Shown here: positions 1-64,000 of the stretch, one piece after another
Numbering within the stretch: the stretch's first letter is position 1
Layout of the letters: each line of letters starts with the position of its first letter
From: Psammoneis japonica
Taxonomy: Eukaryota
Length of the DNA: 64,000 nt
Reading direction: 5' to 3'
NCBI GenBank assembly: GCA_008632985.1
Contig: QPGO01000203.1
Span: 1-64,000 of the forward strand
The notes under the pieces: model-generated
What the model saw: the letters and a program-made list of their open reading frames with translations, nothing else
What the model was told of the DNA's origin: nothing
The model's database searches: none
Position numbers and translations under genes: made by a program

Positions 1-247
1 TCCGCCAACAAGCCGAGAAGGAATCAGAAGCCACTTATTTTAGTCAAGCTGGCTTCGTCTCGCCCAAGGGATACAATGATCACCTGGGTATGTTTGGTGT
101 GTCTTGCTTTGGGTGCGAAGAACTAGTTGCAATGTACGAAGCCAAAAAAATGACGATTATTCCAAGACCATGTGCCAAGCCCTTGCTGATGTTTTTATCG
201 AAGGTTTTGCGGAGTACTTGCACCGACAGATGCGTGTCTATTCGTGG
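1..247 (+). pseudogene. METH: Fragment of the cobalamin-dependent methionine synthase C-terminal activation domain, frameshifted and truncated
   Basis: RQQAEKE..YFSQAGFVSPKGYNDHLGMFGVSCFGCEELVAMYEA, then after a frameshift in the A7 run (144-150) NDDYSKTMCQALADVFIEGFAEYLHRQMR..W. This matches the MetH pattern DDY..IM.KALADRLAEAFAE.LH..VR...WG. Similarity stops at ~247, with no RPAPGYP tail. Confidence 0.8.
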
Positions 248-295
248 CGGCCACTTGAAAGCCAAAGTTGCGACTTGCCTACTACTGTAGGGCCC

Positions 296-978
296 TAATT
301 GTTAGATTCCCTCGACAAGTCCTCGGCACAAACATAGTACTCTACAAAGCTCAGGTAGTAGTCAAGGCTACTGCCGCAGTATGCTCGAGCAACAGCGTTT
401 GTAGTAATGTAATTGTTAGATTCCCTCGACAGGTCCTCGGCACAAACATAGTACTCTACAAAGCTAGTACACAAGACTACTCCCAGTATTCTCGAGCAAC
501 AGCGTTTCTACTAATGTAATTGTTAGATTTGCTTGACAGGTCCTCGGCACAAACATAGTACTCTACAAAGCTATCATAGTAGTCAAGGCTACTGCCGCAT
601 GCTCGAGCAACAGCGTTTGTAGTAATGTAATTGTTAGATTCCCTCGACAGGTCCTCGGCACAAACATAGTACTCTACAAAGCTAATACACAAGATTACTC
701 CCAGTATTCTCGAGCAACAGCGTTTCTACTAATGTAATTGTTAGATTTGCTTGACAGGTCCTCGGCACAAACATAGTACTCTGGCTACTGCCGCAGTATG
801 CTCGAGCAACAGCGTTTGTAGTACTGTAATGTAATTGTTAGATTTCGTTGACAGGTCCTCGGCACAAACATAGTGCTCTACAAAGCTAGTAGTCAAGGCT
901 ACTCCCAGCATGCTCGAGCAACAGCGTTTCTATTACCGTAATTTAGATTCGCTTGACAGGTCCTTGGCACAAACATGC
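296..978. repeat. Tandem array of a ~105-115 bp unit, about 7 copies, with two alternating variants
   Basis: Recurrent GTAATTGTTAGATT..GACAGGTCCTCGGCACAAACATAGTACTCT..CTCGAGCAACAGCGTTT at about 296, 410, 518, 628, 735, 832 and 940. Confidence 0.95.
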
Positions 979-1032
979 TCGTAATACTCAAGGATAACAC
1001 TGGTGCACTCGACAGCAACACACCTTTCATTT

Positions 1033-4000
1033 TCAATCGTGTTCACTGCGAAATACATCCAAATACTTGGACATCCTCGTGGGACAATACGAAATGTCTT
1101 CCTTGTCGGAAAGAGTCGCCTTGCCGTTATATTTGGTCGTGTCCTTGACTACGCTACGCAAGATCGGTGTTTGTACAGTGTTTAAAACATCTTTGTTGGG
1201 CATATCTCCCTCGGTCGGTGGGTCGTGATAGATATAATAGAGCCAGGATTCTGGATTTTGCACCTTGGCATGAATGGGTTTGGAATGGAAATTATCCATG
1301 GGCCGTTCCAGGTGTTCTTGTGCGAAAGCCCACCCCCGACACCTTTTGGCTTCTCTTGTGAATGCAGCGGTGTTTTCCGCCGTCGGGACAATGCCGCGCT
1401 CAATCATTGCAAACCGGCTTCTACAAAGAGCACGCTATTTGCGCTGGAGTCTACTCCGCCAAACTCAATTCAATTCAATCCTAAATGTTACACGACTCCA
1501 GGAGCCTTCGTCTGTTCTAAGCTAAGTCATGCTTGCTTGGCCCAACAATCCACAATCATGGCTGGGCACAGAGCGCCAAACAAATACACATTCACAATTC
1601 CCCGAAAGCCCCGGGTTGACTTCCTGCATTAAAGTCAACGATGACCGCCACTTCACCAGAGCCCCGGATTGTCCTTCTGAAAGTTCTCCACAAGGGTGTC
1701 GAAAAGCAAGGGCAGCAGTTCACGCTTTTTCAAGTTCGACACACTCTTGTTTGGTGCAATTGAAAACAAGATTGCCTTTGCGTGGTCGACATTGAGCGCC
1801 GCGAATATCTCCCCACCAGTCATGAACATTGCTTCGCGTGCATCGACGTCCATGTCTAGCCACAAGATTGCAATGATCGCAGGCAACGCCACGGAAAGCG
1901 GTGGCTTGTTGCTGACGTTGTCACTGCATTTCTGTAGCAAGTTTTTCCTCCCATTTGGTGAACTCTCTAAAGGCAGGTTGGTCTTCAAAGTAGCGTTATT
2001 CCAAATGCTGGCTACCCGCTGACATGTCGTGAGGTCTTTCGAGACGCGAATTAGAACCTTGCGGATCAGCGCGCCTTTATTCTTTTCGCTAATGGCGTTG
2101 ATCACTGTTTTCATCATGCCCTGATATCCCAAAGCCTTTTGCTGATTCAATGGAGGCGCCATGGCCAACGCCTCATTCATACCACCATCAACGTACAAGT
2201 TCGGGGGTGAGGGAGCCACCGATGCGTCGGCACTGACACCAATCACCACTGGCGGCAACGTTGCCGAAGGTGAGGGCCCACCTGCATTGCCTCCGGAGTC
2301 GGACTCGGCCCTTGAAACCTGTGTGGTTGAAGCACACAAAGACAACCAGAAGGAAGCTTAAGTGGACAAACTCAAGCTCATGCCAAAAGTGCACATTACA
2401 TTCGACACTTACCTCGCTGCCTTCAAAGCCCATGGGTGGCGCAGCCTCGTCAGACACTACCGATGATCCGTTGATGCTGACGACATCGCCCTGGGGAGAT
2501 AGAGGGTGCTCGTTGGATGCGGCTGACGAGGGCGAAAAAGGAAAGGGTTTATCTTGAGAAGCCACAGGGGTGTCCAGATCAAGAGTTGTGCATATGACTT
2601 TCATTTGAATAGCGGCTTCGTCGTTCTCCTCAAGACCGTTCCCTTCGATTGAGAGATGCGTGACGGGGACATTCTCCAGAAATTCCGCAACGCGTGTGAA
2701 GCTGCGGTCGCTCAAACCGTTGGTGGCAATGTTCAAGTATTCCATCGTTGGGCCCTTGGCGTCAACCCCGGAACGAGACAACCCCGACTCCAGTCCCGCT
2801 AGAATGAGCTCGAGGCCCCTGTCGCCGATTTCAGTCTCGGCTACGTTCAGCTTTGAAATCTTCTCTTGGTTTCTGAGGAATTCTCCGAGAGTAGCTCCTC
2901 CCTTTTCCCAAAGCTCAACGCCTTCCAAATTCAATTGCACCAGCTGGCACCCCCTCTCATCCAAGCATCCAATCACCAGCTCGAAACCGCGAGGACAAAG
3001 ATCTGTGTCAGAAAGATTCAAGAACTCGACACTGTTGCTGTGCTCAAGCCATGAGGACAGTAGTAAGGCCGCACGAAGCGATCCAAGATTGGCACTAGAT
3101 AGATCCAAAGCCTTGAGGCAGCTTTCAGGCGCGTGCCAAGACGTGTTCATCGAAGCCGCTCTCATCCACGCGTAGAGAACCTTGTACCACACACTCCCTT
3201 TCATTCCACCTCGTAAATCATGGAGATCGAGTGTCTCCAGACGAGGGGCTGCCGCGATAAGTTCACCAATAGCCATCACCGCAGTGCAGTCCTCGGTATT
3301 TGCGCAAGCTGTCATGTTGCCAATAGCGAGCGACTTGAGGGATGCAGCACGTGGCACAAGCGCTCCGAGAACGGTGGTGAAGCTCTGCACTTCAAGGCCC
3401 AAATCGCAGAGCAAAACAGCGCGGATTGTGTTTTCCGGCAGGCTGCTGAAGAGGCTTTCTACTGCTCGGGCAACGTCGGGGTTCGTCGCGTTTTTCTCGC
3501 ATACAAAGCAACGGAGGTTAGGTGCACCAAGCAGGGCGCCACAAATAGTGGCCATTACCACTGGACCAGAATCCTCAAGGTTTTTGGTCAAAATCTCCGT
3601 TAGGTCGACATACTGGACGTATTCTCGCACATGCTGCGTTATCAAGAACTTTGCGATTACGGTCGCTCCTTCCGTGGTTATTGGACAGCCCGAAAATGTC
3701 AACTTGGTGACCTTACAGCCTTCATCCGCCCCACGAAGTTGTGAAAGCCACGTCTTCACGAGCTTCGTAGCGCCGTTCCTGTCCAACGTTTGACGTTGAG
3801 CGAGTCCACTGAGTGTGGTGCCATTGTCACATAACTTATCAAGTTCGTATTTGATCGGCATGGAACGGGCCGCCTTGAAAAGCAGGGAGCGGTCGGAGAG
3901 CATCGATTCCTCAGTGGGTGACGCTTGGTAATCTGTGCCTCGAAGAATACTGGTTGAGGTGTCGAGGCTTGGGGGGCGGCGGTGATGCTCGCGCGACGGC

Positions 4001-4710
4001 TGGGGCTCCGACAACGTACTGCTGGCGCCGACGACCGGGTTGACCCCGGAAGCGCACTCTTCTTCAAGCTGAAGCTTTGAAGCCAATTCGAAGTCAATGG
4101 CCTCTTGGTTACTTGCATGGGTGGGGCTCTGGTGGGTAGAGTTGTAACCTTCGCGAATGAGGGCGTCAAGGTGAGAGGGGGTGTCGTAGTGGTGATGGTG
4201 GACGGTGTTAGAGCGTCTGTTGTCGTAGCGATTGACGGAACGGTCGACGGTCGAGCGACTGTGGTCGGCACCGGTATTGTGAAAATCGCCGCTTACATTG
4301 AACACCATTGCACCACCTTGAGGGTGCAGTAGGTGTTCCCTCTGCTCTGTCGCGTTCGACATTGCCGGCACCAAGGTCGGTGTTGTCGGTTCTACCACTT
4401 GTGCCGCGATCGGCATTGCCGGTACCGCGGTCGGTTTTGTCGGCTCTACTACTTGTGCCGCGATCGTTGTTCTTGCACGCATCTCCTTCAGCATGCGATA
4501 ATGCTGACGATTTGTAACTCTTCTGCGGTTTTCCCTGTAGTTGGGACCCTTCCTCAAATAATTGGACATGTGCGGGTACTCCGTTTTGCTGTTAGGTTGA
4601 GACAAGACGTCATTCACGTCCAGCTGTTTGAATCCCCCGTTGTTTCTGGCCATTCGGTTGAGTTCGGTATCAAGCCCTCCCCCTTCCATCCATTCCTCTT
4701 CCGTACTCAT
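1033..4710 (-). CDS. Large leucine-rich repeat (RNI-like) protein; exons 4710-2413, 2318-~1655 and probably ~1420-1033
   Basis: 840-aa ORF with LRR units (LETLDLHD, LKALDLSSANLG, VEFLNLSDTDL, LVQLNLEGVEL, MEYLNIATNGL). A phase-0 intron at 2412-2319 (GTAAGT..CACAG) joins it to the 230-aa ORF. The last exon is inferred. Confidence 0.75.
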
Positions 4711-5426
4711 GGTTCTTCTTGCTTGTCACTTTGATTCTTGATGACAATCAACGTTGCAGCAGGAGCAACGGATGAGAACTGTGTGAGGAGAGGACGTGTG
4801 CAGTGCGCTCTATGGATATGGTACACGCCGTGCCACTCGTTTGCGTGCACTTGCATTTTCCGCTACGTCATCATTCCGTGACACGTCGCCTCTTCGGAAT
4901 TCTGCCTCACTCGAGTTCTTTTCTTGGTGCGAGCTACGCAGTGCCGTACACGGTCTCACCTACCGGTACCGCACTGTCATTGCCACACAGTTTGTTTTGG
5001 CGGGATATTGTGAAGATGACCAAACTCATAGGAACAAACGGTTTTTGTTTAGAGGGAAGAAGCGTTACTAAAAAGACGTAGATTTTTGTCGTTTGTACGT
5101 GAAAAGGGCTGGCCACACTTGTAAGCAGCAAATTTTTATTTTAAAGACTTAAGAACTATATTAGCGTTTGTTTTTATCCAAATGCTGCGTGCCGTTGATC
5201 TCAAAATGAATGTTGCTTATGTTGATGTAGCTTTTTGACATTTAATGTAAAAAAAAGCTGATCGGCCGACTTCTTGTGAGTTGACATCTACATGGGAACA
5301 TGAAGAAATAAATTCCACGTCTGCGAGCTTTTGATTGAAACGATATGTCTCGCCACTCACTTTTCCGCGGAAAACAAAATCCCTCCAAACAGCTCATCTT
5401 CTCGTCTCGACATCGCTTTCGACACG

Positions 5427-6005
5427 ATGAAGATTGCTTCTATTGCATCCACACTACTAATCCTCTTTTCCTTTGCTCCTTTTCCATTGCCCATGCGTCG
5501 TCTGGTAGGACAAGAGACTACGGACCGAGCCGAACTGGAGCTGATCAAAAAGGCTTTCTTTTCCACCGGACCCACCGACTCGCCGGCACCCACGGAACCA
5601 GCATCGCCCACATTGATCCACACCAACAATTCGCAAGATTCTTTGATCGATGAAGGGGCGGACTGTCTGGAAAATGGAGTTGCATTTTCTCCGCCTGTTG
5701 TCGAAAGCTCTCACAATGTCAACGACTTTCGCCCGCGTGACGCTTTCATCCCGCCTCCATCGATGCCGCCTTTTGGATGTCACTGTGCACCTGCTCAAGC
5801 TTTTGCGCCACCTGCCCACAATTCTTGGATATCGGTTCCCCATTGGATCCCTCCGCCCTTTCCACTTCCGTCGTCAAAGAGATTGAGAACAGCGGCTAGC
5901 CCATCAACGACTACACCTTTCCTCGGCTTCAAAGCCTTGCCTTTCCTACTCTCTTCCCGTACGGCAACGAGGATGTTGCGTATAGCGATCGCCGCATCAA
6001 CATGA
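5427..6005 (+). CDS. Hypothetical Pro-rich protein with a hydrophobic N-terminus
   Basis: ATG-initiated ORF MKIASIASTLLILFSF..; no recognisable domain. Confidence 0.3.
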   Translation: MKIASIASTLLILFSFAPFPLPMRRLVGQETTDRAELELIKKAFFSTGPTDSPAPTEPASPTLIHTNNSQDSLIDEGADCLENGVAFSPPVVESSHNVNDFRPRDAFIPPPSMPPFGCHCAPAQAFAPPAHNSWISVPHWIPPPFPLPSSKRLRTAASPSTTTPFLGFKALPFLLSSRTATRMLRIAIAAST

Positions 6006-6199
6006 CGATGGCAGGGGCGAACAAGCTCTTGCTACAGTGTGCCCATTTTGATGACAAGGTCAAGGACCATTCAAGCTTTCTCACAGCACTACTTTAGATC
6101 AAGTTTTTCAATAATACTAACATAGATTTTAATTGAATCCAACTATTATATCATTCTATATGTGTGCTACTGAATCTCTTGCAACATCCAACAACCACC

Positions 6200-6790
6200 T
6201 TTGAGGGCAGGCGATCCCTGTCTACATCGTAAAGAGATTTTTTGGGGTCATTGCACTTCGAGTGGCACCCCCTTCCTTGGAGGTGTCACTCTCAGTCTCG
6301 CCGGGGAACCACCCCTTGGCTCTCTCCAAAGTTGTTTCCGATTTGCAGAGTAAGAACTCAGCGCGACTGTGGTCGGAACCACCGAAGTAGCAATCAAGCT
6401 ACCACGATGCCCGAGCCAGTAGCTCTTGGGAGAACAAGAAACAATGTACAAACTCTTGAGTCTAGTTCTGCAGATGTTTCCAACCAGATTTCACAACGGA
6501 TCTCATTCAAAGGCGAGAACTCAGCGTGACTGTAGCCGAAACCACCGAAGCAGCAATAAAGCTAGCCCGATGCCCGAGCCAGTAGCTCTTGGGACAACTT
6601 TAGAACAAGAGACAATGTACAAGATATTGATTGAATCCACACGGCGAAAACACACAATCTGCTCCATACCGGCTTTCGAGGGCAGGCGAACCCTATCTAA
6701 CAGAGATTCGGGTCAAAGCACGTCGAGTGGCACCCCCTTCCTTGGAGGTGTCACTCTCAGTCTCGCCGGGGAACCACCCCTTGGCTCTCG
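6200..6790. repeat. Compound direct repeat A-B-B-A; unit A contains a hairpin
   Basis: A: GAGTGGCACCCCCTTCCTTGGAGGTGTCACTCTCAGTCTCGCCGGGGAACCACCCCTTGGCTCTC at ~6260 and ~6725. B: GAACTCAGCG..GGAACCACCGAAG..GATGCCCGAGCCAGTAGCTCTTGGGA..ACAATGTACAA at ~6355 and ~6517. Confidence 0.9.
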
Positions 6791-7980
6791 TAGGCCGTCG
6801 TGCAGAAAAAATTACCGAGGCGCTGCTGCAGTCAGCACAAGCAGTAGTTGCTCGTAATATTTAGAGACGAGAGCAACCTCGTCTGCCCTTTATTTCGGGA
6901 CTTTCCCAAAAGTGGTAGATTGTAGAGTGCACCATGAACAAGAGTATTCAGTGTTCCGCTCCCATGTGTTGTACCCCCCATGATACTTCTAACATAGTCA
7001 CTCCAAGAGACACTGTATCTCCTTAAGTCGTTCTCCATGTATTGGTGTCCATTTTTTTTTTCGCGCTATCGTCGTCGTCGTCATCCTCAAGTCGACACCG
7101 GCATCACTCTTGCTTTAAGCAAAAAACAACCCGGGTCCTACCCTGGCTAACTCAAAAAGCTTCTTTATTTCTTGTAGAAAACGGAAAAAAGATTAAAGCA
7201 AAACAAGAGGTTGAGAAAACCAAAATATACATGAAATCAACACTCCGTCAAACACCGTGGAGTGATGCACTCACTGAGAATGTGAGAATAAAGAAGCACA
7301 ATGCGGGGGGCAGAGAATGATTTCATTTTTTTACTGCCATGAATTAGGGTTCAGATTGACGATAATAGGTGCAATGGTATCAACGTAAAATCGATAATGC
7401 TCATTTTCGGCGGCGACGGCCATTGTTGTAGATGCTTCCGTGTTGAACGGCAAACGGCCGTTTCCACGTGTCCTACTCGTAATGTCGGGTGCGCAATGTG
7501 ATGCTGTACAAGCGTCTGTGCTCCTGATGAGATTGCACAGCATGTGGCGCATCGCCACCGTAGCTGTGAGCGAGCTAGAGTGAGCGAGCCACTACGTGAA
7601 ACAGGAGTCGCCAGCTAGAACCGCAGGCCTGGCATGTTGACGTCACACGCACATCTTGCACCACAAGATTGTGTGCAAAACCTCTTCTCGCGACGTCATC
7701 ACCATCCACAATTTTGCGCGACGAGCAGAAGGAGTTTTTTGTGGGCGACCATGATGAGTGCGCAACGATTCTGGTGGCAAAGTCCAGTGAGCTCATTGTC
7801 GACGGGACACAGACCTTTTTTCTTTTCAAGTTCAATGGACAGACTGGGCGACAACCAGAATTTGGGTGAAATGATCTCTCAATTTTTTGCCTGCAGCTGC
7901 CATTGGAGTGACAGTGTTCGCCATGTTCTTTTCATGTGCCTTGTGATTCGCGGCCGCAAGGGCAGGAGCTGCCACACCCA

Positions 7981-8395
7981 ATGAGAATCAAAGGGCCATT
8001 GAAGCAGCTCCCTGGGGCAGGACGTGACAAAAAATCAAAGTTCTCGTCCTTCGCCAACCTCAAAAACAAGTGGGTGCCTGTTCATTTGGACACCAGCACA
8101 CTTGCACTTGTTTGTGCTGTTCGGCACCATGAGAAATTCTGTGCTGGGAACTTTGCTCCTTCGCTGCAGGAGTTTCACAAGACGGTGGTGTTTTTGCACT
8201 CGATTCTCAAGTGGGACATCAAGCTGGTTTTTGATGGGGTTCCGCCAAAAGAGAAGGAAGCAGAGCATGCACGTCAGTGTGCTGGTGAGAGTGGGAATGC
8301 TGCTCCCTGGATTCCAGCTCTGTTCATTGCAATGTGGGCCAAAACATGTGATCGACACTGCACTCCTTTTGTGATGGCACTGCTGGAAGTTGCCG
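7981..8395 (+). pseudogene. Decayed XPG/FEN1/EXO1-like PIN nuclease domain, truncated
   Basis: MRIKGPLKQL (cf. MGIKGLL), VHLDTS, LVFDGVPPKEKEAEHAR (XPG-N motif) and PFVMALLEVA (cf. PYVVAPYEAD). Confidence 0.7.
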
Positions 8396-8449
8396 GTGGT
8401 GTTGCCAACACCAAAGAAAAAGGCAAGACAGACCCACTCTGTGGCTCAT

Positions 8450-11112
8450 GAAGATTTGATGAGTGGGTCCGTCATTTTGTTTCATGTGGATCTGGAGCAC
8501 GGGGGTGACCACTGTGGAGTCGTTCAGCTGCCGGTTGTTGCTTGTGATGCTGCGATGAAGTCGACACTGGGTGAGTTTGATGAGCATGCACGACCACCCC
8601 CACATGCTCGTTGGACTGAAGCAACCATGTCCACACATGGCATGCGCCCAAACCAGGCAAGAATGCAGCCCACCTCTCCAGTTGAAGAAGTGTGGAAGCA
8701 GTTTGTGGATTTCGTCAAGAAGCATCTTGACAATGGCAACAAGAAAGGCATCCTTGCCGCGTGGGGTGGGCAGGCATGTGATTGTGAGTGGCTGTTCCGA
8801 ATCACAAAGGATGCCCATCATGGAAAACTGTTCATGCCAAGGTGGTGCCCTTGTTTTTTGTAGATCCAAAGAAAGTCATTGCAGAGCACTTGGGCTGCAA
8901 ATTGAGTGAGAAACACTCCAAGGCAGCTGGGTGTGGATGCGAAGAAATGTGTTGCCATGTGACAGGCAAGAGTGAATTAGAAGGCGCGCACTCTTCCATT
9001 GTTGATGCTCGTGCTCAGTGCAAGATTGTTGAAGACAAACGCTTTTGGACGCACACTGACAAATCAAAATCTGTCATGGCACTTGACGACATGTGGGGCG
9101 TGAAGAAGAAGAAACGAGATGCTCAAGATGCCGAGCTGAAACGAGCTGCGCCAAAGGGTTGGTCTGAAGACAACAATGAAAGCTGGGAAATTCCGCACCA
9201 ATGCAGATGCACTGGTCCAGTGGGAGGACCGCACCATGGACCCACTCAAGCCGTGCTGCACTCCTGCACATCGCTGGCACTGCTCTTCTTGTTCTTTTTC
9301 CCAGCCACATTGCTTGAAACTGTTGCCGCCGAGACAAACCGATGCGGCAATGAAGACTTCATTTGTGAATGCGACGCACCATCAGAAGACCATGGCAATG
9401 GCGATGACAATGAGGCAGGAGAAAACAACGCAGAATCCAATGATGAGGATGATTCTTCCAATGAGAAGAAGAAGAAGAAGAAGAAGCCTCGACTTGTTCC
9501 ATGTGACAAGTCGCACCCTGGTGCTCGACACAGACACAAGGGAAATTGGACTCCTGTTGCGGCTGGGCATGTTTTGGTTTTTCTTGGTGTTCTTTTCCTC
9601 AGGGGTGCAGAGAGGACCCGCTCAGTGTCAGTGTGTTGGTCTGCTCATTGTGGTCAAGGTCGTCCACACGTCCGGAATGCCATGACGAGAGATGCCTTTG
9701 ACCAGCCTCGCACGAAAATGCATTTTGTCAATGGAAACGTTCTCCCGTCTGACAAGAATGACCCACGGTGGTCCCCTTTGCAGAAAATTAATCCCATTGT
9801 CGTTGTGGTGCAGGCTGCTCTTGCTTCGGCATGGACCCTTGGACAGAAATGTTGCGTTGACGAAAGTGTGATTAAACACATGGGTCGAGCCATTACATGG
9901 GTCCAACACATGCCTGCCAAGCCAATTGCGCATGGGATAAAGGTGCATGCTTTGTGTTGCGCATACACAGGCTTTCTCTGTGCCTTCAAGATGTACACTG
10001 GCAAGGAACACACCGAAGACGGTTCACCAAAAGCTGTCATTGATCGGCTGCTGCTTAGCACAGGCATTCAAGTTACTGCAGGGGGAGCTGGACGGATTTT
10101 GCACACAGATAATTTCTACACTTCGATGGAGGTAATGCTGCATCTATACATTACGTACAAGATGTTGATGGTGGGTGCGTTTAGGCTGAGCAAGAAAAAG
10201 TCCCGAACTGCAGCTGACTATCCATACCACAAGCTGTCTGGTCCGGCCCTCAAGAAAGCCAAGCGCGGTTGGACACGACGGGCAGTCAAGCATGTAACGG
10301 ATGCAAGCAAGCGGCTCCTCTACAAAGTGCAGGCAACAGTGTGGAAAGACAAGAAGGAGGTAGGATTCTTACACAATCACATGTTTGGCCCTACAGACCC
10401 CAATCACACAGTTTTGCATCATTCAAGAGAAGCCAAGGGGAGGATAGAGATTTCCAGTCCGGAGATCACCACCGAGTACACCGCCCACATGTCTGGGGTC
10501 GACCACAAAGACAGGGACACCGCCGACTACACCACGTCCATTCGCACGAATCGACATTATTTTCGAATATTCTTTTGGCTCATTGATGGTGTGCTGCATG
10601 CAATGTACGCCATCGTGAAGTTTATGGCTGCCGATCCAAATCATCAGTGGCACAAGTACTTGTCGAAGAACGAAGGTCGGTACAAGTTCCAAATGGACTT
10701 GGCAATAGAGATGATGAGCCGTGGCATCCGAATGGATTGGAATGATACGGCAAACGAAGACTCAAAGCCAAAATGGATGAGGCAGCTTGGATACATTCCG
10801 TGTGATTGCAAAGAATGCTTTTTCTGCAAAGAGGGCATTACGCATGGTATTGATCACCGTTGGAGACGTCGCCCGACTCCCCATGACGCACCCGCTATTC
10901 AGTGTCAGCCGGACCGGGTTCCAGTAACTAAAAATCCTCGACGGTGCAGAGTGTGCTACAGGAATCTGCTTGACATTTCTGATGGCGATATAACAACGGA
11001 CGAGCTTCGAAGCTACTGTCGGCAGACGCGACTTGGGTGCCGAACTTGCGGAGACCACGGTGTGACTATTTGTGAAGGCTGCTGGCCGACCTATAATCAT
11101 GACATTGATTAA
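8450..11112 (+). mobile_element. piggyBac-like transposase with an N-terminal DEDDh 3'-5' exonuclease domain; one frameshift at the T-run ~8854-8860; element termini not found
   Basis: Exonuclease: HVDLEHGG, THGM, AAWGGQACD, GAHSSIVDA. Transposase: VDESVI..GR..VQHMPAKP..HGIKVHALC, TDNFYTS, WKDKKEV, MSGVDHKD, IFFWLID, and a C-terminal Cys-rich domain (CRVC..CRTC..ICEGCW..H). Confidence 0.9.
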
Positions 11113-12251
11113 CACAATGTTAGGTTTAGTTTACATTTCATTAATATTGATTCAATACACTCACCGAATGCCATTATTGCTTCATACTGGGAAGCTGCAA
11201 ACACGGGTATTGTTGTGAGAAACGTCGATTCGTCGAATTGCATGTGTCGGCCAAAAGAATACAAATTTTGCAAAACCCCATGCATAGTGCTGTACACAAC
11301 AGTATTCTATCAATGATCCACCTAGGATGGGTCTTGAGAATTGATATGAAACTTCAAGCCACTTGAAAGCATCGAAACACACATGCGGAGCCCCAATTCA
11401 GTAGTGGATATGCATGCGCCCTCCCATCACAGCATAAAAATGTCCAGAAGCTATAAGAAACCACAGGGACATCCCTTGTGGGTTTGATTAAAAGTATCAA
11501 TCCTGGATGCATGTGCAACAAGCGAAAACACATTAGAAAATCGATTCCAACACAGCTGTCGCAAGTCGGAAATTGAAAAGATACCGCGCTGACGCGCGTT
11601 GATTGTAACAAAAATCACTTTCAAATCTCGAATTGACATTCCCACGCCGACACAGGGATTCCAGGAATGAAATGCCTCAGGCAAATGTGGAAGACATGGG
11701 AGTAAATGATACAAGAGCTGCAATGTAGTGAGGACTCACGGTTGTGCTGACAGCTCAGCACGGCTCCATGCGTCATGGTGGGTTGCGGTGTGTTGTTTGC
11801 AAAAAAAAAGTGCGCAACCGCGCGATGTAGTCATTTGTAGTCACTCGGGACACGGCGGTTTTCAATGGACCGTGTGCGTACCCAGCAGTATCTTTTCTAC
11901 ACCTACGGATGTTTTGTATGGCGCAACATCTGTAGGATAAATTGCGCAATCTGACGTCGGCAGCGATCTCCCTCCATCAAAAAATTTAGCATACAAAAGG
12001 ACGAAGCGCACAAAATAAAAAACGCCGACAACCATGACGAGCACCGTCGGACGAAATGCCGTCGCAGAGAACCGGCCAATGGCCTCCACTTGCCCCTTTC
12101 AAGGAGATGACTCAAGACATGCCGAAGCATCAGTGGTTAAAAAGGGGCAAGTGGAGATCAAATAATTACACATAAAACACGGGATTGCACAACGTGAGAT
12201 TTTTGCTGTTTTTTACGAACTATCGAAGATTCTCCTTGGAAGCTAAACAAC

Positions 12252-13128
12252 ATGGCTTACGGCTATATGGATGGAATCGATCAAAGTCACCACGCCGATT
12301 CTCTGACACAAAACCACTATGTTCAATGGCAGGTAAGTCGAGCTTCAAGGAGACCATGCTCTCGTTGCGATGACGACTAACAATGCAGTAATGCCCTGTA
12401 TTGATATTTTTTCGTTCGCGTAGCAAAAGAGCTGTGTCGGGGGAGAGCTACCTACTATTTTGGGACGAGGAGGATTTGCCCAGCTCCATGCTGAGTCTTT
12501 TTCTGGCGCTCTTGGTCCTTTCCAGGGTGACGGTGGATTCATCTTCCGTTTCCACACTTCAGTGTTCTTTATCAGCCCAGAGTGCTTGATTTTCTTTGTT
12601 TACCGTACGCATACATTGCCCTCTTTGCAACGTACGATCTTCTAGCTGCAAGAATGCCGGATGATACTTTCACTAGCTTTCTTGTCCGACGTTCCCGTTG
12701 CTGGAATTGATGCCATCATTGGAGCATCAAGAGGACATCAAACTCAGCTGTCGACACTAAGAGTTGCATATGGTGTGCGAAAATTACCCTGTTCTCTCAA
12801 GATATGTTTGATGAGGTAAGTCGTGTAGCTGTGATTTTGCTTCTTTTAATTTCAGATGTCTTTGTTCTCATCGCTTAACCCGGTTCTTTTCGAAACAGAA
12901 ACGAAAGAGACAGTAGAGCTTGCAGCGTGAAGGAAGCACAAAGATGAGACCCCTACTCTCATTGAAGGACTACGGGCCGAAATAATGAAGAACGTTACAT
13001 ATCTCAAGGTGGTATTGGCATAGACTAAGAAATAGCTGGAAGAAGCAAAGTCCGTCAACAAAAAGTTGGAGGAAAAGTTGCAGGCAAGCCACCCGCATCT
13101 ACAGCCAATAGAGGATGGAAAGAACTGA
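12252..13128 (+). pseudogene. Degraded multi-exon gene remnant, possibly LRR-related
   Basis: Two GTAAGT..AG intron-like segments (~12332-12423 and ~12816-12855), a GELPTILG motif, and several in-frame stops. Confidence 0.25.
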
Positions 13129-13404
13129 AAGGTTGAATTGAATGAAAGTGTGTAACAATATAGTTTCTTTATATTCTACCTTTCTTCCTTTTCTTTAGAT
13201 TTTACAATTGACTACGGCGCCGCGACGATTGCAGTGCAAGATTGCGTTGCGACTGAAAAGCAGGCGCCGATGGATTGTGGGATTTGTGAGACGTCATCAC
13301 TGTGTAGAAATGCACAGAGAGATTTGGTACAAATCAGATTAGTACCACGCCCTACGCACAGGGTCCCCATGTACGCGCGTGAAACCGTCGTGGGGAGGAA
13401 ACCG

Positions 13405-14047
13405 TTAACCCCGCTCCCGGTGTGCATCGCGCACGATGCACACGCGAACTTCAGAAAATCGCCCAAAATCGCTGACGTGCATCGTGGGCGATGCACGTGA
13501 AGTCTTTTTTGGCACTACTTTGTCGCTAAAACTTGTCTCTTCAAGAGCCTCTGTTAATAAATATCAACACGTCCTCGTCTTCTACTACGCTTGACGTGCT
13601 TTATGCTGTTTTTCTCATCTCGTCCTCCAATTTTTGTTTCATTGACTGCCTCTCGGAAAGTGCGCGATAACAACACGATAACAAGGCGCGAAAACTTCCG
13701 ACCGCGTTGTACTGTCTAGAAACATTTCCGGGTTAGGGAAGCAAATCCGGGTAATTATAGCGATTTCACACGTAGAAAAGACGTAGAAATGTACTGAGTG
13801 CATCGCCCACAGTGCACACGCGTAGAAGCTGCGCAAGTTTTCCCGCCATAAATGCCCAATGTTTACATGTCAGCTTCGATAAGAACGGTTGAACTTGGCT
13901 CTTTTTCGCTTTCGGGGAGGAACAACCTCTGTGTTAACTGCAAGATTTGTGCCGTCAGTCCGATTCAAGCTCGGCGGGGGAAAAGCACGAGAGGTCTGAA
14001 TCGGTGTGCATCGTGCCCGATGCACACGATTCGGGGAGCGGGGTTAA
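13405..14047. mobile_element. Non-autonomous piggyBac-type MITE, 635 bp, with TTAA target duplication
   Basis: TTAA-CCCCGCTCCC at 13405 and GGGAGCGGGG-TTAA ending at 14047. Subterminal palindrome GTGTGCATCG..CGATGCACAC at both ends, with further partial copies at ~13477 and ~13797. Confidence 0.92.
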
Positions 14048-14059
14048 AAATCGATTCCA

Positions 14060-14625
14060 GGAATCTTGGAAATTTTCGATTTTTAAAAATCCATGTGTGA
14101 CTCGCGCTCGTGGATTTTCAGAAATGCAGATTTTAAAAATTCCCGATGTCTTTTTTCGAAAACAGACGATCCTTGTTTCAGAAAATGACGCAATTTCGTA
14201 AATCTCCCCTTTTCATCATTGAAAATGTGCGAATGCCTTGTTCTCTGCACGCTGACTCGAATTGCGGCACCTCGTCAAAGGCGGGCTGCCAGAATCGCCT
14301 CTTGTGCCAGCATGGGGCAGAGCGGGCGGGCGGGAGAGAAATCAGCATTGTCGACAGAGGGACAACAACGGAAAAACAAAGGCTCGCAACGCGGTGAAGC
14401 AATGCTGTTGCTTCGGTGTTTGTTGGTTGTTTGATCTCAAATTGCACAAATGACATGACCGTTGGGAAAGTCAAAATGACTGTCAACAAATTGGCGCGAC
14501 TTTCCATTCTTTAAGAATCCATCAACTGCGACATTTTTAAAAATCAACGTTCTGGGAAATGCGGATTTTTAAAAATGGAGATTTCCGGGAATGCGGATTT
14601 TTAAAAATGGAGATTTCCGAAATTC
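14060..14625. repeat. Cluster of short motifs, probably TE subterminal repeats
   Basis: ATTTTTAAAAAT recurs; ATGCGGATTTTTAAAAATGGAGATTTCCG is tandemly duplicated at ~14559-14619. Confidence 0.6.
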
Positions 14626-14639
14626 CGCGCAACAGATCC

Positions 14640-16790
14640 ACAAAAACTGACATGACGCATTGACACAGTGACACAATCGCGCTGCGGCATCAGTGAGCAT
14701 GCTCAGTCTCATGCCATTCTGATGCACCTCTCACACTCTGCTCAAGCTGCCTTCTTCTGCAGGAATTCCGCAGCCTCCTTCATGGCTGCGTGGAGAGTCT
14801 TGAAGTCATCGCGACTGCCGACGATTGTAAAGAGCTCCAGCCCTCGCGGACTGACCGTGTCAAACTGGTGCAGAGTGAGTTTTGTCTTCTGACAGTTTTC
14901 AGATCCACTCCTGATCTTGCTGATTTCCATTCCTTTCAAAGAAGCACTGTGGAAAGGGAAGATCAACCGTTCCATGTCTTCGTCATCAGGCTGGATGACG
15001 ATGCAGAAGGCTCCAACCTTTGGCTCATGCTCAAAGAATGACGTGCTGTGATCGGCATGAAGAAAGCCTCCACCAGGTGAGTTGACGCTGGTGCGACGGA
15101 CCACCACATCACTGCGTGAACAAACGAAACGACATGTTGGTGTTTCCATCTTGTTCTTGGCTCTTGCTCATCTTTCGTTTGCAGACAGTGCAGATTGCAA
15201 GCAACAGCAGACAGCGAGTTTCTCGTGTTGAAGATTGCCAACGTCACACTGCCTCAAAAAATCAAAGCGCTCATGTGGGAATGACTCTTTCTGCGAAAAG
15301 CAACACCATCACCATCCCGAACCACAAAGTCCCTGGGCGATGCTGTCGCGTAATTTTTTTTGGAGCAAGGGGCATTGACTGTGGATTGCGTCATGTGTCG
15401 AATGCTGTAGATGCCGTGGATGAAGAGGATGGGAGTGACTGTGACGAGACTTCTGACCCCAGTGAATCAGTTGGAGAAGCCAAGGCCAATGAGGTTTCGG
15501 GGGAAGCCGATGACGAGAGCAATGAGAGTGAAGTGGATTGTGGTTTGTCCCAAGATTTTCAGTTCTAACGACGATGAAGAGAGCAACAAGAGTGAATTCG
15601 ATTGTGCCACATTTTGACCCAAGACTTTCTCCATTCTAACAAAATGCGATCCCGGCATGATTGTGTTGTGACCAGCTTGTGCCAACCCGGCATGACAATG
15701 TCGTGACCAGTTTGTTCTTTCTCTGGCCAATGAGTGACTTCTTCTTCCTGTTGGCAACAGACAGTTTCGTTTTTGTCGCCAGTTTCATCACCTTGTCTTC
15801 TTCTGCGGCGTCAGGAAACATTGTCTTGAACTTTCTAAGAACCGACGCAGGCACAATGCTCCCACCGCAGTCCCCAACAATTGCTGCCACTGCTTTTGCG
15901 TGCTCGTGGGAGAGGGCGTTCTCCTGCATTTCAAGCCCAAGATTGTTGAGACGAGCGGCTCTTCCATTCTTCTTTTTTTTTGAACATGCCTGGCTGATGA
16001 AAGACTGAACTTCCGTGAAGCTTGGCAATGTGCAGTCACCTGGATGCGCTCATTTCAGCACGTCAAGCATTGCGGACGGCCCCATCTTCTTGTCCTTGTC
16101 AGTGCTTCCTTGTTGACAGAGGCCAAAATGCCCAACACTTCATCATCAGATGACATGCGGGTCGTCAACGCACTCCAAGTGTCGAAGAATCCACGTGGAA
16201 GAAGGCGTCAAACAAGAGGTCGGATTGAGGAAATGCAAACAGCTGCTGACTCTCACCTGTGCCAGGACTGACCCTGTCTGTCGTGATGTTCTCGTCCCTT
16301 CTTCCTCTGCCTGATCACCATGCACCATGACCTGTCACCAGAACAGACGAACAAAGCATGCAATCATTGACATCAACAGTGTGACAATCAAAATGGCGAC
16401 ACGCAGCGACGGGAAATGGCGCGCCATTGTCTCATGCCGGTGCATTGTTGAGTTACATTGTTGGACAAGATTTCAACCAAAACATGCAACAGATTCCAGC
16501 CACACATCTGCATGGTGACGGTGACGAGTTCCAGTGAAAAGGGGACAAGAGAAGAGTGCATGTGATGCTGCAAGAATGTGCTGCAGCGTGCAGCGTCTGA
16601 GGGAGATGAAACATCACAGTTGCGTTTGATGCGGCACAGGGCTGCCGGCACATGACACATGATGTGATGGCTGTCGTCGTGCATCGCAGTGCAAAGCAAT
16701 TTGAGTGCGTCGTACAGACATCTGCGTTTCTGCATGTGTGATGTAAAAGTCGAATGAGTCATTTTGTCTCACTTTTGCCTTTGCGCGGGC
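14640..16790. other. TpA-depleted hypermutated tract of unidentified origin
   Basis: Very few TA dinucleotides; overlapping ORFs in many frames that are Tyr-free and Cys/His-rich. Confidence 0.8.
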
Positions 16791-18229
16791 TCGAAACTAG
16801 GATGACAATGGCGGCTGTCTGACAGAGCTATGGGCGTTCTATGAGTGACAGGAGTGTTGGCACTGCTAAAGGGAACCCACAGGTGTAATAAAAACAACTT
16901 GACACCTTGCCATGACCAATTCCCCCATGGACGAACTGGGCCAGAATTGTTGGTTGCACCCGGGATCCGGTGTTAATTTTTATTAAAAAAATTGTCATAG
17001 AAATTTGCTACTTTTAATTATGACAATTGTTAGGTATTCTTTTAAGACGGTCTTAAGACTTCAAGTTGACGTCAGTTTTCTAAAATTTGTACATAGAGAT
17101 TTACAATTTCATCTGGAAACTACCGTAGACTTCGTCGGGGTACTGCAAAAAAGCACTTTTTGAAAAACATCAAAAAAACGCACGCCATGACGAGCGCCGT
17201 CTTGCGGACGTTTATTTCACAATAACTACAAGGCTTATCACAGTCATACTAAAGGAACCGTTTCTTCTTCTACACTCAAGTGATACTGTATCTTCAAATT
17301 TTTCACAGGATGTCACTATCAGCAAAGAAAAGGGCTCGGAGAGTGTACGGTGGTTCGTCTCGGTCAAACGGGTGACTATTGATTGTGAGCTCGGATCGCT
17401 TTATTCGTCGGAGAAGACGTGTGAAAGTTGTGAGAATGCGACATGTGTTTCAATTGAAAGCTATTGTGAGCTGGGTTGTGCCGACAAATGTTCAATATGC
17501 GTAAGTTGCTTCGGCAGCACTGTCGCATTGAGAGGTTGTGACGCAACTGCGGGGTATGCAACAGACAAACAACGGAATATGCAATACATGAAGTCCGTTC
17601 TGAACGTCATAATGGTGCTGTCAAGCCAATTCAACAACCGAATTGTCATAAAATCACTCCTCCCAATGTCAAGATGGATCCGGTGCGTCATTTCATTCGA
17701 AGCAAGGAAACACCGGACCAACTCTTCGGAGACAATACTCACGTCGCGTCATCAAGGATTCAAGATTACGCCTCAATAACCTTTGCTGGATACAAGGGCG
17801 ATGGAAATCTTTCATTGGTTTCCACTGTGCTACCTACTTACTCTCAGGAACATTGACAACGATCATCAACAGCAAGATGGTCGCCACGATGATCTCGGAT
17901 TCGATTGTTGAACACTGTTGTAAAGCTCAATCGTCATCGGATGGAGGAGAAAGGGCATTAAACAATCTCAAATGCAACACAAAAAATTCTCTACCACCAG
18001 GATTGGGCAAGATGCTACTTACAATGATAAGATCGAAGAACGAACATGGGCGTTACTTGATTTTTGCGCTGCAGAAACCGAAGAAGACTTTCGATACAAC
18101 ATTCGAATGAATTGCACAACAGTTCCAAATACAAATCAAATCATAGACTATGCAAGAGTAGGGATCAACAAGCTGTATCAACGATACTTCTGAGTGGATG
18201 CATCATGATGCAACGGACGCTTAACGCGT

Positions 18230-19465
18230 ATTTGGTTTTTCAAGGCTGGCTATGGATCGGTATGCCCATGCCCACTGCGGCATACACGGACACCATCTTT
18301 TATCAAGACGTAGGATTTCTTCTCTGTTTGACGATTGTGATGGTGCGTTTAGTTTGTTTTTCTGCTGATGATGAATGCCCGATGCTTTGAATATTGACCT
18401 GTTTCGTTGTTTTGATTCTTATATGTGTCTGTGACACAGGCCTTCTTGCATCCAATGTCAAGGCTCGTCAAAGTATTGGTGGAAGAAAAGGAAACGCGAA
18501 CGACAGAGACTCTCTTTATCTTGGGCGATCATCATTACAGTCTTGATATCGTATACGCTGAGCAAAGGCGTCCTCAAGTACACGACTCTTTTCTTCCGCA
18601 ACAATTGGATTTCCCTTTTTCATTGCAAACTTTTTCTCGCGTGACAAGCTAGCCGCGGTGATTGGTCCCGTGGCGCTTTTGGCAACCCTCTTGCCTCGCT
18701 ACGTTTTTTAGGTTCGAATCGATACAAAGCCTCTGCCGGCAAGATGGTTGCGTCGTTACTTTTGTTGTACCGAACGCTACAAGAAGGATGCTGTTATGTC
18801 GCCGGCTGAAGACAAACTGCATCTTAAAATGTACGAGTGGCAAAGCACTTGTTTGCTGGTTCATAATGGTACGTGCACTGTGATTTGCCCACGTTCTCCT
18901 GAAAAACGAAAACATTGTTTTGGAAGATCAAGTGCAAATTGATGATATTGACGACGCCCGCCCCCTCATTATTGATTTTGGAATGAGCCTAAGGGTGCCT
19001 ACATCGCGGCGAGGCAATCATAAGATCACTACGAATGGTGAGGGCTGTGGTACACTTAAGTATTTGGCACCAGAGGTGCTTGCAGGAGCCACATCCATTG
19101 ACGGGTTTCAAGTAGACGTGTGGTGTCTTGGCATTACTTTGTTCCGTCTCTTGTTAGCAAGGCCCTTGTACGAAATGCCACATCACACCGACATGTTCTT
19201 TAAACATTTTATCAGGAACGACGGCTTGACCAATGATGATTTTAACAACCGATTTCGAGACCGTGGACTCGATATACTGAAACACCTGGAGCAGCATCAA
19301 AACGCTGGACTAGACATTACACGGGTATTGAGATTGCTTTGTGTGATTCGTGTAGTGCAACAACTTGAAGCTCCTGTCAGAGACTTATTGCAGAAAATGT
19401 TGCGTGAGGATCCAAATCAAAGAATAACAATGGCAGACGTGTTGCAGCACCCCTGGCTAGCATAG
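18230..19465 (+). pseudogene. Ser/Thr protein kinase with intact C-lobe and disrupted N-lobe/catalytic loop
   Basis: IIDFGMSLRVP, GTLKYLAPEV, DVWCLGITLFRLL, LLQKMLREDPNQRITMADVLQHPWL. Upstream VHCDL and GYGSV lie in broken frames. Confidence 0.75.
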
Positions 19466-19590
19466 AGACAAGGATTTCGCCTCGAGCTAGATTGGTGAGC
19501 TCAAGGAGAACGCTTCTTCCTACGCCTAGCTAGTCTTACACCATTCATCCTAATAATTAATGCCCAGAGAGTTAATTCTTCTTTTTGCGC

Positions 19591-21231
19591 TCAAGATATT
19601 GCATCTTTGTAGTCGATGTTGGCTTTGATCATAATGATCGCACCTGATAAAGCGATCGATACCATAACAAATGTCCTTGCGATAAAGTCGTAGAGAACAA
19701 ACTTGTTGATAACCACTGCTTCCTGAACAGATAGCACACTGTACGTTTTTGTGTTATTCCTTCTAGTCTCCGATGCCACCAATACATCGCTCTCTCGCTC
19801 GGCTTGATTTCCTGTCTCTCCCGAAGATAGTCCCTTCTCAGCAGCGTTACCTGTATTTTCGGTATCGGTAGGAGGGGTCTTTTCGCTTTGTTCAGTTTCG
19901 CATGCAAGCTCATGTTGTTCTTCTGGACCACGATTGTCTGGTCCGGCGTGTTCGGACTCCCCACTCTTGTGTTTCTTCTGGAATCGCCAAATGAGTGGCG
20001 AACGCTGGTCATGCTCTTGAGGTTCTTCTCTGTCCAGTAGTGGAAACTGCTCTTCGGGAGCCTCGCCTTCTTTCGGTAGATAAGAAAGGTCATATGCGCA
20101 CATGATACTTCCTTTGAAGCCGTCCACGACAAGTACCTGCTTTGCCGCCATGGCAGACACCATGGCTAGCAGTGCAGCAACCAAGATACCAACTAGACCC
20201 AACACATAAATCATTGTGCTTGCTGCCAGAGAAGGCCAAAATTCAACGGGTCGGGAATACGGCGCCAACTCGACTTGAAATACATAAGTCAATAAAAGAC
20301 CAATGCTGAAAACACCAATGAGTCTCATCCCATCAAACAGTCCAGCCCTCGCTTTGTCCTTATCGTCCTTAGCCTCGGCGACCAGGTGTGAGGTTACGCC
20401 CAATCCGCCAATGTAGGATATGAAGTTGAGGCCAAAGAAGAGAAGAAAGGAAGTCAGCCACCATCCTTCATTTTCTTTCGAAACCAAGATCGTGCAAGAA
20501 TAAGAAGGAAACGTGATTTCTCCCTGGCTAACTTGTGAAATGGCCCGGCCCTCTTGTCCTTCTGTCACAGAGCAGTCAATGTTTCGCAGAGTCCAACCCG
20601 CAGGGACACTAGGAACAATTGAATTGGGGTCCACAGGAAGGGCTGTCAAGTTGACAACATTTGACGAGTACAGCGATTGGAAGCGGACTTCGAGGTTGTG
20701 ATACTCGTAAGGATACGTTCTAACATCGAATTGTTGTTTGTAAGTCACTTGATCTTCAATAATATCCACTGATGGCGTCAACAAAGGCAAGTCCAATGCT
20801 TCAAAGTCAGACTCATGAACTGTATCTCGGTGGATTTGGAAGTTCGTTTGGCCGTCACCTTCACTGTTGACGGCTTTGAAAAAGTGAAAGTTTCCAATCG
20901 GATTGGAACACGCGTATTCGTGAGCTTCAGTTGTGTTGCAGGCGTCTCTATTCCAGTACAGCAACTTCCGGGACGTGACTGTAAACTCGGAAGTGGCTGG
21001 AGAAATGACATCAATCGAAACAAATACGGAAGCAACAAAAGCTTGAATCGGGTCGACCGCATCGTTCTTCCAAACTTCTGCTGTTCCCAATGGAGGGAAC
21101 GCGACGTAAGAAGAAAGGATGTCGTAGTAGATCTGGCTCAAATCGGCCGATGCGGTATTCTGTCCTTCGACTACCCTTGGCAACGGCGTAACTGCAAAGA
21201 GCAGCCATGCACCACGCACGACACCAATCAT
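19591..21231 (-). CDS. Cys-less (Pro-loop) pentameric ligand-gated ion channel-like protein
   Basis: Signal-like N-terminus; beta-rich ectodomain with VSIDVISPATSEFTV, FDVRTYPYEYHNLEVRFQS (Pro-loop) and GWTL; three hydrophobic helices, a long acidic loop and a fourth C-terminal helix. Confidence 0.7.
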   Translation of the reverse strand: MIGVVRGAWLLFAVTPLPRVVEGQNTASADLSQIYYDILSSYVAFPPLGTAEVWKNDAVDPIQAFVASVFVSIDVISPATSEFTVTSRKLLYWNRDACNTTEAHEYACSNPIGNFHFFKAVNSEGDGQTNFQIHRDTVHESDFEALDLPLLTPSVDIIEDQVTYKQQFDVRTYPYEYHNLEVRFQSLYSSNVVNLTALPVDPNSIVPSVPAGWTLRNIDCSVTEGQEGRAISQVSQGEITFPSYSCTILVSKENEGWWLTSFLLFFGLNFISYIGGLGVTSHLVAEAKDDKDKARAGLFDGMRLIGVFSIGLLLTYVFQVELAPYSRPVEFWPSLAASTMIYVLGLVGILVAALLAMVSAMAAKQVLVVDGFKGSIMCAYDLSYLPKEGEAPEEQFPLLDREEPQEHDQRSPLIWRFQKKHKSGESEHAGPDNRGPEEQHELACETEQSEKTPPTDTENTGNAAEKGLSSGETGNQAERESDVLVASETRRNNTKTYSVLSVQEAVVINKFVLYDFIARTFVMVSIALSGAIIMIKANIDYKDAIS

Positions 21232-21599
21232 ATTTGCGCCAGAGCGGTTTGTGACTTGCGTGAAGATTGAATAATTGCACAAAGCGAAGGAGTTGTCCCG
21301 AGTAGTACTGGTAATGGCTGCTGCTAACTACTACAAGTCGGTATTGTGGCAATGGATGACCTGCAGGGTGGCACCGGTGGGGCCTATGACTTCCATGTAA
21401 ATAGGGTTCGTGTTTTTTCCCGTCGTGTCAGGTATGTCTATCGCAGTGTGGTTGACGACGATTGATGGGCGGATTTTTTGGCGACCCGAATGAAGCAAGG
21501 AATTCGAACCTCGAACCGCGTGAAAAGCACCAAAAAACGCGGAACGAGCTCTCATTCGCGAAGGTTGACAACAGAGAACAACAGTGAACCAGCAGCCTC

Positions 21600-23500
21600 A
21601 AATTAAGGAACATTTCAACTGATTTGAAATTGAGGAGCAAAATTCTGGGTCACTCGAGTGTTCAGAGTTCACACAGATGAAACAATGTCGGCCGGACTGT
21701 GCAGTGGAGCAGCTCTGATGGAAGACCTCCTCTGGCGACACATGCCTCAACTTTGTTTCTCTTGTCCCCTTGAGTTGAGACAGCCCCTGCAAATGAGTCA
21801 TTGTGCTGTTGCTTTTTTCTGATCATTGCACAAAAAGAACTCAGCATTTGCCCTCCACAACTGAGCCTTTGCAAATGCCGGCACACTCCTGCTGTTGCAG
21901 CTGCGCACCTCGCTTTGAGTCAAAAAGGCGCCAAGTGTGCAAGTCTCAACTGATTGAACAATCCATTTTTGTGCAGAATGTCTGGTTCATGGGGCTGGCT
22001 GCCATTGTGATGCCATGACAGGATGCCACCACCAGATGAGTGGCGGTGCCTCAACTTTGAGATGGCGGCAAAGTGCCTTTGGGAGCATGCCCAAAAATGG
22101 TGTGTCACGATGTTGCCTGCTGTGAAAGCTGCAGACATGTTCCAGCACCAGGCAGGACTCCTTGTGATGACATGGGCCCTCAGAGCTCTGCATGTGAGCT
22201 TTGCAGCTTGTGCGTTGGGCAATGTGAGCGCATGTTTGTCTTTGATCATGTCCAAGAAATGACCGAGTTTGCACAGCGCAGTTGCAACTCTTCACCCTCG
22301 CAATTTTTGAAAACGTGCCAATGCCACTGCACCACTCTGCAGACATTTGAGAGAGGGAATTTGCACAACAAAATGTCAAAAGTTTGTTTGGTGGGTGGCA
22401 AAACAATTGCACCACAAAACAGTGCAAAAAATGCTGCCAAAAAGTCGCTGTTTTTCAAATGGCTTGGGACTTTGCAGCTTTCCTGCACTTCACTTTTGCA
22501 TCATTTTTTGTGGTGCCTCTGAGCACCCACCCCAAAATGCTTGTGAGCATGCCCAGCCTCCCCCAGCCCCAGCAGGGCCACCAGGCCCACAATGTGCAAA
22601 CTGCAATCATCAGCCTTCAAACGCCAATTGTGAGATTTTGTGCCATTGTCACACGCTCAACAAGCTGCTGTTTTTTTTTCCAAAATTGCACTCTTTGTGG
22701 CAGGAGACAAGCTGCGACTTTTCATGAAATGCTCAGCTGGCATTTGACAGGGGGGGGGGCTGTGGACATGCCTCTGCCTTCACCAAGCCAAAGATCACCA
22801 CACAAATGGTCACAAACATCATCCATGCATTCTGTGATGTCTTGCAAATGGACAAAGCCAGCCTCTTCTTTCAGGGTCTGTCATTTTGTCTCTCTTTTCC
22901 CCATCATGCCAGGTGCTGCATCAGCTGGCATGATCAGCCGCTCCTGCTGACAGAGATTTTGGAACCTGCAGTTTGCTGTTTGCTGGACATGTGGATTGTG
23001 GGTTTAGATTCTCCTGCACATGGTGCAAGGAGCATGGTTGATGCAAAATGAACCCAACAAGTGAAAGCCATCGGGTCATTTCTCCCTTCAGAGGTGTGAC
23101 AGTCACCAGCGTGGGGCCCTGCGGTGCAACATGGCTTGTGCGACACCATTGGGTGAGGCTGAATTTGGTGTGGGAATGGGTGCATTCCAGGCAACAATGA
23201 GATTGAAGCTGGGAACCTCCTTGTTTTGGGGTGAATTTTAGAAATTTCAGATGAAAAACTGCCAAAATGAGACAGTGTTTTTCGCGCATGCGTGCAACTC
23301 ATGGAAAAACGTTCAAAAGGCTTGAGCACGAATGCTGAGCTCACCGTGCAAACAACACGACAATGGCCGAAATGCCGTTCGTTGAGCGCAATGTGGGCAA
23401 GGCGGCCTCCAACTTTCTTCACAAGTTTGTTGCCCATGTCAAATGCGACACACTGTGAAAAAAGTTGGAGGCTGCCCCACTCAGTTTTCAAGAACGAATG
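21600..23500. other. TpA-depleted hypermutated tract flanking the gypsy element (unidentified decayed sequence)
   Basis: Almost no TA; strong TG/CA excess; ORFs open in all frames and lacking Tyr. Confidence 0.8.
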
Positions 23501-23527
23501 GCGTTTCGGCCATTGTCGTGTTGTTTG

Positions 23528-23682
23528 TGCAGCACGCCGCCCCAAGATCCATGATTTGCACTTGCAGATGTCTTCTGATGTCGCTCATCCGATGATGCAA
23601 GCAATGAGTCAGATCCATTCTCTAGAAGATCAATGAGTGGTCTAACCACAAAGCTCACTTTTTTCTCGTCAACTGATTGACG
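23528..23682 (+). repeat. 5' LTR
   Basis: Direct repeat of 28750-28904; starts with TG. Confidence 0.9.
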
Positions 23683-26600
23683 TCACACCAGCTCAGTGCA
23701 CAGTGAATTCACTTCACACGTTTTTTCACAATGACTTCCAACGATGCTACGATGCCTTCCTTTGAACTCACCGGACAGTGGGAAACTCTGAAATGCTTCA
23801 AGGGCCCTGCTGAGAAGTTTGAAGTTTGAGACATCCCAAATGACATCCACAGTGGAGCGCACGAAAAGAAAGTGACATCTTTCAGTGGCGAGTGTGGAGA
23901 TGACAGTTGACCCCCATTTCTCATGTGATTTCTTCTTGAGACAGGTGCAGCAGATCTTTGACTGCAAGCCCTGCAAAGCAGGCCCGCCCAAGTTCAGCGT
24001 CTTTTCTGCTTGCCTCGTCGGTGCAGCGAAGACCAACTGGGAGCAAGCACATCAGGAATTTGAAGATCCGGCACTGGAGACAGAAGACATGTTCCAAGCC
24101 ATCCTTGAGACATTCAAGTCATGTCACTTTGAGAGCAACATGCCTTGATGTGACCAGATTGAGCATCTGAAGACCGTCAAGAAACCATCCAGAGCAATGT
24201 GTGAACAGCTCATCTTGGCGACAGATGGCATGACAACTGACCTTCAGCAGTTTCCGCTGGACGTCGACACCAAAGGTGAGGCGCTAGACACGCAGCCCAC
24301 TTTGACAGACAATGATTGTGTCAACATGCTCATCAAGAGCGCACCGTAAGCCTGGCATGACAAACTCATGGCTGACGGCATGAACCCTTGAGAACTTGCC
24401 AAAAAGGACTTGAAAGAGCAATTCCACTGCATGGAAAGGGCGGAGAAGCGCAAGGACAGATGCAACAAGCATTCCAACGATCGCCGTCATGGAAGCGACG
24501 ACCACGACAATGAGAAGAATGACCACAAGGCATCTCACAAGGGAATGTCTGGATGCAAGATTCCCTGGAAACCCAAGTGCTGCAACTTTTGCAAAAAGTC
24601 CAGGCACAATGACCAGGAGTGCAGTCACCCAGGACATCCACATCATGAGAAAGTGTCCTTCAAACGTGATGACCGAGACAAACACGACCGCCGCGATGAG
24701 GATTGGAGTGACCGTTGCCGCAAGCGCAACTGTCACATCTCCGACGACAAATCGGATCGATCATGCTGCTCCTTGAGCGATGAATCCTCAGACTGCAATG
24801 TGACGGACGAGCACGCAAGATCCGCCGTTCTGAGAAACAAAACAGAAAATGTGAGTCCAGCAGCGAACAATCTGATGACTGCTGGTTCAACTGCTTGCAA
24901 GACAAAACAGATCACGTGAAAGTGGAGCGTGGGAATGCCGCTGTCACGAGAATTTTTTTACATCCAATCAGGCCAATTGGCGCCAAAATTGCAAAGAAAA
25001 AGCACAAAACGGCAGCATCAGCAGCAACTGCACTGCCAGAGGACGACTCTGTTGCTGGGTCAAGTGCTCCAACATTGTTGGATTCTGGGAGTTCTGCTTC
25101 CCTGATCCACCAATCTCAAGCACCAAGGAGATTTTGGCAGAAAGTCAAATCTGCCAGTTTCAACGCCAAAACCGGCGAGTTCACATGTCATTGTAGAGTC
25201 GCACATGACATTGCTTTGCCAGAACTGTCAACATCAAAGACCCCCCGATGGTCTTTTTGTGCTGACGAGACCAAGGACAAGACTCATGGCTCAATTCTCG
25301 GAAGCAACTGTCTGGAAGAACTTGAGATTCATTTATCGCATTCATCCAAAACTGTTCAGTGGGGTGATTCATGGGCTCCTGTGCAAAGCCATGATGAAAT
25401 GAAGCCTGGCTCAGAAGCCAAAGAAGCATTCTGGCAGATGCAGTCAGACGAGAACGACATCCACGTGAGCAAAATTTTAAAAGATGCCACTTTGCGCGCG
25501 ACCAAAATCCTGGGTGCTAAATGTGAAAAAGCAGATCTGGACAAGAGAGTTGACGAGTGCTCTGCACTCGATGGAAAACAAAGAAAAAACTGTTGAAAGT
25601 GCCAAAAAGCCATGGGACGCTCTTTGACGGCACTCCACTCAAGTTCGACTGTGAACCAGCCAACTTGCACATGAAACCGGGCAAAGACATGCTGTTTCAC
25701 GTGAAACAAGCATTCAGCGTGCCTCAAATTCACAAGGACACTCTGCCAAAAGAGCTCCAAAGATTGGAATCTGTCGGAGTTCTCAAGAGGAACAACAGCA
25801 GCAGACATGCCCACCCTGCTTTCATTGTCCCCAAGAAAAATGGTGCAGCCCGCTTCATTTCTGACTTCAGAAAATTGAGTGCAAGACTGAGACGCAAACC
25901 ATGTCCACGCCTCCGACAATGCAAGAGCCGCCACAAAACCCACAAGGGTTCAAGCATGCTGCTTCTTTAGACCCAAACATGGGTCGCCATGCTGTCAGGC
26001 TCACACCTCAAGCACAAGAGATGTGTGCTGTTGCCCCGCGGGGGAAGCGCAGCTGTCAATGCCTGCCAATGGGAGCAGCACCGGTGTCAGATTTTTTTCA
26101 ACTGAAAATGATGCAGCTGATGCAAGGAATGGAGGACCTCATTCACACTCACCCAGATGACCTCCTTCTGATGGGCCAGGGCTCCTTTGAAGAGCACCTC
26201 AACCAACTCCAACAAGTCTTGGACCAGCTGCAACAAGCCGGGCTCAAATTCAACACTGCAAGATCAAAATTCTTTGCCGCCGAGATCAAACACCTTGGTT
26301 TCTGGCTGACTGGGGAAGGCACAAAACCTGCAAAAGAGAAAGCAAAAGCAACAGATGAGATCAAGCGACAAGAAACACAAAAAAACTTCACCGATTCATC
26401 GGCACAGTCAATTTTTATCGCAACATGTGGCGATCACGATCACACTCACTCGCACCACTGTCAGAGCTGACATCCAGCAAGAAAAAGAAAAAGCTGAACT
26501 GGCTCCCAACACATGAGAGAGCCTTTCAAGCAGCAAAAGACGTGCTGAAGCAGGACGTTGTGCTTGCGCACCCTGACTTCTCCAAAAAATTCACCACTCA

Positions 26601-27594
26601 TGTCGACGCGAGTGATTTTCAACTCAGCACCATCATGTCCCAAGAGGGCAAGCCGATTGCTTGTCTCAGCAGAAAGCTGAACAAAGCCCAAAGAAACTGT
26701 GCTGCTGCTGAAAGAGAACTGCTCTCCATTGCAGAGTGTCTGCGACAGTGCAGAAACATCTTGTCATGACACGAAATTGAAATTTTTGCAGATCATGTCA
26801 ACCTCACTTACAAAACGGTGTCATCAGTGCGTGTGCATCGCTGGCGCCCATTTGTGGAAGAGTTCGGACCCACCTTGACGTTTGTGAAGGGAGAGGAAAA
26901 TGTTGCGGCCAACGCACTGAGCCGGCTGGACAAGAAGAAACCAGCTGAGACAGTTGAAGGCCTTGATGGCAGCGTGCACCAAAAATCCAAGCAGCCGGAG
27001 CAAACTGCGCAATCTGAGCAGCTCTTTGTCCAAACCCGAACTCAAAAGAAGAGAAAACTGACTGTGAAAGCCAAAGCCCTTGCAGATGAGGCTCTGCCGC
27101 AATCCCAGTCAGCCCACAAATGCAGGCGCCTGGAGAAAAAAGAGGAGACAACTCCCGCTGATGGCTCACCCATCAGCCACAAGACAATCGCAAAATGTCA
27201 ATGGAAAGATGCAAAAACATGTGAGAAGCCAGAAACAGACAGCAATTGCACGGTCAGAAAAGTGGGCGAGAACAACGTCATGTTTTTCAACGGCAACCAA
27301 ATGCCGATGCCGTGACCACTCAGAAAACCAATCGTGGATTGGCGCTGTGTGAATCTCTGCCATCCTGGAACGGGTCAGACAGAAGAAACAATGCGAAGAA
27401 ATTTTACATGGAAGAACACATGCGAAGAAGTACAAGACCGTGTGACACATTGCGGTGAGTGTCAACGGCTCAAGAAAAACACAAAGAAATGTGGCCATCT
27501 TCCTGCCAAAGCAGCAGAACATCATCCATGGTGCAAATTGTGCACAGATCTCATCAGTCCTCACAAAGTGTGGACCATTGATGGCAAAAGACGG

Positions 27595-27973
27595 GCTCCA
27601 GAGCTGGGTGGGACTTTTTGTGACATTGGGCCCGCAGAATTCTACATGCAAGCTCCGCATTATGAGGGTTCAATTGATGGCCATTTTTGTCTTCAACATC
27701 AAATGAACGACCAAGTTTGTGGTGCAATTGTGGCCATTGCCGCTTGACGTTTTTGCAAATGCGCCTGCCCCGCACAATTCTCAAGACATTTGAGAATCGC
27801 GCCACAAAAAAAATGTCAAAAGTTGTTGGACGGATCGCTCAACAAGTGCACCACAAAATGATGCAAAATTTTAGAAAAGTCACGTGCCTTTCCATGTGCG
27901 CGACATGCGGCGCGATCCAAAAAACCATCGATGTCACAGTTCAGCAGTGCGAGGTCCCACCCAGAGCTGGAGC
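27595..27973. mobile_element. MITE inserted in the gypsy integrase
   Basis: Imperfect TIRs GCTCCAG..TGGGTGGGAC / GTCCCACCCA..CTGGAGC. It interrupts the integrase between IDGKR and IKIHELKALTM, and is related to 51452-51840. Confidence 0.8.
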
Positions 27974-28749
27974 GCATCAAAATTCACGAGCTAAAAGCCC
28001 TCACCATGACAGACCCAGCTGCGTCATGGTTCGAAATCAAAGAAATGTCCGATGCTGGTGGCGAGACGGCAGCATTGACAGTCAACCAAGAATGGCTCTG
28101 TCGCTGTCCCTGTCCTTGTCAGATCACTTGTGATCAGGGTGGTGAGTTTGCAGGCCAAGAATTCCAAGAGCTTTTGCAGTCTTGTGGGATCAAAGCAACA
28201 GCAGCTTCTGGCCGCAACCCGCAGGCAAGTGGCATCATTGAGCACACTCACCTTGCTCTGCACAATGTGCTCCGCACATTTGACTTGCAAATGCAGGCGC
28301 TAGATCCAACTGATCCTTGGTCTGGCCATTTGGTCAATGTGGCCCATGCAACAAAAGAAGCACCTGCCACACCACACTCCAAGCCACTCCAGCAGAACTG
28401 GTCTTTGGACGTGATGTGATTTTTGACAGAAAACCCAGCGCCAATTGGGGCCAGATCCGGCGGCGAAAGCAACGTCTGATCAACCTCAACAACAAGCACA
28501 AAAACCAAAAATGAATCGCCCATCAACGCCGAGTGGGCGACTGTGTGCCATGTGAATGACGCTCCGGACACAAGCACGAAGGGCATCGCGACGGCCCGTG
28601 CGATGTCATCGAAGTCTGCTCCAGCGGCGTGGCGCGGATCCAAGCTGGTCGCAGGATCAAAGAATGAGCTTAACACCCATCTCTTTTGCATCCTTGCAAC
28701 TTGCTTGCAAAACCCGCCATTGACCTTGCCATGCCCTTGGGGAAGCGAG

Positions 28750-28904
28750 TGCAGCGCGCCTCCCTAAGATCCACAATTTGCACTTGCAGATGTCTTCTGA
28801 TGTCGCTCATCCGATGATGTAAAAGCGATGAGTCAGATCTGTTCTCTAGAAGATCGATGAGTGGTCTAACCACAAAGCTCACTTTTTCTCATCAACTGAT
28901 TCAC
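28750..28904 (+). repeat. 3' LTR
   Basis: Direct repeat of 23528-23682, preceded by the polypurine tract. Confidence 0.9.
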
Positions 28905-29369
28905 GTTTGCACGGTGAGCGCAGAACGCTTCGGTGTGTTTTTTCCATGTTTGCGTCATAAGTGATTAAAATGTCATTTATTTTTCATGCTTTTTGCAAAT
29001 GCATGTCGAAAACACAAGGGATTTGCCACCCTTGACAGCATGTGGCGAACAATGTGTTCAACGACAACCAGTTTCCGTTGAATGTTCAACAAAATGTTCA
29101 AGTCTTGATTGAAATATAATGCACATGACTGCTCCCGCCACATTTTCAATGACGAAGTTGTGAGCCATTGTCCATCATTGTCCCAATGTAAGTCAAAGTC
29201 CCAATTTTTTTTCTTTTTTCTCATGTCGCACCACGCCGCCCCCAGAGGTGCATAAATCGTCTGTTGTCGTTCGCACACGCGCATTCGCACACTCAGCGCG
29301 CGCACGAACGACAAAACGATGAGGTGGATCACGCTGGTACTTCCGCCTGTCACGATGTGCTGTACCTGA

Positions 29370-31183
29370 GGGCCCGGGATAACGAAGCGCGCATTTGCGC
29401 CCGCGGGCAAAAAGCGCCCTGCCGGGCGGAAGGCACCCGGAAAACCGCGCCCTGCTGGGCACTTCTCTTGTTCGCAGGGCGCCCGGCAAGTGATGAGTGC
29501 CCACAAGACGTACAATCCTACGTGCTTTGGTAGCACTTTGACAGCGACTCCTCCCTCCAACCGTTTCTCACATCAAAAAACACACAAGCACCATGAGCAG
29601 CTCTATGAATACTACTCCCGCCCCTTCCAGCGGCAAGACAACGCCTACTCTCAGTACGGAAGAGCTACTTGCTTCGTCTAGTGATGAAGACAATGGTGCC
29701 ATCGGTCTGACGTCTTCTCGAAAAGCGCCTATTGCCGGCACAAGCGATACGAGTGGTGTCGACGGCGCTACTGTTGTCACCAAGGTCGTCGCACCCTATT
29801 CGAGCTTTCAGAGGCTCGGACCCTAGTAAGTTTTCAAGTGACATTACGTGGAAAAAGTCAGAGGATATTTTAAAGTCGTGTGTGAAGGAATATGAGTATG
29901 CATTCAAGAACTGGAAACTATCTGGGAAGCATGGAGAGTTTGGAGATCCAGACGATGAATCAGGCAGGGAGTCGGCGAAGCCTTTCTCGGACTTTATTAA
30001 CAACAGCAGCTACTTGTTGTATTTTCACGAGTTTGTTTTTTGGTTTCCTGGTATCTTTGAGAAACCAACCGGTGAGTATTATTGTTCTGTCTGAATTGCT
30101 CTTTCATATTTCTTCAATCAAAATCTAACTCGTCATGCGTCCTCAAATTGTATATTCGGTTCATTTTCTTGAAAGGTGAACTTCCGGAAGGATCATACAG
30201 CGAATCTGTTGCTTGCCAATTGCCTAAATCGAGTGCCAACAATGGTAGCAATACCAAGAAGCCTCGAAAGGCATCAAACAAGGCATCCAAGGATAGAGCG
30301 TGGCGTGACTTCAACGAATCCGATGCCGACTCTGGCGGTTTGTATGACGCACCCGACTCGCAAGAATCTACATTTCTAGAAATCTACCAGACCCAAATAG
30401 AAATCGAAAACAAGAAAGAGCAGCGTGCGTATTTCAATCGCCAGCTCAAAGAGTTTCACGACAAAAAAGCGTAGCATAGATACAATACGAATCATAGCAT
30501 ATATTGACGACTAGGCCCTAGTAGATTCAGTTCCCCTAGTCCATCAGAATGTAAACTACATAGATATAATATTACATGTACAACTATACTCAAAATCAAA
30601 ACCAAAAATATGAAATTATTATCGGGTTGATTGGATTGACTTTGAGTTCATATTGTCTGAGAGTAATCTACATACTAGTAATTGTTGTAATAGCTTTCGT
30701 GATTTTGCAAGTTTACTGTCGCATCCTCGCATAGAGTATCGACTAAAATGCAAAATGTCTCTTCCTCCATGTGGTACCGGTTCTCGAATTCATTGGTATG
30801 ACGGAGCATTCGACGTGGTCGTCTCACAATTCCATTTCACCCGCTTGAACTGATATATGTGCTCTATCTCCTCATCATTATCATGACCTTCCCTGATGAG
30901 GGCTTTGATTACTCCCTTGCTTAACTTCGTGTTGGTCCTGCGTTTGATACAACAGAACAACAGAGCTTGTTCACAAAAAGCGGTTTCGTGGCTTTATTTT
31001 ATGAGCGTTTGCCTGCCGTAGTCGTTAGTGCCACGTCATCTCAACGGGCGGTGGCGGCGGGCGGCGGGCGCCAATGCGCGTTGAGGCTTGATATCTTCGC
31101 GATGTCGGGCGCCCTGCCCGGCGATCGGCTGCAGGGCACTTTGCTGCCCCGGGGCGCGGATGCGCGCTTGTTATCCCGGCGTC
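29370..31183. mobile_element. PIF/Harbinger-like deletion derivative with TGA target duplication
   Basis: ~55-bp GC-rich TIRs (CCGGGATAAC.AAGCGCGCAT..GCGCCC..AAAG.GCCCTGC); TGA at 29367-29369 and 31184-31186; internal ORF remnant. Confidence 0.75.
29593..30474 (+). pseudogene. Accessory ORF remnant of the Harbinger-like element; frame break near 29800; intron 30072-30175
   Basis: FKNWKLSGKH..FSDFINNSSYLLYFH segment; the GTGAGT..AAAG intron restores PTGELPEG. Confidence 0.55.
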
Positions 31184-31889
31184 TGAGAGAATTTTTGTGG
31201 GGTTCATCACCGCGACGCAACGCACAACAACCGACAAGTTTGCGTTCATATTCTGCCACAACCGACAACACAATCACTTGTGCTGACATCATATGCTCAA
31301 TGCAACATGCCAAGGTCACAGTTGCTGGCATGTGATCTGTGCCAATGGCATTGGAGTGATTCCGAATGCCATTGCAAAGAGATTGCTCAGTGCTGAATCG
31401 CCACCAAGACTGCGCATCCGCTGTTGGCTTATTACAGAGTTCCATGCGGGAAAAAGGGATCGACCATTGCTTTGAGAGCATTATTTATTCACTTGGTTGG
31501 ACAGGGCTTCAAAGGAAAAGGTGAAATGGTTATTACAAGGCTCCATTTTCACCTGAAGTTGATGGAGAGGAATGTAATTATAAGTCCATACGTCATGCTA
31601 CCAAGGACGGAGCTCATATCGAGTTGGATCCTTTACGTGGCACTAGGAGCATTTCAATGAAACTGTGATCTCCATTCCCACTTCTACTTCTAGCCTTGAG
31701 CACCTAGAAGAAACAGATTTCTAGTAGAATAGACTGTGTTGCAATAAAATAAGAATGCTTGACGACTCTACCGTATCTATATACCCGGCCTATTGTTTTG
31801 CGTTTGAGAAAAGGGAAACCCAACAATGCCATCACTCAAAACTGGGTTACTTCTGGGATTCTGACTATCAAGCCATTGCTAAAGGTAAT

Positions 31890-32215
31890 CATAAGCATAG
31901 ATGCTGAATAAAGCAAGGTCGCCTTCTTTACGGCTACGAACCGTGAGCTTGCCGGACTCCACTATTTTCACACCTACGACAGCCGTGATTGGAATGCGTT
32001 GCTGTTCTGGTCGCATTGAAAGCACAATGTCATACTGGTCAAAACCAAAGCAAGAAAGAATCGTTACGGTCAAGTCTAGTTCTTGAACAATCTTGTCTTG
32101 TACTCTAGCTCGTCTTGTGTAAAACCACGGACGCGCATCAGCACATGCAAGGTACCCGACCTCTCGCTTCTTGCACACAGAACAGCAAGAGTTTGAGAGG
32201 TAAGCGTTATTTCCA
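31890..32215 (-). pseudogene. thrS: Threonyl-tRNA synthetase fragments, internally deleted
   Basis: ERSGTLHVLMRVRGFTQDE (motif 2), LSMRPE (cf. LSTRPE) and IPITAVVG....SGKLTVRSRKEGDL (anticodon-binding domain), in different frames with large gaps. Confidence 0.85.
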
Positions 32216-32419
32216 GAGAAGTAGAACATTCAACACGAAAGCACAACATGAGAACTGAACCTACCAGTAGACTGTTCCGAGTTCCGCCCATCGAAAGGGG
32301 GGATCTAGATAGGATTTAAGCTGATCCTTGTACTACATCAGACAATGGAAGGGACAGTTCATAGATTTGACTGCATTCCTTATTGGTAACATTGCTTCAA
32401 GATCTGGCTATCCAAACAT

Positions 32420-33600
32420 TGCCATACCTAGCTCATCCATAATGTTGATACAAAACTGCGGACACCGACGCAACACCACGAATGCACGCACAACAGCCCA
32501 TCAAGCTAAAAGGTCCGTTGACATTCCCATGGCCAAGGCACAAGCAGTAGACAATGGAGTTCGTGAGAATATTTCTTCGACATGTTGCTGTCCAAGCCAT
32601 AAACTGCACAAAGCGGAGAACGTGGGTGTATGATAAGTTGTACCGTCTTAAATCTCCCGAACAATAGATGCATCCAAATCAATTCGGATTTGATAAACTG
32701 ACAGACAGTTCCTGTGGTGATGTTACGAGAAACAGATAGTTCCTGTGGTAATGGTACAAGAAACAGACAACACAGTCCATGAGAGCATTGCTTTGACATG
32801 CAGTCACAGAAACCAAACTTACAAAGCGGAACATACTAGCTCATAAGGAATGCGTACCGCTTTGAACCACCAAAACAATAGATGAAGGAGAGTAATAGAC
32901 AATGGTTCACAGTTGAATCTTGCCTTTCTGTTCATACCCAGCTCATCCGTAATGACTGTACAAAACTGTGGACCCCGATGTGCTCTATCACGCATGCATG
33001 CACGACAGCCCGTGAAGCGTCAACTAAGTCCATTGACAATTCCTGTGGCATTGGCACAAGAAATAGACAAAAGAGTCCATGAGAGTGTTTATTCGATATG
33101 TAGCTATCCAAACCATAAACTGCACAATGCGGAGAATACGTGTTCATAAGAAATGCGTACCGTTTTGATTCTCCAAAAAATAGATGCAAGCAAATCAATT
33201 CAGATTGGATACGAATTGATTTATATCTCCTGTGACATTGGCACAAGATATAGACAATAGAGTCCGTGAGAGTATATGTTCGATATGTAGCAATCCAAGC
33301 CGTGAACCATGTAGCAGCTAATACGAGCGCATAAAAACTGCCTACCATTATCTTGCTTCGCCAAAACAATACTTGCAGCCAACCCAATTCAGATGCGATC
33401 AACTAACAGATACTTCCTGTGGTAATGGCACAATAAACAGATAATAGATTAGATGAGAGTATTGCTTTGATATCTATCCCAACCACAAACTGTAAAAACA
33501 GGAAAAATACAAGCTCGTGAAAATTGCGTACCGTTTTGTATCACCAAAATTAGACATGCAACCAAACCTATTCGGAGCGATCAACTCACAGTTATGATAC
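32420..33600. repeat. Degenerate array of a ~190-300 bp unit, about 5 copies
   Basis: CCTGTGG..ATGG.ACAAGAAA.AGACAA...AGTCC.TGAGAG...GCGTACCG.TTTG recurs at about 32530, 32740, 33040, 33230 and 33415. Confidence 0.75.
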
Positions 33601-34329
33601 TGCCGGACCCTTTTGATGTGTTGTCATGTAGGACATGTCTGATGCTGAGAACGCATAATTACCGGGGAAATTGCATCCGGAGAGACGCCAATGCCGAAAC
33701 ACCTGACGGCAAACGCAAAGAAAAAAACACTGAGGCTGTAAGTCTAAATTGTACATTTTCTCCATTACCCACAGTGCTACTGAACTTTACTTACCATCAT
33801 AAATGAAGAAGACAATGTAAATGAAAAAGGAAGCATTGGGTCGAGGTGTTACTGCTCTGCTTTCCAAAGAGAGCTGTCTGAAGTGCTGTTGATGTATCGT
33901 GTTGTTGTGTGTGTTTTTGGCGAGCGAATCGTTTTTCGCCCCACAAAATTTCTCTCAGGTACAGCACATCGTGACAAATCTTCAGTGGACGATCTACGCG
34001 CGTGAGCCACCTCATCGTTTTGTCGTTCGTGCGTTGCACGCGGGCGACAACAGACGATTTATGCACCTCTGGCCGCCCCTCCCCCTGTATTGTTGAGCAA
34101 AGTGATTTGACAACCGTATCTTACTGGCTGTACCACGTTCAGACGCTCCAAATACATAGCATCACGTCGTCACGTCTGCTCTTGGCGCCGTTCACGCGTC
34201 GTCAATCTCAATTGACTCATCCAGATCAAGTTGTCGACGGTCATTGTCCACACCCATGAACGACAGTTGCGATCAGCACAGCGTTCGATAGTCTTTCCGT
34301 TTCCTGATTGACTACCGAGTACCAACAAA

Positions 34330-35811
34330 ATGCTTCCACAGCGACAAGACTCGGATGGCGGCTTTGAAAAATTCATGCAGCACTTTCAATCCGAGAAGCA
34401 AACCCTGTCGTCTTCTCAAGATTCGGCAACTCCTGAATCATCCCAGCAAGCATCACGAGACCGAGATGTTACTGTGGAATACAGCAAAACGAGTGGATTT
34501 CCGTGGTACCTAGTGATTGACACACCTGGAGGGCATGGCGAGCCTCTATCCATCACTACTGGCATTGAGACGACACCTACAGAACTTGCGGAAGAAGACT
34601 ATGATTTCAACATGGCGCACCCCATTGACTTTTCAGAGATTGATCGGTTTCCTGCATTCGAGGTTGGACCAGAGTCGAGTAAAAAAGAGGAAATCGAGGA
34701 TAGTACAACCATCTCGTCATCTCAAGAGGAAGGATCCCAAGACTCAATGTGCAAGGAAGATAGTTCAAGAGAAGCACCAAAAAAAGAGGAAAAACAGGTG
34801 AAGGATGGATACGAGCCTCTTCCCTGGCCAAGCTGGGTCGACGAGAAGAGCTCTTCCACGGTCTCTTCAGTTTCGCCCTCAGTCACGAAAGTATCGTCAC
34901 CCGTTGAAAATACAAATAATGAAGGGAATGATGTGTCTCCAGTACAGCCACTGCACTCAAGTGAATCAGAAAAGATACCCGAGAAATTACAAGGCGAGGA
35001 CAATGATGATTTCTTGTTGGAAGGATTTGGACATCGACCTACTCGTCGATTGGTGGGTGCTAGGAAGAAGCTTCGTAAGCTTTTAGGCGCAGAAGCCATA
35101 CAGACATACGGAGAACCGAGCGCTCGAAAACGGATTGGCAACTACCGCTGCTGGAAACTTTTGTGTTGTCGTTACAAAGGTGACAAGGAAAATGATGAAG
35201 CATACGACCCTTATGATTTCGGCGTGTATGATGAGGATCCAGAAAAGATCATTGAGGGTTTTCGAAAAAGCGCAGAGGGCACACGAGCTGGTGGCGAGAC
35301 GCGAGCAGACAATGACGGAATGAGTTTCCACTCATCAGCCTTTTCTCAAGCTGGCAAAGGTTCGATGGAAGGTGGAGTAGGAAAGGATGGGCGAAGAGGT
35401 TTGACTAGATCAAGCCCATTATCGAAGATCATTCTTGACAATCCTGCTTCTGATAATCTGGCATCACCATCTCGACCAGGTCCTCCGGACTCAAGTGAAG
35501 GAAGCATATCGTCTTCGAGTCAAGAATCTACATTTCGTTCAAGAAGCAAATCTTCTCCTCAGGCCAGTTTGTCTAGCTTCTCTCCATCCACTGATATCTC
35601 TTTAGGTGCTTCCAACTCAGTAGAGCTATCATCCTCCTCAACCTCACCAAGCTCTTCGACTGCGACGACTCCGTCTGGGGAGGTCTTTCAAGTGGACCCC
35701 TCGTCAGTAGATTCCTTGGCGGGGCGATCTCATTCCGTCGAAGAATCGGATGATAACTCTTCGCCCTCTTTGCTTGATATGCTTTCCGACACGTCAAGTG
35801 ATGAGACGTAA
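34330..35811 (+). CDS. Hypothetical Ser/Glu-rich, probably disordered protein (493 aa)
   Basis: Long ATG-initiated ORF in sequence of normal composition. Confidence 0.7.
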   Translation: MLPQRQDSDGGFEKFMQHFQSEKQTLSSSQDSATPESSQQASRDRDVTVEYSKTSGFPWYLVIDTPGGHGEPLSITTGIETTPTELAEEDYDFNMAHPIDFSEIDRFPAFEVGPESSKKEEIEDSTTISSSQEEGSQDSMCKEDSSREAPKKEEKQVKDGYEPLPWPSWVDEKSSSTVSSVSPSVTKVSSPVENTNNEGNDVSPVQPLHSSESEKIPEKLQGEDNDDFLLEGFGHRPTRRLVGARKKLRKLLGAEAIQTYGEPSARKRIGNYRCWKLLCCRYKGDKENDEAYDPYDFGVYDEDPEKIIEGFRKSAEGTRAGGETRADNDGMSFHSSAFSQAGKGSMEGGVGKDGRRGLTRSSPLSKIILDNPASDNLASPSRPGPPDSSEGSISSSSQESTFRSRSKSSPQASLSSFSPSTDISLGASNSVELSSSSTSPSSSTATTPSGEVFQVDPSSVDSLAGRSHSVEESDDNSSPSLLDMLSDTSSDET

Positions 35812-36591
35812 TCTGTAGGGCTTTAGTTTGCAATTAGCTCACTGTCGTATGGTGGTCTATCATTCACAGCGGAATCAGAATATTGAAGTTATTACTTCCA
35901 AAACTGCAGCATGAGTCAGTATATGTACATCATATTGCTTCCATGTATCCGTCTTTTTCTTCATAGGCCAACTGTCGGTGGGAGAATGCAATATTGGTTT
36001 GGGCTGTATTCGGCCAACACTACTATATTATGATATAGCTATTTGTGTTGTCCAGTTCATCGGAAACATGTTGAACCGAACAATGTTTCTGATACTAAAG
36101 TGTGTTACACTAGGTTTAGGCATGACTGTGACACTGTCCACCCAATGTAGACCGACTTGAACTGTTCTAGGGCTTACTGAGATGAATCGATTAAACCGCA
36201 TTTAGGACCTGGTTCCCAGTCACAGGCGAAAACACTCTTTTCCTGACGACAAACCCTTGAACTACGGGACATCTGAGGGTCAAGTTCATTCCGAAAGAGA
36301 CGTATCTCGACATCGGGGCACATCTTTACAGTAACTTGAGCCTCTAGCTACTCTAGAGCCCCCCCCCCACTAGAGTCGTAGCTCTAGAGTATAGCTGCTA
36401 CTCTAGAGAGTAGTGAGTTGGTAGTAGGGAATGAACAACATCATAACATTATCGATCATTGCCTGTTCTCATCACGTCACTTCCGCCACCACCTCACGAC
36501 TGCCGCCTCCCGCCTTATCTTCTCTCGAGCGCAACGCGAAGCTCCACTACTTGGCACTCTTGATGTCATCACCACTGAGAACAACAGTAGT

Positions 36592-37494
36592 ATGAGACTG
36601 CCATTGACTTCTTCAAACAAGGCCCTTTCATTGGTCTTCACGTGTCTGCTACTGTCAGCACCTGGTGAGCATGCAAAACATAACGTTGTGCGTCGTCGGA
36701 GAGCGAAAACAAAAATTGCTTGCATAGGTGACAGCATTACAGATGGTTCGTGCTGTGGACTCGACTCGAGCACAGAAATATATCCCGTTCAGCTTCAAAG
36801 TATTCTGGGCAACCGAAAATACAAAGTGAAAGAGTATGGAGTCATGGCCACGACAGGATCGAAATCGTGCAATCCAAGTTACTGGGATACTTCAGAGTAC
36901 ACGTCTGTGTTAGATTGGGAACCTGACGTTGTTATTATCATGTTTGGATCCAATGATGCCAAGACAGGATATTGGAAAAGTGACGCCAATAACGGATGCA
37001 GCAAAGACCACTATGAAGCTGATATGAAGCAAATGATTGAGAATTTTGCCAGTCTTTCGAACAATCCCAGGGTATTCGCAGCCTATCCACCAAGAGCTTT
37101 TTCAAACCCCTACAGCATTTCAAATGAAGTTGTTATCAACGAAATCATCCCTGCTATCGATTCAGCAGCTTCAATGTTGCCGGGCGTTGAGGTGCTTGAC
37201 ACTTATAATGAAACTTCAGCCCATTCAAGCGATTGGTACTTTGGCGATGGCGTACATTTGAATCCAATCGGAGCTGGAGGAATCGCCAAGTACTTTGCCT
37301 CGTTAATAATTGATGATAGTATCGTAAACGAGAGAGTCAAGGTTTCGAACCGTAAGGGAGTAATCAAGACGAGGAAGTGCCATGGCTGGGTTGTCAAGAG
37401 GAGAGTCAAACGTTGCGGCAGACAAGTTCCGACGGGAAAGTACAAAGGCCAACTGGTTCGCGACGTTTGTGTGAACGCATGTAGTTTTCGATAA
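36592..37494 (+). CDS. Probably secreted SGNH/GDSL hydrolase with a C-terminal Cys-rich module
   Basis: IACIGDSITDG (block I), MFGSND (block III), DGVH (block V); hydrophobic N-terminus. Confidence 0.9.
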   Translation: MRLPLTSSNKALSLVFTCLLLSAPGEHAKHNVVRRRRAKTKIACIGDSITDGSCCGLDSSTEIYPVQLQSILGNRKYKVKEYGVMATTGSKSCNPSYWDTSEYTSVLDWEPDVVIIMFGSNDAKTGYWKSDANNGCSKDHYEADMKQMIENFASLSNNPRVFAAYPPRAFSNPYSISNEVVINEIIPAIDSAASMLPGVEVLDTYNETSAHSSDWYFGDGVHLNPIGAGGIAKYFASLIIDDSIVNERVKVSNRKGVIKTRKCHGWVVKRRVKRCGRQVPTGKYKGQLVRDVCVNACSFR

Positions 37495-38682
37495 GGACAA
37501 TTTTCCATCTGAATGCTAGCCAATGAGTGTAACGCGATCTTTCTTTCAGGATTTAACGACATAGGATCGACTCGTCAAACCACAGGTCGGCAATGGACTC
37601 ATGCTAGGGCTTTTTCTTTGAACGAAATGTGGACTTTTATCAATACAACATACAGGCACGATCTTTTTCGGTAACGTGTAGCTCTAGACGTCTTTTCCAA
37701 GAATTCGAGATATTGTCCAATTCTTTGTTTACGCAAAATGGAAACTGGTGCGGCGATGAAATCATGTCGGTGGCGAAAAAGTGAAAGCCAATCGTTTCAG
37801 TGATGTTAGCACCAGTCCACGAGTTGAAAATTGCGACCATGTGTGTATATGGGTTGGGAGCAAATACTGATTCCGGCACTTTTACCCGAGTAAAGGATTT
37901 GATTAGGTTAATAGCTTCCCTGTGCGGCCGTATTGCTTGCCGACTGTTTTCCTTTTCTGGCGCATTTCCCTCTGATCTTCGCGGTCATGTCAAGAAGTCT
38001 CTATTGCAGTGATACGGGGGGAGGTTGCAATTTGGAATCAGGTGCAGGTTGTGTTCGGTTCCAGTGCTTGGCTGAGACCTCTGAGCGCATCGACCACCAA
38101 CTCCAGATTGGCGAGTTGGATTAGAGATCTGTGTTTGTTGCTGATGCACGGTTGCAAGGTGCTGGGCATTGACGGCGACCTTAACAAGGTTGACTACAAT
38201 ATGATGCACCTGTCTCTCTGTAAAGTGCTAGGTATCCTGTCTCTCTTTCCATGCAAACGATTCATCGAGAAAACTTCTCACGCCGCATCTTTGTCAATCA
38301 AATTGAACCAGGGTACCATGTACAAAAATTGAGAGGAAATAGCTCCGATCTCTTCTTGCTGTCGTGATCATTGGTGCAAAACGAGCGTTGTCAAAAAATC
38401 ATGATGATGCGAAAAAAGTGAGCAGGATCCCAGAATCAAAATATAATATACGGAGATAAAATATCGGATAAGATTTCCGCGATCAAAAACGCCATGTGAC
38501 TATGACATTTTCCTCAGAATGAGTTCAACGCATTGTCATTAAATAATATTTATTCAAGAAAGTTTAAAGATATAATCCAATACAAGACTCACTCATCTGA
38601 CGTGTTCATTGGAATACTCTATGACATTGTTGTGCGTGACATATTGCCACAATAAATAAGCTTCGGATCTGGATCATGTGTT

Positions 38683-39723
38683 ATGCGCCCAACGGTAGCT
38701 CACTCCGAATCCAAAACCGAAGAACGAACAAGAGAGGATTACATGAGAAACAAGTCGGTAAGCACCATGGCAAGAAACCGGAGTTTTCATGACATGGAGG
38801 CGGCGGTGGAGAATGAACTCTTGGACGAGCGCCTCGAAGCTATTTCGGATTTATTGGTAGCGGCAGGAGGTCGTGGTACGGACAATGGCGAACAATTGAA
38901 CGAGTTGTCTCGATTTCTTTCAAACCACGACTTGGACGACCTGCCGTCCGAACCACAGGCGTTTGATCGACCAATAGAACGACTCGTTGCGCTTCTACAA
39001 GCTTGTCACTCATCGGATGAAAAGGATGAGGAAGAAGAAATCTCGCGAAAGGAAATATCCAGTACTCGACGAGAGAGAAGAACTTCCAGAAGACCAACTG
39101 ACAATAGGCGAGTAAGAACAAGCACATCAAAAAGACGAACGGAAGGCACTAGACGAGAGAGGAACAATTCGACACAGCATACTGAAGGTACTAGACGACC
39201 AAGAAGTACTTCAAAAAGAAGAAAAGAGAGGACTGAACGAAACAGATGCAATTCTAGAAGTCGAACGGAAGGTGCTCAAAGACAAAGAAGCACGAACAAA
39301 CGACGGTCAGGAAAAGGCCCTCCTCTGTCTCCGGAAGACGGAACAAAAGCGACTGCCACGACAGAATCCTCTTATCAAGAGCGAGAAAATGAAATCACAT
39401 CATTAGTGCAAGAAGACCGACCGGATCAAGAAAGCCGTTCTTCAAACTATCCAAGAATTGGTCCGGGATACTCGGATGCCATTTCGGTTGTGAGTGACTT
39501 GACTTCGTCTACCGTCTATTCGGGATTGGTTGTAACAGATGAAGATTACTCGACAGATTGCTATAGTGATGTGGTGATCATTCAGGACAATGCCGCACCG
39601 TGCCACAGCAGTCAGGTGCTGCGTCTAACCACCCAAACAACAACCACGACCCATCGCGAGCAAGATGTGCCGGTCGCTGGTGGGGACAAATACAGTGTTC
39701 CCGACTTTGTCGACACCCGCTAA
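38683..39723 (+). CDS. Hypothetical Arg/Ser/Thr-rich protein
   Basis: 346-aa ORF with internal RSTSKRR/TEGTRR repeats. Confidence 0.6.
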   Translation: MRPTVAHSESKTEERTREDYMRNKSVSTMARNRSFHDMEAAVENELLDERLEAISDLLVAAGGRGTDNGEQLNELSRFLSNHDLDDLPSEPQAFDRPIERLVALLQACHSSDEKDEEEEISRKEISSTRRERRTSRRPTDNRRVRTSTSKRRTEGTRRERNNSTQHTEGTRRPRSTSKRRKERTERNRCNSRSRTEGAQRQRSTNKRRSGKGPPLSPEDGTKATATTESSYQERENEITSLVQEDRPDQESRSSNYPRIGPGYSDAISVVSDLTSSTVYSGLVVTDEDYSTDCYSDVVIIQDNAAPCHSSQVLRLTTQTTTTTHREQDVPVAGGDKYSVPDFVDTR

Positions 39724-40027
39724 ACACATCAGGTGTAACATAATTGATAAGGAAAGTAGTGAAATATGTCATAACATGTACATGGTTGCGTTTCGATCCG
39801 ATGGATGCATCGCGATGAGCGGCATTGGAGACTGTTACGCGGTGTCAATGTGCTACATCCACTTATAGCCTCACACTCTATAGTAGAAGCAAGATAACTG
39901 CTTTCTCAGCCACCAGGAACACAAGCACAAGGAACCGCATGTGACACTTAATTTTACCTATTGCTATCACTCGTGTGTTTTCGGTTCATTCCATATTGAG
40001 TTTTGTTGAGTTTCGAGGAAGAAAAAA

Positions 40028-40561
40028 ATGATGAAGGCTGTATTATGCGCAACGATGCAGTTGTTGATGCTAGCATGCTGCACGATGGGATTCTCCGTCG
40101 TTGTCCCGTTGCCCACCAGATTGCACCAGTCTCATGCCGAGATCGCTTTATCGGATCAGCTTGTAGCCGGCCGAAGTCGTTCTACAGCTCTTTTCATGTC
40201 CTCGAAAGAACGCTCCAAGTCAACCAAGAAGGGTGTTTCTACCATTACAAAGGACAGAACTGAGTCGAAAGCGGAGGAGGAAAAGAAGAAAGAGGATCAG
40301 TGGCGAGTGATCCTTCACAATGATGAGGTTCATACGTTCAACTATGTGATTCGGAGCATTGTGAAGTACATCGGTACCCTCGATCGTAAGGCTGCCTTTG
40401 AGATCTGTGTGACTACGCACGGGGTAGGCAAGGCCACTGTCACCAAGACATGGAAGAAGCAAGCGGAGAAGTACTGTCTAGGCTTGCAGCGACAAGGACT
40501 GACGGTGAGCATTGCCCCGGATAAGGACTTCGAGGGCGGGCACTCTGGAGGTGGAACATAG
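40028..40561 (+). CDS. clpS: Clp protease adaptor ClpS, probably plastid-targeted
   Basis: WRVILHNDEVHTFNYV..A......H..GKATV..GLTVSIAP; signal peptide followed by GF and a transit-like stretch. Confidence 0.92.
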   Translation: MMKAVLCATMQLLMLACCTMGFSVVVPLPTRLHQSHAEIALSDQLVAGRSRSTALFMSSKERSKSTKKGVSTITKDRTESKAEEEKKKEDQWRVILHNDEVHTFNYVIRSIVKYIGTLDRKAAFEICVTTHGVGKATVTKTWKKQAEKYCLGLQRQGLTVSIAPDKDFEGGHSGGGT

Positions 40562-40643
40562 TTTTCTTAAGTCGCAATTTAGTATAGATACCATATACTG
40601 TACAAAAAAGGAAAAGAGCGTTGTTGTCTCAACAAAAAATGCT

Positions 40644-42230
40644 CTACACGTCAATTACTTTCGCTGGAACACCGCTCAGCGCACCATTGCGGCCAAGTTC
40701 AACCCGTGCATCGCCAACGACGTCTAGATTAGGCGACAAAACTTTGAGGTAGCGGTCGAAATAGAGGCTTTGTTTTACCAGCAACCCGAATTCTCTCGGG
40801 AGTTTCAGCCCGTTGTCTTCAGTGACGTCCAAGATCTCAAGTAACAAGTTGGTGACTTCGTTTTCATCAAAATCGAGAGATCCCTGGACGGTCCCATCCG
40901 CAGAAGCCTTCACAACCATATCGGGCTGAACCTGGCTCATATTTTTCATCACTCTTTCAATGTCTTGTCCGAATTTCTTGGTGTCAACCTGTTCATCAGC
41001 TGCACCCATGTTGCACAACGCTACCGCCATCCCTTCAAAGTCACCCAACGCTAGGGCATTGCTCAACTCATTTACTGCTTTGAAAGTCTTTTCGCTCACA
41101 CGGCCAACAATACCGAAGTCGATAAAGCCAACGCGACCATCATCAAGAACGAGTAAGTCACCTGCGTGAACATCCGCGTGAAACCAAGGCATTGACACAA
41201 CAGACGTTGTCCAAACATTAAGAGCCGTGATAATGGTGGACTCAGCGTCGTCAACAATCTTGGAAATTGCTTCTGAATCCAACAGACTCACGCCCTTCAA
41301 TCTCTCCATTGTCAGCACCTTCTTCGTCGTCTGTTCCCCTGACCAGGAGTCGAAAGCAGACGCGGCGAGAACGATAAGAGGAAGCAAAAGACCTAACAAA
41401 AACATGTTTTCAAACTTACGGTAAACTCGCGGTGCAGAGGCCTGTCTTGTCAGCTCGTTGTCGACCAGAAATCGTCGAAATTCCTCCAAGTTCGTTGCTT
41501 CTTTGTCGAAATCGAGCTCCTCGAGCATGGACGAACGGATATCTCCAGCAATAGCTGACAACGAAGTACGCTCCCAGTCCGGTTGCAGGAACTTTAATAC
41601 TCTGGAGGTGACATAAATGAAGCTAAGATCAGCTTTGAGAGACTCATCGACACGAGGTTTTTGTACCTTGATCACGACGTCTTCTCCAGTCTTCAACTTT
41701 GCTGCATGGACCTGAACAAAGCCGCAAATCATCTTAAAGACAAAGACAAAAAGGAACTAGTTTCATGGGATCCAATTTTAAAAGAAGAATGGAACAGGTA
41801 TTTAAAGACACATCCATCACATACTTGGGCTATACTCGCAGAAGCCAGTGGTTTTTGGTCGATGTAAGAAAAGGTTTTTGAGATTGGACCGAGTTCCCCT
41901 TCGATCACGTTTGCAACAGTCTTCCACTCGAGAGGCTCAGTCGCATCAAGACTCAAGACATTTTTGGAATTCGATCACATATTCCTTCGGAAAAAGAGTA
42001 GGACTTGATGCAACAAACTGGCCCAATTTTACGTACGTAGCGCCTAATCGCTCAAAGAGTTTCCGTAGAGCGACTGGGGGTGAAAAGGCTTCCGCATGCT
42101 TCGCTCCAAAAGGCAAAAAATCTCGCGCAGTGGTAGTGAATGCCAGGTAAGCTTGAATTGTTCTTGCAGGCCCAGCCCTCGGGCCGGCCTCGACGACAGC
42201 CTGCACAATACCGGTATCTCGTATCAAGCC
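40644..42230 (-). pseudogene. ABC1/UbiB atypical kinase, frameshifted and apparently 5'-truncated
   Basis: [57 protein letters not shown]. Introns at ~41822-41713 and ~41419-41339. A 7-bp duplication TCAAGAC TCAAGAC at 41946-41959 breaks the frame. Confidence 0.85.
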
Positions 42231-42249
42231 AACTATTTCCTTCTGTGTC

Positions 42250-42510
42250 CCTCGATTTCAGCAAATTTCAGTCGGAAATTCTCGCCGAATCGCCTTCTGG
42301 CAAGAATATCCAACTGCTTCTGCCGCAAAAATTTCCAAATCGCACTTTGGCCAGAATTTCCCTCTATTTCAGTCGGAAATTCTCGCCGAATCGCCTTCTG
42401 GCAAGAATATCCACCGGCTTTTGCTGTAAAATTTCCAAATCGCACTTTAGCCAGAATTCCCCTCGATTTCAGTCGATTTTCTGGCCGAATCATCGCCTTC
42501 TGGCAAGAAG
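42250..42510. repeat. Tandem ~99 bp repeat, about 2.6 copies
   Basis: ATTTCAGTCGGAAATTCTCGCCGAATCGCCTTCTGGCAAGAATATCCA..AATTTCCAAATCGCACTTT.GCCAGAATT repeated. Confidence 0.92.
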
Positions 42511-42630
42511 AAATCATCAAGCAACAAGCCAAAGCAAAAAGCAAGCCAAAGCTTTTAGCTCTACAGTCTACAGTAGAGTAGCAAGCAGTGATCCAACGCG
42601 ACTGTGGATTGCTTTGGAAACAAATGAAAC

Positions 42631-43737
42631 ATGACGGAGCGGTTGTCAACAGCGCCCACGCCTCGCACCCGCAATGGGGGTGAAAACCGCAGAGAGCATC
42701 ATGTGATTGCCAGTAAGATTACCTTCGAGGAAGAAGATGCTCTGGTTTTCGGAAAGACCCAAATGGACTTGCGTGGGGCTTTCCAAGCTATGACCAACAA
42801 ACTCCTCGATACCGATAAGGCCATCACTAAAGCTTTGGTGTCCCGCAGGAAAAAATTCATTCTCAAGACAGACAAATTAGGAAGCTTGCTATTGGCTGAA
42901 TTGCAGGCAGAGCGAACCAGTTGTATCTTACACGAGCAACATGCAGGACCTTCCCAGTTGCAGCAATCATTGACTTGGATTGCTACTGATACGAGCAAAG
43001 TGCCCGATGCATCAAACAAACTCGTTTTGGATCTACTCACTGTAGTCACAAAGGTTGTTTATGTCCATTTCAACAAGTCCGGTGACAATGCCGCCATCCT
43101 TGAGTTTACTTCTTACATTCTCAATAGCCTCCTTCCATATGAGAAAGGGGATAAACATTACAAATCGCTCCTGGAAGATCAGTAGTTTGCCAAGATACTC
43201 TCCGACGACCTCAAGAACCGCGTTGCATCCATCCGCAAGAAAACAGGCTTTGCGTACAAAACGCTAGCGAAAAAAGTCATATTGGAAGCCATTTTTGGGC
43301 AAGTTGGAACGGACGCAATTGTGGAGGCCTTTGATTCTCGCTGTGCATCCATGAAGGAAGTATTCAAGAGCTTTCCCGCGAAACTCAAGCATGTAAAGGA
43401 AGATCTTGAAGACCGCTTTGAAGTCAGCACTGGTCACAAAGAAAGTGGCCCAGTCGAGTTTTGGATTCTGGGTGGCCATGGATGGTCGTCGGAACAAATC
43501 TCTGATGACTGTGGCACCCGCATGACCCCCGAGGCCATCACCATTCCATATGCGTTGCTTTCGAAGCTTGGATCTTGGTCATTTCCGGTCGCTAAGGCTG
43601 CCCACATGGAGCTTGAGCAGCTCAATCCGGGTCATGGTATCCTTGATTGTACATGGCGTAGGTCCGTAGACGTCGACATCGAAGGAAGTCACAGAGCTCT
43701 ATCAGCAACACAGGTGATGCAGACAAGACTTTGCTAA
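42631..43737 (+). pseudogene. Orphan ORF of ~368 codons with one in-frame TAG at 43183
   Basis: The 184-aa and 151-aa ORFs are in the same frame and joined by open sequence after a single stop. Confidence 0.55.
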
Positions 43738-44116
43738 CCCCCTTCATTTTCTCTCTAGCTCTTTCACTCGATTGTGTGTTTGATGAATAGTCAGACAAAC
43801 AGTTCGAGTTTTCGTAAACAAAAACTATTTATATACTCTTCAGTAAAAGAAATATCTAGACTGTTAATTCACTGATAAAGCTGATAAATTCGAGAACGAG
43901 TTCGTCTGCCTCCAAAAAAAACAGTAGCGACCTCCTGAACATCTTTAAAATCAATAAGATAGAGAGAGTGTGTGTGTGTGAGAGAGAGAGCTATCAGTCC
44001 CTGCTTTTGCTGGTTGTATGAGAGTTTACGCTTCTGCTCGTCCTGTTGTGATTACAATCATGCCATCCGTGTCAAAGTGTATTCTTGAACTTCATTCAAA
44101 GCAACTTAGCTTAGCA

Positions 44117-45919
44117 TCATTCTAATTTCGAATCCTTTCGCCTCATCCATCCGCCACTTTTCGGGGACTCCAAATCATTGCTCGTCTTGGTTGCTGTTGA
44201 TTCTGACGTGGCCAAGTGCGTTCTCCACGCATCACTCGGCAAATCCGCCAATTGGTTCAACCGCGGTCCCAAGAGCACAATCCAAAGACACCCAAGCACC
44301 GTCAGAGCCCCTTGAAGGGGAACGTACGATGAATCTCCAAACATCCCCACCAAGTACATAATGAAGGAGTTGGGCCACGTCCCTCCCAAGTTGGCTGCCG
44401 TATTCAATAATGTCATGTACGATCCTCCGATAGCTGGATCGACACGACTGGCGAAAAAGGTCATTTGAGCATTGAATTGTAGACTGTTGCAAACGGCTTG
44501 CATGGCGGTCGATGATACCAATAAAAACCAAAAGAGCGCCCCGCCGTGTTGTCCGCGTGTTGTTTCTTGCTGCCGAATCACGTGCAGCATGCAAACATCC
44601 AAGAGCGGCACCAGTGTGACGCGGAGCTTATACGCCGTTAGAAACTGTCCGAAGGGATGTCCGTGCCAAATTTTAGAAGCTACAATGGGTACCAAAATAC
44701 CCAGAGGCAAAATGACGGTAGGCGACAAGAGCGCCGTGGTCGATTTGGACAAGCCGTACTCAACCGCCTTGAGGAATTTGACATTATCCGACAGCGCCGT
44801 GGGCAATCGATACGTGAGTAGCAACAAGAAGAGCCATTGAACCGAGGGTAACTGACAGACACTCCACAATCGATGATACGTTTCCCGCAATCCCAACTGC
44901 GCCGCATCCAACTCGGCATCATCGTCGTCATTACTTACGGACGATTCTCGTCTCTTTAAATCAAGCCAAGATGACCCATTGTCGGTTGATCCATTCGCTG
45001 TTTCAGCTGCATTGCTAGTTGCTGTCACTTCACGTTTAAAGATTGCGACATAGGTTGTGACAATCAGCATGAAGCATCCCATATACTTCAAGAACCCCCC
45101 CAAACTCACCAAGCCCGTTTCAGGCTTGGACGGCAATCTCAAGAGCGGTCTCCAAAACTTTTCAGAGGCTTCCACGTCGTTCAGTGCCAAGAAGCCGACA
45201 AAGGATAAAAAGTATCCCAAATTTTGACCAATCGAGTTGCATACAGGACCACGACCACGATTCTTTTTCGAAAGCAACGTGAGAGCCCATCCGTCTACAG
45301 CCACGTCTTGGGTTGCCATTAAAAAGTAGAGTACAAAAAAGAAACACGTCACACCCTTGACATTCAATTGTTGTTGTTGTTCTGTGGAAGTGGTGGAAGA
45401 TAATCCCAATTGATGCTCCACAAAACTCGATCCTACTACCATGAGAATGCCCGCCAAGGTCTGTACGGGTACCAACCATGTTTTGCGACGACCAAAGCGT
45501 TGCAAGAAAAGTGCATCCACAATGGGTGCCCAAAGCAGTTTCAGAGAAAACGGCCAACTGCATAACGCAAAAATGGCATTGGCATTGTACGATGAACGAC
45601 TCGTCGTTGCTGCGACGGATGCAGCCGCGTGATGAACAGCTTGTGCAGTACCGCTAGTAGCAGAAGCAGCCATGGCCGCCATGTCTTTGATTTTTTGTTG
45701 AATTAAAAACGGAATCGATGCCGATAAACCCATGGGAATTCCCTGAAGTGTATAGAGAGCAATCAACAAGGCATAATTGTAACGATCATCGTGAGACTGT
45801 TGTTGTTGTTGTTGCGACGTGTCTTGAAAAGATACGCTGCTTGTTCCTTTTTCCATAAACGACTCGGAGCGCGAATCTTTTGTCAGTAGGGAAGATAAAC
45901 CACGCCGCTTCATGCCCAT
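44117..45919 (-). CDS. Acetyl-CoA transporter (AT-1/SLC33A1, AmpG-like MFS family)
   Basis: LYTLQGIPMGL, WPFSLKLLWAPIVD, GRRKTWLVPVQ, ATQDVAVDGWAL, CNSIGQNLG, DPAIGGSYMTLLNT.ANLGG.WP. Confidence 0.95.
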   Translation of the reverse strand: MGMKRRGLSSLLTKDSRSESFMEKGTSSVSFQDTSQQQQQQSHDDRYNYALLIALYTLQGIPMGLSASIPFLIQQKIKDMAAMAASATSGTAQAVHHAAASVAATTSRSSYNANAIFALCSWPFSLKLLWAPIVDALFLQRFGRRKTWLVPVQTLAGILMVVGSSFVEHQLGLSSTTSTEQQQQLNVKGVTCFFFVLYFLMATQDVAVDGWALTLLSKKNRGRGPVCNSIGQNLGYFLSFVGFLALNDVEASEKFWRPLLRLPSKPETGLVSLGGFLKYMGCFMLIVTTYVAIFKREVTATSNAAETANGSTDNGSSWLDLKRRESSVSNDDDDAELDAAQLGLRETYHRLWSVCQLPSVQWLFLLLLTYRLPTALSDNVKFLKAVEYGLSKSTTALLSPTVILPLGILVPIVASKIWHGHPFGQFLTAYKLRVTLVPLLDVCMLHVIRQQETTRGQHGGALFWFLLVSSTAMQAVCNSLQFNAQMTFFASRVDPAIGGSYMTLLNTAANLGGTWPNSFIMYLVGMFGDSSYVPLQGALTVLGCLWIVLLGPRLNQLADLPSDAWRTHLATSESTATKTSNDLESPKSGGWMRRKDSKLE

Positions 45920-48900
45920 TGCGATTGTTTATGTATTTGGAAGGGTTGGCAAGAGCGGAGTTGAGAAACAACAATAATAACATCGACAACAACAGAAAGT
46001 CAAGCCACGTCTCGTTTGAAAATGACTGCGCGACGACGTACGTACGACGTTGGAGGGAGAACATGCCATGAATGCGCGCGGAGTCATTGATACCTTTTAG
46101 TCTTCTGAGCCTTTGGAGATTGCTCAGAGCGCGCGCGCACGCACGCACGCACGCAGCAGGGGAGTGTGACGTAAGCGACGAAGTAAAAATGTCGAATTTT
46201 TCATGCCGACTTGTATTGTGACAACGGCGTTGTGCGTTGTGTGTTTTTGCTTGCTGCTGTCCAGCGCGAACCGAGAAAAAGAGAAAGGTGAGGACCACAA
46301 TGAACTTCCTTTTACAGTTTGTTTGTTGCAGCAGTGATCTGTCCTCTCGGCTTTGTCTTTGCTGATGGAGAGGAAATGATTGTGCCCAAAACTCGCCTTC
46401 GGAGCCTTGGGGGCTCATTGAGAACTTGCCCGTCATGCAAAGGGCGCTTGTGTGAAATGTTGTGGTTGACCAAGAGCTTTTTTGAAAGTTTGTTTTGTCA
46501 TCCACCTGACAAATGCCTCAACGACCCAGAATGGACTCTGAACTCCCCGAAGGACTGCGCGGCGTGTGTCTCGTCTTTGAGAATCACAGGGCATGGTCGC
46601 ATGGAGATGAGGAATTTGGAGATGTCTTTGGTGACCCTGCCAGACAAAAACTTTGTGCCAACATTGCCCTTCAGAAAAGTTTTGCGCCAAGATGGATCAT
46701 GAGTGCAAAAGAGCAGACTGCTTGCAAGGAGATCTTTGCCCTTGTGAAAGTCTTGCGTGCGGGAGTGGCTTTGACATTCATGCTTTGGGGGCTTGTTGTG
46801 AAATGCTTGGAAATCTTGAAAATTTGCACCAAGGCCGTCAACTGGGTGATGAAGACATTTTGCATTGAGGGGTGCAAGCCACACAATTTCATGTGCTGCG
46901 AATGTCCGAGCGTGTGCCCTCCAAAGCCTGAGAAGAAAAGGGGTCATTGCAACATTTATGAAGGGATTGCCCAACAGGCCACATTGCTCAAAAGATGCCC
47001 CAAATCAAACCAAATCTGTTGGGAGCCCTGCTTTGAGTTGATGCCAGGAAGTGGCACATGGAAACTGCAGGGTTCAAGTGCGCTGATGCCTGTGAAACCC
47101 ATGTCATGAACAACAGTGGCTGCTTCATTCAACAGTGTCTCCCTCCTCCTGTTTCTCCTCCTGCGCTCTAGAGCAGTTGTTGTGACCAGAGATCTTCTTG
47201 CATGTTGCACAGAAGCATTTAATTTGTCAGGATTGAAGTGACGGAGTTGCAACTGCCCTTCGTTTTAAATCAGTCAGCCCTCATCGCCAAACCAACCCAT
47301 CAGGCAATCTCACAACTCATGCTTGCAAAGCAGTGATTCCTTGATTGACGTGAGGTTGCTGTCATTTTTCTGGTCATGACCAAATTTTGCAGCAATGTGT
47401 GTGTCCTGAAATGCAGCAAGCTCCAAACAGCTTGCCTGACAAACTGTGCTGAGAAAACCACGTGTGAAAAACAGAACGAGTGCAGCACAGTGTGCACTGG
47501 TGTCAAATTGGAGTTGCTCTGAATGCCAAGAGTTGTCATTGAAACTCTGACATTCAAAAGCTGCCAACACAGGAGAGCTTTATTTTGTGGGGCTTTGGGT
47601 TGTCACCCTGTTGCTTGCTCAAAGTTGGTGCTGCAAGACGTCAACTCAATTCCAGCTTTTGCCATCGCCGCAATGTGGAGAACATTTCTGCAGCCCTTGA
47701 TCTCTCATGACAATGTTTTTTCATTTGGTCATGCAAGAGGGAGGGGGGCTTCCATTCAAAGTCAAAGCAAGCCACAAGAAGCAGACCAAAGAGACACACA
47801 CATGCACTCTTTTTCTGCACAGTCAGAATGGTTGCAGTTTTTTGTTTGATGAAAACCAGGCTTCTGACATTTTCTTTCTGTCTCTAGAGAAGGCTCGCTC
47901 ATGGTGGTGACAGTTGGAGTGGAGGCAGTCAATCCTGCAGAGGAAGACTGCAGATGTGTCCAGCTGAAAAGAAAGCTCCCGATGACACACAGGACGAGAG
48001 AACGTGTGAAGCAACATGATGGAGGCACACGCAAGATTCAATCTAGAGCCAAGCTTGTTCAGCTGTGACTTGTTTCCTGGTTGCATCCCCTGCTGCTTGC
48101 ACCTTAACCATGTCCAGTCTCGTGCCGCTGCCAGCATTGTTTTCTTTGCATTTTGCTGGGTGCAGGTGTTGTGTGCAGGAGCCACTGCAACTGTCATTTG
48201 TGTGGCTTTCAGCACTCCTTTCACTTCTTGATGCCATTCTCTCCTCATCAGAATTTGATCTCTTTGATGTTGGCTTGCACCATTTCATGTGAGCTGCCAT
48301 GCATGTTTGGGCATTTCTGTGAACTTGGGCATTTCCTCATGTGCACTTGCCATTGTCACAACACTGCACTTGGACCTGCAAACAATCCACAACCACCACA
48401 ATTTGCAATCATTTGCAAACTCATGTCTTAGACTCCTTGGTTTTGTGTGACAAAATCACAAAGCAGCACTGGTTTCTGCAGGAATGTTGGTGGCCACTCT
48501 GTCCAGGCACGTGATGCACCAGAGGTTCATCAAAAGAGCAAACCTGGGTCCAGCGCACTTTTGCCTTGGGAGGAGAAAACTGTGTGATGAAAAATTTCTA
48601 GTTTTGCAGCCCATTGTTGGTTGCCACAAGTTCCTTTTGAAAGTTGTGAATGAAACAACTCATGTTGCAGCATGGCAACAAGACATGTTCTGAGTTGCAA
48701 AATCATTGCAAAAGGTTCAAGTCTCATTTCAAAAACTCAGCTCAAGAACTGCTGTTTCTCAGTTGTGTGTGTCTTGCTGAAAAAATGTCAGCAATGTGAG
48801 AACTGTTTCTCAATTGTTTGTGTTGCTGACATTTCTCTGATGGTGACAGAGTTGCGCCAACTCCTGTTGACAAGCCGACACACAAGCTGCCCTCCTCCTT

Positions 48901-49190
48901 GGCCATGAGAAGTGGGGCAGTTGGTGCTGGGCCTGTCAAACATGATGAATGAGCAGATTCTCACTCCACAGCTGAAGCATTTTGGCAATGCTGCATCCCA
49001 GTTGATCCTTTTGTCATGGTCAGCTGCCAGAGTTCTTGTCACAGTTGTCAGATCACAGTGGGAGAAAAAGGCAGATGATGAAATTTCTGTGACATCAGTT
49101 TGAGACATGCCCACTTGGCTCCAGCACCAATCTGTGGTCTGCAGGCACTTGCAAAGAGCAGTGCACAATTCAAAAATGAAAAAGACCCCG

Positions 49191-50073
49191 GCATTGTTGT
49201 CCACAGACAGTCTTGTCCAAGACACACAGGACGGTGTTGTGTGGATGACTTGCTTTTTCTGCCACCACCAACAACAATGACAATGAGGGCAATGCACAGT
49301 TGTTTGATGATGACAGCATCTTGACTGAGAATGACAGCCAAAGCAGAAGCAGCAGCCGCCATCAACCTGCAATGCCTTCTGAGAAACAAACAATGCTGCA
49401 ACAAGAACGCAACACAGCAACAACAATGTCAGTTGGTCCATTCATGATGACAACTTGTTGAATGAACCAAAAACAGTCACCAACAAAAAAGGAAATTAAA
49501 AATGTTCCAGATGACTTGACCAGACAATTGACCACATGTGCACAATCCCTTCTGCTGGTGCTGTTGTTGATGAGTGTCTGACTTGAGGCAGCAAGGGGTG
49601 CAGAACACACCTGAGCATGCTGAAAAACTCCTTCAATGCTGTCAGCAATGACCACAGCTGCAAGCACACACACTGGAAATGGAGTTGCTGGGCATGGAAT
49701 GTGTTGTGGTGCTGTTGGACAAAATGATGTGAAGGTTCTTGCAGAAAAACAAGATGTTTTGTGGTGCTTGGAATTGCCAGACTTGATTGTCACTCCGCGG
49801 GCCAACCAAACCTCACTGCCAGATGTGTTGGCTGTCCCCCAATGGGTCATGATTTGATGATTCAGCCACAACACATGGTGACAACCAAGGAGGCCACATT
49901 GTGTTGATTTGCAGTTCTTTTGGCCAAGAAAAGTGTGAGGTGAGCCTGTGAGTTGGCAACTCTCTGTTGCCCAATGCCCCCATTGTGATGGCTTGGCTGC
50001 ACTTGGTGATTGACTTTATGGTGTCGTGACTCCATCACTTTAACACAGGCAACAAGATGTGGAGCTCGCGGAG
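49191..50073 (+). pseudogene. Hypermutated copy of the 5' half of gene 54690-56684
   Basis: Colinear with ~54690-55562, sharing e.g. CAAAGCAGAAGCAGCAG, GACTTGAC.AGACAATTGACC and GATTTGATGATTCAGCCACAA. Confidence 0.93.
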
Positions 50074-51451
50074 CCTTTTTGACTCACTTGAAAAGGTGGC
50101 AAGACAGTCTTTTCAACTCACTTAAAAAGGTTCTTATTTTGCAACCTTTTTGACTCACTTGAAAAGGCAGCAAGACAAACTTTTCAACTGGTGGGACAGT
50201 CTCTGCTGGGCCCATCAAACATGATGGGGGTGCATCATTTGCACAGTCAAGCAAGCAAGCAAATTCTCCCTTGTGGAGCAGCAACGACACACTGTGTTCT
50301 CCTTGTTTTGTCATGGACAAGTTGGCTGCTGCCCAGCACACATGCATGAGAAGTTCAAGCGCTTTGTCACCCAGTGGTGTGGCATGAGTGACAGACGGGG
50401 TTTTGTTGGAAAACTGGGTCATGCAGGCAGGCAACGGCAGGGGTGTTGGAGATGGAGCAGCAAGCTGAGCCTTGAGTTTGGTTGTGTGTCTTGCAAGTTG
50501 GTTGGCCAGAGATTTTGCAACCGCAAGACTCAGGCTTTGGAAACCCCACTGGGATGGTGGTGCAAAGGCATGACAAGGATTGTGGCCAAAGCAGGAGGAA
50601 GGAACTTTTTGCCATGCAGCTGAGGCAGCAGGGAAAAGTCTGGAAGGAGACATTTTTGCACACATGTGTGCATCCCAAGCAGCTGCATGCAGAAAGGATG
50701 ATGCGACACTTGTCAGATGCACAGCTCTGCACTTGGTTTGTCCTCAGGCACCTGCGGTTGTGTCACCCCAGCTGCTGCTCTTGGGTTGTGCACCACAAAC
50801 AGCAGCCCACACAAGACAAAGCAGCACGAGATTTGCAGTTGTCCAATGTTGGAACTTTCCACATTGTTTTCATGGGGGCATTGCCAATGTTGGTCGTGGT
50901 GCTGAGAAATGTTTTTGGTTGCTGACACTTCTCAGATGGTGACTCAGATTTGCATCAACTCATCCTGTCCAGCATGACAAACAAGCAGACCTCATCTCTG
51001 GTCATGAGAAATGGGGTTCCAAGTCCACCAGGCATGATGAAAGCACACTCTTCACTCAGCCGTGCAACCAAGTGGGTTCTCCTTCCATTGTTGAAGCAGG
51101 GCAACAGGGCCTGATGCGTTGTCATTGACCCAGTTTGTCTCATCATGCAATTGTTTTGTCATGGTGCCAAACAGGAGAAAAGCAGATGACAAAGATTTTT
51201 GCAACATTGCTGTGGCGTCTCCCCTCAATTGCAGGGCGGCAGTTGGACCCAAAAACAACACTGGGCTGTGTTGTGGCATGCTCACATTCTGATGTTGAGA
51301 TCAGACAAAATGGGGTGGATTGTGCAACAGCTCCAATCAACTGGCTTGCTGAGGTCACCCTGGTCCAGTGTGAGAAAAGAGGGCACTTGCGGTGGTGGGT
51401 GGGGACATTCCCAGCCTGCCAAAACAAGGCACCGAACTGCGTGGTTTGATG

Positions 51452-51840
51452 CATTCCAGACGCAGGTGGGAATCCGTGTGACATTGGGCCCGCAGAATTC
51501 TGCGTGCGAGCTCTGCAGCAAAATTGTGCGGCAATTAGAATGTCAATGATCGCCAACAGAATGTGAGGCAATTTTGCGAACGCACAAACTTGCCCATGAT
51601 TGAAGCACATCATTTTTTGCTTGGCCAGCTGCATTCTTCAGACATTGAAGAATGTGACTGGCACGTTGTTGTTTCCACAAATTCGCCATGTAAAACGTCT
51701 GGGGCTTCGCAAAACAGCGAGTCTGGACAATTTTTTTTTAAATGTCACATGTAGAAATAAACGTGCGAAACATGCAACGGATGGTGAAAATTGTTTGTGT
51801 CACACGTCAGTGCTGCGAGCTCCCACCTGGGGCTGGAACG
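51452..51840. mobile_element. MITE related to 27595-27973
   Basis: TIRs CATTCCAG..CAGGTGGGA / TCCCACCTG..CTGGAACG; shared internal GTGACATTGGGCCCGCAGAATTCT. Confidence 0.8.
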
Positions 51841-52767
51841 CGTCGGTTTTTGCACTCTCTGGCAAGACAAGTCAGAAGTGACAAGAGCAGCACAGAGGCA
51901 CAATGCACAATTGGCTTGGCTCATGGAATCTCTCTGGATCCAAGACAATGGCTGATTTGTCATGGCATTGCGGGCTGGTCAAGATGAGCAAGCCCGACCA
52001 CTGCACTGACTGTTGGCACCATGTGCAGCTTGTGGGCAATTGTGTTGTGTGTTGTCAGTTGTCAGCCCATGTCGGGTCGATGCAACTGATCCCATCATCA
52101 CTGGCACCCAGTCTGCCAAACACAATGAAAGGAGCTGGGGCAACCTGCCTGACCCATGTGTGGGCACCTCTCGTCGTCATCCGTGGTCTGTCTCCTCCCT
52201 GCACGCCACTGTCGCATCGCTCGCTCGCGCCGCGTGCGTGGTGACTCATCCGAATAGCTCGGCCGATGACACGCGTGTGATGACCCGCAGCTTTGGGTGA
52301 CACGTGACACCCCAGAAGAATTCTGCGAGCCAGGAGCCGTTAAAAATGAGCGGGAAATCACGGAAGTTCCCGAAATGAAGACTGAAGTTGTGGGGGTTGG
52401 TCGCGACTTGGTCGCGACTTGGTCGCGGAAAGTCTTGAATGAATCGTGAGGCAGAAAAATTTAGCTTTTGGAACTTTCCAAACTGTTCGAAGTTCCCGAA
52501 AGAATCGAAGCCTTAGCCTTGGTGTTTTGAAATGAAACGGTTTGATTGGTTTGCGTTTGTGTGAACAATGATGGGTCGCGGCAAGTCTTGAATGAGTCGT
52601 GTCGCGGAGCTTGTCTGTAGAAAGTCAACACATTCCTACGATGAGTGTTTAGTCTTGACTCCGATGATCCACAATGAGAAAGGAATTTTTTCAATTGAAA
52701 CAGCTCTTACAAAGGATTCGTAGTTTATTGCTCGTAACTTTATCTGACAAGAGCAATCGTCAATGCC

Positions 52768-53277
52768 ATGCCGCGACGCCGGCACCCGGACAATCCCACC
52801 CCGGTAGATGCTGTCAACGACTTGGACGTGCTCTTTAGACGTGGCGGCATGCCGACCCGGCATGTTGGAAATCAGCGGTTCCGCGCTTTAGTTAGTGACA
52901 TGGCAGAATCATACAGGCGGGCAACTTCCGACTTAGAGAAAAGGGAAATCTCAAATTCCATTGTCGTAAAACTAAGAGAGGAAGGCGGAAGGTTTCTCAA
53001 GCAGAATAGCACAACAGGGAGATGGCATGAGATGCATGTAGTAGAGGCCAGTCACATGTGCTCCGCCGCCATTCGTGACGTTTTGAAAGCCCGAAAGAAG
53101 ATGGCTTCTGAGCAGCGCAATCGGCTTCCCAACCTCGACGAGGCAATGGATCGTCAGCTGCCGTGCCGATGCAACACGCCTCCCGACCTGGACGAGGTTA
53201 CGAATCGCCAGCCTTACCTGAAGTACCACTGCGACATTCCTGCTCCTGCTTTGGAAGACATCCACATTCGTAGATAG
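52768..53277 (+). CDS. DUF6824-type domain protein
   Basis: DVLFRRGG..RHVGNQRFRALV...Y......KREIS..IV......GGRFLK.....W.E; a ~36-bp tandem duplication spans the stop codon. Confidence 0.85.
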   Translation: MPRRRHPDNPTPVDAVNDLDVLFRRGGMPTRHVGNQRFRALVSDMAESYRRATSDLEKREISNSIVVKLREEGGRFLKQNSTTGRWHEMHVVEASHMCSAAIRDVLKARKKMASEQRNRLPNLDEAMDRQLPCRCNTPPDLDEVTNRQPYLKYHCDIPAPALEDIHIRR

Positions 53278-53541
53278 TCTCGGGCCTGCTTTGGAAGACA
53301 TCCACATTCGTAGATAGTCTTCGGGTGTATGAATGAAAGTTTTTATGAGAGAACAGGTTCATCAACAAGTCATTTAGCACTAAAAAAATTGACAATAAAT
53401 AATTCCCCTATCATAAACAGCATGAATTACACTTAAACACGCACCACTGTTCATCTTACTGGAGTAGCAACAATCCAGAGATCATGTACAGCGCGACGTT
53501 TGCAAGCAAAACTCTTGGGCAGCAGCTGTTCTCCCTTTCAT

Positions 53542-53938
53542 TTACGTGCTGTCGAGATAGTTCGATGAAGCCGAGGGGTGTTGCTTTCCGACCTTGGGGA
53601 GTGGTTTGGCACTCTTGGGACCACCTGGTCTGACACCGCCTCCTCCGGATGCCATGCTAAGGCAATTTGAAGAAGCTCCAGGATGTTCTCTTCCGACCTC
53701 AGGGAGAGGCATGGCACTCTTTGGGTTTGCCGGTAAAAACGGCTAGTGCTGCCGCCACGGGTTCCGGAGCAGGAGCGGCGGCCTTGGCTTGCTCGGCAAG
53801 TCTAGCATCCATGTAGTCCTCGTATGCGCCGCTCAAAACGCCCGCAAACTTGGAAGGAAAGGAAACCTGAGCATTAAACGCAGAGGCAGTCGCAACGAGC
53901 GCGGAAAGGAGAATAAGCTTTGTGAGTGTCATGTTCAT
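53542..53938 (-). CDS. Small plastid-targeted repeat protein with one apparent frameshift at ~53720
   Basis: Signal peptide ending ATASA-F. Removing one A from CCCAAAGAG extends the ORF through two copies of PKSA.PLP.VG..HP.ASSN(C/Y)L to a TAA at 53542. Confidence 0.7.
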
Positions 53939-54689
53939 GTATCAAAGAAGAAGGGTGCAGGTTTGAATGCGTCCAGGGACTCGGTTTCTCACCCGCTCAT
54001 TGATGATAGATACGCATTCACAAGCTCTCGGTCCCACCGGCTCTCAGCGTCTCAAGTAAGGTCAGTCAGCTCTGTGTCTTAGCAAGCTAGGTACTCTCCA
54101 TACTCAATGAGAGATTTGTGCATTACTCGAATGAAAAGTGTTTGATTCGAGGTGGCCTAAGAGTCCATGTTTGCATCAATGTCGTCCTCTTCGTAGGGAG
54201 AAGAAGAGATTATCTTCATAACCCAAGGGCCAACAATGCTTCTGGAAAAAGCATGGTTGCCTCGCGTCTTTGGGAATAGCCGCGTCGGCTACTTGTACGC
54301 GTCACCGACGTCGGTGACGGTGTGCCGCTGACATTTCTCTGATGGCGATGACGATGACTCAAAGAGTTGCATCAACTCCCTGTATCGATGACAAACAAGC
54401 CAGCCTCCTTCTGGGTCCAACCGGATTCTACCTTACTTGGTCATTGGTGCAGTGGTTAATACACTTCGTCCTCGTCGCTGGTGATCATTTCGTCATGGTT
54501 CCTCATGTTGAATGTCACCGCTCACCGTTCAAATTTTTGGCGGCAGACGGGAGAAAGGCGGACGCTGTGACATCATTGTGACGTCTCGCCGTCTCGCCCG
54601 CCCGCCCGCTCGCCCACCGATGTCGAAGGGGGCGTGCGTCGCGTCGCGAGCGACGCAAAAAACAGCACACGCACAACAAAACATACACC

Positions 54690-56684
54690 ATGGCGTCGTC
54701 CACAGACGATCTCGTAGTCCAAGACGGATGGGACGATGACGTAGATGACTTGCTTTCCACCAATGACGACAACAATGACAACGACGGTGACGATGCATGG
54801 TCGTTTGATGACGACAGTCTGTTGACAGAGAATAACAATCAAAGCAGAAGCAGCAGTCATCATCAACCTACAACGCCTTCTTCTGAGAAACAAAACGATA
54901 CTACGACTACACAACACAGCAACGATAATGACAATAATTGGTCCTTTCACGACGACGACTTGTTGAATACACCAAAACAACAGTCACCAATGAAAAACGA
55001 AACTAAAAATACTCCAGACGACTTGACAAGACAATTGACCGCATACGTACAATCCCTTCCGTTGGTGCTGTCGTCGATGAATGCCTTACTCGAGGCGGAA
55101 TACAACACACCCGAGCATGCTGCGGAACTCCTTTTGTACTATCAAGAACGACCACAGCTACAAGCGTATACACTGGAAACGGAATTACCGCGCATGGACT
55201 ATGTCGTGGTATTGGACGACGATGTGACGGTTCTTACCGAAAAGCAAGACGTTTTGCGGCACTTGTCCGATGATTCGATTGTCGTTCGGTGTGCCAATCA
55301 ATCCTTACTACCGGATGTGTTGGCCGTCTTGACGGGTCACGATTTGATGATTCAGCCACAATACATGGCGACAACCAAGGCAACATCGTGTCGATTTACA
55401 ATTTATGCCGAGAAAAGTGTGAATTGTGCCTGTGAGTTGGCCATTCTCTTACCCAATGCCCACGGTGAACCCTATCCGGTGGCTCGGTTGCATGTGGCGA
55501 TTGATTTCAATGTTGTTACACCATCACTTCAATACAGGTTGCAAGACGTGGAGCTCGTGGAGTTACCCAACTCGTCTCTACAAGGCACGGCGCAGTTTTT
55601 AAACGAGTTTGCCATGCACCACGACAACCAATTGCCAGCATCACCGCCACGTCAAGAAAAAGCCAGTGTGGACTTTCGCGATGCCTTTGTTTTGGAATTG
55701 TGGGATGCACCCAAACAATTTGTCAAGGGCACGAGCACGGGCTTGACGGCTGCTTTGAAACAGGTGGACGCGGTGGCCAATGTATCCAACAAGGTGAATT
55801 TCCTCACCAGCAGCTCATTGCTACCCACGGCGGAACAATTGCATCATGTAGCCGACATGACAACCATGACGACAAATAATAATCATGTCGAGACGACGAT
55901 GGATAGTACTGGCATTGACACTGAACCAGCCACAAGCAACAATGCAGAGGCGATGAACCGACCCAAACCAATCTTGGGTGGATTGTTAATGTCGGGATTG
56001 ACGCGATTGGCCAAGCATGTAACACTTCCCGAAGAAGAGGAGGGACTCTATAACAATGTACAGCAACAACAGCCCCAGCAAGAATCATCGGCTGCATTCC
56101 CAAAGTTGTATCGAAGTCAAGAGGCGCCGCCACCACCACCAGCAGCTAGGGAACGTGCTGCTGCTCCAAAGCTGTATCGCAAAGACCAGCCACCGCCACC
56201 GCCCAGCCGGGAGTCTGCTGCTACAGTTCCAAAGTTGTATCGCAAAGACCCGCCACCGCCACCAAGCAAGGATGATTCTTCGGCATCTGCTATACCCAAG
56301 CTCTACCGCAAGGATCCGCCACCGCCACCACCACCACGCAGTGGGGAAACCGCACCTAAACTTTATCGAAAAGATCCACCATCAGCTCGTCCACCGCCAC
56401 CGCCACCCCCACCGCCACGACGATCCAAACGAGATCACAATCGTCCACCACCGCCAACTCCACCAAGAAGTGGCAATAGCCGTTACCGTGGTCCATCATC
56501 GCCTAATGCTAGTATTCCTCCAACCAAGAAACAACAACAGCCGACCGGGGCCGAGTTACGCAAGGCTATAGAGTTGGAAAACATTTCGACCGAACCCTAC
56601 AATCCAGACGACGACATTATTCCAACACGAAAGAGATGGGTCAATCCGCGCTTTAGGACAACAACTACTACGTCATTGCAATGA
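54690..56684 (+). CDS. Hypothetical 664-aa protein with acidic Trp motifs and Pro-rich PKLYRKD repeats
   Basis: Long intact ORF; five PKLYR(K/S) repeats, each followed by polyproline. Confidence 0.85.
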   Translation: MASSTDDLVVQDGWDDDVDDLLSTNDDNNDNDGDDAWSFDDDSLLTENNNQSRSSSHHQPTTPSSEKQNDTTTTQHSNDNDNNWSFHDDDLLNTPKQQSPMKNETKNTPDDLTRQLTAYVQSLPLVLSSMNALLEAEYNTPEHAAELLLYYQERPQLQAYTLETELPRMDYVVVLDDDVTVLTEKQDVLRHLSDDSIVVRCANQSLLPDVLAVLTGHDLMIQPQYMATTKATSCRFTIYAEKSVNCACELAILLPNAHGEPYPVARLHVAIDFNVVTPSLQYRLQDVELVELPNSSLQGTAQFLNEFAMHHDNQLPASPPRQEKASVDFRDAFVLELWDAPKQFVKGTSTGLTAALKQVDAVANVSNKVNFLTSSSLLPTAEQLHHVADMTTMTTNNNHVETTMDSTGIDTEPATSNNAEAMNRPKPILGGLLMSGLTRLAKHVTLPEEEEGLYNNVQQQQPQQESSAAFPKLYRSQEAPPPPPAARERAAAPKLYRKDQPPPPPSRESAATVPKLYRKDPPPPPSKDDSSASAIPKLYRKDPPPPPPPRSGETAPKLYRKDPPSARPPPPPPPPPRRSKRDHNRPPPPTPPRSGNSRYRGPSSPNASIPPTKKQQQPTGAELRKAIELENISTEPYNPDDDIIPTRKRWVNPRFRTTTTTSLQ

Positions 56685-57998
56685 GATATGGTGTGTCCAG
56701 AGTAGGTTAGTGAAAAAAAAGGTAGAGGTATAGTTTCCTGGCAGTGCAATCGTCTCGTGGTGATAGTCTATAGTTTGTTGCATTGATCACAACCGTGAAC
56801 TTGCTTCATTATTGTTATCCGCATCTATCCGTGGAGTCCAACGCATATCGGAAGATCGGCGAATAGCATATTGCGAGTGGAAGTATCATATGCAGTCTAG
56901 ATTTGTTCGAATAACTCGGTACAAAGAAAAAGTGTCAATGATCCCTGCTTGTCGTGTTGTTCCCCAAACTCATGCAACTCTCCCGGCAGGGAGGAGGGTC
57001 ATCTGGATTCAACGCGCCCCGGCAGGAAGCTTTTTAGGATTGTCCTGTGCATTGCTTCGCTGCGGTAGAGTCTCTCCAGGGGACTGCAGAGCTTCATTAT
57101 AACCCTGAACGGGAGCTCTAGCAACGCTGCGAGTTTGAGATGATGGGGAGCGCGGTCTATCCATGTGTTGTGACGATTTGACACAAGATACTCGTGGAAA
57201 CAGTGACTCGAAAGGCGACAAACAAATCACAATGCGTATAGGCTAGTTGAGCATCTGGAAAAAGTCCGCGAGCTTGTTGTGATTGTTGCCTTTTTCTTTT
57301 TGCTCTTCCAGTGAACGTTTTTTCTTGTTCTCGTCGCTATCGACTCTTGCTACAGTTTGACTTGCAGGCCAGGCTAGCTCCTTGTGTTGCTTAGCTTTTG
57401 TTGTAGCGACCACGTTCACGATGTCTGCCACCACAGACAAGTCGGTTTGGCGTTAAACCACTTGTTCACGTCTTCTTTTTCTTGATTTTTTCCTCCAGGG
57501 TCCAAACTGTATCGACCAACAAAGACAAGGAATTGAGTTTGTAGGGATCAAGCAAACGCAGAGTCAGGCTTCACCACAACACAGACGCCACAAAAAATAA
57601 TACACTCACCTCCTTTTGGTCCCCGAAAGTCAAGTACCCCAGCACTTGTGTGCTAATCCAAGCACCCATCAATACTGCAAAATGTTTGGATTCCTTTTAC
57701 CATTTCATACAGTACAACGTTTTGAGTTTCAGGTTGAGGGAGCGGGCGAACTCTTGGCAGCTGCCTCCGGCAATCCAAAAACTCCCTTGTTCTCGTAAGC
57801 CGACAGACGACTGGCGTACCCTTCCGACATGTTTTTCTTATGATGGGGAGACAATGGGGAAGGCAAGTAACAATCAAACCGATGGACACAGAAGAAGCAA
57901 CAACAAGAAACCAAAACACAGCACAACAATCAACAACATGCAACACAATGAACAAGCAACACGGAGGAAAGTCCATCAGGGACATAAATATCCCCCCC

Positions 57999-58247
57999 GG
58001 CCAGTTCCCACCGTCGTAGAAGGCTCGTTGGCACATACCATGGTGGGCCAGTGCCCCCGATTAGAAATGTCCTGCCCACCGCCGTAGCCCCTCCGTAGGG
58101 GTGTACTGAAAGGAGCGTCCGATGGGCCAGTGCCCACCGTCGTAGAGCTCCCGTAGAAACATACCATGGCGGGCCAGTGCCCGCGATTCGAAAATGTCCT
58201 GCCCACCACCGTAGCCCCTCTGTAGGGGTGTACTGAAAGGAGCGTCA
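57999..58247. repeat. Tandem duplication of a ~125 bp unit
   Basis: GGCCAGT.CCCACCGTCGTAGA..CATACCATGG.GGGCCAGTGCCC..AATGTCCTGCCCACC.CCGTAGCCCCTC.GTAGGGGTGTACTGAAAGGAGCGTC occurs twice. Confidence 0.92.
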
Positions 58248-59365
58248 GCTCACCCCCGCGCTCATGCCTGCCCAGCCACGCCCCTGCCCACGGCGACGCA
58301 AGCGTCGCGCAAAGAAGAATCGCGCGACGACTCGCAGTTTCGAACTCCGGTATTCACGAACGACACGTACGTACGTACAATCTTACGTCCCAATTCTACG
58401 AATGACCGCCATGGTCGTTCCTCAAAAAAATCTTTGCTCATGTTTTTTTTCTGTCCGTCCGTGAGTGTGGTGTCGAAATTGCCGACGATACGATGGCGCA
58501 CCAGACCGCTCCCAGGGGCTTCTATTTTGTATACTACAATGTGTCCAATGCCTTCTATTAACACTGTCACACGTGATACAAGAAGCAGACTTTGTTTGAT
58601 GATGTGTGCAGTGGGGGGGGACACAACGGCGAAGCTAGTCAAGGATCTCAATTGATGAAATAATGCTTCCAAACAGGGGTAGCCATGTCTTATCCGATCT
58701 CTGTTATTGAAAAATCGGCGTGAATGCCATTCAGCTCTAAGCGACAAGCAAGTCGGTGTGAAGAAACCAGAACGTGGCTTGCTCTATCGCGTGTGGTTGG
58801 AACGCATTGCACCAACGTGACGGTCCGCGATGCTCACATTTTTGGAGATTATGCCGAGACGCAGAGAATGAACGAAACATACATGCAAGACAGGGTGCAT
58901 CTTTCCTAAATTTGTAATTGTTGAACAATAACGAGAAAAATGGAAGCGCCATAGAGGATAAGAAAAAGCAATACAACGAGAAAAGACAAGCCACAAGAAA
59001 AAAACGAGAATAGACCGATGAGTTGCAACAAGATTTGGATTACATATTGACTGTTGGTGAAGAGTGCACTTCAGAAAAGGAATTGCGTTATCTCTTGCTT
59101 GCCAAGGGTCGTGTTTCTGATTCTATTTGTATGACGGCTTTTTGAGCCGTCGGGGCGTATGCAGATTGCACAAGACATATTCAAGGCCACGGAGTGTCAA
59201 CAAGTGTACCGTAGATGGAACCAATTTGACCGTTATTGGGTTGCCGATTGTTTTGCTCTCATGAAGGATAAGGGAAACGAAATGAAGATAAAAACGCATT
59301 ATTGAATTGTTTTATTTTCCTCTGGTTCATTTCTCCAACATCCTCGCGTGTGTCTCTAGGTATAG

Positions 59366-60686
59366 ATGGTTGGGGGGGGAATAGAGACAGTCGGTAAGTA
59401 TCTCATTGAGGTATGGAAGGCTGCATATTCAAGTGGGCCTCGGAAGAAATCAGCAACCACGCCGACGCCTATATTGGCCTACCATGTTGGGTGTCGCTCG
59501 TTGCTTCAATGTGACTCGCATTTTAAAAAGTGTTGTCAAATCATGGGACGACTCGAGGGTGCACTCACGTCGACACAAGTCTTATATCCACTCCTGCAAT
59601 GAACGGACGTTTCCTTTTGAAAGGCGGATATTTGTAAACTCGGTGTTTATCAATGTAAAGTCAACATGTTGGCACGAGAGTACTGTGATGCTGCCAATGT
59701 TAAACGAAAACCCGTCATTTCGAGTCAAAATCACATGTTGTACGGATTAAAGGCGCCACAAGAATCCAACTTTTGATCTGGACAGTGCAATCTTTATGGA
59801 AGACACACGGCGGACGATGTTGAACGCAAAACCAAGGCAGCCTACTATCCAGTCAAGGAAGAACAAGAGAACAATATGCAGCAGCGGATACTATCAACAA
59901 CCTTGACGGAAGAAGCAGAGGAGGATGCTGGAAAGCAATCCATGCACTTGACCGTGGATACGTCAAAGAATCCGTGTCTGGATTACATCATTCAACACGT
60001 TATCGTTAGTCCGCCGTGTGAAACCTTTACAGAGGGCGGTAATACCTACACGGAGTACAGCGCCGTCAAGGCAGATTTCTCTTGGAGGGCACCATTTTAC
60101 CCGACCAACTCAAGGACGGTCTCATTGCCGAATTAAATCTTCGATACTGTAGAGCCCGTCCTTACACGTTTTGATACAGACTCTGCCACTGGTTCCAAAC
60201 CATCCGAGCTGGTCGTTTACAAGTCTATGACAACATTACTACTGTAGACCTACGCTGCCTTATGCTTTATGTCTATTGCTGCAGGACTAAGAGACTGCAT
60301 CATCAACAAAACGAACTGTGCATAATGACATTGTAGCTTACACCTTTTGTACAAACCGCCAAGAATGTATTCGCAATTACTTTGAATCGATGCAGCGCAA
60401 GTTTATGCTAGAGATAGAAGTAGTAAATCTCTGGAGTTCTACTATCCCCGGTGCGCAAACAACGAAGCTGGAGCTCAAAAAGGCGCACACTCTTATGCAA
60501 CACATAGCAAAGGCTTGGAATCGGAAACAAGGCCGTGATAACGTAGATTTTGGCAATTTCCCAAATTCTAACATGGCAAAAAAACCACCACCACCTCTCA
60601 TTTTCATGCAACCACGCATGTCCTTCCCTCCCTCGATTACAACTCGGCATGCCGGTCTTGTGTCGGCCCTTACCGAGGATGGCTGA
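59366..60686 (+). pseudogene. Possible decayed coding remnant, unidentified
   Basis: Protein-like ORF pieces separated by scattered stops. Confidence 0.25.
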
Positions 60687-61188
60687 CGACGAAAATGCAA
60701 TTTTTCGGCATTTTGACCATGTCGTGTAACCCAAACACGCCTATGAAATGGGTTATTTGACCCGCAAGGACAGCACCTTTGCCCATTTCAGTGCCATCGC
60801 TGAATCCGGCGTAACAAACTTAGTCGGAAACGACCCTGAGTTTACCGAGATCGGTCGAAAATGAAGGCGATATTCAAAAAGTGAGTATGCGTTGCATGCC
60901 TATGTTGTAAGCCTATTTTGGTGCATGACGATGCGAGTTGCGAAATTGGCTGAAAGCAGGAGGGGTAGAGGTGTCGCCATGGTTTCTCACGAAATGTTCA
61001 GAACACGTTTTTCGTTCTCTTCTTCAGTTTCCAGCTGAATTTTTAGAGCTCGTGGCGACCTCGTACATAAATTCCTACGCGATCTGAACTACTGGAACGA
61101 AACACGACTGGTCACTGTGCGCTCTATCTTGCTTGATGTCATTGCGGCTGGATCGTTCGCACATCACAACGGCTTCATTCATCGCACC

Positions 61189-63642
61189 ATGAAGACTCGC
61201 AGCGGTAATACAACACCCAACACAACCTCCACTACGCCACGACAGGTGGATGCTCCAGCTTTGTCAGCTGGTGGTTCAACAAGCCGTCCTCCGTCGGGCA
61301 AAGGGGCGGCTTCTGCGGGTCGTCCTCCGCTCGTACCAGTGCTCAGTACTGGTGCTACACGGAGCACGCGTAGAGGCGTTTCCTCCGCGAGTGGAGGCGT
61401 CCGTAAACGCAAAGGCATCTCCTCGAGTACCGGCAAGAGCTCCTCCAGCAAAAAGAAAGCCACTCAGAGCAAGGCGTCCTCAAGCAACCTCAGACCCCCG
61501 ACCAATCGGAAGACCCCAACCATGGCCGAGTGCGTAGAGATCCGTAAGCGCCTTTCTGATGGTTACAGGACAGTACGCTTTCCAATTTCAGGAGGCGGCA
61601 AGTCCAGACCAATCTCGATCAACAAATACGGAATGACAGATACGCCTTATTTTGGATTGCAGTTGGAGGCATCAATTGAGTTCGGCGGAAGGCCGACGTT
61701 GCCAGTCGACCATCCTAACCACGACGAGTGTTTGAAGCAGTGTATGGTGAACCGCCTGCCGCCGAGAGATATTCTATTCAACACTCTCGCCTCCAATGAA
61801 GCTCTTGCGGCTGAGCTTCGATCCAACGTCCACGACAAATATGATTTGGACAGCGACAAGTCGAGGAAGTTCAACATAATCGAAATTATTGCAGAAGCTC
61901 GCCGTGAGGCTTCCGGTGCCGGTATTATCGAGGACGGCGCAGTCGTGCAACAGCAGCAGCAGCAGAATCATGACCCAAGATGCTCTTCTCCCGCTGATGA
62001 CACAACCAAGAACCTAGCAGCACTCTCGGGAGTGGTGTACAACCTAGCCACTTCGCAGCAGAAGACTCAAGAACAGATCCACAGCACTCAAGAACAGCTC
62101 CACAGCACTCAAGAACAGCTCCAGGGCTTTCAAACTGCTTCCGTGGCACGTTTCACAACAATCGAGGCAGGACAGAAAGATCTCGAGAAAAGAGTGTGCC
62201 ATTTGGAAGAGTTGACTACAAGCAATGCCAAGAACTGGGCATCGTTTCAAGAGATAAGGGAGGAGTACCACCGCAATAGCCAAGAAATGGGAGGTTGCCG
62301 CCTCTTTGCCTCCCCGAGGACCTCTCCAAGCACCACGGTAGTTCAGCTTGATGACATTACGGTCGAAGAAGAAAGGTACCTTATGACTAAGTTTGATGGA
62401 CTCCTTGCTCCGAACTTCGATCCAACGCCACTCTCAGATGTTCATAAGGAAAATTTGGAACAGTTTAGTGGAGATCTCAAGGGTGCACCTCTAACTTCGA
62501 TGTCCGCCGAATTTTGTGAGTCGGACTTTATTATGCTCAAAGATCCATCCCTCCTTACGCATATGGAGTCTTTCACGGAGTTCTATGAGCAACTCGGCGA
62601 GAATTTCCTAGTCATTCCGTGCCCCGGAGATGATCAGTCGGCCGTGTATGTCGCGAATACTATCCAGGATACATTCACGGAGACCTTCCTTCCGGCTGTT
62701 GGAGGCGTGACGGTTCAATTTGATTTCACCGTTTTGAAGGGTGACTTGTCCTTGATGGTCCATGCGCCCTCGTCTCAAGCTGCAACTGACACCGTGGAAG
62801 CGCTTCGGCAGCTTGCTATGAATGGTCGTGCTCGGATTCGAGACATTGAAATTGAGGCGCGGTTTTCCGACTGCAACCAAAATGAGACCCCGATTGGTCT
62901 GCCCTTTCAGTCGGAGCGTTATGAGAGTACGGCGACGCAATGCTCCTTGGAATTGAAGAACGTTATTGTGGCTCCCGAGCAGATGCCCAACCTTGTCGCT
63001 AATTTTGAATTCATCAAGTTTGAAAATGCTTCTTTTTCGATCGATGGTGGAGGTGCTCTTGTTGACGCAATTACCAAACGCCAGCAGAATCATTCGTTGC
63101 AGCGCATAGAATGCCGCAACACTGTTCCTTTTGAAGAGGAACCTCTCCTGCGTCTAGTAAGGTGGCTTGGAGACGAGGGACGGCAGTCCTTCAAACTCGT
63201 TCTGCAGAATAGTACGTGTGCACTGACTCACTTCTGTAATCACATACGACGATGCAATTGTTACTCTGTACGTTTTCGCTGCTTCTAACTCGTCTCTTTC
63301 CTGCTTCTTTTAGGTACTGTGGGAACTTTGTGGGATGATATGCCTCTTGCCGTCATGAACGAGATTGAATCTCAGATTTCGACGGCGTTCGCGAACGGCA
63401 CCAAGTTGGCTCATCTTGAACTCGTGTACGAGGATGTCTCGAAGTCTTCCCTGCGGTCAGTGCTGGAGAGTGCTGTAAAGACTGCTTTCCAATCGGTTGA
63501 TGAGGAAAGCAACCGAGCTTTCCGGATGGTTCACGATGAAGACTTCCTACCTATCGTGATTAAGGGATCACGTGAAAAGGTGGCAAAAATCTCCACACGT
63601 GTGAAAGCTTGGGCTCACGAGGCTCTTGGCACTGTCGCATAA
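61189..63642 (+). CDS. Hypothetical protein with a basic low-complexity N-terminus, a heptad repeat and a possibly LRR-like C-terminus; intron 63212-63313
   Basis: A GTACGT..TTTTAG intron joins the ~700-aa ORF in frame to the 107-aa ORF; 21-bp tandem repeats encode (Q)LHSTQE. Confidence 0.8.
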
Positions 63643-64000
63643 AAGGAGCTACTGTGTTCCTCCTCTTTCTGCACTTTCGTTGATTCTACTCAGTGAAGAG
63701 GACTTCTATCTTCTACCTCTCTCTGCACTTCAGCTGCTGTACGAGTCATCGAGACTGTTTCTACTGACTGACAAAGACTTTCTCATCTTATGTGTATCTC
63801 TATACTTAAGCTGCAATGGGTAGCGAGTAGTTTGAAACTGCTTCTACCTATTGAAACGGACCTATAGCTTCTATGCATCTCTTCTATATTTTAGCTGCCG
63901 TAGTCAGTACCTTTTCGTTTGCTAATTTTCCAGCCTGTTGCGGCCCGACACCGAGGAATCAAGTATGTGAAAAGGGTGGTTCTTGAGCTTGCTACGGGGC

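Follow-up and report, generated by a model that had tools for sequence, protein, structure and literature searches.

The window, i.e. the whole 64-kb stretch of diatom DNA analysed here, was scanned for the observed/expected ratio (o/e) of TA in sliding 1-kb windows. TA occurs 1932 times in it, at a median spacing of 17 bp. Outside ~7.5-10.0, ~14.0-16.5, ~21.5-28.5 and ~46.5-52.0 kb, where TA o/e fell to 0.00-0.10, it ranged from 0.45 to 0.85; the longest TA gaps measured 1401 bp (21604 to 23005 and 50135 to 51536) and 1245 bp (7616 to 8861). Four virtually TA-free tracts, not assigned to a strand, were delimited: T1 (7617..9788; 2 TA in 2172 bp, TA o/e 0.02, CG o/e 0.58), T2 (14200..16712; 11 TA in 2513 bp, TA o/e 0.07, CG o/e 0.78), T3 (21605..28977; 29 TA in 7373 bp, TA o/e 0.06, CG o/e 0.58) and T4 (46314..52340; 21 TA in 6027 bp, TA o/e 0.05, CG o/e 0.32). 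T3 had been flagged in the original prediction for a near-absence of TA over ~7.3 kb, which the count bears out against a TA o/e of 0.59 outside. The same signature had been claimed for three further tracts, all of which are real; the second begins nearer 14.2 than 14.6 kb.

Together, the tracts cover 18.1 of 64 kb and hold 63 TA, compared to about 1865-1869 in the remaining 45.9 kb. Pooled TA o/e was 0.05 in the tracts and 0.59 in the rest of the window, with CG o/e at 0.52 vs 0.98, TG o/e at 1.74 vs 1.19 and CA o/e at 1.59 vs 1.18; all other dinucleotides shifted by at most 16%. T3 itself contains 260 CG, 694 TG (o/e 1.76) and 789 CA (o/e 1.48). Between tracts, CG o/e ranges from 0.32 to 0.78, while TA o/e is always 0.02-0.07. 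The tracts end a few hundred bases before the adjoining genes, which are spared.

Besides unrecognisable DNA, three kinds of content were made out in the tracts: a gypsy retrotransposon, the 5'-terminal third of a piggyBac transposase gene and a duplicate of the 5' part of a host gene. The degenerate Ty3/gypsy element (23527..28906, forward strand) has broken frames and carries Pfam domains and LTR-like repeats. The domains, all on the forward strand, are RVP (in ORF 24784-25593), RVT_1 (in 25865-26467), RT_RNaseH_2 (in 26359-26766), Integrase_H2C2 (in 27316-27744) and rve (in 27862-28416). In a tblastn search of the whole window with 150 gypsy relatives, no match was obtained outside 23933-28664. 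The left LTR-like repeat lies at 23527..23683 (forward); the right one (28749..28906, forward) is 90.6% identical to it, or 96.9% with transitions masked, and T3 ends within ~100 bp of the right LTR end.

A piggyBac-like transposase ORF, open over 774 codons (8788..11109, forward; Pfam DDE_Tnp_1_7, residues 166-600, E 1.5e-34), is crossed by the right border of T1 at ~9.8 kb. Codons 1-333, inside T1, encode 0% Tyr and 1.5% Ile, and codons 334-774 encode 4.1% Tyr and 6.1% Ile. The ends of this element are undefined, because a search for terminal inverted repeats and a target-site duplication gave no convincing pair. Within the tracts, only two stretches can be recognised as transposable elements (TEs): the gypsy DNA at 23.5-28.9 kb and, for piggyBac, part of 7.6-9.8 kb. 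When 142 ORFs of ≥ 75 aa from the tracts and their surroundings were searched against Pfam, only the five gypsy domains came up, besides one sub-threshold match to OpgC_C that was taken as chance. T2 has no Pfam domain in ORFs ≥ 75 aa and T4 none above the curated cut-off; both, like the left part of T3 (21605..23526, no strand assigned; 21.6-23.5 kb), stay unclassified after this search. The latter has a palindrome at 23342-23534 and a segment (22133-22429) resembling the gypsy integrase region 27589-27868 (83% with transitions masked).

The direct polarity of the substitutions comes from one paralog pair. Within T4, positions 49196..50073 (forward) duplicate, in hypermutated form, the first ~880 bp found in a gene at 54.7 kb, at 74% identity and 89.8% with transitions masked. 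The unmutated paralog (54695..55562, forward), which served as the reference, forms the beginning of a gene of 664 codons (54690-56684) with normal composition, ~5 kb away. This gene has 25 distant, unnamed homologs; a protein atlas gave no usable match. The original prediction had described the process as targeted to TEs, which holds for the gypsy element and part of the piggyBac element and is too narrow as a general term, as T4 carries a copy of the 5' part of a neighbouring gene.

At the 32 TA of the reference, the TA-free copy kept 1 TA and has TG at 17 and CA at 8. At the 57 CG, 2 were kept, 33 became TG and 13 became CA, so that the predicted loss of CpG to TpG/CpA on both strands is found at 46/57 sites. 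The remaining dinucleotides were kept at 45-81%. Considered by base, A>G occurred at 17/33 TpA vs 15/208 other positions and C>T at 34/57 CpG vs 11/141. Transitions at ApT were mildly increased in the copy (T>C 14/47 vs 12/115; A>G 9/52 vs 6/156).

The outcomes in the copy are skewed towards TG over CA, at 17:8 for TA-derived and 33:13 for CG-derived changes. A strand bias shared by both kinds of change was considered and rejected, since the TA-derived skew is accounted for by an excess of YTAY sites.

For the gypsy element, codons were compared to the consensus of 150 relatives, with an acetyl-CoA transporter gene as control. The element kept 198/276 conserved codons; the changed ones comprise 20 of TA type, 16 of CG type, 9 transitions outside these two types, 17 transversions and 16 with more than one change. 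The control kept 344/373, with 0 TA-type and 2 CG-type changes (Fisher's test, p = 2e-8 for TA type and 9e-5 for CG type), and the 16 vs 2 CG-type changes again agree with the predicted CpG loss. All examples of lost Tyr codons named beforehand were found exactly: HPDD at 26150-26161 (CAC CCA GAT GAC), KPCP at 25896-25907 and QRNCAAAERE at 26689-26718 (..AAC TGT GCT GCT GCT GAA..), for which the consensus of 32 relatives reads QRNYTTTEKE. At 4/13 conserved Tyr codons the element has CGC, i.e. TA>CG with two hits per site. A strictly TpA-specific enzyme does not explain these double hits.

Over 160 bp, 13 differences separate the two LTRs. Among the 9 clear substitutions, 7 lie at CG- or TA-derived sites, two of which read TG in one copy and CA in the other. 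Therefore, each LTR was mutated independently after insertion. Taken together with the tract border inside the piggyBac ORF, this means that the process must work in place, on DNA. The tracts are thus kilobase-scale domains of a diatom nuclear genome in which DNA already in the chromosome gained transitions at TpA and CpG: TpA was converted to TpG/CpA to near exhaustion and CpG to TpG/CpA to a varying extent.

A native absence of TA, a possibility raised in the original prediction, was not seen in relatives: among 79 related gypsy loci from metagenomes, 0 had a TA o/e below 0.50 (range 0.50-1.33). Several of these loci are CpG-poor (o/e down to 0.02), yet normal in TA. Judged from such sequence comparisons, the tract composition is the result of mutation and not native. 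The paralog pair, the LTR divergence, the conserved codons compared to the control gene and the 79 relatives all support the claim of a locus-restricted A:T>G:C mutator at TpA.

In 6/150 gypsy relatives, from the public sources NCBI, ENA, JGI and Logan, the Tyr content is 0%, against a median of 3.75%, and columns in which Tyr is conserved read Cys or His. Comparison of P0277, which has 24 Tyr, to its Tyr-free sibling P0148 gave Y>C 7, Y>H 2, T>A 5, R>H 3 and R>C 3 times; two Tyr-free siblings have Cys and His swapped between them at 5 sites. The tract sequence was also compared to Logan k-mer contigs from one public run, X1, with a word depth of ~50-60; this run is of unrecorded technology and was probably made from the same sample. 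The tract is reproduced by contigs that reach 315 kb in length, e.g. a 1712-nt contig over 21144-22855 with 3 differences. In contigs matching at ~99.5%, the 27 listed in-tract differences are 16 of CpG type, 5 of TpA type and 6 others; the 21 at CpG or TpA sites fit an action in place and would hint, indirectly, at a high rate of new mutation. An error of the assembler is ruled out by these contigs with more certainty than a base-calling bias common to the whole platform.

The 63 surviving TA are found in the contexts YTAR (37), mixed (25) and RTAY (1), and this pattern is present in all four tracts. The rest of the window gives an expectation of 10.2, 34.6 and 18.2, respectively (p = 5e-20); against the background of the 79 gypsy loci, p = 9e-11. 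In the paralog pair, YTAY sites gave TG and CA at 9:1 and RTAY sites at 6:6, and the single YTAR site is the one TA retained. From these contexts, the TpA process favours T-A-Y, which equals R-T-A on the opposite strand. The substrates given in a review table are 5'UAG for ADAR and 5'ACG for TadA/ADAT2 (PMC10661471). With a preferred 3' pyrimidine, TadA-like enzymes therefore fit better than ADAR. Runs of the same strand choice numbered 30, compared to 30.6 expected, which rules out kataegis-like strand-coordinated clusters. The two strands of the palindromic TA site behave independently and, as long strand runs are absent, hits accumulate site by site.

The whole is probably explained by an in-place TpA transition process confined to domains of the diatom genome, plus loss of CpG. 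The former would be of the same kind as the TpA hypermutation of integrated viral DNA in Bigelowiella natans. CpG loss would come from another process that is slower, in which 5-methylcytosine is deaminated where silent DNA carries CG methylation. For the TpA step, the leading candidate is enzymatic conversion of adenine to hypoxanthine in DNA, through a deaminase, TadA/ADAT-like or of another kind, that is brought to silent chromatin; our confidence in adenine deamination by a recruited deaminase is slightly less than even. The effect would be the permanent inactivation of mobile or foreign DNA. A defence against mobile DNA is something we infer, because a recognisable TE or viral origin is absent from 3/5 tract components. 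More tentative still, and to be taken with some doubt, is an enzyme-driven defence common to diatoms and chlorarachniophytes, in which silent, mobile or foreign chromatin is recognised and adenine in its double-stranded DNA is deaminated at T-A-Y.

An adenine deaminase and a thymine modification predict an identical sequence outcome. Thymine chemistry acting in the same in-place domains is an unlikely source. A TET/JBP-type oxygenase would oxidise T at TpA in silent chromatin, and the resulting 5-hydroxymethyl- or 5-formyl-uracil would mispair with G, causing T>C on either strand. The predicted pattern, TA>CA on one strand and TA>TG via the other, is the one observed, and R-T-A is the same motif as T-A-Y. 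Furthermore, 5-formyluracil favours A:T>G:C, and 5-hydroxymethyluracil of dinoflagellates is enriched at TpA. Against a thymine route, the authors working on B. natans propose adenine deamination, also without proof (bioRxiv 10.64898/2026.01.13.699255).

The original prediction had also offered Pol-eta-like error-prone repair, which would have to be drawn to heterochromatin again and again and which fits poorly. The process is local and TA belongs to the WA hotspot, of which it is the stronger half. However, AA is spared in the paralog copy (AA>AG 7/67, near background; A>G outside TpA 15/208). Many of the errors of Pol-eta at A:T are transversions, whereas 25/31 changed TA are pure transitions to TG/CA and 6 are other changes. 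As the depletion is, in addition, nearly complete and dependent on the 3' base, we consider such repair very unlikely.

Editing before integration, i.e. A-to-I editing of TE transcripts by an ADAR-like enzyme with a 5' U preference followed by reverse transcription, is largely refuted and has hardly any probability left. The best-defined target is indeed a retrotransposon, and A>G with a 5' T preference is ADAR-like. However, the LTRs show TG versus CA at the same sites, a DNA transposon is mutated by half with the border in its ORF, the gene-fragment copy and unclassified DNA are mutated as well, and near-identical X1 contigs still vary at TpA and CpG sites. CpG loss would be left unexplained, and the preferred 3' base is a pyrimidine, whereas ADAR is listed with G in the review table (PMC10661471).

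An artefact of base-calling or polishing at modified bases, or natively TA-poor DNA (foreign origin or selection against TA), is similarly improbable: although X1 probably derives from this sample too and is of unrecorded platform, its deep k-mer contigs match the tract, Tyr-free relatives with Cys/His at Tyr columns exist in four other public sources, the TG/CA split depends on context, conserved residues and frames are destroyed, 0/79 relatives are TA-poor, and the preprint gives the same spectrum for Illumina mutation-accumulation lines of B. natans (bioRxiv 10.64898/2026.01.13.699255).

For the preferred reading, an in-place TpA process with additional CpG loss, the mechanism is constrained to one that works in place on DNA, site by site, independently on both strands, at T-A-Y and separably from CpG decay; tract borders need not coincide with transposon ends. 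To our knowledge, the 2026 preprint on B. natans was the first to show a cellular organism directing A:T>G:C mutation to selected regions of its own chromosomes. Diatoms are among the ocean's main groups of primary producers and are transformable, which makes the route to the enzyme tractable, with candidates rankable by T-A-Y specificity. Repeat annotation in diatoms is affected, as Tyr-free, stop-poor pseudo-ORFs will be called genes; public databases already contain proteins of this kind. If the shared defence proves true, it would erase every Tyr codon and most TAA/TAG stops, and a natural chromatin-targeted DNA adenine editor would be widespread in marine algae; such an editor would mirror RIP and be nature's equivalent of the engineered adenine base editors. 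A natural DNA adenine deaminase would also be of interest to base-editing work.

Fungal RIP, known from ascomycetes, is likewise an irreversible, local transition mutagenesis of repeated or mobile DNA with a dinucleotide signature. In RIP, C>T at CpA creates TpA and both duplicate copies are mutated, whereas here TpA is destroyed, CpA is gained and the duplicate at 54.7 kb is untouched and of normal composition; the direction is thus the reverse of RIP, as predicted. CpG decay by 5-methylcytosine deamination is known for CG-methylated transposons of vertebrates, plants and some fungi. It matches the CG>TG/CA changes in the same tracts and covers the CpG half only; CpG-decayed gypsy relatives retain normal TA, unlike the tracts. 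ADAR and TadA-derived base editors share A>G via inosine and a 5' T/U neighbour. ADAR is metazoan and acts on dsRNA, and adenine base editors are engineered and need single-stranded DNA; we know of no established natural DNA adenine deaminase targeted to chromatin.

The original prediction had called the process undescribed, which no longer stands: TpA>TpG/CpA hypermutation was measured in B. natans (bioRxiv 10.64898/2026.01.13.699255). This preprint alone was found to describe the signature, and no description in diatoms was found in the literature searched. In B. natans, 230/231 mutations in two viral inserts of mutation-accumulation lines were A>G or T>C, and every one of these lay at TpA; such de novo mutation runs at a rate orders of magnitude above that of the genome. 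In addition, 124 clusters across the genome are poor in TpA, rich in CpA+TpG and enriched for RT and DDE domains (bioRxiv 10.64898/2026.01.13.699255). Integrated NCLDV and virophage DNA is hit in regions of tens of kb or less, and Mettrop et al. suggest an ADAT2-like deaminase as the candidate enzyme (bioRxiv 10.64898/2026.01.13.699255). Viral inserts are the targets there, as opposed to an LTR retrotransposon, piggyBac and a gene-fragment copy here, and TpA o/e is 0.45 in the NCLDV region compared to 0.02-0.07, near saturation, in the tracts. The CpG half has no counterpart, because the B. natans regions show no C>T excess, whereas 46/57 CG became TG/CA here. The T-A-Y preference was found here, and the words CpG, trinucleotide and diatom do not occur in the preprint. 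Both systems share TpA>TpG/CpA on both strands in discrete non-host or mobile regions with neighbouring genes spared. The same signature, run to completion, is now seen in a diatom, a stramenopile and hence on a different supergroup branch from B. natans, a rhizarian chlorarachniophyte.

The TA observed/expected ratio (o/e) was 0.00-0.10 in four blocks versus 0.45-0.85 elsewhere (1-kb sliding windows). Tract limits were placed by the spacing of consecutive TA dinucleotides, the gap having a median of 17 bp across the window and reaching 1401, 1401 and 1245 bp within tracts. The tracts were T1 at 7617-9788 (CG o/e 0.58), T2 at 14200-16712 (0.78), T3 at 21605-28977 (0.58) and T4 at 46314-52340 (0.32). 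T3 is the tract flagged by the original prediction, and the TA depletion claimed for it was confirmed (TA o/e within 0.02-0.07 versus 0.59 outside the tracts). T1-T4 total 18,085 bp with 63 TA; the remaining 45,915 bp contain 1865-1869. Large o/e shifts between tracts and outside were restricted to four of the 16 dinucleotides: TA (0.05 vs. 0.59), CG (0.52 vs. 0.98), TG (1.74 vs. 1.19) and CA (1.59 vs. 1.18). The GC dinucleotide was slightly raised (1.22 vs. 1.05), as is expected if TAC becomes TGC. Tract edges lie a few hundred bases from ORFs (21327 vs. 21440-21604; 45928 vs. 46313). Two repeat regions were noted outside the tracts. A TA-rich tandem array at the window start (296-976; six units of ~107-114 bp, 65-100% identical) is not TA-depleted, hence not all repeats are targets. 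A cluster of diverged direct repeats (32420-33600; units of ~190-520 bp, 70-77% identical) has a lowered CG o/e (0.70-0.73) at normal TA o/e (0.67-0.77), which is CpG loss without TpA loss in the same window.

For domain content, 142 ORFs of ≥75 aa plus 10 long ORFs were searched against Pfam. A Ty3/gypsy domain series (RVP, RVT_1, RT_RNaseH_2, Integrase_H2C2, rve) was found on the plus strand at 24.8-28.4 kb, together with an LTR-like pair of 157-158 bp (23527-23683 and 28749-28906). A piggyBac-like frame of 774 codons is located at 8788-11109 (DDE_Tnp_1_7, E 1.5e-34), so that a DNA transposon is among the targets besides a retroelement. No recognisable domain was detected among ORFs ≥75 aa in T2, T4 or 21.6-23.5 kb, and 49196-50073 in T4 duplicates the first ~880 bp of a gene starting at ~54690, which has normal composition and 25 distant homologs. 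Targeting of transposable elements is therefore established only in part, for the gypsy and piggyBac elements. Immediately upstream of the left LTR, a 193-bp near-perfect palindrome (23342-23534) matches its reverse complement at 76% identity, or at 89% with transitions masked. The diatom host was corroborated: for the acetyl-CoA transporter ORF on the minus strand (44117-45928), the best relatives bearing a name are those of Nitzschia inconspicua (64%), Cylindrotheca closterium (62%) and Thalassiosira species (57-58%), the named relatives of the gypsy lineage (Epithemia, Thalassiosira exigua, Cyclotella meneghiniana) are all diatoms, and the long intron-free ORFs are consistent with this.

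Four independent lines of evidence indicate that the tract composition is the result of mutation and is not native. The tract copy 49196-50073 was compared with its normal-composition paralog at 54695-55562. Of the 32 TA of the normal copy, 1 was kept in the tract copy, 17 became TG and 8 CA; of the 57 CG, 2 were kept, 33 became TG and 13 CA. Other dinucleotides were retained at 45-81%, the low values overlapping TA or CG. A>G changes affected 17/33 positions at TpA and 15/208 elsewhere, T>C 9/32 and 26/162; C>T changes affected 34/57 positions at CpG and 11/141 elsewhere, G>A 15/58 and 13/129. Identity of the pair rose from 74% to 89.8% once transitions were masked.

Conserved codons of the gypsy element were checked against a consensus built from 150 relatives in a library of 1.84 billion proteins, using a transporter gene as control. 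Among 276 conserved gypsy codons, 198 were kept, and 20 TA-type, 16 CG-type, 9 other transitions, 17 transversions and 16 multiple changes were counted; the 373 control codons gave 344, 0, 2, 4, 12 and 11, respectively (Fisher test: TA-type, p = 2e-8; CG-type, p = 9e-5). This test is blind to most synonymous changes and was therefore left out of the strand-bias analysis. All three protein examples of the original prediction were exact, including QRNCAAAERE (CAA AGA AAC TGT GCT GCT GCT GAA AGA GAA, 26689-26718), where 32 relatives have the consensus QRNYTTTEKE. In the gypsy coding region (24976-28664), 4/13 family-conserved Tyr codons are now CGC (Arg); both bases of one TA have changed there, thus a strictly TpA-specific single hit is insufficient. 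The gypsy reading frames are broken and Tyr is absent, which is consistent with decay rather than adaptation. The best 79 related metagenome loci had TA o/e of 0.50-1.33, none being below 0.50, and many were CpG-poor; since the pattern scan favours intact copies, they show the unmutated lineage, not the frequency of mutated copies.

The same signature was present in relatives. Tyr was absent from 6/150 gypsy relatives (one of 699 aa) and made up 0.5% of one more; the median was 3.75%. At seven Tyr-consensus columns, the Tyr-poor relatives carry Cys or His (e.g., CCCCCCC, CCHHC). The Tyr-free records stem from NCBI, ENA, JGI/IMG and Logan and may include the window's own species. One of the Tyr-free relatives, P0148, has normal siblings. 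Compared with one of these, P0277 (24 Tyr, 76% identity), P0148 shows Tyr replaced by Cys (7), His (2) or Arg (1), Arg by His (3) or Cys (3), Thr by Ala (5) and Ile by Val (4). Relative to P0148, its Tyr-free sibling P0273 has Cys for His or His for Cys at 5 sites, which again indicates independent hits.

The mutation came after insertion and acted on DNA in place. The two LTRs of a retroelement are identical at insertion. Here, they show 13 differences in 160 bp, and 7/9 clear substitutions are CA/CG, CA/TA or TG/CA alternatives; the two TG-versus-CA pairs imply that an ancestral CG or TA was hit separately in each LTR. The T1 border falls inside the piggyBac frame and is spanned by the Pfam domain: Tyr and Ile make up 0% and 1.5% of codons 1-333 but 4.1% and 6.1% of codons 334-774. 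Consequently, tract edges need not coincide with element ends. This frame is open over all 774 codons despite its hypermutated first third. With TAA and TAG erased, TGA is the sole remaining stop and TA-free DNA yields long spurious ORFs, from which gene callers will derive Tyr-free proteins; such proteins are already in public sets.

The 63 surviving TA comprise 37 YTAR (TTAA 14, CTAA/TTAG 15, CTAG 8), 25 mixed and 1 RTAY, whereas the remainder of the window predicts 10.2, 34.6 and 18.2 (p = 5e-20). The bias persisted against a background of the 79 gypsy loci (p = 9e-11), and it was the same in all four tracts. Per strand, an A before a pyrimidine (T-A-Y) is readily hit and an A before a purine poorly. 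In the paralog pair, YTAY sites, which have T-A-Y on the top strand alone, gave TG 9 and CA 1; RTAY sites, with T-A-Y on both strands, gave 6:6, and the sole YTAR site is the one surviving TA. Strand-coordinated runs were not found among the mutated sites (30 runs vs. 30.6 expected), which argues for independent events rather than long single-strand episodes. CG-derived changes had a 33:13 strand bias (TG:CA). TA o/e is 0.02-0.07 in all tracts, whereas CG o/e ranges from 0.32 to 0.78; since, in addition, CpG-poor relatives retain TA, we read TA loss and CG loss as separate processes with a common target domain. In the mutated paralog copy, T>C affected 14/47 T in A-T-[CGT] and 12/115 of the remaining non-TpA T; for A>G, the figures were 9/52 in [ACG]-A-T and 6/156 otherwise. 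AT o/e was 0.85 in tracts and 0.92 outside. ApT may be a weak secondary target.

Among the alternatives, a sequencing error was weighed using the public run X1, probably from the same sample, which contains 79% of sampled words from 20500-30000 at a word depth of about 50-60 over T3. X1 records over T3 (1712, 410, 583, 870, 301, 271 and 443 nt) had 3, 4, 3, 5, 3, 0 and 1 differences, and a 951-nt contig across the neighbouring gene had none. As the k-mer contigs reproduce T3, an assembler or polishing slip is excluded. A noisy-read base-calling bias is very unlikely given contigs of up to 315 kb in the k=31 assembly, though the X1 platform is not on record and its independence not proven. Within T3, the listed differences between long X1 contigs and the window fall almost exclusively on these two dinucleotides: among 27 listed, besides 146 further ones, 16 were of CpG type (8 gains and 8 losses), 5 of TpA type and 6 other. 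Judging by their halved depth, these contigs may be the other haplotype; if so, TpA and CpG would both have been still mutating after the allele split. In the gypsy integrase region (27474-28107), two bins have summed X1 contig depths of 38,643 and 85,239 (~60 nearby), and many contigs branch or skip (joints 27542>27978 and 27802>27931). Loose-end consensus sequences are normal in TA and CG there, which suggests a short segment common to a very abundant, unmutated repeat family.

A Pol-eta-like process was rejected because AA is not a target. ADAR-type editing is contradicted by the LTR test, the DNA transposon target and the 3' preference, the motifs tabulated in a review being 5'UAG for ADAR and 5'ACG for TadA/ADAT2 (PMC10661471). 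RIP was rejected on its opposite direction and on the untouched second copy (54.7 kb). The core interpretation, that a local A:T>G:C mutator works at TpA in place and is accompanied by CpG decay, is supported by the paralog pair, the conserved codons, the LTR pair and the piggyBac border.

The original prediction had considered this undescribed, but TpA hypermutation has already been measured in Bigelowiella natans, according to a 2026 preprint (bioRxiv 10.64898/2026.01.13.699255). In mutation-accumulation lines, 231/302 nuclear mutations lay in integrated NCLDV and virophage sequences; 230/231 were A>G or T>C, every one of those 230 at TpA. The rate was about 6e-7 per site and generation, and the effect appeared in only some lines. 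The B. natans genome has 124 TpA-poor, CpA+TpG-rich clusters enriched in RT and DDE domains, and the authors propose an ADAT2-like deaminase. A term search of the preprint text gave no mention of diatoms, CpG or wider sequence context, and the open-access literature yielded no account of the phenomenon from diatoms or any other stramenopile. The phenomenon thus has a precedent but is, as far as found, new for diatoms. In both organisms, the core is the same, i.e. local A:T>G:C change at TpA, to which the P. japonica tracts add the T-A-Y rule, the proof of action in place and the uncoupling from CpG decay.

Follow-up and report, generated by a model that had tools for sequence, protein, structure and literature searches.

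In fungi, RIP introduces C>T transitions that create TpA dinucleotides and stop codons and lower the G+C content, and both members of a duplicated pair are mutated through recognition of their homology. In Bigelowiella natans, integrated giant-virus and virophage DNA was recently described as undergoing A>G/T>C hypermutation at TpA only (Mettrop et al., bioRxiv 10.64898/2026.01.13.699255). As presented in the main text of that preprint, the changes arise de novo in mutation-accumulation lines at ~1000-fold the background, in some lines only, and 210/211 and 20/20 of them are A>G/T>C (10.64898/2026.01.13.699255). According to passages in PMC9998398 and PMC2806351, TEs of Phaeodactylum tricornutum are methylated in the CpG context by DNMT5a. 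Our literature searches found no report of a TpA-hypermutation signature in diatoms, and word searches of the accessible text of PMC2806351, PMC4504042, PMC6604790, PMC9998398 and bioRxiv 10.1101/2025.10.24.684338 returned no mention of it.

The window analyzed here is the whole of a 64,000-nt stretch of Psammoneis japonica DNA (assembly GCA_008632985.1, contig QPGO01000203.1, positions 1 to 64,000, forward strand). A sequence-only reading had pointed to a decayed copy of a neighboring host gene as a natural control, in which TA and CG became TG or CA while the source gene remained untouched. We report herein that this copy is a DNA-level duplicate lying in a TA-free island. The interpretation to which we give a probability of roughly 80% is that two context-specific transition processes, a region-targeted TpA hypermutation and a slower CpG decay, have acted on the island, with targeting by place.

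Results

A partial duplicate of a host gene

The sequences that make up the duplication are as follows.

48818..50073, + strand: decayed partial duplicate of the neighboring gene (its first 291 codons and ~370 bp upstream of them), delimited by homology along a diagonal
49191..50073, + strand: CDS-homologous part of the copy, to which the sequence-only reading had confined it; aligned codons 133, 154, 235, 246 and 281 are stops
50779..51234, + strand: a further decayed copy, shorter and confined to the upstream part of that segment (score 183.5 versus at most 63.5 in 20 shuffles)
54322..55562, + strand: source segment of the duplication, of ordinary composition
54690..56684, + strand: intact host gene, 664 aa, with 25 homologs at 28-42% identity and a strongly conserved core at ~aa 110-290

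The four block pairs quoted in the sequence-only reading were each found once, at the places given for them (55037/49530, 55152/49652, 55360/49870 and 54864/49363). The decayed copy is real, but it is longer than had been claimed, since homology starts at ~48818, opposite 54322 on the same diagonal. Similarly, the pairing of gene and copy was confirmed, but the duplicated segment is not limited to two copies; at least one further partial copy, of its upstream part, lies at 50779-51234 and resembles copy 1 (48688-49124) more closely than it does the intact locus. In a BLASTN comparison, 54655-55562 and 49151-50073 were 73.4% identical over 947 columns. The homology begins 368 bp upstream of the ATG and ends within the CDS at 55562, and because it takes in ~370 bp of upstream sequence, the copy must have originated at the DNA level. 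A retrocopy (processed pseudogene) was rejected on the grounds of this upstream start, the end inside the CDS and the absence of an A run at 50073. The host gene itself has no visible intron.

The source had been called a host gene, and its conserved diatom-like homologs and lack of a TE domain bear this out. No Pfam family was found for the 664-aa protein, and a search of ESM Atlas with it gave no usable match. As had been supposed, the copy is not very recent; it has accumulated 38-46 transversions and 20 indels, and every frame is interrupted by stops. A repeat (~71 bp) is present just past the copy (50072-50107 versus 50143-50178) and was detected by purine/pyrimidine seeds alone; Tandem Repeats Finder, run on 46-52.5 kb, reported nothing relevant.

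The intact gene is ancestral

Polarization with an ortholog had been proposed as a check. There was no close DNA ortholog, and the changes were polarized at the protein level with 25 homologs instead, the best of which was 42% identical. Gene and copy encode different amino acids at 92 aligned codons; of these, 88 were informative, with 81 favoring the intact gene, 6 favoring the copy and 1 tied. The intact gene is thereby placed as ancestral, and the opposite polarity, with TG/CA as the ancestral state, was rejected. TA-only codons favored the intact gene in 15/15 cases and CG-only codons in 28/29. At 6/7 of the TAY tyrosine codons that became TGY or CAY, moreover, tyrosine is present in between 21 and all 25 homologs.

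Spectrum and context of the changes

The coding core was compared (54690-55562 versus 49191-50073) under two scorings, one transition-tolerant and the other neutral. The transition-tolerant scoring aligned 848 positions, 675 of them identical, with 135 transitions, 38 transversions and 64 gap columns. The neutral scoring aligned 846 positions at 79.4% identity, with 128 transitions, 46 transversions and 20 indels. Under the former, 31 source TA sites yielded 19 TG, 7 CA and 4 other dinucleotides with 1 kept, and 57 source CG sites yielded 33 TG, 14 CA and 8 others with 2 kept; the claimed conversion to TG/CA therefore holds for 26/31 TA and 47/57 CG. TG and CA were themselves retained at 53/68 and 57/70 sites, respectively. 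The near-total loss of TA and CG is robust to the scoring scheme, as only 1/34 TA and 2/59 CG were kept under neutral scoring. With an overall difference of 0.204 per site, the probability of keeping so few is 1.7e-12 for TA (1/31 or fewer) and 6.8e-22 for CG (2/57 or fewer). Transitions numbered 77 within 184 CG/TA sites versus 58 within 664 others (odds ratio 7.5, p 2e-23).

Of gene and copy, the latter alone was mutated, in agreement with the sequence-only reading. The source contains 32 TA/kb and 77 CG/kb, values like those of the remainder of the gene and of five further ORFs (25-34 TA/kb and 49-72 CG/kb), versus 2.4 TA/kb and 8.8 CG/kb in the decayed copy.

The frequency of A>G depended on the 5' neighbor, being 27/65 after T, 26/141 after A, 16/166 after C and 10/139 after G, such that the anticipated enrichment of transitions at TA is strong. 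The 3' neighbor also mattered, with 16/28 at TAC, 7/16 at TAT, 3/12 at TAA and 1/9 at TAG; with a 3' G in general (N-A-G), the frequency was 5/78. GC-biased gene conversion was rejected because of the low A>G at N-A-R (16/218) and the loss of CG. The apparent excess of TG over CA at former TA sites is explained by the flanking bases (YTAY gave 10 TG and 1 CA; RTAY gave 7 TG and 5 CA). CG also changed to TG more often than to CA (33 versus 14, p 0.008; 14 versus 5 with symmetric flanks, p 0.06), for which we offer no explanation. A>G was raised at A-A-T as well (13/40), yet AAT/ATT is barely depleted tract-wide (0.90). TA and CG loss are both saturated in the pair; thus, it is direction and context that can be read from it and not relative rates, and the pair alone can neither separate two processes nor yield their rates.

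TA-poor tracts of the window

The window holds four TA-poor tracts, which are given below (none assigned to a strand) together with a fragment relevant to the last of them.

7750..9750: TA-free tract, 2 TA in 2001 bp; its right border lies inside a PiggyBac-like transposase ORF (8788-11112)
14150..16750: TA-poor tract of unidentified content, with TA at 0.13 and CG at 0.875 of the outside density
21500..28750: TA-free tract; it covers an LTR retroelement whose domains run in the order protease, reverse transcriptase, integrase
46250..52250: TA-free tract with the copy, 21 TA and 107 CG in 6001 bp, mostly of single-copy contig depth
51454..51850: relative, in fragment form, of the LTR retroelement at 27.5-28.0 kb, with TA depleted and CG near normal

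Taken together, the four tracts have 3.4 TA/kb versus 40.6 TA/kb outside them in the 64-kb window, i.e., 61 TA in 17,854 bp versus 724 expected at the outside density. CG is reduced less (31.4/kb versus 55.4/kb), and the G+C content is 0.484-0.506 versus 0.475 outside. On the assumption that the tract sequences once had TA and CG contents like the rest of the window, the relative density of TA is 0.025-0.13 in all four tracts and that of CG 0.32-0.875. Gypsy-like and PiggyBac-like genes occur in the tracts. Loss of TA removes TAA and TAG stops and can create none, which accounts for the long spurious ORFs on both strands of the tracts and for their Tyr-free 'proteins'.

The sequence around the copy is continuously TA-free from 46250 to 52250, and the copy does lie inside a tract, as had been held. 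The borders of this tract are sharp (last flanking TAs at 46214/46313 and 51758/52255), the left one being ~300 bp from the start of the neighboring gene at 44117-45928. They do not coincide with those of the duplicated segment, which the tract overruns by ~2.5 kb and ~2.2 kb, and the intact gene, 2 kb beyond the border, has normal TA and CG. The claim that non-TE sequence is affected when inside a tract is upheld by the converted host-gene copy and its spared source outside. When 14 ORFs from the tract at 46-52 kb were compared with Pfam, there was no credible match and no TE protein domain, so a 'TE-derived' label would rest there on one high-copy fragment, that at 51454-51850, where the summed contig depth is ~26,000-92,000 versus ~60-70.

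Tract-wide, the surviving TAs follow the same T-A-Y flank rule as the pair. Relative to the outside density, TTAA (0.47), CTAA (0.23) and CTAG (0.21) survived best, and ATAT (0), ATAC (0) and GTAC (0.035) worst. Survival of CG also depended on its flanks (0.96 for GCGC versus 0.26 for TCGA), which fits spontaneous deamination. The PiggyBac-like ORF provides a second internal control; conserved tyrosines were kept at 0/8 positions before the tract border and at 7/12 after it, with the border graded over ~300 bp. In the LTR retroelement, the LTR-like repeats 23527-23684 and 28749-28907 are identical at 144/157 positions, with 2 transversions among the differences. Two other pairs were set aside: 29242-29372/33952-34072 as a further control, both copies being outside the tracts and retaining TA and CG, and 27490-27988/51350-51854 for counting independent changes, its 59% identity being too poor.

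PiggyBac relatives in other sources

None of 80 PiggyBac-related metagenome loci, a set that did not include the DNA of the Tyr-poor relative P0157, contained a TA desert; the lowest TA observed/expected ratio was 0.51, and the longest TA-free gap was 477 bp. In several of these loci, CG observed/expected was 0.13-0.30 with TA kept. The same Tyr>Cys/His scar was found in 5/112 PiggyBac-family representatives from several public sources (the Tyr-poor relatives P0157, P0233, P0248, P0250 and P0265). Were the genome defence tentatively considered in the Discussion real, this scar would imply that TpA editing is common and so far overlooked.

Discussion

A partial duplicate of the adjacent diatom gene, comprising the promoter region and the 5' third of the CDS, became part of the 6-kb island at 46250-52250. 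In the interpretation we favor, a region-targeted hypermutation would there strip TpA almost to completion through A:T>G:C transitions, its favored site on either strand being the A of 5'-T-A-Y (equivalent to the T of R-T-A), with the outcome, TG or CA, set by the flanks. A slower decay of CpG to TpG/CpA, most likely by deamination of 5-methylcytosine in methylated DNA, would be superimposed, and cytosine methylation of the tract is presumably its cause. Targeting would be by place, presumably a chromatin or silencing state, rather than by sequence homology. We infer that it follows location because the intact gene is spared 2 kb outside the border, and the tract is mostly single-copy with borders that ignore the duplication. 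The single mutation spectrum put forward in the sequence-only reading stands insofar as TA and CG were both erased in the copy; across tracts, however, the two losses are uncoupled and probably represent separate processes, because TA loss is uniform while CG loss varies.

A single RIP-like machine, or one deaminase of dual specificity, might instead mutate both CpG and TpA. TA and CG are erased equally in the copy and share the left-side tract borders, both show more TG than CA on the + strand, and ADAT2-type enzymes are reported, in the abstract of PMC10354150 and in the B. natans preprint, to deaminate A and C in DNA. This explanation appears improbable to us, since TA is at 0.13 while CG is at 0.875 in the 14150-16750 tract, TA is lost with CG normal at 51500-52250, related TE loci elsewhere show CpG decay with TA retained, and G:C>A:T changes form no part of the process described for B. 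natans in the preprint. Somewhat less improbable, yet still unlikely, is that no dedicated enzyme is involved and that TpA is lost as the slow by-product of a mutagenic base modification, such as an oxidized or differently altered T at TpA, or of a repair defect in silent chromatin. T>C at R-T-A mirrors A>G at T-A-Y, from which the attacked base cannot be told; by the genetic code, TA loss creates no stop codons and would be a poor way of killing genes; and the ~300-bp graded border in the PiggyBac ORF resembles a spreading chromatin state. On the other hand, TA is almost gone despite a small background change (2 transversions in 157 positions of the LTR-like pair), and the bursts confined to some lines in the B. 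natans preprint suggest a regulated activity. For the chemical step of the TpA process, we favor enzymatic deamination of DNA adenine, with the resulting inosine being read as G. An ADAT2/TadA-like deaminase would be one candidate, since every natural A34 substrate of these enzymes, to our knowledge, comes after U33. The main alternative to adenine deamination is a mutagenic modification of T at TpA.

A route through RNA would have ADAR-like A-to-I hyperediting fixed by reverse transcription, making the copy a retrocopy. ADARs prefer a 5' U or A over C or G and favor a 3' G; we know of none outside animals. The 5' order found here for A>G, T>A>C>G, matches that preference, a likeness also noted in the text of the B. 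natans preprint. The route is nonetheless very improbable, given the upstream sequence present in the copy, the continuation of the tract over unrelated sequences, borders that cut a DNA transposon ORF, and a 3' preference for pyrimidines with G the worst (N-A-G), opposite to that of ADARs. Some long-read basecallers are known to make systematic miscalls at modified bases, and TG and CA letters might accordingly be unreal, an artefact of modified tract bases in sequencing or assembly. We consider this hardly credible, because a contig rebuilt from a public run (mean word depth 67), possibly of the very sample used for the assembly, matches 45500-51477 gap-free except for 5 letters, and because the copy also carries transversions and indels. 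The 5 differing letters are all transitions, just 2 of them at CpG, and are not informative. The sequence was present in sequencing data of one sample from one study, with no RNA run listed.

If the preferred account of a place-targeted TpA process with superimposed CpG decay is right, TpA-specific regional hypermutation would now be known from two lineages, of which the present one is the first that is diatom-like, the 2026 B. natans preprint being the sole description found. The gene copy and the half-converted transposase ORF provide polarized, base-by-base evidence that host sequence converts inside a tract. As ordinary host sequence is converted once inside, place and homology can be told apart as the basis of targeting. 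The T-A-Y flank rule offers a concrete specificity with which candidate enzymes can be tested. Moreover, the spurious ORFs and Tyr-free 'proteins' of the tracts mislead gene prediction and TE annotation, and the tracts skew dinucleotide- and CpG-based methylation inference. More tentatively, and with the odds against it in our estimation, diatoms may share with Bigelowiella a genome defence that is guided by chromatin state rather than by the recognition of repeats, in which the adenines of T-A-Y sites in silenced islands are edited in the DNA until no TpA is left; such a defence would be old, SAR-wide and independent of RIP, and possibly the work of an ADAT2/TadA-like deaminase.

Among known systems, RIP resembles the present case in its dense, context-specific transitions, its sharply bounded, transposon-bearing tracts and the ruin of a duplicated gene fragment. 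However, TpA is destroyed here, and its changes can create no stop; tract G+C is not lowered; and one copy of two is mutated, with single-copy DNA also affected. The contrast with RIP drawn in the sequence-only reading is thus sustained by the spared source and by a tract that runs well past the duplicated segment on both sides. Methylation-driven CpG decay has in common with these tracts the CG>TG/CA changes in TE islands, which vary with age and proceed more slowly where the flanks are G+C-rich, but it covers the CG half alone and leaves TpA untouched, and related CpG-decayed loci keep normal TA. In animals, APOBEC (on DNA) and ADAR (on RNA) likewise act by deamination hypermutation against foreign or repeated sequence, with an ADAR-like 5' order; the process here differs in acting on DNA, in spanning DNA transposons and promoter sequence, in disfavoring a 3' G, and in targeting A and not C.

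The B. natans system, as described in its preprint, is closest in that nearly all changes attributed to the TpA process are A>G/T>C at TpA, particular regions are affected while the rest of the genome is not, single-copy DNA can be targeted, and long-term TpA depletion with CpA and TpG enrichment marks clusters with DDE and reverse-transcriptase domains. The host there is a chlorarachniophyte, whereas here it is a diatom-like stramenopile, and the targets described there are viral integrants, whereas those found here comprise one gypsy-like and one PiggyBac-like element as well as a piece of a host gene. TpA is given there as 3.3% versus 6.0% of dinucleotides, while depletion here is near-complete. 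In the main text of the preprint, a word search returned no mention of trinucleotide or downstream context, while a 3' pyrimidine is preferred here. Lastly, CpG loss, which we attribute to a second process, is superimposed here, and de novo mutations are reported there, while here there is the fossil record alone.

A decayed duplicate of a host gene

The window is eukaryotic, its sequence is present in one public sample only, and it carries long ORFs without introns, for example that of an acetyl-CoA transporter. The named best matches of the transporter are from the pennate diatoms Nitzschia and Cylindrotheca (60-64% identity); the centric Thalassiosira group matches it less well (53-58%). 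The organism is accordingly treated as a stramenopile resembling pennate diatoms. The genes considered below are as follows.

44117-45928, minus strand: acetyl-CoA transporter ORF
54690-56684, plus strand: intact host gene, an ORF of 664 aa with 25 homologs at 28-42% identity
8788-11112, plus strand: PiggyBac-like transposase ORF, open over 774 codons

The 664-aa ORF matches no Pfam family, and residues ~110-290 form the well conserved core of its protein among the 25 homologs. Internal direct repeats at 56046-56473 (plus strand, ~62% DNA identity) encode, within the C-terminal third of the protein, a repeat rich in proline (PKLYRKDPPPPP-like).

Part of this gene recurs in decayed form. With limits set by purine/pyrimidine seeds and transition-tolerant alignment, homology spans 48818-50073 and 54322-55562, and the match of 48819-48849 to 54321-54351 lies on the diagonal shared with the coding match. 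Because ~370 bp 5' of the ATG are included, the copy is a DNA-level segmental duplicate, and a retrocopy was rejected on the same ground. The duplicate covers 291 codons and then breaks off within the coding region. The upstream part is present once more at 50779-51234, in a shorter copy that is nearer to the first copy than to the intact locus. A ~71 bp repeat with hairpin-like ends (50072-50178) lies directly 3' of the copy end, and a short match between 50206-50236 and 51019-51049 points to another fragment of the upstream element.

Spectrum and direction of the substitutions

The sequence-only reading held that the source gene is untouched and that, in four quoted pairs of blocks, every TA and CG became TG or CA in the copy; these four pairs are each present once, at the places given for them. 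BLASTN matches 54655-55562 to 49151-50073 with 73.4% identity across 947 columns. The alignment of the coding core (54690-55562 with 49191-50073) has 848 positions, of which 675 are identical, 135 differ by a transition and 38 by a transversion; a further 64 columns are gaps. The intact gene has 31 TA here, and the copy keeps a single one (19 read TG, 7 CA); it keeps two of 57 CG (33 TG, 14 CA); TG is retained at 53/68 sites and CA at 57/70. Given the overall per-site difference of 0.204, the probability of such losses is 1.7e-12 for TA and 6.8e-22 for CG. Realignment with neutral scoring (128 transitions, 46 transversions, 20 indels) agrees, with TA kept at 1/34 sites and CG at 2/59. The 184 CG/TA sites hold 77 of the 135 transitions, and the other 664 sites hold 58 (odds ratio 7.5, p 2e-23). 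Enrichment at TA itself is clear, as A>G occurs at 27/65 sites after T versus 10/139 after G, with 26/141 after A and 16/166 after C.

Polarity was judged by the 25 protein homologs of the intact ORF. Gene and copy encode different amino acids at 92 aligned codons, 88 of them informative; 81 of the 88 side with the intact gene and 6 side with the copy, and 1 is a tie. Codons changed only at TA side with the intact gene in 15/15 cases, and those changed only at CG in 28/29. Seven Tyr codons read TGY or CAY in the copy; six of them have Tyr in 21-25 of the 25 homologs, and the seventh in 12/25. Moreover, TA and CG density in the duplicated part of the intact gene equals that in its remainder and in five other ORFs. 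An ancestral TG/CA state, with TA and CG gained by the intact gene, is therefore not borne out. The original observation is real and was correctly read, and the copy is a valid natural control.

TA-poor tracts

The copy sits in one of four tracts, delimited by TA counts per kb and per 250 bp; densities are relative to the rest of the window.

7750-9750: almost no TA (0.025); CG 0.63
14150-16750: TA 0.13; CG 0.875
21500-28750: almost no TA (0.08); CG 0.64
46250-52250: almost no TA (0.09); CG 0.32; contains the copy

Together they hold 61 TA in 17,854 bp (3.4 per kb), where 724 would be expected at the outside density (1871 in 46,146 bp, 40.6 per kb). Borders are sharp, within ~100-500 bp, and G+C is unchanged (0.484-0.506 in the tracts, 0.475 outside). 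The contents include the PiggyBac-like transposase and an LTR element ordered protease, reverse transcriptase, integrase. One ORF of 14150-16750 has no Pfam match, and this tract may be a young or unmethylated target.

The tract 46250-52250 exceeds the copy by ~2.5 kb on the left and 2.2 kb on the right, and is a nest of small duplications. A contig from a public run covers 45500-51477 and differs at 5 letters. Contig depth over the tract is at single-copy level save at 51260-52027, a very high-copy repeat (summed contig depth ~26,000-92,000 versus 60-70 in the flanks) related to the part of the LTR element that precedes the integrase (27.5-28.0 kb). None of 14 ORFs from this tract gave a credible match in Pfam.

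Many ORFs of at least 150 aa (150-270 aa) occur on both strands within 7750-9750, 21500-28750 and 46250-52250. In the genetic code, TA>TG and TA>CA never make a stop (TAA>TGA is stop to stop), and they erase TAG and TAA. The many ORFs result from this erasure of stops and are probably spurious. Since it makes no stops, the TA process alone is a poor gene-killer. Stops interrupt the copy in every frame; the five that lie in the aligned register arose by CGA>TGA (2), transversions (2) and C>T (1).

Elsewhere in the window, a ~130 bp segment is conserved in inverted orientation at 29242-29372 and 33952-34072. Neither copy lies in a tract, both retain TA and CG, and the segment may represent a regulatory or promoter element common to the two places. 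Multiple direct purine/pyrimidine-level matches at 296-977, near the left end, suggest a tandem array.

A flank rule for TA loss

Survival of TA in the tracts depends on the flanking bases. Relative to outside density it is 0.47 for TTAA, 0.23 for CTAA/TTAG and 0.21 for CTAG, 0-0.12 for mixed flank classes, and lowest for ATAT (0), ATAC/GTAT (0) and GTAC (0.035). This pattern of survivors fits a per-strand A>G change at T-A-Y, equivalently T>C at R-T-A. The gene/copy pair confirms the rule, direction included: A>G occurs at TAC in 16/28 cases, TAT in 7/16, TAA in 3/12 and TAG in 1/9, and YTAY sites became TG 10 times and CA once, with 7 TG and 5 CA at the self-complementary RTAY sites. Thus, the excess of TG over CA at TA in the copy is a flank effect. 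The excess of TG over CA at CG (33 to 14, p 0.008; 14 to 5 at symmetric flanks, p 0.06) is unexplained. In addition, A>G is raised at A-A-T in the pair (13/40), with no tract-wide counterpart (AAT/ATT 0.90).

TA loss and CG loss as two probable processes

TA and CG densities are unlinked across the tracts. In 51500-52250, a part of the fourth tract, TA is lost and CG retained. CG has flank preferences of its own, with survival of 0.96 at GCGC, 0.81 at GCGA and 0.76 at CCGC versus 0.37 at CCGA and 0.26 at TCGA. Among 80 metagenome loci of PiggyBac relatives, no TA desert was found (TA o/e never below 0.51, TA-free gaps of at most 477 bp), and several have a CG o/e of 0.13-0.30 with TG/CA raised. 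The unlinked densities, together with these CG-poor relatives without a TA desert, therefore argue for two processes. On the assumption that TA and CG were originally at ordinary levels in the tracts, we conclude that TA loss is probably a separate, faster process reaching completion, and CG loss the usual slow decay. By analogy, cytosine methylation is the likely cause of CG loss; it is documented for diatom transposons in excerpts of two reports (PMC9998398, PMC2806351).

A tract border within the PiggyBac-like ORF

The first 40% of the PiggyBac-like ORF lies in a TA-free tract whose border, at nt ~9789 and graded to ~10100, cuts the DDE domain. Residues 1-392 of the protein contain no Tyr and the remainder contains 18; His and Cys continue to residue ~440. 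At columns where at least half of 21 homologs have Tyr, the ORF keeps 0/8 before the border, with Cys at five of these and His, Phe and Lys at one each, and 7/12 after it. Hence a single gene contains the border, which is graded over ~300 bp; this second internal control again points to targeting by place.

The homolog P0157 likewise has Tyr replaced by Cys/His. A profile search covered 1.84 billion representatives, with the best 150 matches used; of the 16 conserved-Tyr columns, 6 or more are covered by 113 rows (from these matches, the earlier homologs and the window ORF). Among the best 150 matches and earlier homologs, 5/112 relatives (P0157, P0233, P0248, P0250 and P0265, from public protein collections) have at most 30% Tyr and at least 30% Cys+His at these columns, which were defined on 20 of the same rows later scored. 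Overall Tyr is 0.2-1.1% in four of the five, which were drawn from ENA, NCBI, JGI/IMG and Logan records. As a lead from protein sequences, their Cys/His could be the scar expected of TA>TG/CA.

Comparison with known systems

We found no report of a TA-erasing signature in diatoms in the literature searched. The closest known case, as described in the main text of a 2026 preprint (bioRxiv 10.64898/2026.01.13.699255), is that of Bigelowiella natans, where two integrated viral regions mutate ~1000-fold above the genome remainder. There, A>G/T>C accounts for 210/211 and 20/20 changes, all at TpA and in some lines only. Its TpA-depleted, CpA- and TpG-enriched clusters are enriched for DDE and reverse-transcriptase domains, and the preprint proposes an ADAT2-like protein as the editor. 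Diatoms, CpG, and trinucleotide or downstream context did not come up when that main text was searched by word. ADAR-type RNA editing is very unlikely for the tracts, whose changes did not pass through RNA and disfavour G as the 3' neighbour; the order of 5' neighbours (T>A>C>G) does resemble that of ADAR. The tracts also differ from RIP in the direction of the changes and in their effect on G+C, and RIP would have hit both copies. We infer the enzyme, the targeting signal and activity in living cells. The tracts share with B. natans, as its main text presents it, the signature and its regional confinement; they differ in lineage, targets, near-complete saturation, the flank rule and superimposed CpG loss. 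The copy most likely shows a diatom instance of the newly described region-targeted hypermutation specific to TpA, with ordinary CpG decay on top of it.
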